15,026 bases of DNA from a virus. Both the position numbers and the translations under genes were made by a program. The stretch lies in the IMG/VR virus record IMGVR_UViG_3300045988_095445; one strand, given 5' to 3'. Under the pieces are notes generated by a model, which ran no database searches, was not told the DNA's origin, and saw only the letters and a list, made by a program, of their open reading frames with translations. Below, one piece after another: positions 1 through 15,026 of this stretch; the first letter of the stretch is position 1; each line of letters starts with the position of its first letter.

Positions 1-162
1 ATTTCATGGTATTCTGACAATACTATGATTTCATGGTATTCTGACAATACTATGAAATTAATTGAAAAGGATTTTCATGGTATTCTGACAATACCATGTC
101 ATAGTATTCTGACAATACCATGAAAGTAAATAAAAATCCATTTCATGGTATTCTGACAATAC
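1..162. repeat. Five direct copies of a 22-27 bp iteron/operator-like unit (TTTCATGGTATTCTGACAATAC[C/T]ATG). Each unit is an imperfect palindrome (CATGGTA...TACCATG). Copies 1 and 2 are perfectly tandem.
   Basis: Read directly: 1-27, 28-54, 73-98, 99-122 (variant TCATAGTATTCTGACAATACCATG), 141-162. Confidence 0.8.
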
Positions 163-181
163 AACAAATATAACATATATT

Positions 182-204
182 AGATAACAGAGTTAAGATA
201 ACAG
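182..204. repeat. 2x AGATAACAG direct repeat, 5 nt apart.
   Basis: Copies at 182-190 and 196-204. Confidence 0.5.
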
Positions 205-210
205 TCGCGA

Positions 211-234
211 CTTTTTCATGTATTTGTGAAAAAG
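211..234. promoter_or_regulatory. Perfect 8-bp inverted repeat CTTTTTCA-N8-TGAAAAAG (operator or hairpin).
   Basis: 211-218 is the reverse complement of 227-234. Confidence 0.5.
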
Positions 235-256
235 CGATGAGTAGGAGGATTAAGGC

Positions 257-319
257 ATGGAAGTATTTAAACCGATTAAGGTAGAAAATTATCAATTCAT
301 GAAGAATGGATTAAATTAG
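257..319 (+). CDS. Tiny ORF (20 aa, MEVFKPIKVENYQFMKNGLN) ending at TAG. It extends to 35 aa (TAA at 362-364) if TAG is read as sense. A second 12-aa ORF at 366-404 has SD AGAGGAG.
   Basis: Strong SD TAGGAGG 8 nt before ATG 257. No homology recognised, so this could be a leader peptide or spurious. Confidence 0.25.
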   Translation: MEVFKPIKVENYQFMKNGLN

Positions 320-404
320 TATACTTTGAAGGCAAGGTATATTTTGTAGAATAGAGGAGATTAATATGGCTATGAAGTGGAAGGTTTTAGAAATTTCGAT
401 TTAA

Positions 405-580
405 AAAATCCTAAGAAGAAGGGATTTAGAATTTCAAATTAAAAAAATAGGAGATAAGAGAGAGAATAGGAAGAGAGAGATAGAGAGATCTAATAAAGAT
501 GGATAGAGAAAGAAATAATAATAGAGTTTTAGTAAGAATAATAGAAAAAAAATAATAGAAATTGATAAAATAGGGAAGAG
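405..580 (+). other. Polypurine (A+G about 85%) low-complexity tract with GGAG/AGGAG-like motifs and AATAATAGA x3.
   Basis: Read directly: almost no C/T on the + strand across roughly 175 nt. Confidence 0.7.
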
Positions 581-671
581 GGGTGCCGATCGGGTCTAGA
601 TACGAACCATCACAACACTTGTCACAACGATCGTAAACCTAGCCTTCCGCGATTATAATATATATAAAAAA

Positions 672-697
672 GGAGAGAAGCTACAATACTTCTCTCC
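672..697 (-). terminator. Intrinsic terminator of gene 717-1172 (GGAGAGAAG-loop-CTTCTCTCC followed by a T-run on the - strand).
   Basis: 9-bp stem followed by TTTTTTATATAT on the minus strand. Confidence 0.7.
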
Positions 698-716
698 TTT
701 AATCTTTTTCCTCTTG

Positions 717-1172
717 TTACTTTAAATGCTTCAAAAACTCCATAATACTATCTTCATCAGACTTAGTATTACCCTTAACCTGAGGCACACTCTTTGCGAG
801 AGCATCAGAAATAGAGTCAACAGCAATGTCAATTACTTCATCAAGACTCTTTGCATTGACTACTCGAGCGGAAGTCTTAGCAGTTACAGTCATAGCCTGC
901 ATAAACTGCTTAATATCATTTGCTGTCCACTTAGGATTGCTCTTGCTATAAACCAGCGCAGCTACACGACCAACGTCATCCTCAGTGAGAGACAAATCAT
1001 CAACATTGCCATAAAAAGTAGACTCAATCTCATCCAGAAGAATATCTCGTTCATGGTCTGCGGCGTTAGCCTCGGAGATTCTATTCATAGCATCAGTAAA
1101 TGCCTTTGCAATCTCCTCCTGAGTAGAACCATTCTGCATTGCATCACGAATCATAATCTCATAACTATTCAT
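717..1172 (-). CDS. Hypothetical acidic (D/E-rich) protein, 151 aa.
   Basis: Clean ORF with TAA stop and a downstream terminator. No motif recognised. High negative charge is the basis for the DNA-mimic or anti-restriction suggestion in the findings, which is speculative. Confidence 0.6.
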   Translation of the reverse strand: MNSYEIMIRDAMQNGSTQEEIAKAFTDAMNRISEANAADHERDILLDEIESTFYGNVDDLSLTEDDVGRVAALVYSKSNPKWTANDIKQFMQAMTVTAKTSARVVNAKSLDEVIDIAVDSISDALAKSVPQVKGNTKSDEDSIMEFLKHLK

Positions 1173-1335
1173 AATAAGTTCTTTTAGTTAGAAAAAGCGT
1201 TATGATGCTTCTTAAACTAAAATCCTCCTTTTCTTTATCTTATGTATATATTATATTATATTTTTTATATATTGTCGAACCGATCGGGTCTAGATAAAAA
1301 GATCGCTTTAATGGAATCCCGCGGAAAAGATTTTT

Positions 1336-1712
1336 TCTTTTCAAATAGTTAGCAACATCTTTGCTATTGTTTGCTGTATCTTTAATGGTTTTAATTCTGT
1401 GAATATCACGAAATTTTGAAGAAAACGAGGCATTTTTTGCTTATTTTTAAGTAAATTTGTTAGAAAAAACGCGCATTTTTGCAAGATTTTCATTATATTT
1501 TGCGATAACAAGAGGTAAAAGATCGCGGGCCGATCGGTTTATCTAGCTAAAATCTCTATTTTTGAGCTATTTTTATCATAAAATCGTGTTAAACCGATCG
1601 GTTCCGCGAAAGAAATCTCTGGCCGTATTTGTTTTTCATAGCTATATCTTTGCTATTGCTAGTTGTATTTTAGAAAGTTTTGGTACTGTGAATACTTGAC
1701 AATTTTAAGATT
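1336..1712. repeat. Degenerate ~85-bp direct duplication (copy A about 1336-1425, copy B about 1632-1712) sharing ATCTTTGCTATTG...(41 nt)...TGTGAATA. Copy B carries a plus-strand TTGACA-N16-TATAAA promoter-like site at 1695-1722.
   Basis: Identical 13-mer (1357/1646) and 8-mer (1398/1687) at identical spacing. Confidence 0.6.
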
Positions 1713-1900
1713 TTTATTATAAAAAATTGGACGAGAGAGCCAATATTGTTGGACCGATCGGAACTAGATAAAGGAAGAAAAAAAGTAGGGCCGATCGGTA
1801 TTTGGAAGAGGGCGTTATGAATTTCGGGAAAATCGCTATGAAGTTGCGTTATGGCCAAGTTGCTATGAAAATTTTGCGCTATGGTCCGATCGGGGAAATT

Positions 1901-1972
1901 CGGGCCGAGTCGCCCGCGACCGGCCCGCCCAAAATTTTGCATAAAAAAAATCTCCCCTTATGGGGAGATTTT
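1901..1972 (-). terminator. Double intrinsic terminator: a GC hairpin (1901-1927, CGGGCCG...CGGCCCG) followed by hairpin TCTCCCC-TTAT-GGGGAGA (1951-1969) flanked by A- and T-runs, so it is bidirectional.
   Basis: Perfect stems. Same architecture as the intergenic modules further right. Confidence 0.7.
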
Positions 1973-1975
1973 TCT

Positions 1976-2326
1976 TTAGTTGAGAATTATTGGATATGCC
2001 TTGCGAATAACCACCGTAACCATGGCCGGGGGAGTGTCGCACAAGAAACGGTCATTTCTGATAAAACGACCAATTCCCATATTCTGCCACAAAGTCCGGT
2101 TTACATCCTCGTATCGGAGGGTATTATACTTGGAAAGTTTGATATGCCAATCATAGATAAAGCAACCATCTTCCGGCATGGTGTAATCTGGCGCCCGCTT
2201 ATAATTTCTCGTATGTTCCGCGGCTCTGCGCTCAAGATCATTTGTCGTACCAATCTTGAGAATATAGCGCCCCTTTTTGTCGATGTAATGTCCGACATAT
2301 AGGAACTCTTTTCCTCTTGTCTGCAA
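1976..2326 (-). CDS. GIY-YIG family nuclease, small standalone domain of 116 aa.
   Basis: LYVGHY...YILKIGTTNDLERRAAEH matches GIY-(10)-YIG-(x)-R-x3-E/H, with downstream E and N (YEDVN). The track ORF starts at TTG with no good SD, so the start is uncertain. Confidence 0.65.
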   Translation of the reverse strand: MQTRGKEFLYVGHYIDKKGRYILKIGTTNDLERRAAEHTRNYKRAPDYTMPEDGCFIYDWHIKLSKYNTLRYEDVNRTLWQNMGIGRFIRNDRFLCDTPPAMVTVVIRKAYPIILN

Positions 2327-2351
2327 ACCAACTATAACTTACCTCTTTTCT

Positions 2352-2379
2352 GGTAGGGCCGGGGTAGGCCGACCCTACC
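2352..2379. terminator. GC-rich hairpin GGTAGGG...CCCTACC between gene 2383-2700 and the GIY-YIG gene.
   Basis: 7-bp stem. T-rich on the + side only, so it may act as an attenuator. Confidence 0.35.
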
Positions 2380-2382
2380 CCG

Positions 2383-2700
2383 TTATTTCTTCGGTTTACG
2401 CTTTTGCACAAGCGTCAACTCGAAACTATCCCCACCAATAGAAAACGCAATCTGTCTTTCCTTGTTAGTAATAGACAAGTCAGCGATAGAGAATTGACTG
2501 TTTTTTTCCAAAAACTCTGCCAATTCCGCAATTATACCGCCTTTCGTGGCGTTTGGCTTGCGTTGCCGTGTAGTGAACTTATATGCGGTTGGCTGTTTGC
2601 GCGTTCCAGCATGGGCAAACTTTTGAGCGATTTTCGCCTTTTCTGGCGGTAAATCGTATTCAGTCTTTTTATCAGCCTCTACCGCCTTATCATAGGCCAA
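2383..2700 (-). CDS. Hypothetical basic protein, 105 aa.
   Basis: ORF with TAA stop and SD GAGGAGG upstream. No motif recognised. Confidence 0.55.
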   Translation of the reverse strand: MAYDKAVEADKKTEYDLPPEKAKIAQKFAHAGTRKQPTAYKFTTRQRKPNATKGGIIAELAEFLEKNSQFSIADLSITNKERQIAFSIGGDSFELTLVQKRKPKK

Positions 2701-2805
2701 TAAATCTGCCTCCTCTTCCGGCGTTAATTGCAGGGCTTTATACCTTGCAATCCGTTCAGCGTCACTAATGCGACTGGATATAATATCACCCCCATATTAT
2801 AAGTT

Positions 2806-2830
2806 AGGGCGGGGATTTTCACCCCGCCCT
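2806..2830 (-). terminator. Hairpin AGGGCGGGG-ATTTTCA-CCCCGCCCT. It is nearly identical to the hairpin at 5597-5622.
   Basis: 9-bp perfect stem immediately after the stop of gene 2839-3249. Confidence 0.6.
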
Positions 2831-2838
2831 ATACGGGG

Positions 2839-3249
2839 TTACGCCATCTTAAAGAGGGACTTGCCCTTCTTCTCCGTGCAGACTACTCGACCATCGAATT
2901 TCAACTGCCGCACAAGAGCGGCGACCTTCTGGTTAGAATAGGCCGTCAGATCAGGAATAGCCTTAAAAATTTCCGTGCAGGTCACGCCATCGGTATCGGC
3001 GTCCAGACCAGCCAGATACTCCATAATCTGCTCCTTAAAATTCTCATTCTCCTGCTGGGTGGGAGTCAACTTCTTATCACCGCTGGAGCTATTCTTCTTA
3101 CGCAGAAGCTCCAGCTCATGGTCAATGACAGTAATAGCCACCTCGATGGTAGTGCCATACTTTACCTCGCCGTCAGTCAAGAGGGCCTTAATGTCCTCAA
3201 AACGCTGGGCCTTAGTAGTGCGGATTTTCTTCTCGTCCATAATATACAT
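2839..3249 (-). CDS. Hypothetical protein, 136 aa. It is driven by four tandem promoters.
   Basis: ORF with TAA stop and SD AAAGGA. The C-terminal VTCTEIFKAIPDLTAYSNQKVAALVRQLKFDGRV might be a winged-helix, but that is weak. Confidence 0.6.
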   Translation of the reverse strand: MYIMDEKKIRTTKAQRFEDIKALLTDGEVKYGTTIEVAITVIDHELELLRKKNSSSGDKKLTPTQQENENFKEQIMEYLAGLDADTDGVTCTEIFKAIPDLTAYSNQKVAALVRQLKFDGRVVCTEKKGKSLFKMA

Positions 3250-3283
3250 CCTTTCTGGTTTTTAGGACTGTCCTTGTCCTTTG

Positions 3284-3490
3284 ATTATATTGTACCACAC
3301 TATTTGGTACTTGTCAAGAGGTTTTTCAAACTTTTTTCAAGAACTTTTGCTCTTTACTTGTTTGCCCTCTCAACCTCCCTTATAGTGTAACACACTTTGG
3401 AAAGTTTGTCAAGTCCTTTTTATTTAATTTTCAAGGTACATTGCCTTGTTTTCTGTACCTATTATAGCACATCTTCAAAGGCTTGTCAAG
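3284..3490 (-). promoter_or_regulatory. Three tandem near-consensus sigma-A/sigma-70 promoters on the minus strand, each with extended -10 (TGn).
   Basis: TTGACA-17-TGgTACAAT (3289-3317), TTGACA-17-TGtTACACT (3384-3412) and TTGACA-17-TGcTATAAT (3461-3489). Spacers counted directly. Confidence 0.75.
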
Positions 3491-3560
3491 AGGTTTTTGA
3501 AAGATTTTTGAGAAATTCGCTGTCGCTGTCTGCCGTTCGTTTCTCTCACTTTCTGAATGT

Positions 3561-3760
3561 ATTTTACCACAAGCAAAAGCAGATTGCAAGCGTCAAATTG
3601 CACAAAAATTGGAATTTTGGGAGAAAGTTTTTGTGCAGAATTTTGCACAAAACGGGGCTGAAATTTTTGTGCAACATTTACAAAGAAAAACTCGGGTCGC
3701 GCCGTTCCTGCGCGACCCGCTCAAATTTTGTATAAAAAAAGAAGGGCCGAAGCCCTTCTT
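3561..3760 (-). promoter_or_regulatory. Intergenic module A. On the minus strand it runs: terminator 1 (3741-3758), GC-hairpin terminator 2 (3693-3719), palindrome TTGTGCA-N6-TGCACAA (3631-3650) plus half-sites TTGCACAA (3598) and TTGTGCAA (3666), then promoter TTGCAA-17-TGgTAAAAT (3561-3589).
   Basis: Read directly. Terminator 1 (AAAAGAAGGGCCGAAGCCCTTCTT) is identical to 6509-6531. Confidence 0.7.
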
Positions 3761-3941
3761 AACAGAAAATACAGTTATCCAGAAAATCAAACAGGTGTTC
3801 ATCCTCAATGGGAACATTTACCAGCATATTTCCATCTTCGTCAATATCATCATGACACCATCCTATACGCTCAATAATTTGAATTGCCATGTAAACGGCA
3901 TCTGCACACAGAGAAGAGGTATATACAATTTTTGTTACCAT
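3759..3941 (-). CDS. Small protein, 60 aa (MVTKIVYTSSLCADAVYMAIQIIERIGWCHDDIDEDGNMLVNVPIEDEHLFDFLDNCIFC).
   Basis: The 111-aa track ORF 3759-4094 is a fusion artefact. The real start is ATG 3941, with SD GAGGAGG 6 nt upstream, right after the TAA of the upstream gene. Confidence 0.6.
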   Translation of the reverse strand: MVTKIVYTSSLCADAVYMAIQIIERIGWCHDDIDEDGNMLVNVPIEDEHLFDFLDNCIFC

Positions 3942-3942
3942 T

Positions 3943-4134
3943 TTATTCCTCCTCGAAATCATCAACCCCATATTGTCTCTGATATTCGTCACAGTCAAAC
4001 CATGGCTCACCCAAAGAGCAACAAAGTGATTCCGTGTCAAAATCTGGACAGATAGTATCATAGATTTGTTCTGGATCCATGCCTTCCTCGGCATAATGCG
4101 GGCAACTCCACCGCATACAATGAACCTGAGACAT
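3943..4134 (-). CDS. Small acidic Cys-rich protein, 63 aa (six Cys, possible Zn-binding).
   Basis: ORF with TAA stop and SD AAAGGA. Stop-start adjacent to the 60-aa gene. Confidence 0.55.
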   Translation of the reverse strand: MSQVHCMRWSCPHYAEEGMDPEQIYDTICPDFDTESLCCSLGEPWFDCDEYQRQYGVDDFEEE

Positions 4135-4148
4135 ATTATTTCCTTTCT

Positions 4149-4176
4149 GCCGGGCGGGGCTTTAAGCCCCTACCCG
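4149..4176 (-). terminator. Hairpin CCGGGCGGGGCTT-TAA-AGCCCCTACCCGG.
   Basis: Stem GGGGCT/AGCCCC plus an outer CCGGG/CCCGG pairing, immediately downstream of the exonuclease stop. Confidence 0.5.
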
Positions 4177-4986
4177 GATAGTTGGAATTGAACGCATACT
4201 TGCGGAAAGCTGACGCTGAAAATCTGTCATAGGAGGAAATTCTCTCTTATTCTCATACAGAGCCTTTCTCATGGGCTTATGTTGACGCATACAGTACCAC
4301 ATGATTTCCGCCTCAATGAGAACATCTTCAAGCCCCGTATGACTTTCCTCAAAATCGGTATTTCCAGAGATAAACCGCCACACGATTTCCGCAGTCTTAC
4401 GAGGAACGCCATTGGCCTGGATATATCCATTTTCCTGACAGAATTTCTTATAAGTGGGCATATTGCAGATAACATCTTGTGTCATCTTCATAATGTCCCA
4501 AATTTCCACACTGTCAAACGGGAACCAGTAGCGAAACTTAGAGCAAGTGACCCATCGTTGAATGACCCGCAGAGCGTTATCGTCAAACCGGGCATTATAA
4601 GCAGCCACCTCTTTAATGCCGTATCGCTCGATAGTATCAAGCATAGCCTGCCGGATTTCATAGGTTGTAGCCATCTTACGAGTGCCGGCCCGCAATTCCT
4701 CAACATAGCGGGGGATTTTCCAATTATAATAGGCCGTCCGCATTAAATCCCGCTCGTCATTGAAAATGTCCCGATTTACAAAACTTGCAGTTTCGTAAAT
4801 ATTGCCCTTGGTATCTACTACGGCCCAGCCGCAGTCATATACCAGTACATTTGACATATCCATGCGGACACGCTCAGGAGTGATAATCTCCCCATCTTCC
4901 CCGATTTCAGCGGGAACGGTTTCGGTTAGTGTGTTGGCGGTTTCAGTGTCAACCACCAGCACATAATGTCTGCGTTTATCAATCAT
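4162..4986 (-). CDS. DEDDh-family 3'-5' exonuclease (DnaQ/RNase T-like), 274 aa.
   Basis: Exo I VLVVDTETAN, Exo II VAAYNARFDDNAL and Exo III HTGLEDVLIEAEI (H-x4-D) in canonical order. Confidence 0.75.
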   Translation of the reverse strand: MIDKRRHYVLVVDTETANTLTETVPAEIGEDGEIITPERVRMDMSNVLVYDCGWAVVDTKGNIYETASFVNRDIFNDERDLMRTAYYNWKIPRYVEELRAGTRKMATTYEIRQAMLDTIERYGIKEVAAYNARFDDNALRVIQRWVTCSKFRYWFPFDSVEIWDIMKMTQDVICNMPTYKKFCQENGYIQANGVPRKTAEIVWRFISGNTDFEESHTGLEDVLIEAEIMWYCMRQHKPMRKALYENKREFPPMTDFQRQLSASMRSIPTIRVGA

Positions 4987-5020
4987 AATCTATCAAGTCC
5001 TTTCTTCTCTTGATGGTATT

Positions 5021-5049
5021 ATTATAGCACATTTAAGGCTTGGTGTCAA
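5021..5049 (-). promoter_or_regulatory. Consensus promoter TTGACA-17-TGcTATAAT (minus strand).
   Basis: -35 at 5044-5049 and -10 at 5021-5026, spacer 17. Confidence 0.7.
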
Positions 5050-5211
5050 GAGGAAAAGGAAATTTTGTTGCGATTTATTGCAAGCTACTGGACGATGGAA
5101 TGGCCTATTCCAAAGGCGCTCGCTCGACTTATAACACAAATACCCATTTTCTTCCTTTACTTTCTAAGAGTTCGCGACCTCTTGATTTCTTGGCCTCTCC
5201 CTCCTGACATG

Positions 5212-5380
5212 ATAATAATACCATACTTTTGGGAGAATTGCAAGATGGCAAATTGCACAACTTTTTGCCACCAAAATTGTGCAACATCTACAAAGAAAAA
5301 AATTCGGCGCGCCGCGTGCGTCAGCGCGCCGCTCAAATGACAATAAAAAAATACCCCTCTCATTATTGAGAGGGGTATTT
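5212..5380 (-). promoter_or_regulatory. Intergenic module B: terminator hairpin 5353-5378, GC-hairpin terminator 5305-5331 (identical to 6461-6487), TTGCACAA (5253) and TTGTGCAA (5278), promoter TTGCAA-17-TGgTATTAT (5215-5243).
   Basis: Read directly. Confidence 0.7.
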
Positions 5381-5581
5381 TTAATATCCAATATATTCCC
5401 TGTTGATTAGTTCATCTATTCCGTATACCAGATCATCAAGAGAGATAGGAAAGTCATCATCAATTTCATTATCTTCCATATTCCTGCTAATCTGGCTTAT
5501 GAGGATTGACGCATCTCTCAAGGCTTTTTTCTCTATCGAACCGAGAACAAGCCTATTAACTTTCCGAATTTCCATTTGCAA
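5381..5581 (-). CDS. Small acidic protein, 66 aa.
   Basis: ORF with TAA stop. No promoter of its own, so it is probably co-transcribed with the upstream genes. Confidence 0.45.
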   Translation of the reverse strand: MQMEIRKVNRLVLGSIEKKALRDASILISQISRNMEDNEIDDDFPISLDDLVYGIDELINREYIGY

Positions 5582-5596
5582 AACTCCCTTTCTTTG

Positions 5597-5622
5597 CGGG
5601 GCGGGGATTTTAACCCCGCCCT
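5597..5622 (-). terminator. Hairpin GGGCGGGG-ATTTTAA-CCCCGCCC. It is a near-copy of the 2806-2830 hairpin.
   Basis: 8-bp GC stem after the stop of gene 5628-6089. Confidence 0.55.
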
Positions 5623-5627
5623 CTTAC

Positions 5628-6089
5628 TCAGTTTAGATTGTTGATATATTCGATTATGTCTGTCTCTCCTGGATTTATTGTATCTCCTAAATGCCAACCG
5701 TGCCTAATTTTATCATTATCATCAAAAAGGATAAACGGCGGTTCATAGAAACTACGGAATACACATTTGGCTTTGGTCGTTCCGTATGCTACACAATGGC
5801 ATTTATGAGCCGGGAATTTATACCTTGCAAGCCATTCCTTTTTAGCGGCTGTGACTGCTTTCTTATATTCGGGAGTGCTTTCGGGCGGTAGCCATGTAAT
5901 TACTCTAATTTCCCATCCGTTATTGATTGCCTTTAGAAGCGCATTTCTAAGAGCTTCCATGTCCCACATAGGGGCCGCGTCTCGGAATGGGGTGGGGTCT
6001 CCATTGCGGAGTTTTTCGAGCCAATTAGGGACTGCATACAAGTCCGCGATAGTTCCATCCATGTCAAAGCAGAGCATTTTTTTAGTCAT
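5628..6089 (-). CDS. HAD-superfamily hydrolase, probably a 5'(3')-deoxyribonucleotidase-like (NT5C family) nucleotidase, 153 aa.
   Basis: Motif I FDMDGTIAD (DxDGT), Ser/Thr motif (VITW), Lys (KKEW) and motif IV FDDND. The start overlaps the upstream gene end. Confidence 0.6.
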   Translation of the reverse strand: MTKKMLCFDMDGTIADLYAVPNWLEKLRNGDPTPFRDAAPMWDMEALRNALLKAINNGWEIRVITWLPPESTPEYKKAVTAAKKEWLARYKFPAHKCHCVAYGTTKAKCVFRSFYEPPFILFDDNDKIRHGWHLGDTINPGETDIIEYINNLN

Positions 6090-6095
6090 TGTATA

Positions 6096-6344
6096 TCAAT
6101 CTCCTTTTGTTTTATTATACCACTTGTTGCCTACCTTGTCAACAAGTTTTTCAAAAAAAGTTTTACGCCGACATACCTTATAAGGTATTGACATATAATC
6201 TACATAGATCAGAGGATCTTGTAAAAGCACAGTCTGTATATAAATCTCATAATTAACCGGGGTAGTAGTATGCCCGAATTGTCTATGATAAATTTCAGCT
6301 ACGGTTAAGTATTCGTTAGGCTGAATAAACTTTGAAGGTTTCAT
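6096..6344 (-). CDS. Hypothetical protein, 82 aa. Its 3' end encodes the promoter and SD for the HAD gene.
   Basis: Strong SD GGAGGGG. TGA stop 6 nt before the HAD ATG. Confidence 0.55.
   Translation of the reverse strand: MKPSKFIQPNEYLTVAEIYHRQFGHTTTPVNYEIYIQTVLLQDPLIYVDYMSIPYKVCRRKTFFEKLVDKVGNKWYNKTKGD
6114..6142 (-). promoter_or_regulatory. Consensus promoter TTGACA-17-TGgTATAAT embedded inside the coding sequence of gene 6096-6344. It drives the HAD gene.
   Basis: -35 at 6137-6142, -10 at 6114-6119, spacer 17. Confidence 0.55.
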
Positions 6345-6371
6345 TTAGTATCCCCTCCTTTTTCTGTACTA

Positions 6372-6531
6372 ATAATACCATAATTTAAGGATAATTGCAA
6401 GATGGCAAATTGCACAAGATTTCAAGACAAAAATTGTGTAGAACTTACAAATAAGAAAACTCGGCGCGCCGCGTGCGTCAGCGCGCCGTCGAATTTTTAG
6501 TATATAAAAAAGAAGGGCCGAAGCCCTTCTT
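6372..6531 (-). promoter_or_regulatory. Intergenic module C: terminator 6512-6529 (same as 3741-3758), GC hairpin 6461-6487 (same as 5305-5331), TTGCACAA (6409), TTGTGTAG (6433), promoter TTGCAA-17-TGgTATTAT (6372-6400).
   Basis: Read directly. Confidence 0.7.
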
Positions 6532-6990
6532 TTATCTTTCAGCCATATTTGAAAAATACCTTGCGACTAGTTTAACCATTTCATGAATAGATTCATCATT
6601 GTGCAAATTTTTGTAACAAATGAATCCAATTTGTCCACCATCAGAAAAAATGGGAGTAATAAACATAGATTTCCACGCTGTCGCAGGTTGGCTGATATTA
6701 CTCCATTCATCTGGTGGTATAGAAATTTTGAAAGAACTAGGCCCGCTTAAAAGTTTATCTGAATCGAAGATTGCCGCGGAAATGTGATTAACAGAAAGGG
6801 CATTTCGCATTTCGTGGGCATGGTCAACGAAAAAAGATAGTGGAGAATATTTCTTGAAGGCTATACAGTCGCCATCAAGAAAAATTTCCATAGGGTCGCC
6901 TTCTCTAATTCGCATACTCCTACGAATTTCTCTAGGAATAACAATACGCCCTAGGTCATCAATATGTCGAACAATACCAACAGCTCTCAT
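6532..6990 (-). CDS. spoVT: SpoVT/AbrB-family regulator. It has an N-terminal swapped-hairpin DNA-binding domain and a SpoVT-like (GAF-type) C-terminal domain, 152 aa.
   Basis: GIVRHIDDLGRIVIPREIRRSMRIREGDPMEIFLDGDCIAFKKYSPLS is near-identical in pattern to B. subtilis SpoVT (GIVRRIDDLGRVVIPKEIRRTLRIREGDPLEIFVD...KKYSPIS). The C-terminal ...PIFSDGGQIGFICY...LVARYFSNMAE resembles SpoVT ...PIVANGDPIGAVVIF...FLARQME. Confidence 0.85.
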   Translation of the reverse strand: MRAVGIVRHIDDLGRIVIPREIRRSMRIREGDPMEIFLDGDCIAFKKYSPLSFFVDHAHEMRNALSVNHISAAIFDSDKLLSGPSSFKISIPPDEWSNISQPATAWKSMFITPIFSDGGQIGFICYKNLHNDESIHEMVKLVARYFSNMAER

Positions 6991-6999
6991 TTTTTTATC

Positions 7000-7033
7000 G
7001 CGGGAGCATAGAATACAAGTCCTATACTCCCGC
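7000..7033 (-). terminator. Weak hairpin GCGGGAG-N20-CTCCCGC between genes 7045-7443 and 6532-6990. It is possibly an attenuator.
   Basis: 7-bp stem with a long loop. No promoter lies between the two genes. Confidence 0.3.
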
Positions 7034-7044
7034 GCCTCCTTTCC

Positions 7045-7443
7045 TTAAAGCGATTTCCGCAGTTCGTCTAGTAGAGTAGACAGAGTTTTCATATCGCCGC
7101 CCATTTCCAGCTTGACACAAATCAGGCTTGCATTTTCCTCTACCCACTTTGTCACAGTGGACAGCTCTTCATCCATCGTTTGATTGATGGGGTTGTAAAG
7201 ACTGCACATATTTGACTTGGCGCACTCCGGGTCATAATAGCGGCGGAGCTTATATCCCTTTGCCGTGGCGCGCTCAATAATCTTTGTATTCAGCGCCTCA
7301 ATCTCTTTCCGGCCTTCCTCGATAAAATCCTCAAACTCTTTCATAGCTCCCGCATACTTGGCTCGGATTTCCTCTCGTTTGGCGTTCGCAATCTTGTTGA
7401 CCTCGTCATTGATATAGGCTTCAATCCTCTTAGTAACACGCAT
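7045..7443 (-). CDS. Hypothetical protein, 132 aa.
   Basis: ORF with TAA stop and the promoter just upstream. Confidence 0.55.
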   Translation of the reverse strand: MRVTKRIEAYINDEVNKIANAKREEIRAKYAGAMKEFEDFIEEGRKEIEALNTKIIERATAKGYKLRRYYDPECAKSNMCSLYNPINQTMDEELSTVTKWVEENASLICVKLEMGGDMKTLSTLLDELRKSL

Positions 7444-7501
7444 TTCTAAAACTCCCTTTCTTATTTTAATTTATTTTTGGGGCTGCCCCTTCCATAGTCT
7501 T

Positions 7502-7530
7502 ATTGTACCACAGAAGGGGCAATTTGTCAA
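7502..7530 (-). promoter_or_regulatory. Promoter TTGACA-17-TGgTACAAT.
   Basis: -35 at 7525-7530, -10 at 7502-7507. Confidence 0.7.
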
Positions 7531-7537
7531 CCCCTTT

Positions 7538-7768
7538 TTACAAGGAAAGTAAATCCATCATAGTCATTTCATCAACCGCCTTATCGGCTTCCTCATCGAA
7601 AATACCCTTGATAATATCGGCCGCGTCATCGGGAGTACATATGCCGATCCGCAGGAATTTCCCCAAAGACTGGAGCATTGCCTGTGCTGCTTCTCCTGGG
7701 CAGAACTCCTCCATGGTCTTATGCAGAAGAATAATCCCCTGTCTATCCTGCTCAGTCATTCTATACAT
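7538..7768 (-). CDS. Hypothetical acidic protein, 76 aa.
   Basis: ORF with TAA stop. Confidence 0.5.
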   Translation of the reverse strand: MYRMTEQDRQGIILLHKTMEEFCPGEAAQAMLQSLGKFLRIGICTPDDAADIIKGIFDEEADKAVDEMTMMDLLSL

Positions 7769-7819
7769 AGCAATATTTCCTTTCTGGTTTAATGAGTTTT
7801 CCTTCTCTTTACATTATTG

Positions 7820-7848
7820 ATTATACCACTGTTTAAGCGGTTTGTCAA
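7820..7848 (-). promoter_or_regulatory. Promoter TTGACA-17-TGgTATAAT.
   Basis: -35 at 7843-7848, -10 at 7820-7825. Confidence 0.7.
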
Positions 7849-7852
7849 CCCT

Positions 7853-7990
7853 TTACATCAAATTTTTTGCCAAATATGCGAACATTAGAATTTCTGCGGC
7901 AAACATGATTTCAAGCCGAATACAGCCTTTTTGAGCAGCCGCCATTAACTGCCATGCAAGGCAGGCCACAAACGCAATCAAAACAATCAT
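7853..7990 (-). CDS. Possible 45-aa hydrophobic peptide (MIVLIAFVACLAWQLMAAAQKGCIRLEIMFAAEILMFAYLAKNLM).
   Basis: ORF below the track cutoff. The SD is 22 nt from the ATG and the ORF lies between a terminator and the next promoter, so it may not be expressed. Confidence 0.2.
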   Translation of the reverse strand: MIVLIAFVACLAWQLMAAAQKGCIRLEIMFAAEILMFAYLAKNLM

Positions 7991-8023
7991 TGTGAAGGTA
8001 GTTATATATATACTCCTTTTCTG

Positions 8024-8050
8024 GTTAAGAGGGTTTATACCCTCTTAACC
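8024..8050 (-). terminator. Hairpin GGTTAAGAGGG-TTTATA-CCCTCTTAACC overlapping the stop of gene 8035-8268.
   Basis: 11-bp perfect stem with the TAA stop in the loop. Confidence 0.55.
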
Positions 8051-8268
8051 TCGATAATCTCCATATCGAAATCTTCCCAATATGCGCCCATGAGAAGGTC
8101 ATGCCGCAAGTCCCCTTCATTCTCATAGTCCATATCTTCCAGAATTTGGCTCCACTCGCTTTCGGAATACTGGGCCTTGAGCCAGTCCCATCCCGCATGG
8201 CGTGCGCCAGTTTCAGTATCAGAAACGCCGATAATCTTTTCTCTACTGTCAGCCATTACCAGATACAT
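8035..8268 (-). CDS. Hypothetical acidic Trp-rich protein, 77 aa.
   Basis: ORF with SD AAAAGGAGA and TAA stop. Confidence 0.55.
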   Translation of the reverse strand: MYLVMADSREKIIGVSDTETGARHAGWDWLKAQYSESEWSQILEDMDYENEGDLRHDLLMGAYWEDFDMEIIEVKRV

Positions 8269-8321
8269 AACTCATTCTCCTTTTGTTTCGAGGGCTTTTG
8301 TTCTCCCCTCTTGATGATACA

Positions 8322-8505
8322 AGTATAACAGATAGCAGATAGAAAGTCAAGCAATTTTGGGAAAAAATCTTCCGTCAGATTGCACAACAATTCGAGCCTA
8401 AAATTGTGCAAATTGCCTCTTGATAAAAAATTCCGGCCGCGCCTGTGGTGCACGGCCGGGCGAACGAATAAAAAAAAAGAACCTCCTGAATTTCAGGAGG
8501 TCATT
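8322..8505 (-). promoter_or_regulatory. Intergenic module D: terminator 8481-8504 (ACCTCCTGA-ATT-TCAGGAGGT), GC hairpin 8433-8459, TTGTGCAA (8404), TTGCACAA (8380), promoter TTGACT-17-TGtTATACT (8322-8350).
   Basis: Read directly. Confidence 0.7.
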
Positions 8506-8543
8506 AATTTCTGCATACCAACAACTTCCTTTCTTTTGAGAAG

Positions 8544-8777
8544 TCAATCGGCATTTTCAACAATCTTTAATCCGTTTGCTTGGATAATTTTCATAGCTTC
8601 TTCAAGCGAGGAATCAACCGATCCGCAGTCGATACAGATATATTTTCTGCCATCTTTTACCATAGTAGTAAAATAGTATTCTTGGCCAGAAACAAGGCCC
8701 ATCTACTCTCGCAGTCTTACTGGAATCATGATACGCCCACTTGAATCTAATTTCCTTGAGAAAGTAGTTTCTTGCAT
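8544..8777 (-). pseudogene. AbrB-fold (swapped-hairpin) gene with one in-frame TAG at 8703-8705. It is either an amber-recoded gene (one 77-residue protein) or a nonsense pseudogene.
   Basis: MQETTFSRKLDSSGRIMIPVRLRE-[TAG]-MGLVSGQEYYFTTMVKDGRKYICID... aligns colinearly with AbrB RKVDELGRVVIPIELRR-T-LGIAEKDALEIYVDD, with the TAG occupying one residue position. There is no SD upstream of the ATG. Stop is TGA at 8544. Confidence 0.55.
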
Positions 8778-9014
8778 TTTGATAAATAAATTCTAGTGAC
8801 CTAGGCTCGTGCGAAAAACGACTCCATCACGGGAATCGCCGATTTAGAACAATCGGAAGGAACATTTACCACTCGCAAGGCATTTTCTGGCAGAACTGAG
8901 ACATAGGGCAATTTTACAAGAATCCTAGTTCAAACAGAACTCTAAAATAACCGCGAGTGCTTTCAGCACTTCTAAGGTCATTAGAAAAACTCCTTTCTTT
9001 ATTTTTCTATAATT

Positions 9015-9043
9015 ATTATAATATATTTTTTTGAAAAAATCAA
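9015..9043 (-). promoter_or_regulatory. Promoter TTGATT-17-TATAAT, followed by SD AAAGGAG and an 18-aa ORF (8923-8979) containing hairpin GAAGTGC-TGAAA-GCACTTC, then about 200 nt untranslated.
   Basis: -35 at 9038-9043, -10 at 9015-9020. Leader-peptide-like arrangement upstream of the AbrB-like gene. Confidence 0.45.
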
Positions 9044-9182
9044 TAGGGCCGGCATTACGCCAGCCCTAATCTCTGTAACCAAACCAGATGGTATTTACCA
9101 ATGTGAAGTAGAACTGTGCCATATCCCTTATTTGTCCAAACAGTGGAACCGATAGGATATGTATGCGGTAAACGCTCAATAC

Positions 9183-9398
9183 TCACTTTAGTTCCACCTC
9201 CTCGAAAGCTCCAATTTTTAGCAGATAATTATATAAGGCTCTATCTTGTTTGTCGCCGGTATTAAAATCAAGAGTACGAACACAGCCGGTAACATTGGAA
9301 TTAAGAGGATGATTCAAACACCAACCAGCCATATTACAAATTGTGTCTCCAAACTCCGCAGATTTTTCTACACTTTCAAATTTAATAACAGCAATCAT
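9183..9398 (-). CDS. Hypothetical protein, 71 aa.
   Basis: Strong SD AAAGGAGGAAT. TGA stop. Confidence 0.55.
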   Translation of the reverse strand: MIAVIKFESVEKSAEFGDTICNMAGWCLNHPLNSNVTGCVRTLDFNTGDKQDRALYNYLLKIGAFEEVELK

Positions 9399-9421
9399 AT
9401 TTATTCCTCCTTTTTATCATG

Positions 9422-9450
9422 GGGAGTGGAGGTTTGTGGCCTCCACTCCC
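9422..9450 (-). terminator. Hairpin GGGAGTGGAGG-TTTGTGG-CCTCCACTCCC between co-oriented genes. It may act as an attenuator.
   Basis: 11-bp stem. The next gene's SD follows immediately with no promoter. Confidence 0.5.
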
Positions 9451-9460
9451 GCAAGTTTTC

Positions 9461-9700
9461 TTAATCATCTACATAAATGATTAAATTGTTATCTCTTGCC
9501 TCAATGCCGGTTACCTGAAGTCCTAGAACCCATTCCTTAGATATCTCGATTACGTCTCCTCCCAGAGTTATTCTACCATCAGGTAATTCATGGTAATGAG
9601 CTTGGGTATTCTTATTGATAATTTCAAATCCCTCCCCGTCAAAGAACATAGTATCTTCTGCAAGCGGAGAAAGTAACCAAGCAACCATATCTAAAGTCAT
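9461..9700 (-). CDS. Hypothetical acidic protein, 79 aa.
   Basis: ORF with SD AAAGGAAG and TAA stop. Confidence 0.55.
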   Translation of the reverse strand: MTLDMVAWLLSPLAEDTMFFDGEGFEIINKNTQAHYHELPDGRITLGGDVIEISKEWVLGLQVTGIEARDNNLIIYVDD

Positions 9701-9754
9701 TTTTTTTACTTCCTTTCAAATTCTTTTTGTGGCCTGTCCCTTTGGACAAGTATA

Positions 9755-9955
9755 TAATAACACATGGCAAAAGGAATGTCAAGTAATTTCGGGAGAAAAA
9801 CTTTCGTCGAATTGCACAGACTTTCGGTCATATAATTGTTGAAATTGCCGAATAAATAAAAATTCGGGCCGCGGCGCACGCTGGCGGCCCGGCGAAAAGT
9901 CAATATGGAAAAGTGCATAAAAATGACTGGCAATCTTTGTGTAGATTGCCAGTCA
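9755..9955 (-). promoter_or_regulatory. Intergenic module E: terminator 9925-9953 (11-bp stem), GC hairpin 9865-9891, TTGCACAG (9812), promoter TTGACA-17-TGtTATTAT (9755-9783).
   Basis: Read directly. Confidence 0.7.
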
Positions 9956-9967
9956 AGTATTATTCCT

Positions 9968-10201
9968 TTACAGCTCCATGGTTTCCATGAGATAGCCCGT
10001 GCCCATCGGCACCTCCCGCAGATTGCTGGGACTTATACGCAACTTATATTTCCTATTGATTTTATTCGCCGCACTTGTCTTATCTCTCGCTTGGACAATT
10101 ACTGGTATATGGAGTTTATTTAGAGTGGGCTTATTAAGACTGAAATATCCCATCTCTCTGCGCTTGCGGCCCATGGCGTCGATATAAGTCCCTCTATACA
10201 T
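9968..10201 (-). CDS. Hypothetical basic protein, 77 aa.
   Basis: SD GGAGG 5 nt before the ATG. TAA stop followed by a terminator. Confidence 0.55.
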   Translation of the reverse strand: MYRGTYIDAMGRKRREMGYFSLNKPTLNKLHIPVIVQARDKTSAANKINRKYKLRISPSNLREVPMGTGYLMETMEL

Positions 10202-10212
10202 TTTTCCTCCTA

Positions 10213-10359
10213 TTATTTAGTCATGAGAACGAACATATTATATTCGCTGTGCTGTGGGTTTGGCTCACAGTTATCTGCCACTATATCAGCCCAACTAAGA
10301 ACTGTCCAGAGTAGGAGAGCGGCACAAATGCCGCCTCCTATCCGCTTAATAATTCTCAT
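10213..10359 (-). CDS. Small membrane or secreted peptide, 48 aa (MRIIKRIGGGICAALLLWTVLSWADIVADNCEPNPQHSEYNMFVLMTK).
   Basis: Its ATG overlaps the TGA of the upstream gene (ATGA). The N-terminal hydrophobic segment suggests a membrane location. It is below the track cutoff. Confidence 0.4.
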   Translation of the reverse strand: MRIIKRIGGGICAALLLWTVLSWADIVADNCEPNPQHSEYNMFVLMTK

Positions 10360-10658
10360 TTCCATTTCTTTGCCTCCTGTTCTTTAACCCATTCAGTACC
10401 GATTGTATCTCCGACCATAGCAACCTTATATTCGTCTTCGCTTACAATTCTGGTATGCAGATTGCTATTGATAAACTTTCTATTGATATAAGCCCAGTGT
10501 GGCATATAGGCCACTCGCATGGCATTAAAAGCATCCAGGTCTAAGATGATGCCGTCCTCTACCTCTGCGGAACGCACATTCATCTTATACCGCAAAAGTT
10601 TAATAAATTCACGCTTTCTAAAAGTAGGCCCAACGAACCATTTAATATAATTGTTCAT
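10356..10658 (-). CDS. Hypothetical protein, 100 aa.
   Basis: ORF with SD GGGGAGAAAGGA and TGA stop. Confidence 0.55.
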   Translation of the reverse strand: MNNYIKWFVGPTFRKREFIKLLRYKMNVRSAEVEDGIILDLDAFNAMRVAYMPHWAYINRKFINSNLHTRIVSEDEYKVAMVGDTIGTEWVKEQEAKKWK

Positions 10659-10704
10659 AGTCTTTTATCCTTTCTCCCCGTATAGCCGTTAGGTCAGCTT
10701 CTTT

Positions 10705-10851
10705 TTAATCTACGATTTCTCCACTGGATAAATCCACAATCCAATGATTAGGATTGACTATCTCGTGACTGACCTTCCATCTTGCCATTGAAAGGGTGGA
10801 TGGTTCATAATAGCGCATTTTCTCATTGGCTAAAACTTGTAACTGATACAT
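10705..10851 (-). CDS. Small protein, 48 aa (MYQLQVLANEKMRYYEPSTLSMARWKVSHEIVNPNHWIVDLSSGEIVD).
   Basis: SD AAAGGGG 8 nt upstream. It is the first gene of a four-gene unit. Below the track cutoff. Confidence 0.35.
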   Translation of the reverse strand: MYQLQVLANEKMRYYEPSTLSMARWKVSHEIVNPNHWIVDLSSGEIVD

Positions 10852-10880
10852 ATAGTATGCCCCTTTCTTTTAATTATTAT

Positions 10881-10917
10881 AACCCTGCCTTGCCTTGTGT
10901 TTTGCAAGGCAGGGTTT
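10881..10917 (-). terminator. Hairpin AACCCTGCCTTGC-N-GCAAGGCAGGGTT.
   Basis: 13-bp stem after the stop of gene 10926-11300. Confidence 0.65.
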
Positions 10918-10925
10918 ATAAACTG

Positions 10926-11300
10926 TTATCCTCTAATTTCTTCTTCTTGGGTCTTTGTCGCCCAATCAAAAGAGGTACGAACATCGGAAGGTCTGCGGAA
11001 TTGCTCTGCTTCGGCCTCTGTCCCGCCTAATGCCATAGCATAGGCTTTCCAGTCAACCGTTCCTTTTGCGGTAGTTTCTTTATATACCACCGCTTTCGCC
11101 TTACTTTGCATTTGTACCGTGCCATATAGATAACTTGTTTTGTCCGTAGCCTTAAAAGCCTTACCTAATCTGGAGAATAGCTCTTTAGCCTTAGCCTTAG
11201 CTGCTTTCTCCGCCGCCTCCGCCGCAGACTTAGCCATCTTAGCGGCCATATACTCCATAATAATGGCTCGATCTTCATTGGTAAAATCAATCTTTTTCAT
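10926..11300 (-). CDS. Hypothetical Ala/Lys-rich protein, 124 aa. The true start is the internal ATG at 11300, not 11363.
   Basis: SD AAAGGGAG lies inside the track's N-terminal extension, so the track start is wrong. Contains coiled-coil-like AAKMAKSAAEAAEKAAKAKAKE. Confidence 0.55.
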   Translation of the reverse strand: MKKIDFTNEDRAIIMEYMAAKMAKSAAEAAEKAAKAKAKELFSRLGKAFKATDKTSYLYGTVQMQSKAKAVVYKETTAKGTVDWKAYAMALGGTEAEAEQFRRPSDVRTSFDWATKTQEEEIRG

Positions 11301-11353
11301 ACTCTTTTGACTCCCTTTCTTTTTGTGGTGTGGTTCTCTTTTGTTCTGTCTGT

Positions 11354-11479
11354 ATTGTATCAAACCTTTAGCAGTTTGTCAATACCTTTTTTGAAATTTT
11401 TTTAATTTTCAAAGTGCCGTGCTTTTGTCTCTGTCCTACTGGACAAGTCCAGTTTACCACCAAAATGCTCACTTGTCAA
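11354..11479 (-). promoter_or_regulatory. Two tandem promoters: TTGACA-17-TGaTACAAT (11354-11382) and TTGACA-17-TGgTAAACT (11451-11479).
   Basis: Spacers counted directly. Confidence 0.65.
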
Positions 11480-11504
11480 TAGTTTTTTTGAAATTTCTTT
11501 CTCT

Positions 11505-11570
11505 CTCTTTTGCACAAAATAAATAACATCTTGTTGTGCAGTTTGCACAAATCCTTTACGCGCGCGTATT
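11505..11570 (-). promoter_or_regulatory. Partial module F: TTGCACAA (11510), palindrome TTGTGCA-GTT-TGCACAA (11534-11550) and short GC palindrome TACGCGCGCGTA (11557-11568).
   Basis: Read directly. Confidence 0.55.
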
Positions 11571-11574
11571 CCTT

Positions 11575-11660
11575 TAGGGGGCGTGCTTTCTTGCTTTCGT
11601 ACTTTAACGAGTGAAAGAGGCCAACTACACTTCAATACTTTACCATGTGAAAGAGGGGCG
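11575..11660. repeat. Two ~22-nt direct repeats, TACTTTA(A/C)C(G/C)(A/G)(G/T)GTGAAAGAGG, bracketed by GGGGCGTG at both ends.
   Basis: Copies at about 11599-11621 and 11634-11656. GGGGCGTG at 11576 and 11656. Confidence 0.4.
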
Positions 11661-11753
11661 TGTATTTTGGGAAAAACTGGAAATTTTTTTGTAAAATCGT
11701 TCTGCCACGCCATTTCAAAATCTAAATCGACTTTTCAATCTCAATAACGAAAA

Positions 11754-11778
11754 AGAGAGAAGAACTCACTTCTTCTCT
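11754..11778 (-). terminator. Hairpin GAGAGAAG-N9-CTTCTCTC followed by a T-run. It shares the stem sequence of the 672-697 terminator.
   Basis: 8-bp stem followed by TTTTTCGTTATTG on the minus strand. Confidence 0.6.
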
Positions 11779-12188
11779 CCGCATTTACACTTCTTTTTTA
11801 AATTATATATAATATGATATTCTCCACAGACTTTGCCGTCAAACCATACTAATACTTTATCCATCGTCGGTTGCCTCAAAACTAAAAATCAAATTATATC
11901 CATCCTCTAGTTTAATATTAATCGCATCAGATCTCCACATTGTAGGAATATACTCTAGCCTTGGATAACGATTGTTCTGTCAACAATAGTAAAATCAAAA
12001 CTATCCTAATTCTTCGCTCTACAAACTACTCCGCTATCCAATTATGGAATAAGTCTCTATAGAGGCTTATTCCTATATGATATATAAGACCGTCAACTTC
12101 TTTACTTCCCCAATATAACTTTTCCAATAGAAGCATGGGAAACTTGTGCGGCAAGTTTCCCTAGTCTCACCTCGCAATAATTAATTGC

Positions 12189-12640
12189 TTAAAACCTCCA
12201 AGAAAATTCTAAAATTGCGGGAATTGCAAAATAGATATTTGGAATATTATAATTGCGGGCTGCGTTTACGAGCAAGGTGGCGACCGTTGATGGATCTTGC
12301 ATAAAAACACCACAGCCCCAGGCTCCCGCGATTAAATTTTCCACTCCCTTAACCTCGGCAATTCTCTCTTCCATTATCCTATTGTTTAGAGAAAGAGGAA
12401 CTTTACATCAGCTAATTTTATACTATCGTCTTTTTCAAAGACTATAGATAGCTCTATCAAGATATAGGGCTCGATTCAGTCTCTGCCATAAGTATCATCA
12501 AAAGCAAGAAGAATAGGGTAAAGGTTGCTTTCGTGACACAATGCCTCTTCTACCACCTGGATGTATAATTTAAGATCGCAGTCTTGCTCCGATCGGTTAA
12601 ACCGAATAGACAGGATACGCTATCTTGGTCTTTAAGATAA
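12189..12640 (-). pseudogene. Decayed PARG-like macrodomain (DUF2263/TIGR02452-type) gene. Three collinear fragments are broken by TGA, TAA and a frameshift. The track ORF 12189-12374 is the C-terminal fragment.
   Basis: Fragment ...YIQVVEEALCHESNLYPILLAFDDTYGRD*(TGA) resembles the QEE/LCR-S-LY region. Then IEPYILIELSIVFEKDDSIKL* follows, then (frameshift) MEERIAEVKGVENLIAGAWGCGVF... with the GAWGCGVF diphosphate-loop motif. Family assignment is from memory of the motifs. Confidence 0.45.
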
Positions 12641-12713
12641 AAGGTATTATGGTGGGTTTCTCGCGGTTTTTGCAGTTTCCTTTCTTCCGTGCGGTTGGGC
12701 AGAAGTGGATAAT

Positions 12714-12893
12714 TTAATTATCCCAATCTTCAAATAAAGTGTGTAAACTATTTGTTTCCGCCGCCAATCTCTTTAAATATTCTTTAAGAATTTTATTTTC
12801 TTTAACTTTAATTGCATAATCGCAAGTATTGTCGCAGTCTGGTGTGTACTACCGACCGAATCTATTATAACAATAATCAATACAAGGACACAT
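12714..12893 (-). CDS. Small Cys-rich protein, 59 aa (MCPCIDYCYNRFGR-[TAG]-YTPDCDNTCDYAIKVKENKILKEYLKRLAAETNSLHTLFEDWDN) with one in-frame TAG.
   Basis: The ATG sits 1 nt after the TAA of the upstream gene (TAAAATG). No TAA/TGA until the end, and TAG at codon 15. Below the track cutoff under the standard code. Confidence 0.45.
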
Positions 12894-12894
12894 T

Positions 12895-13248
12895 TTACTC
12901 ATATTTACACCCATTCATTCTACAGTCTATTGTGCATTGCCCTGACGCTCCTTCACAAGGAATAGCATCAGGATAGTATTCAAAATAAGACGAGGTTAAT
13001 AGAACTTCATATCCAAGTTCCCGCAGTATTCTTTCTGCGACATATCTATCTCTTAATTTAATCCATTCTTCTCTATTTACTTTTGTTTCTTCATATATTT
13101 TTCGAGATTCTTCCATATCTATTGTTATGATACCATCGGTGTTAGTTTTAAATACTGAAGGACTTTGTGTATGATAAAATTTTCGAAAGGGATTGTTAAT
13201 ATGAAGAACTTCTTCAGCATATTTGTCAAAATCTCCCGAAAATTTCAT
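12895..13248 (-). CDS. Hypothetical Cys-rich protein, 117 aa (C-terminal CEGASGQCTIDCRMNGC). The true start is ATG 13248, overlapping FolD's TAA (TAATG).
   Basis: The track ORF 12895-13341 is N-terminally over-extended into FolD. It is translationally coupled to FolD. Confidence 0.55.
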   Translation of the reverse strand: MKFSGDFDKYAEEVLHINNPFRKFYHTQSPSVFKTNTDGIITIDMEESRKIYEETKVNREEWIKLRDRYVAERILRELGYEVLLTSSYFEYYPDAIPCEGASGQCTIDCRMNGCKYE

Positions 13249-14033
13249 TATCTTTGCGCCTGTTTCGCTAACTATAAACAATTTTTCATCAACCCCAATC
13301 TTGTTAATAGACCTACTCCTCCGGGGACAGGAGTTGACCATACATTATTTCTTTTTGCGATTTCATCAATTTCTACAAAATCACCAAGAATAATTCCTGC
13401 TTCATTTCTGCGAATACCAACATCTATAACAATAGCGTTAGGACAGGCTTCTCTTGTTAAGCTAAATTTTCCTACCGCAGAGACAATTAAATCTGCTTGC
13501 CTTGTTAAATAGAGTTTTGTATTTATATCTGTTTTGCTATGACATACTGATACGGTCATATTTCTATCCAGTAGAGCTTTAGCCATTGGCTTTCCTACAA
13601 TATCGCTTCTTCCCAAAACAACAGCAGATTTACCTTCGTAGTTAAAACCACATTCATCCAAATAGTCTATAATTCCTCTTACTGTTGCTGGAGTAATATT
13701 GCTCATAGGATTTAAACCATCCGCATCTTTAGAGATAGGTATTTGACTATAATTGAAATCAATTCCATTTGCTACTGGCATTTGAACTATTACCGCATCC
13801 CAGTCTTTCGCATGGCCTAAGAGTAATCTTAACTCTACTGAACTATTCGCTCTAAACACTTCTGCTTCCCAACCAAGAGCATTAAAGTCTTTTATTTTAT
13901 TACGAATATAAATTTGATTTGCGGGATCCTAGGCTGTTGCGTCGATAATCATGAGTGATGGAACATTACCACTAATCTCCCGCAATTTGTTTACCTATTG
14001 TTGAAAATATTCTTTTATATTAATCTATTGCAT
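13248..14033 (-). CDS. folD: FolD (bifunctional methylene-THF dehydrogenase/cyclohydrolase), 261 aa when TAG is read as sense. It has four in-frame TAG codons (14025, 13995, 13929, 13272) and a TAA stop at 13248.
   Basis: The track fragment 13272-13859 shows GKSAVVLGRSDIVGKPMA...VIDVGIRRNE...TPVPGGVGLLT, the canonical FolD C-domain. Upstream in-frame translation continues colinear with the FolD N-terminus (...NVPSLMIIDATA[TAG]DPANQIYIRNKIKDFNALGW) back to ATG 14033 with SD GGAGG. Only TAGs interrupt the frame. Confidence 0.8.
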
Positions 14034-14352
14034 CTGGATCAAGCCTCCAAGGATCACTAGTATCGTAATCAATCATTTCATAGAAAGATATTTCATTTTC
14101 ATTAACTTCTAATACCTAGTGAGGAATACACTATACTTCATAATCAAAATCTTTATTAATATGGTAAGAAGTATATATATGAATAGCAATAGGTCTAGGA
14201 TCATTAACTCCCTAAATATCCCATAAACTTATTGCTTTATTTTGGAAGATTTCCTAAGCATACTATGGAGATATAGCAATACTGATTATTAAGATATTAA
14301 AATAATACTATGCTTTTTCCGGTAAATCTAAATATGGTTCGTCAAAGAACAT
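14020..14352 (-). CDS. Hypothetical protein, 110 aa, with six in-frame TAGs and a TAA stop. It is the first gene of the leftward operon.
   Basis: ATG 14352 with SD AGGAG. 111 codons contain six TAGs and no TAA/TGA. The translation looks protein-like (..DPRPIAIHIYTSYHINKDFDYEV..). Its end overlaps the FolD start. Confidence 0.5.
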
Positions 14353-14389
14353 TGGCAAACAAATCTCCTATCTTATTTTTTATAATTAT

Positions 14390-14454
14390 ATTATAGCATT
14401 TTTAAATAAATTAATCAAATAAGATTTGACAATCTAGTTTTTTTTTGTTATTAT
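14390..14454. promoter_or_regulatory. Divergent back-to-back consensus promoters: minus-strand TTGATT-17-TGcTATAAT (14390-14418) and plus-strand TTGACA-17-TATTAT (14426-14454).
   Basis: Spacers counted directly. The plus -10 abuts ATG 14455, so the real start of the plus gene is ATG 14479. Confidence 0.7.
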
Positions 14455-14478
14455 ATGAGTATAAAAGGAGATGACAGT

Positions 14479-15026
14479 ATGATAAAATTAGATTATACTA
14501 TTGAGTCTCCAGAAGAACGGAAGGCGCTTGTCGAAAAAATAATCGCAGAAAATCCGAACCTTAGTTCGAGTTATTTAGAAATATTAGCAGATTATTTAGT
14601 TCTATGTATGGAAAAGCAAGAGAAGAAAGAAAAGAATATATTAACAGATAATAGAATGGCTACTGTTAATAAAAGAGAATGTTCTTTCGAAGGGCTTGCG
14701 TCATAGATGGAAAATGGCGAGGATGGCATTTATGGTTTAATGTCAGAAAATAAAAATGTTATATTTTAGCCAAAGATTTCTATTACACAGAAAGATTTAG
14801 ATACTATACCATGTTTAAAATAGTTGAGAGAAACCATTAATGTCTGGGAGGGCGCTTTAAAACGCGCTGCTGGGACAAAATAGGCATATATGATGAAAAA
14901 AGCATTAATAGAGATGCGAAAAGATTAGTATATCATTAAGCAAGCATATTAGAAACCTATTATACCATGTAAATTAACGAGATCCGTAAGAACTCATATT
15001 CCTCTTGATGATTAGAGTTATCTTAA
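14479..15026 (+). CDS. Partial gene (more than 180 codons, continuing past the window end). It has seven in-frame TAGs and no TAA/TGA.
   Basis: SD AAGGAG 14465-14470 with ATG 14479. The track ORF stops at TAG 14704. The same frame stays open through TAGs at 14704, 14767, 14821, 14881, 14926, 14950 and 15011 to the window end. Confidence 0.55.

What the first reader, a model, noticed from the sequence alone, without database searches (positions are those of the whole stretch)
12714..15026. Amber (TAG) codon reassignment: a conserved FolD and neighbouring genes are interrupted only by TAG, never by TAA or TGA
FolD is recognisable over its whole length only if four in-frame TAGs are translated. 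Three of the TAGs fall at alignable positions in the N-domain, for example ...DATA[TAG]DPAN versus ...LIGDDPAS in B. subtilis FolD. The fourth TAG sits 8 codons before the real TAA stop, and that TAA is coupled to the next ATG as TAATG.

The upstream 110-codon ORF has six TAGs and no TAA/TGA. The downstream 59-aa Cys-rich ORF has one TAG. The divergent plus-strand gene has seven TAGs in about 110 codons with no TAA/TGA.

In AT-rich DNA a pseudogene would accumulate TAA at least as often as TAG. A TAG-only pattern is the signature of genetic-code-15-like recoding (TAG translated as a sense codon, typically Gln). That recoding has been described in some gut phages but remains rare.
Basis: partly seen in the sequence, partly recalled or inferred. 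Interest (0 to 1): 0.9.

Follow-up and report, generated by a model that had tools for sequence, protein, structure and literature searches.

The report
Gut phage reads TAG as glutamine
This stretch comes from a common human-gut phage of about 147 kb that reads the stop codon TAG as glutamine, and near-identical genomes carry the matching suppressor tRNA; the finding is real, but this recoding is already well documented in gut phages, including this phage group.

Summary
Five ORFs in 12714-15026 carry 18 in-frame TAGs and no TAA or TGA (P about 5e-12). Reading TAG as sense restores a full two-domain FolD-like protein and raises coding density from 0.42 to 0.88.

The window is part of a 143-149 kb human-gut siphophage. 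It is SPbeta-like and related to Enterococcus phage EF1 and the Phassvirus group. Its neighbouring terminase, portal and other genes carry 3-13 TAGs each.

Across 80 relatives, in-frame stops in the terminase are TAG only, apart from four relatives that have TGA instead. Residues aligned with TAG are Gln in 32-49% of cases, against a 3% background. Contigs 99.4% identical to the finding region carry a canonical tRNA with anticodon CUA about 42 kb from FolD. All 21 TAG-free genes in the window end in TAA or TGA.

It is not rare. It has been described in gut phages since 2014, confirmed by proteomics in crAss-like phages, and reported in 2023 for this phage group. It is a new member of a known kind, of low interest.

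The oddest feature lies just outside the finding. The neighbouring PARG and PTH2 genes are shredded by 18 short deletions, which I could not explain.

The parts
14479..15026 (+). First 182 codons of a 348-aa protein (full length in relatives, which carries 11 TAGs). Seven in-frame TAGs in the window, at 14704, 14767, 14821, 14881, 14926, 14950 and 15013. PHROGs labels the family 'sigma factor'; that function is not verified.
   Evidence: Translation. phrog_5767 at E = 1.5e-38 over residues 31-346, crossing all the TAGs. No Pfam, NCBIfam or PDB support. In about 73 relatives, codons 76, 97, 115 and 150 are Gln in 52-56 of them and TAG in the rest.
14426..14454 (+). Sigma-70-type promoter-like site, TTGACA-17-TATTAT with an extended -10 TG (11 of 12 matches), upstream of the 14479 gene. 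A weaker site at 14418-14390 faces the minus-strand operon.
   Evidence: Consensus scan only. Not evidence of function.
14020..14352 (-). 110-aa ORF of unknown function with six in-frame TAGs and no TAA or TGA. It overlaps the FolD start by 14 nt.
   Evidence: Called as a 110-aa gene in public gene catalogues. No Pfam or PHROG hit. Homologues in only 7 of 80 relatives, with most TAG positions conserved as TAG.
13248..14033 (-). FolD-like methylene-THF dehydrogenase/cyclohydrolase, 261 aa, with four in-frame TAGs (codons 3, 13, 35, 254). Its TAA stop overlaps the next ATG.
   Evidence: PF02882 at 131.7 bits (residues 111-259) and PF00763 at 37.3 bits (residues 5-105), both above their cut-offs. 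phrog_7320 at 9e-50. PDB FolD 3p2o at 2.4e-36, aligned over 6-258 through codons 13, 35 and 254. The YxxxK and GxSxxVGxP motifs are visible in that alignment.
12895..13248 (-). 117-aa gene of unknown function with no TAG, translationally coupled to FolD through TAATG.
   Evidence: The exact protein is present in 1447 blocks of the public assembly collection, so the phage is very widespread.
12714..12902 (-). 62-aa Cys-rich ORF with one TAG (12849-12851). Its status as a gene is uncertain.
   Evidence: Not called in the public gene catalogues. No family hit. Found in 6 close relatives with the TAG conserved. Too little divergence to test for selection.
8544..8777 (-). 77-aa AbrB/antitoxin-like gene with one in-frame TAG (8703-8705). 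It is the only TAG-containing gene in the otherwise TAG-free array of small genes.
   Evidence: phrog_4681 at E = 1.7e-7 over residues 1-58, crossing the TAG at codon 25. Sub-threshold MraZ and MazE Pfam hits span the same stretch.
717..11864 (-). Array of 20 small minus-strand genes with no TAG, each ending in TAA or TGA. The TAG-free 117-aa gene (12895-13248) brings the count to 21. GC is 37-47%, against 29-35% in the TAG-rich part.
   Evidence: Gene calls.

Best explanation
The window is part of a roughly 147-kb tailed phage of the human gut. It is SPbeta-like and related to Enterococcus phage EF1 and the Phassvirus group. Its host is probably a Clostridia-class Bacillota bacterium, though this is not established.

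In this phage TAG is a sense codon for glutamine (genetic code 15). Near-identical genomes carry a tRNA with anticodon CUA, about 30 kb beyond the window's left end. A host enzyme presumably charges it with Gln, and it then decodes TAG. TAA and TGA remain the only terminators.

TAG codons are concentrated in one class of genes: the FolD operon, the divergent 348-aa gene, and the terminase, portal and tail-fibre-like genes. The array of small, presumably early genes avoids TAG both as sense and as stop.

Shown here:
- TAG is translated.
- Gln is the residue it interchanges with in evolution.
- A tRNA(CUA) is present in the lineage.
- TAG does not terminate any gene in the window.

Inferred:
- Which enzyme charges the tRNA.
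- That TAG-bearing genes cannot be made until the tRNA accumulates, that is, a timing switch as Borges et al. proposed.
For: Within the window:
- 18 in-frame TAGs against 0 TAA/TGA in five ORFs, P = 5e-12.
- Coding density rises from 0.42 to 0.88 in the finding region and from 0.33 to 0.98 in the adjacent structural module. There the longest ORF grows from 270 to 581 aa. TAA as sense gives only spurious extension and TGA gives none.
- FolD is recovered end to end by Pfam, PHROGs, NCBIfam and PDB, with alignments crossing the TAGs.
- All 21 TAG-free genes in the window end in TAA or TGA, never TAG.

Source genome:
- The window is 99.7% identical to 143-kb human-gut contigs. It is 95-97% identical to many contigs of 114-149 kb.
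- Neighbouring genes carry TAGs as follows: the 348-aa gene 11, the YonG-like gene 8, the terminase 13, the portal 10, the YonD-like gene 5.

Comparison with relatives:
- In 80 relatives, the terminase has 0-14 in-frame TAGs and never TAA.
- Residues aligned with TAG are Gln in 32% of cases, against a 3.2% background.
- At 11 of the 13 TAG columns of the window's lineage, Gln is the commonest residue. At three of them the only alternatives are Gln or TAG.
- The closest non-TAG codon is CAA or CAG in 38 of 56 columns.
- Pooled over the 348-aa, YonG-like, portal and 110-aa genes, 49% of aligned residues are Gln.

The tRNA:
- A tRNA with anticodon CUA lies at L028 and L033 11100-11175. It is conserved in the more distant L034 and L035. 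Rfam scores it 61 bits as a tRNA.
- It has a canonical cloverleaf, an unpaired 1:72 position, G73, U35 and an encoded CCA.
- It sits on the same IMG/VR contigs that are 99.4% identical to window 12669-15026.

Literature:
- The same recoding with tRNA-Sup(CTA) genes is reported in the related Phassvirus group (PMC10607447).
Against: - There is no protein-level evidence for this phage.
- The tRNA(CUA) was found on contigs 95-99% identical to the window, not on the window's own contig. That contig ends 3.6 kb to the left of the window.
- Sequence alone does not assign the tRNA an isotype with these tools. Its nearest tRNA in the phage is Trp(CCA) at 0.72 identity, against 0.68 for Gln(UUG).
- FolD's own four TAGs align with variable residues in homologues (D, K, E, H), not with Gln.
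- Some TAG columns align mostly with K, E, D, R or L. This is expected at variable sites but is not proof of Gln.
- No release factor motif (GGQHVN) was found in the loci retrieved. How competition with host RF1 is handled is unknown.
- The major capsid gene and its 229-aa neighbour have no TAG, so 'late genes are recoded' is not a clean rule.
Confidence: 0.93

Rival explanations
1. The FolD operon and its neighbours are decaying pseudogenes, and the TAGs are inactivating nonsense mutations.
For: The same window does contain real pseudogenes: PARG and PTH2 at 11818-12674 are broken by 18 deletions.
Against: The TAG-bearing genes have no frameshifts and no TAA or TGA. TAG positions are conserved across lineages that are 67-98% identical in the terminase, and they interchange with CAA and CAG. 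Essential genes (terminase, portal) carry 10-14 TAGs in hundreds of contigs. From 12675 to 15026 there is a single 1-nt intergenic indel relative to relatives.
Confidence: 0.01
2. TAG is translated, but as something other than glutamine. Candidates are pyrrolysine (ARAGORN labels the tRNA 'Pyl'), Trp, Lys, Glu or Tyr.
For: ARAGORN's label is 'tRNA-Pyl (cta)'. The tRNA is slightly closer overall to the phage's tRNA-Trp than to its tRNA-Gln. Lys and Glu are the next most common residues at TAG columns, at 14% and 10%.
Against: ARAGORN appears to assign the label from the anticodon (my knowledge). The tRNA has a normal D-loop with GG, a TTCGAATC T-loop and a 5-bp anticodon stem, unlike known tRNA-Pyl (my knowledge). 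Gln is enriched 10-fold over background, while Lys and Glu are enriched only 1.3-1.5-fold. Trp never aligns with TAG, and Tyr is depleted. U35, G73 and an unpaired 1:72 position are the features by which E. coli GlnRS accepts amber suppressors such as supE and su7 (my knowledge).
Confidence: 0.04
3. The in-frame TAGs are artefacts of assembly or sequencing, or the contig is a chimera of two genomes. The second idea is suggested by the GC step from about 42% to about 32% inside the window.
For: GC drops from 0.40-0.47 in 2000-11000 to 0.29-0.35 in 12500-15000.
Against: The same join and the same TAGs occur in dozens of independent assemblies from ENA, Logan and IMG/VR. The 117-aa protein next to FolD is found in 1447 blocks of the collection. 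The GC step follows gene class: the small-gene array has GC-rich terminator hairpins, and the TAG-rich genes are AT-rich.
Confidence: 0.01

Closest known systems
Phassvirus group: phAss-1 (OQ749652) and related metagenomic genomes such as BK048656_ctOa11 (147,880 bp). Babkin et al. 2023, PMC10607447. NCBI taxon 'Caudoviricetes code 15 clade'.
   Same: Human-gut siphophages of 130-150 kb in one monophyletic group with Enterococcus phage EF1. TAG is read as Gln in the terminase, tail and other genes. They have large tRNA arrays that include tRNA-Sup(CTA), and no dedicated aminoacyl-tRNA synthetase was found. The terminase here is 44% identical to that of phAss-1 and about 50% identical to those of the EF1, H1 and VRE9_4 phages.
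   Different: Not the Phassvirus genus itself: GC is about 37% against 44.5%, terminase identity is only 44%, and megablast finds no match. One tRNA(CUA) was found so far, against two or three in Phassvirus. I could not test whether it is the same as one of the divergent genomes listed in that paper, because those records are not in the collections available.
'Agate' clade of recoded phages. Borges et al., bioRxiv 10.1101/2021.08.26.457843; journal version Nat Microbiol 2022, which I did not read here.
   Same: Genomes of about 154 +/- 27 kb. A single clade holds standard-code, TAG-recoded and TGA-recoded lineages. Among the 80 relatives here, some terminases have 0 TAGs, some have up to 14, and four have in-frame TGA at a Trp column. 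Recoded structural modules are scattered around the genome, and early and replication genes are mostly free of the recoded codon.
   Different: Membership was not tested, because no Agate sequence was available. RF2 was reported in two TAG-recoded Agate phages; none was seen in the roughly 60% of this genome that I searched.
Code-15 crAss-like phages, validated by metaproteomics. Peters et al. 2022, PMC9523058.
   Same: [quoted passage not shown] The evidence type that is missing here (peptides across TAG) exists for them.
   Different: An unrelated phage order (Crassvirales, Bacteroidota hosts, podovirus-like). The phage here is SPbeta-like with YonB, YonD and YonG-type structural genes.
Bacterial FolD (bifunctional methylene-THF dehydrogenase / methenyl-THF cyclohydrolase) and phage FolD family phrog_7320.
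   Same: Two-domain architecture over the full length. The YxxxK and GxSxxVGxP motifs are present. PDB FolD entries match at E = 1e-36 to 1e-25.
   Different: It is divergent. Its best NCBIfam score of 162 bits is far below every equivalog cut-off. It is 261 aa, against about 285 aa. It is encoded with four TAG codons.

Membership tests
Genetic code 15 (TAG = Gln) phage | Conserved genes are interrupted by in-frame TAG only, and alignments to homologues run through the TAGs. | tested here: met
   18 TAGs and 0 TAA/TGA. FolD, the 348-aa gene, the terminase and the portal are aligned across their TAGs.
Genetic code 15 (TAG = Gln) phage | Positions homologous to TAG are predominantly Gln (CAA/CAG) in relatives. 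| tested here: met
   Gln is 32% (terminase) and 49% (four other genes pooled), against a 3.2% background. The nearest non-TAG codon is CAA or CAG in 38 of 56 columns.
Genetic code 15 (TAG = Gln) phage | TAG is not used as a terminator. | tested here: met
   The first in-frame stop of all 21 TAG-free window genes is TAA or TGA.
Genetic code 15 (TAG = Gln) phage | The genome encodes a suppressor tRNA with anticodon CUA. | tested here: met
   tRNA(CUA) at L028 and L033 11100-11175, on contigs 99.4% identical to the finding region. Not seen on the window's own contig, which is truncated.
Genetic code 15 (TAG = Gln) phage | Peptides with Gln at TAG positions (proteomics). | not testable with these tools
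   This needs metaproteomics of samples that carry the phage.
Genetic code 15 (TAG = Gln) phage | Release-factor manipulation (phage RF2 or loss of RF1). This is an accessory feature, not a universal one. | tested here: inconclusive
   No GGQHVN-type motif in any retrieved locus. About 40% of the genome was not retrieved.
FolD (PF00763 + PF02882) | Both Pfam domains score above their gathering thresholds. | tested here: met
   PF02882 at 131.7 bits against a threshold of 27. PF00763 at 37.3 bits against 32.8.
FolD (PF00763 + PF02882) | Equivalog-level match to bacterial FolD (NCBIfam cut-offs). | tested here: not met
   Best score 162.5 bits against a cut-off of 445. It is a divergent family member, and its enzymatic function is inferred, not shown.
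Pyrrolysine decoding system | Atypical tRNA-Pyl architecture, plus pylS and pylBCD genes. | tested here: not met
   The tRNA has a canonical cloverleaf. No pyl genes appear among the annotated neighbours. Aligned residues are Gln, not Lys-like.
SPbeta-like / EF1 / Phassvirus-related phage group | Terminase, portal and capsid genes homologous to those of the group, and a genome of about 130-150 kb. | tested here: met
   The terminase is 44-50% identical to those of phAss-1, EF1, H1 and Geobacillus E3. The neighbours hit the YonB, YonD_N and YonG_N Pfam families. Contigs are 143-149 kb.
Agate clade (Borges et al.) | Placement within the clade on a terminase tree. | not tested
   No Agate reference sequences were available.

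The most novel reading that the evidence does not exclude
The code switch may sit upstream of late transcription. The divergent 348-aa gene belongs to a family that PHROGs labels 'sigma factor'. It has a near-consensus sigma-70-type promoter-like site, so host RNA polymerase could transcribe it early. But it carries 11 TAG codons, so it could not be translated until the phage tRNA(CUA) accumulates. That tRNA lies at the far end of the tRNA array, about 30 kb away. On this reading TAG works as a translational timer that gates a transcription factor, and with it the FolD operon, rather than only gating structural and lysis proteins.
Probability: 0.2. Interest if true: 0.5.

Novelty: new member of a known kind. 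Interest (0 to 1): 0.2.

Why it matters
In practical terms, any annotation of this very widespread gut phage under code 11 breaks its FolD, terminase, portal and many other genes into fragments. Code 15 must be used. One of the public assemblies still calls FolD as a 195-aa fragment (L003).

In biological terms, it adds a well-supported example in which one phage family holds standard-code, TAG-recoded and TGA-recoded lineages. It also shows an auxiliary folate-metabolism gene written in the recoded alphabet. It does not open a new question, because the phenomenon, its tRNA basis and the timing hypothesis are all published.

Tried and rejected
- Megablast of the whole window against GenBank phages gave no match.
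- tRNA scans of the window and of +/-10 kb around it on 17 contigs found nothing. The tRNA array and the tRNA(CUA) appeared only after walking about 30 kb leftwards through IMG/VR.
- I could not look up the TAG-containing 110-aa protein by exact sequence.
- An odd 117-nt tRNA next to the two tRNA-Gln genes was considered as a possible hidden suppressor. It was rejected because it contains no CUA in any plausible anticodon position.
- I looked for ribozymes (theta/HDV-like, as in PMC10879173) next to the tRNA(CUA). No match to any Rfam family.
- The 226-aa plus-strand ORF at 1817-2497, which has 2 TAGs and is called in public catalogues, was rejected as a gene. It lies antisense to a T5orf172-domain gene and has no family hit.
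- The 'sigma factor' label for the 348-aa gene has no support from Pfam, NCBIfam or PDB sequences.
- The host could not be identified. Hits in bacterial genome collections are phage-sized contigs binned into MAGs of several families.
- A junction-specific probe for the PARG/PTH2 deletion variant found nothing in IMG/VR or the JGI metagenomes.
- The journal version of Borges et al. 2022 is not in the paper library, so I used the preprint.
Full report
**1. The observation**

I re-read 12000-15026 and re-called ORFs under four stop-codon schemes.

- The FolD-like ORF lies on the minus strand at 13248-14033 (261 codons). It has four in-frame TAGs, at codons 3, 13, 35 and 254, and no TAA or TGA. 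Its TAA stop overlaps the next ATG as TAATG.
- The upstream ORF at 14020-14352 has six TAGs.
- The Cys-rich ORF at 12714-12902 has one.
- The divergent plus-strand gene has seven. Its real start is the ATG at 14479, behind an AAAGGAG ribosome-binding site. It continues beyond the window to 348 aa.

In total there are 18 in-frame TAGs against no TAA or TGA. In the other five frames of the same ORFs, TAG is only 23.7% of stop triplets. The chance that all 18 would be TAG is about 5e-12. None of 20,000 shuffles of the FolD ORF avoided TAA and TGA.

Treating TAG as sense raises coverage by ORFs of at least 100 aa from 0.42 to 0.88 in the finding region. Treating TGA as sense changes nothing.

**2. 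What the genes are**

With TAG read as Q, the FolD-like protein matches several libraries:

- Both Pfam FolD domains, above threshold: PF02882 at 131.7 bits over residues 111-259, and PF00763 at 37.3 bits over residues 5-105.
- The phage FolD family phrog_7320, at 9e-50.
- Solved FolD structures, such as 3p2o at 2.4e-36 over residues 6-258.

These alignments pass through the TAGs at codons 13, 35 and 254. The protein is a divergent family member: no NCBIfam equivalog cut-off is reached, with 162 bits against at least 333. In homologues its TAG positions align with variable residues (D, K, E, H). They therefore show read-through but not which amino acid is used.

The 348-aa plus-strand gene matches phrog_5767, labelled 'sigma factor', at 1.5e-38 across all its TAGs. 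It has no Pfam, NCBIfam or PDB support.

The 110-aa, 117-aa and Cys-rich ORFs have no known family.

**3. Where the window comes from**

Exact-protein look-ups place the window on human-gut metagenome contigs of 143-149 kb.

- It is 99.7% identical to MEHT18-1_SAMN06164927 scaffold_6 (143 kb).
- It is 95-97% identical to many other contigs.
- The 117-aa protein occurs in 1447 blocks of the collection, so the phage is very common.

To the right of the window lie, in order, a YonG_N-like gene (8 TAGs), the large terminase (13), an HNH-like gene (3), the portal (10), a YonD_N-like gene (5), a 229-aa gene (0) and a YonB-like capsid gene (0). In this module, ORF coverage rises from 0.33 under code 11 to 0.98 with TAG as sense.

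The terminase is 62% identical to that of a human faecal phage fragment. It is about 50% identical to those of Enterococcus phages VRE9_4, H1 and EF1, 48% to Geobacillus E3, and 44% to phage phAss-1.

phAss-1 and its relatives were described in 2023 as a monophyletic group of 90-150 kb phages, mostly from the human gut. Several of them read TAG as Gln and carry tRNA-Sup(CTA) genes (PMC10607447). NCBI files phAss-1 under 'Caudoviricetes code 15 clade'.

Hits in bacterial genome collections are phage-sized contigs binned into Oscillospiraceae, Eubacterium and Lachnospiraceae MAGs. The host is therefore only loosely indicated as Bacillota.

**4. Which amino acid**

I collected 80 relatives from IMG/VR whose terminases are 67-98% identical, and analysed the terminase codon by codon.

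- In-frame stops are TAG (0-14 per gene) and never TAA. Four relatives have TGA instead.
- Residues aligned with TAG are Gln in 32% of cases, against a background of 3.2%. Next come Lys at 14% (background 9%) and Glu at 10% (background 8%). Trp never appears.
- For the 13 TAG columns of the window's own lineage, Gln is the commonest alternative at 11. At three columns the only states are Gln or TAG.
- Taking one event per column, the closest relative without TAG has CAA or CAG in 38 of 56 columns.

The same holds for the gene inside the finding. Codons 76, 97, 115 and 150 of the plus-strand gene are Gln in 52-56 of about 73 relatives and TAG in the rest. Pooled with the YonG-like, portal and 110-aa genes, 49% of aligned residues are Gln. 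TAG = Gln is well supported.

**5. The decoder**

Neither the window nor the +/-10 kb around it holds any tRNA. Walking leftwards through IMG/VR contigs of the same phage gave, in order:

- an array of about 30 tRNA genes;
- tail-fibre-like genes containing TAGs;
- a tRNA with anticodon CUA at L028 and L033 11100-11175.

The tRNA(CUA) is conserved at the same position in a lineage only 83% identical at protein level. Rfam scores it 61 bits as a tRNA. It folds as a normal cloverleaf, with an unpaired 1:72 position, G73, U35 and an encoded CCA.

ARAGORN's 'Pyl' label appears to rest on the anticodon, and the structure is not Pyl-like. By simple identity the tRNA is no closer to the phage's tRNA-Gln (0.68) than to its tRNA-Trp (0.72). 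Its isotype therefore rests on the codon comparison and on known GlnRS identity rules (my knowledge).

The two IMG/VR contigs that carry it (146 kb and 114 kb) are 99.4% identical to window 12669-15026 and have the same four FolD TAGs. The tRNA lies about 42 kb from FolD, which is about 30 kb beyond the window's left end.

No release-factor GGQ motif occurs in any retrieved locus. About 40% of the genome was not retrieved.

**6. How TAG is distributed**

In the window, 21 genes have no TAG and all of them end in TAA or TGA. The only TAG in the small-gene array is in a 77-aa antitoxin-like gene, whose PHROG alignment crosses it.

TAG-rich genes are AT-rich (GC 29-35%). The TAG-free array is richer in GC (37-47%).

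This matches the published picture, in which recoded codons are concentrated in structural and other late genes while early genes are compatible with either code (preprint 10.1101/2021.08.26.457843). There are exceptions here: the capsid gene has no TAG.

Both divergent transcription units in the finding have sigma-70-like promoter matches. This allows, but does not show, a scheme in which they are transcribed early and translated only once the suppressor tRNA is present.

**7. Rivals**

- Pseudogenisation is excluded. There are no frameshifts and no TAA or TGA, TAG positions are conserved, and the essential terminase and portal carry 10-14 TAGs in hundreds of contigs.
- A different amino acid is unlikely, given the 10-fold Gln enrichment.
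- Assembly artefact or chimera is excluded, because the same sequence recurs in independent ENA, Logan and IMG/VR assemblies.

**8. Novelty**

TAG-to-Gln recoding in gut phages is established.

- It has been proteomically validated in crAss-like phages (PMC9523058).
- It was predicted for about 10% of viral contigs in four Dutch cohorts (PMC9610469).
- It has been described in this phage group (PMC10607447).
- Public gene catalogues already call this FolD as 261 aa.

The family resembles the 'Agate' clade in genome size and in mixing codes 11, 15 and 4, but I could not test membership. This is a new member of a known kind, real but of low interest.

**9. An unexplained neighbour**

Immediately left of the finding, at window 11818-12674, the PARG and PTH2 genes and two small ORFs are intact in relatives but broken here by 18 deletions and no insertions.

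- Their lengths are 129, 11, 26, 13, 11, 46, 18, 13, 12, 13, 11, 12, 13, 198, 14, 42, 21 and 24 nt.
- Junction microhomology is 0-5 nt.
- The blocks retained between them are 98.3% identical to the intact versions.
- Nothing comparable occurs elsewhere in the window.
- Three assemblies share the variant exactly. It is absent from IMG/VR and the JGI metagenomes.

I have no tested explanation for this cluster.

Noticed in passing
window 11818-12674 (compare L004 10576-12058): The PARG_cat_microb and PTH2 (peptidyl-tRNA hydrolase) genes and two small ORFs are intact in relatives. Here they are broken by 18 deletions of 11-198 nt, ten of them 11-14 nt long. There are no insertions and almost no junction microhomology. 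The retained blocks are 98.3% identical to the intact versions. L001, L002 and L003 share the variant exactly; it is absent from IMG/VR and JGI. The cause is unknown. Possibilities are a single template-skipping repair event, or serial escape from a nuclease.
   Followed up: partly
window 1896-1934, 3667-3726, 5249-5338, 6406-6488, 8376-8466, 9808-9898: Repeated intergenic cassettes occur in the small-gene array. Each is a GC-rich hairpin (terminator-like on the minus strand) next to a conserved TTGTGCAA...TTGCACAA-type motif. This suggests that each small TAG-free gene is its own transcription unit with a shared promoter or operator.
   Followed up: partly
window 28-162: Tandem 68-nt repeat containing four copies of a palindrome-like motif, TTTCATGGTATTCTGACAATAC. 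It may be an operator or a replication or packaging site.
   Followed up: no
window 1817-2497 (+) versus 1979-2335 (-): Public catalogues call a 226-aa plus-strand ORF with 2 TAGs here. It is probably spurious, because it lies antisense to a T5orf172/GIY-YIG-like gene (PF10544 at 22.9 bits, cut-off 20). Gene calling under code 15 can lengthen false ORFs.
   Followed up: partly
L026 10346-10666: The phage's tRNA array contains a full-length tmRNA (Rfam RF00023 at 76.8 bits, gathering score 47) that ARAGORN did not report. A ribosome-rescue RNA in a stop-codon-recoded phage may be relevant to stalling at UAG.
   Followed up: no
L026 13042-13158 (also L027, L028, L030, L033, L034, L035): A conserved 117-nt tRNA-like gene (Rfam tRNA at 49.8 bits) sits next to the two tRNA-Gln genes. 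It has normal acceptor, D and T arms but a 44-nt insertion in the anticodon arm and no recognisable anticodon loop. It is too short to be a group I intron.
   Followed up: partly
L026 6003-6060: Twister-P1 ribozyme-like match (51.7 bits, E = 4e-9, below the gathering score of 67.2) ending 6 nt upstream of tRNA-Ser(GCU). It may be a tRNA-processing ribozyme, by analogy with the theta ribozymes of recoded phages (PMC10879173).
   Followed up: no
L083, L084, L096, L097 (terminase genes): Four relatives have in-frame TGA instead of TAG in the terminase. One of these TGAs lies in a column that is Trp in the other 78 sequences. Other relatives have no in-frame stops at all. One phage family therefore holds code 11, code 15 and probably code 4 lineages.
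   Followed up: partly
L004 1-1521 (YonB-like capsid gene and 229-aa gene): The major capsid gene and its neighbour have no TAG, while the adjacent terminase, portal and scaffold-like genes have 5-13. The most abundantly made late proteins may avoid the suppressed codon.
   Followed up: no
L013 11154-11792 (-): In some strains a 212-aa gene with 11 TAGs lies on the opposite strand in the middle of the TAG-free early-gene array. It occupies roughly the position of the window's T5orf172 region.
   Followed up: no
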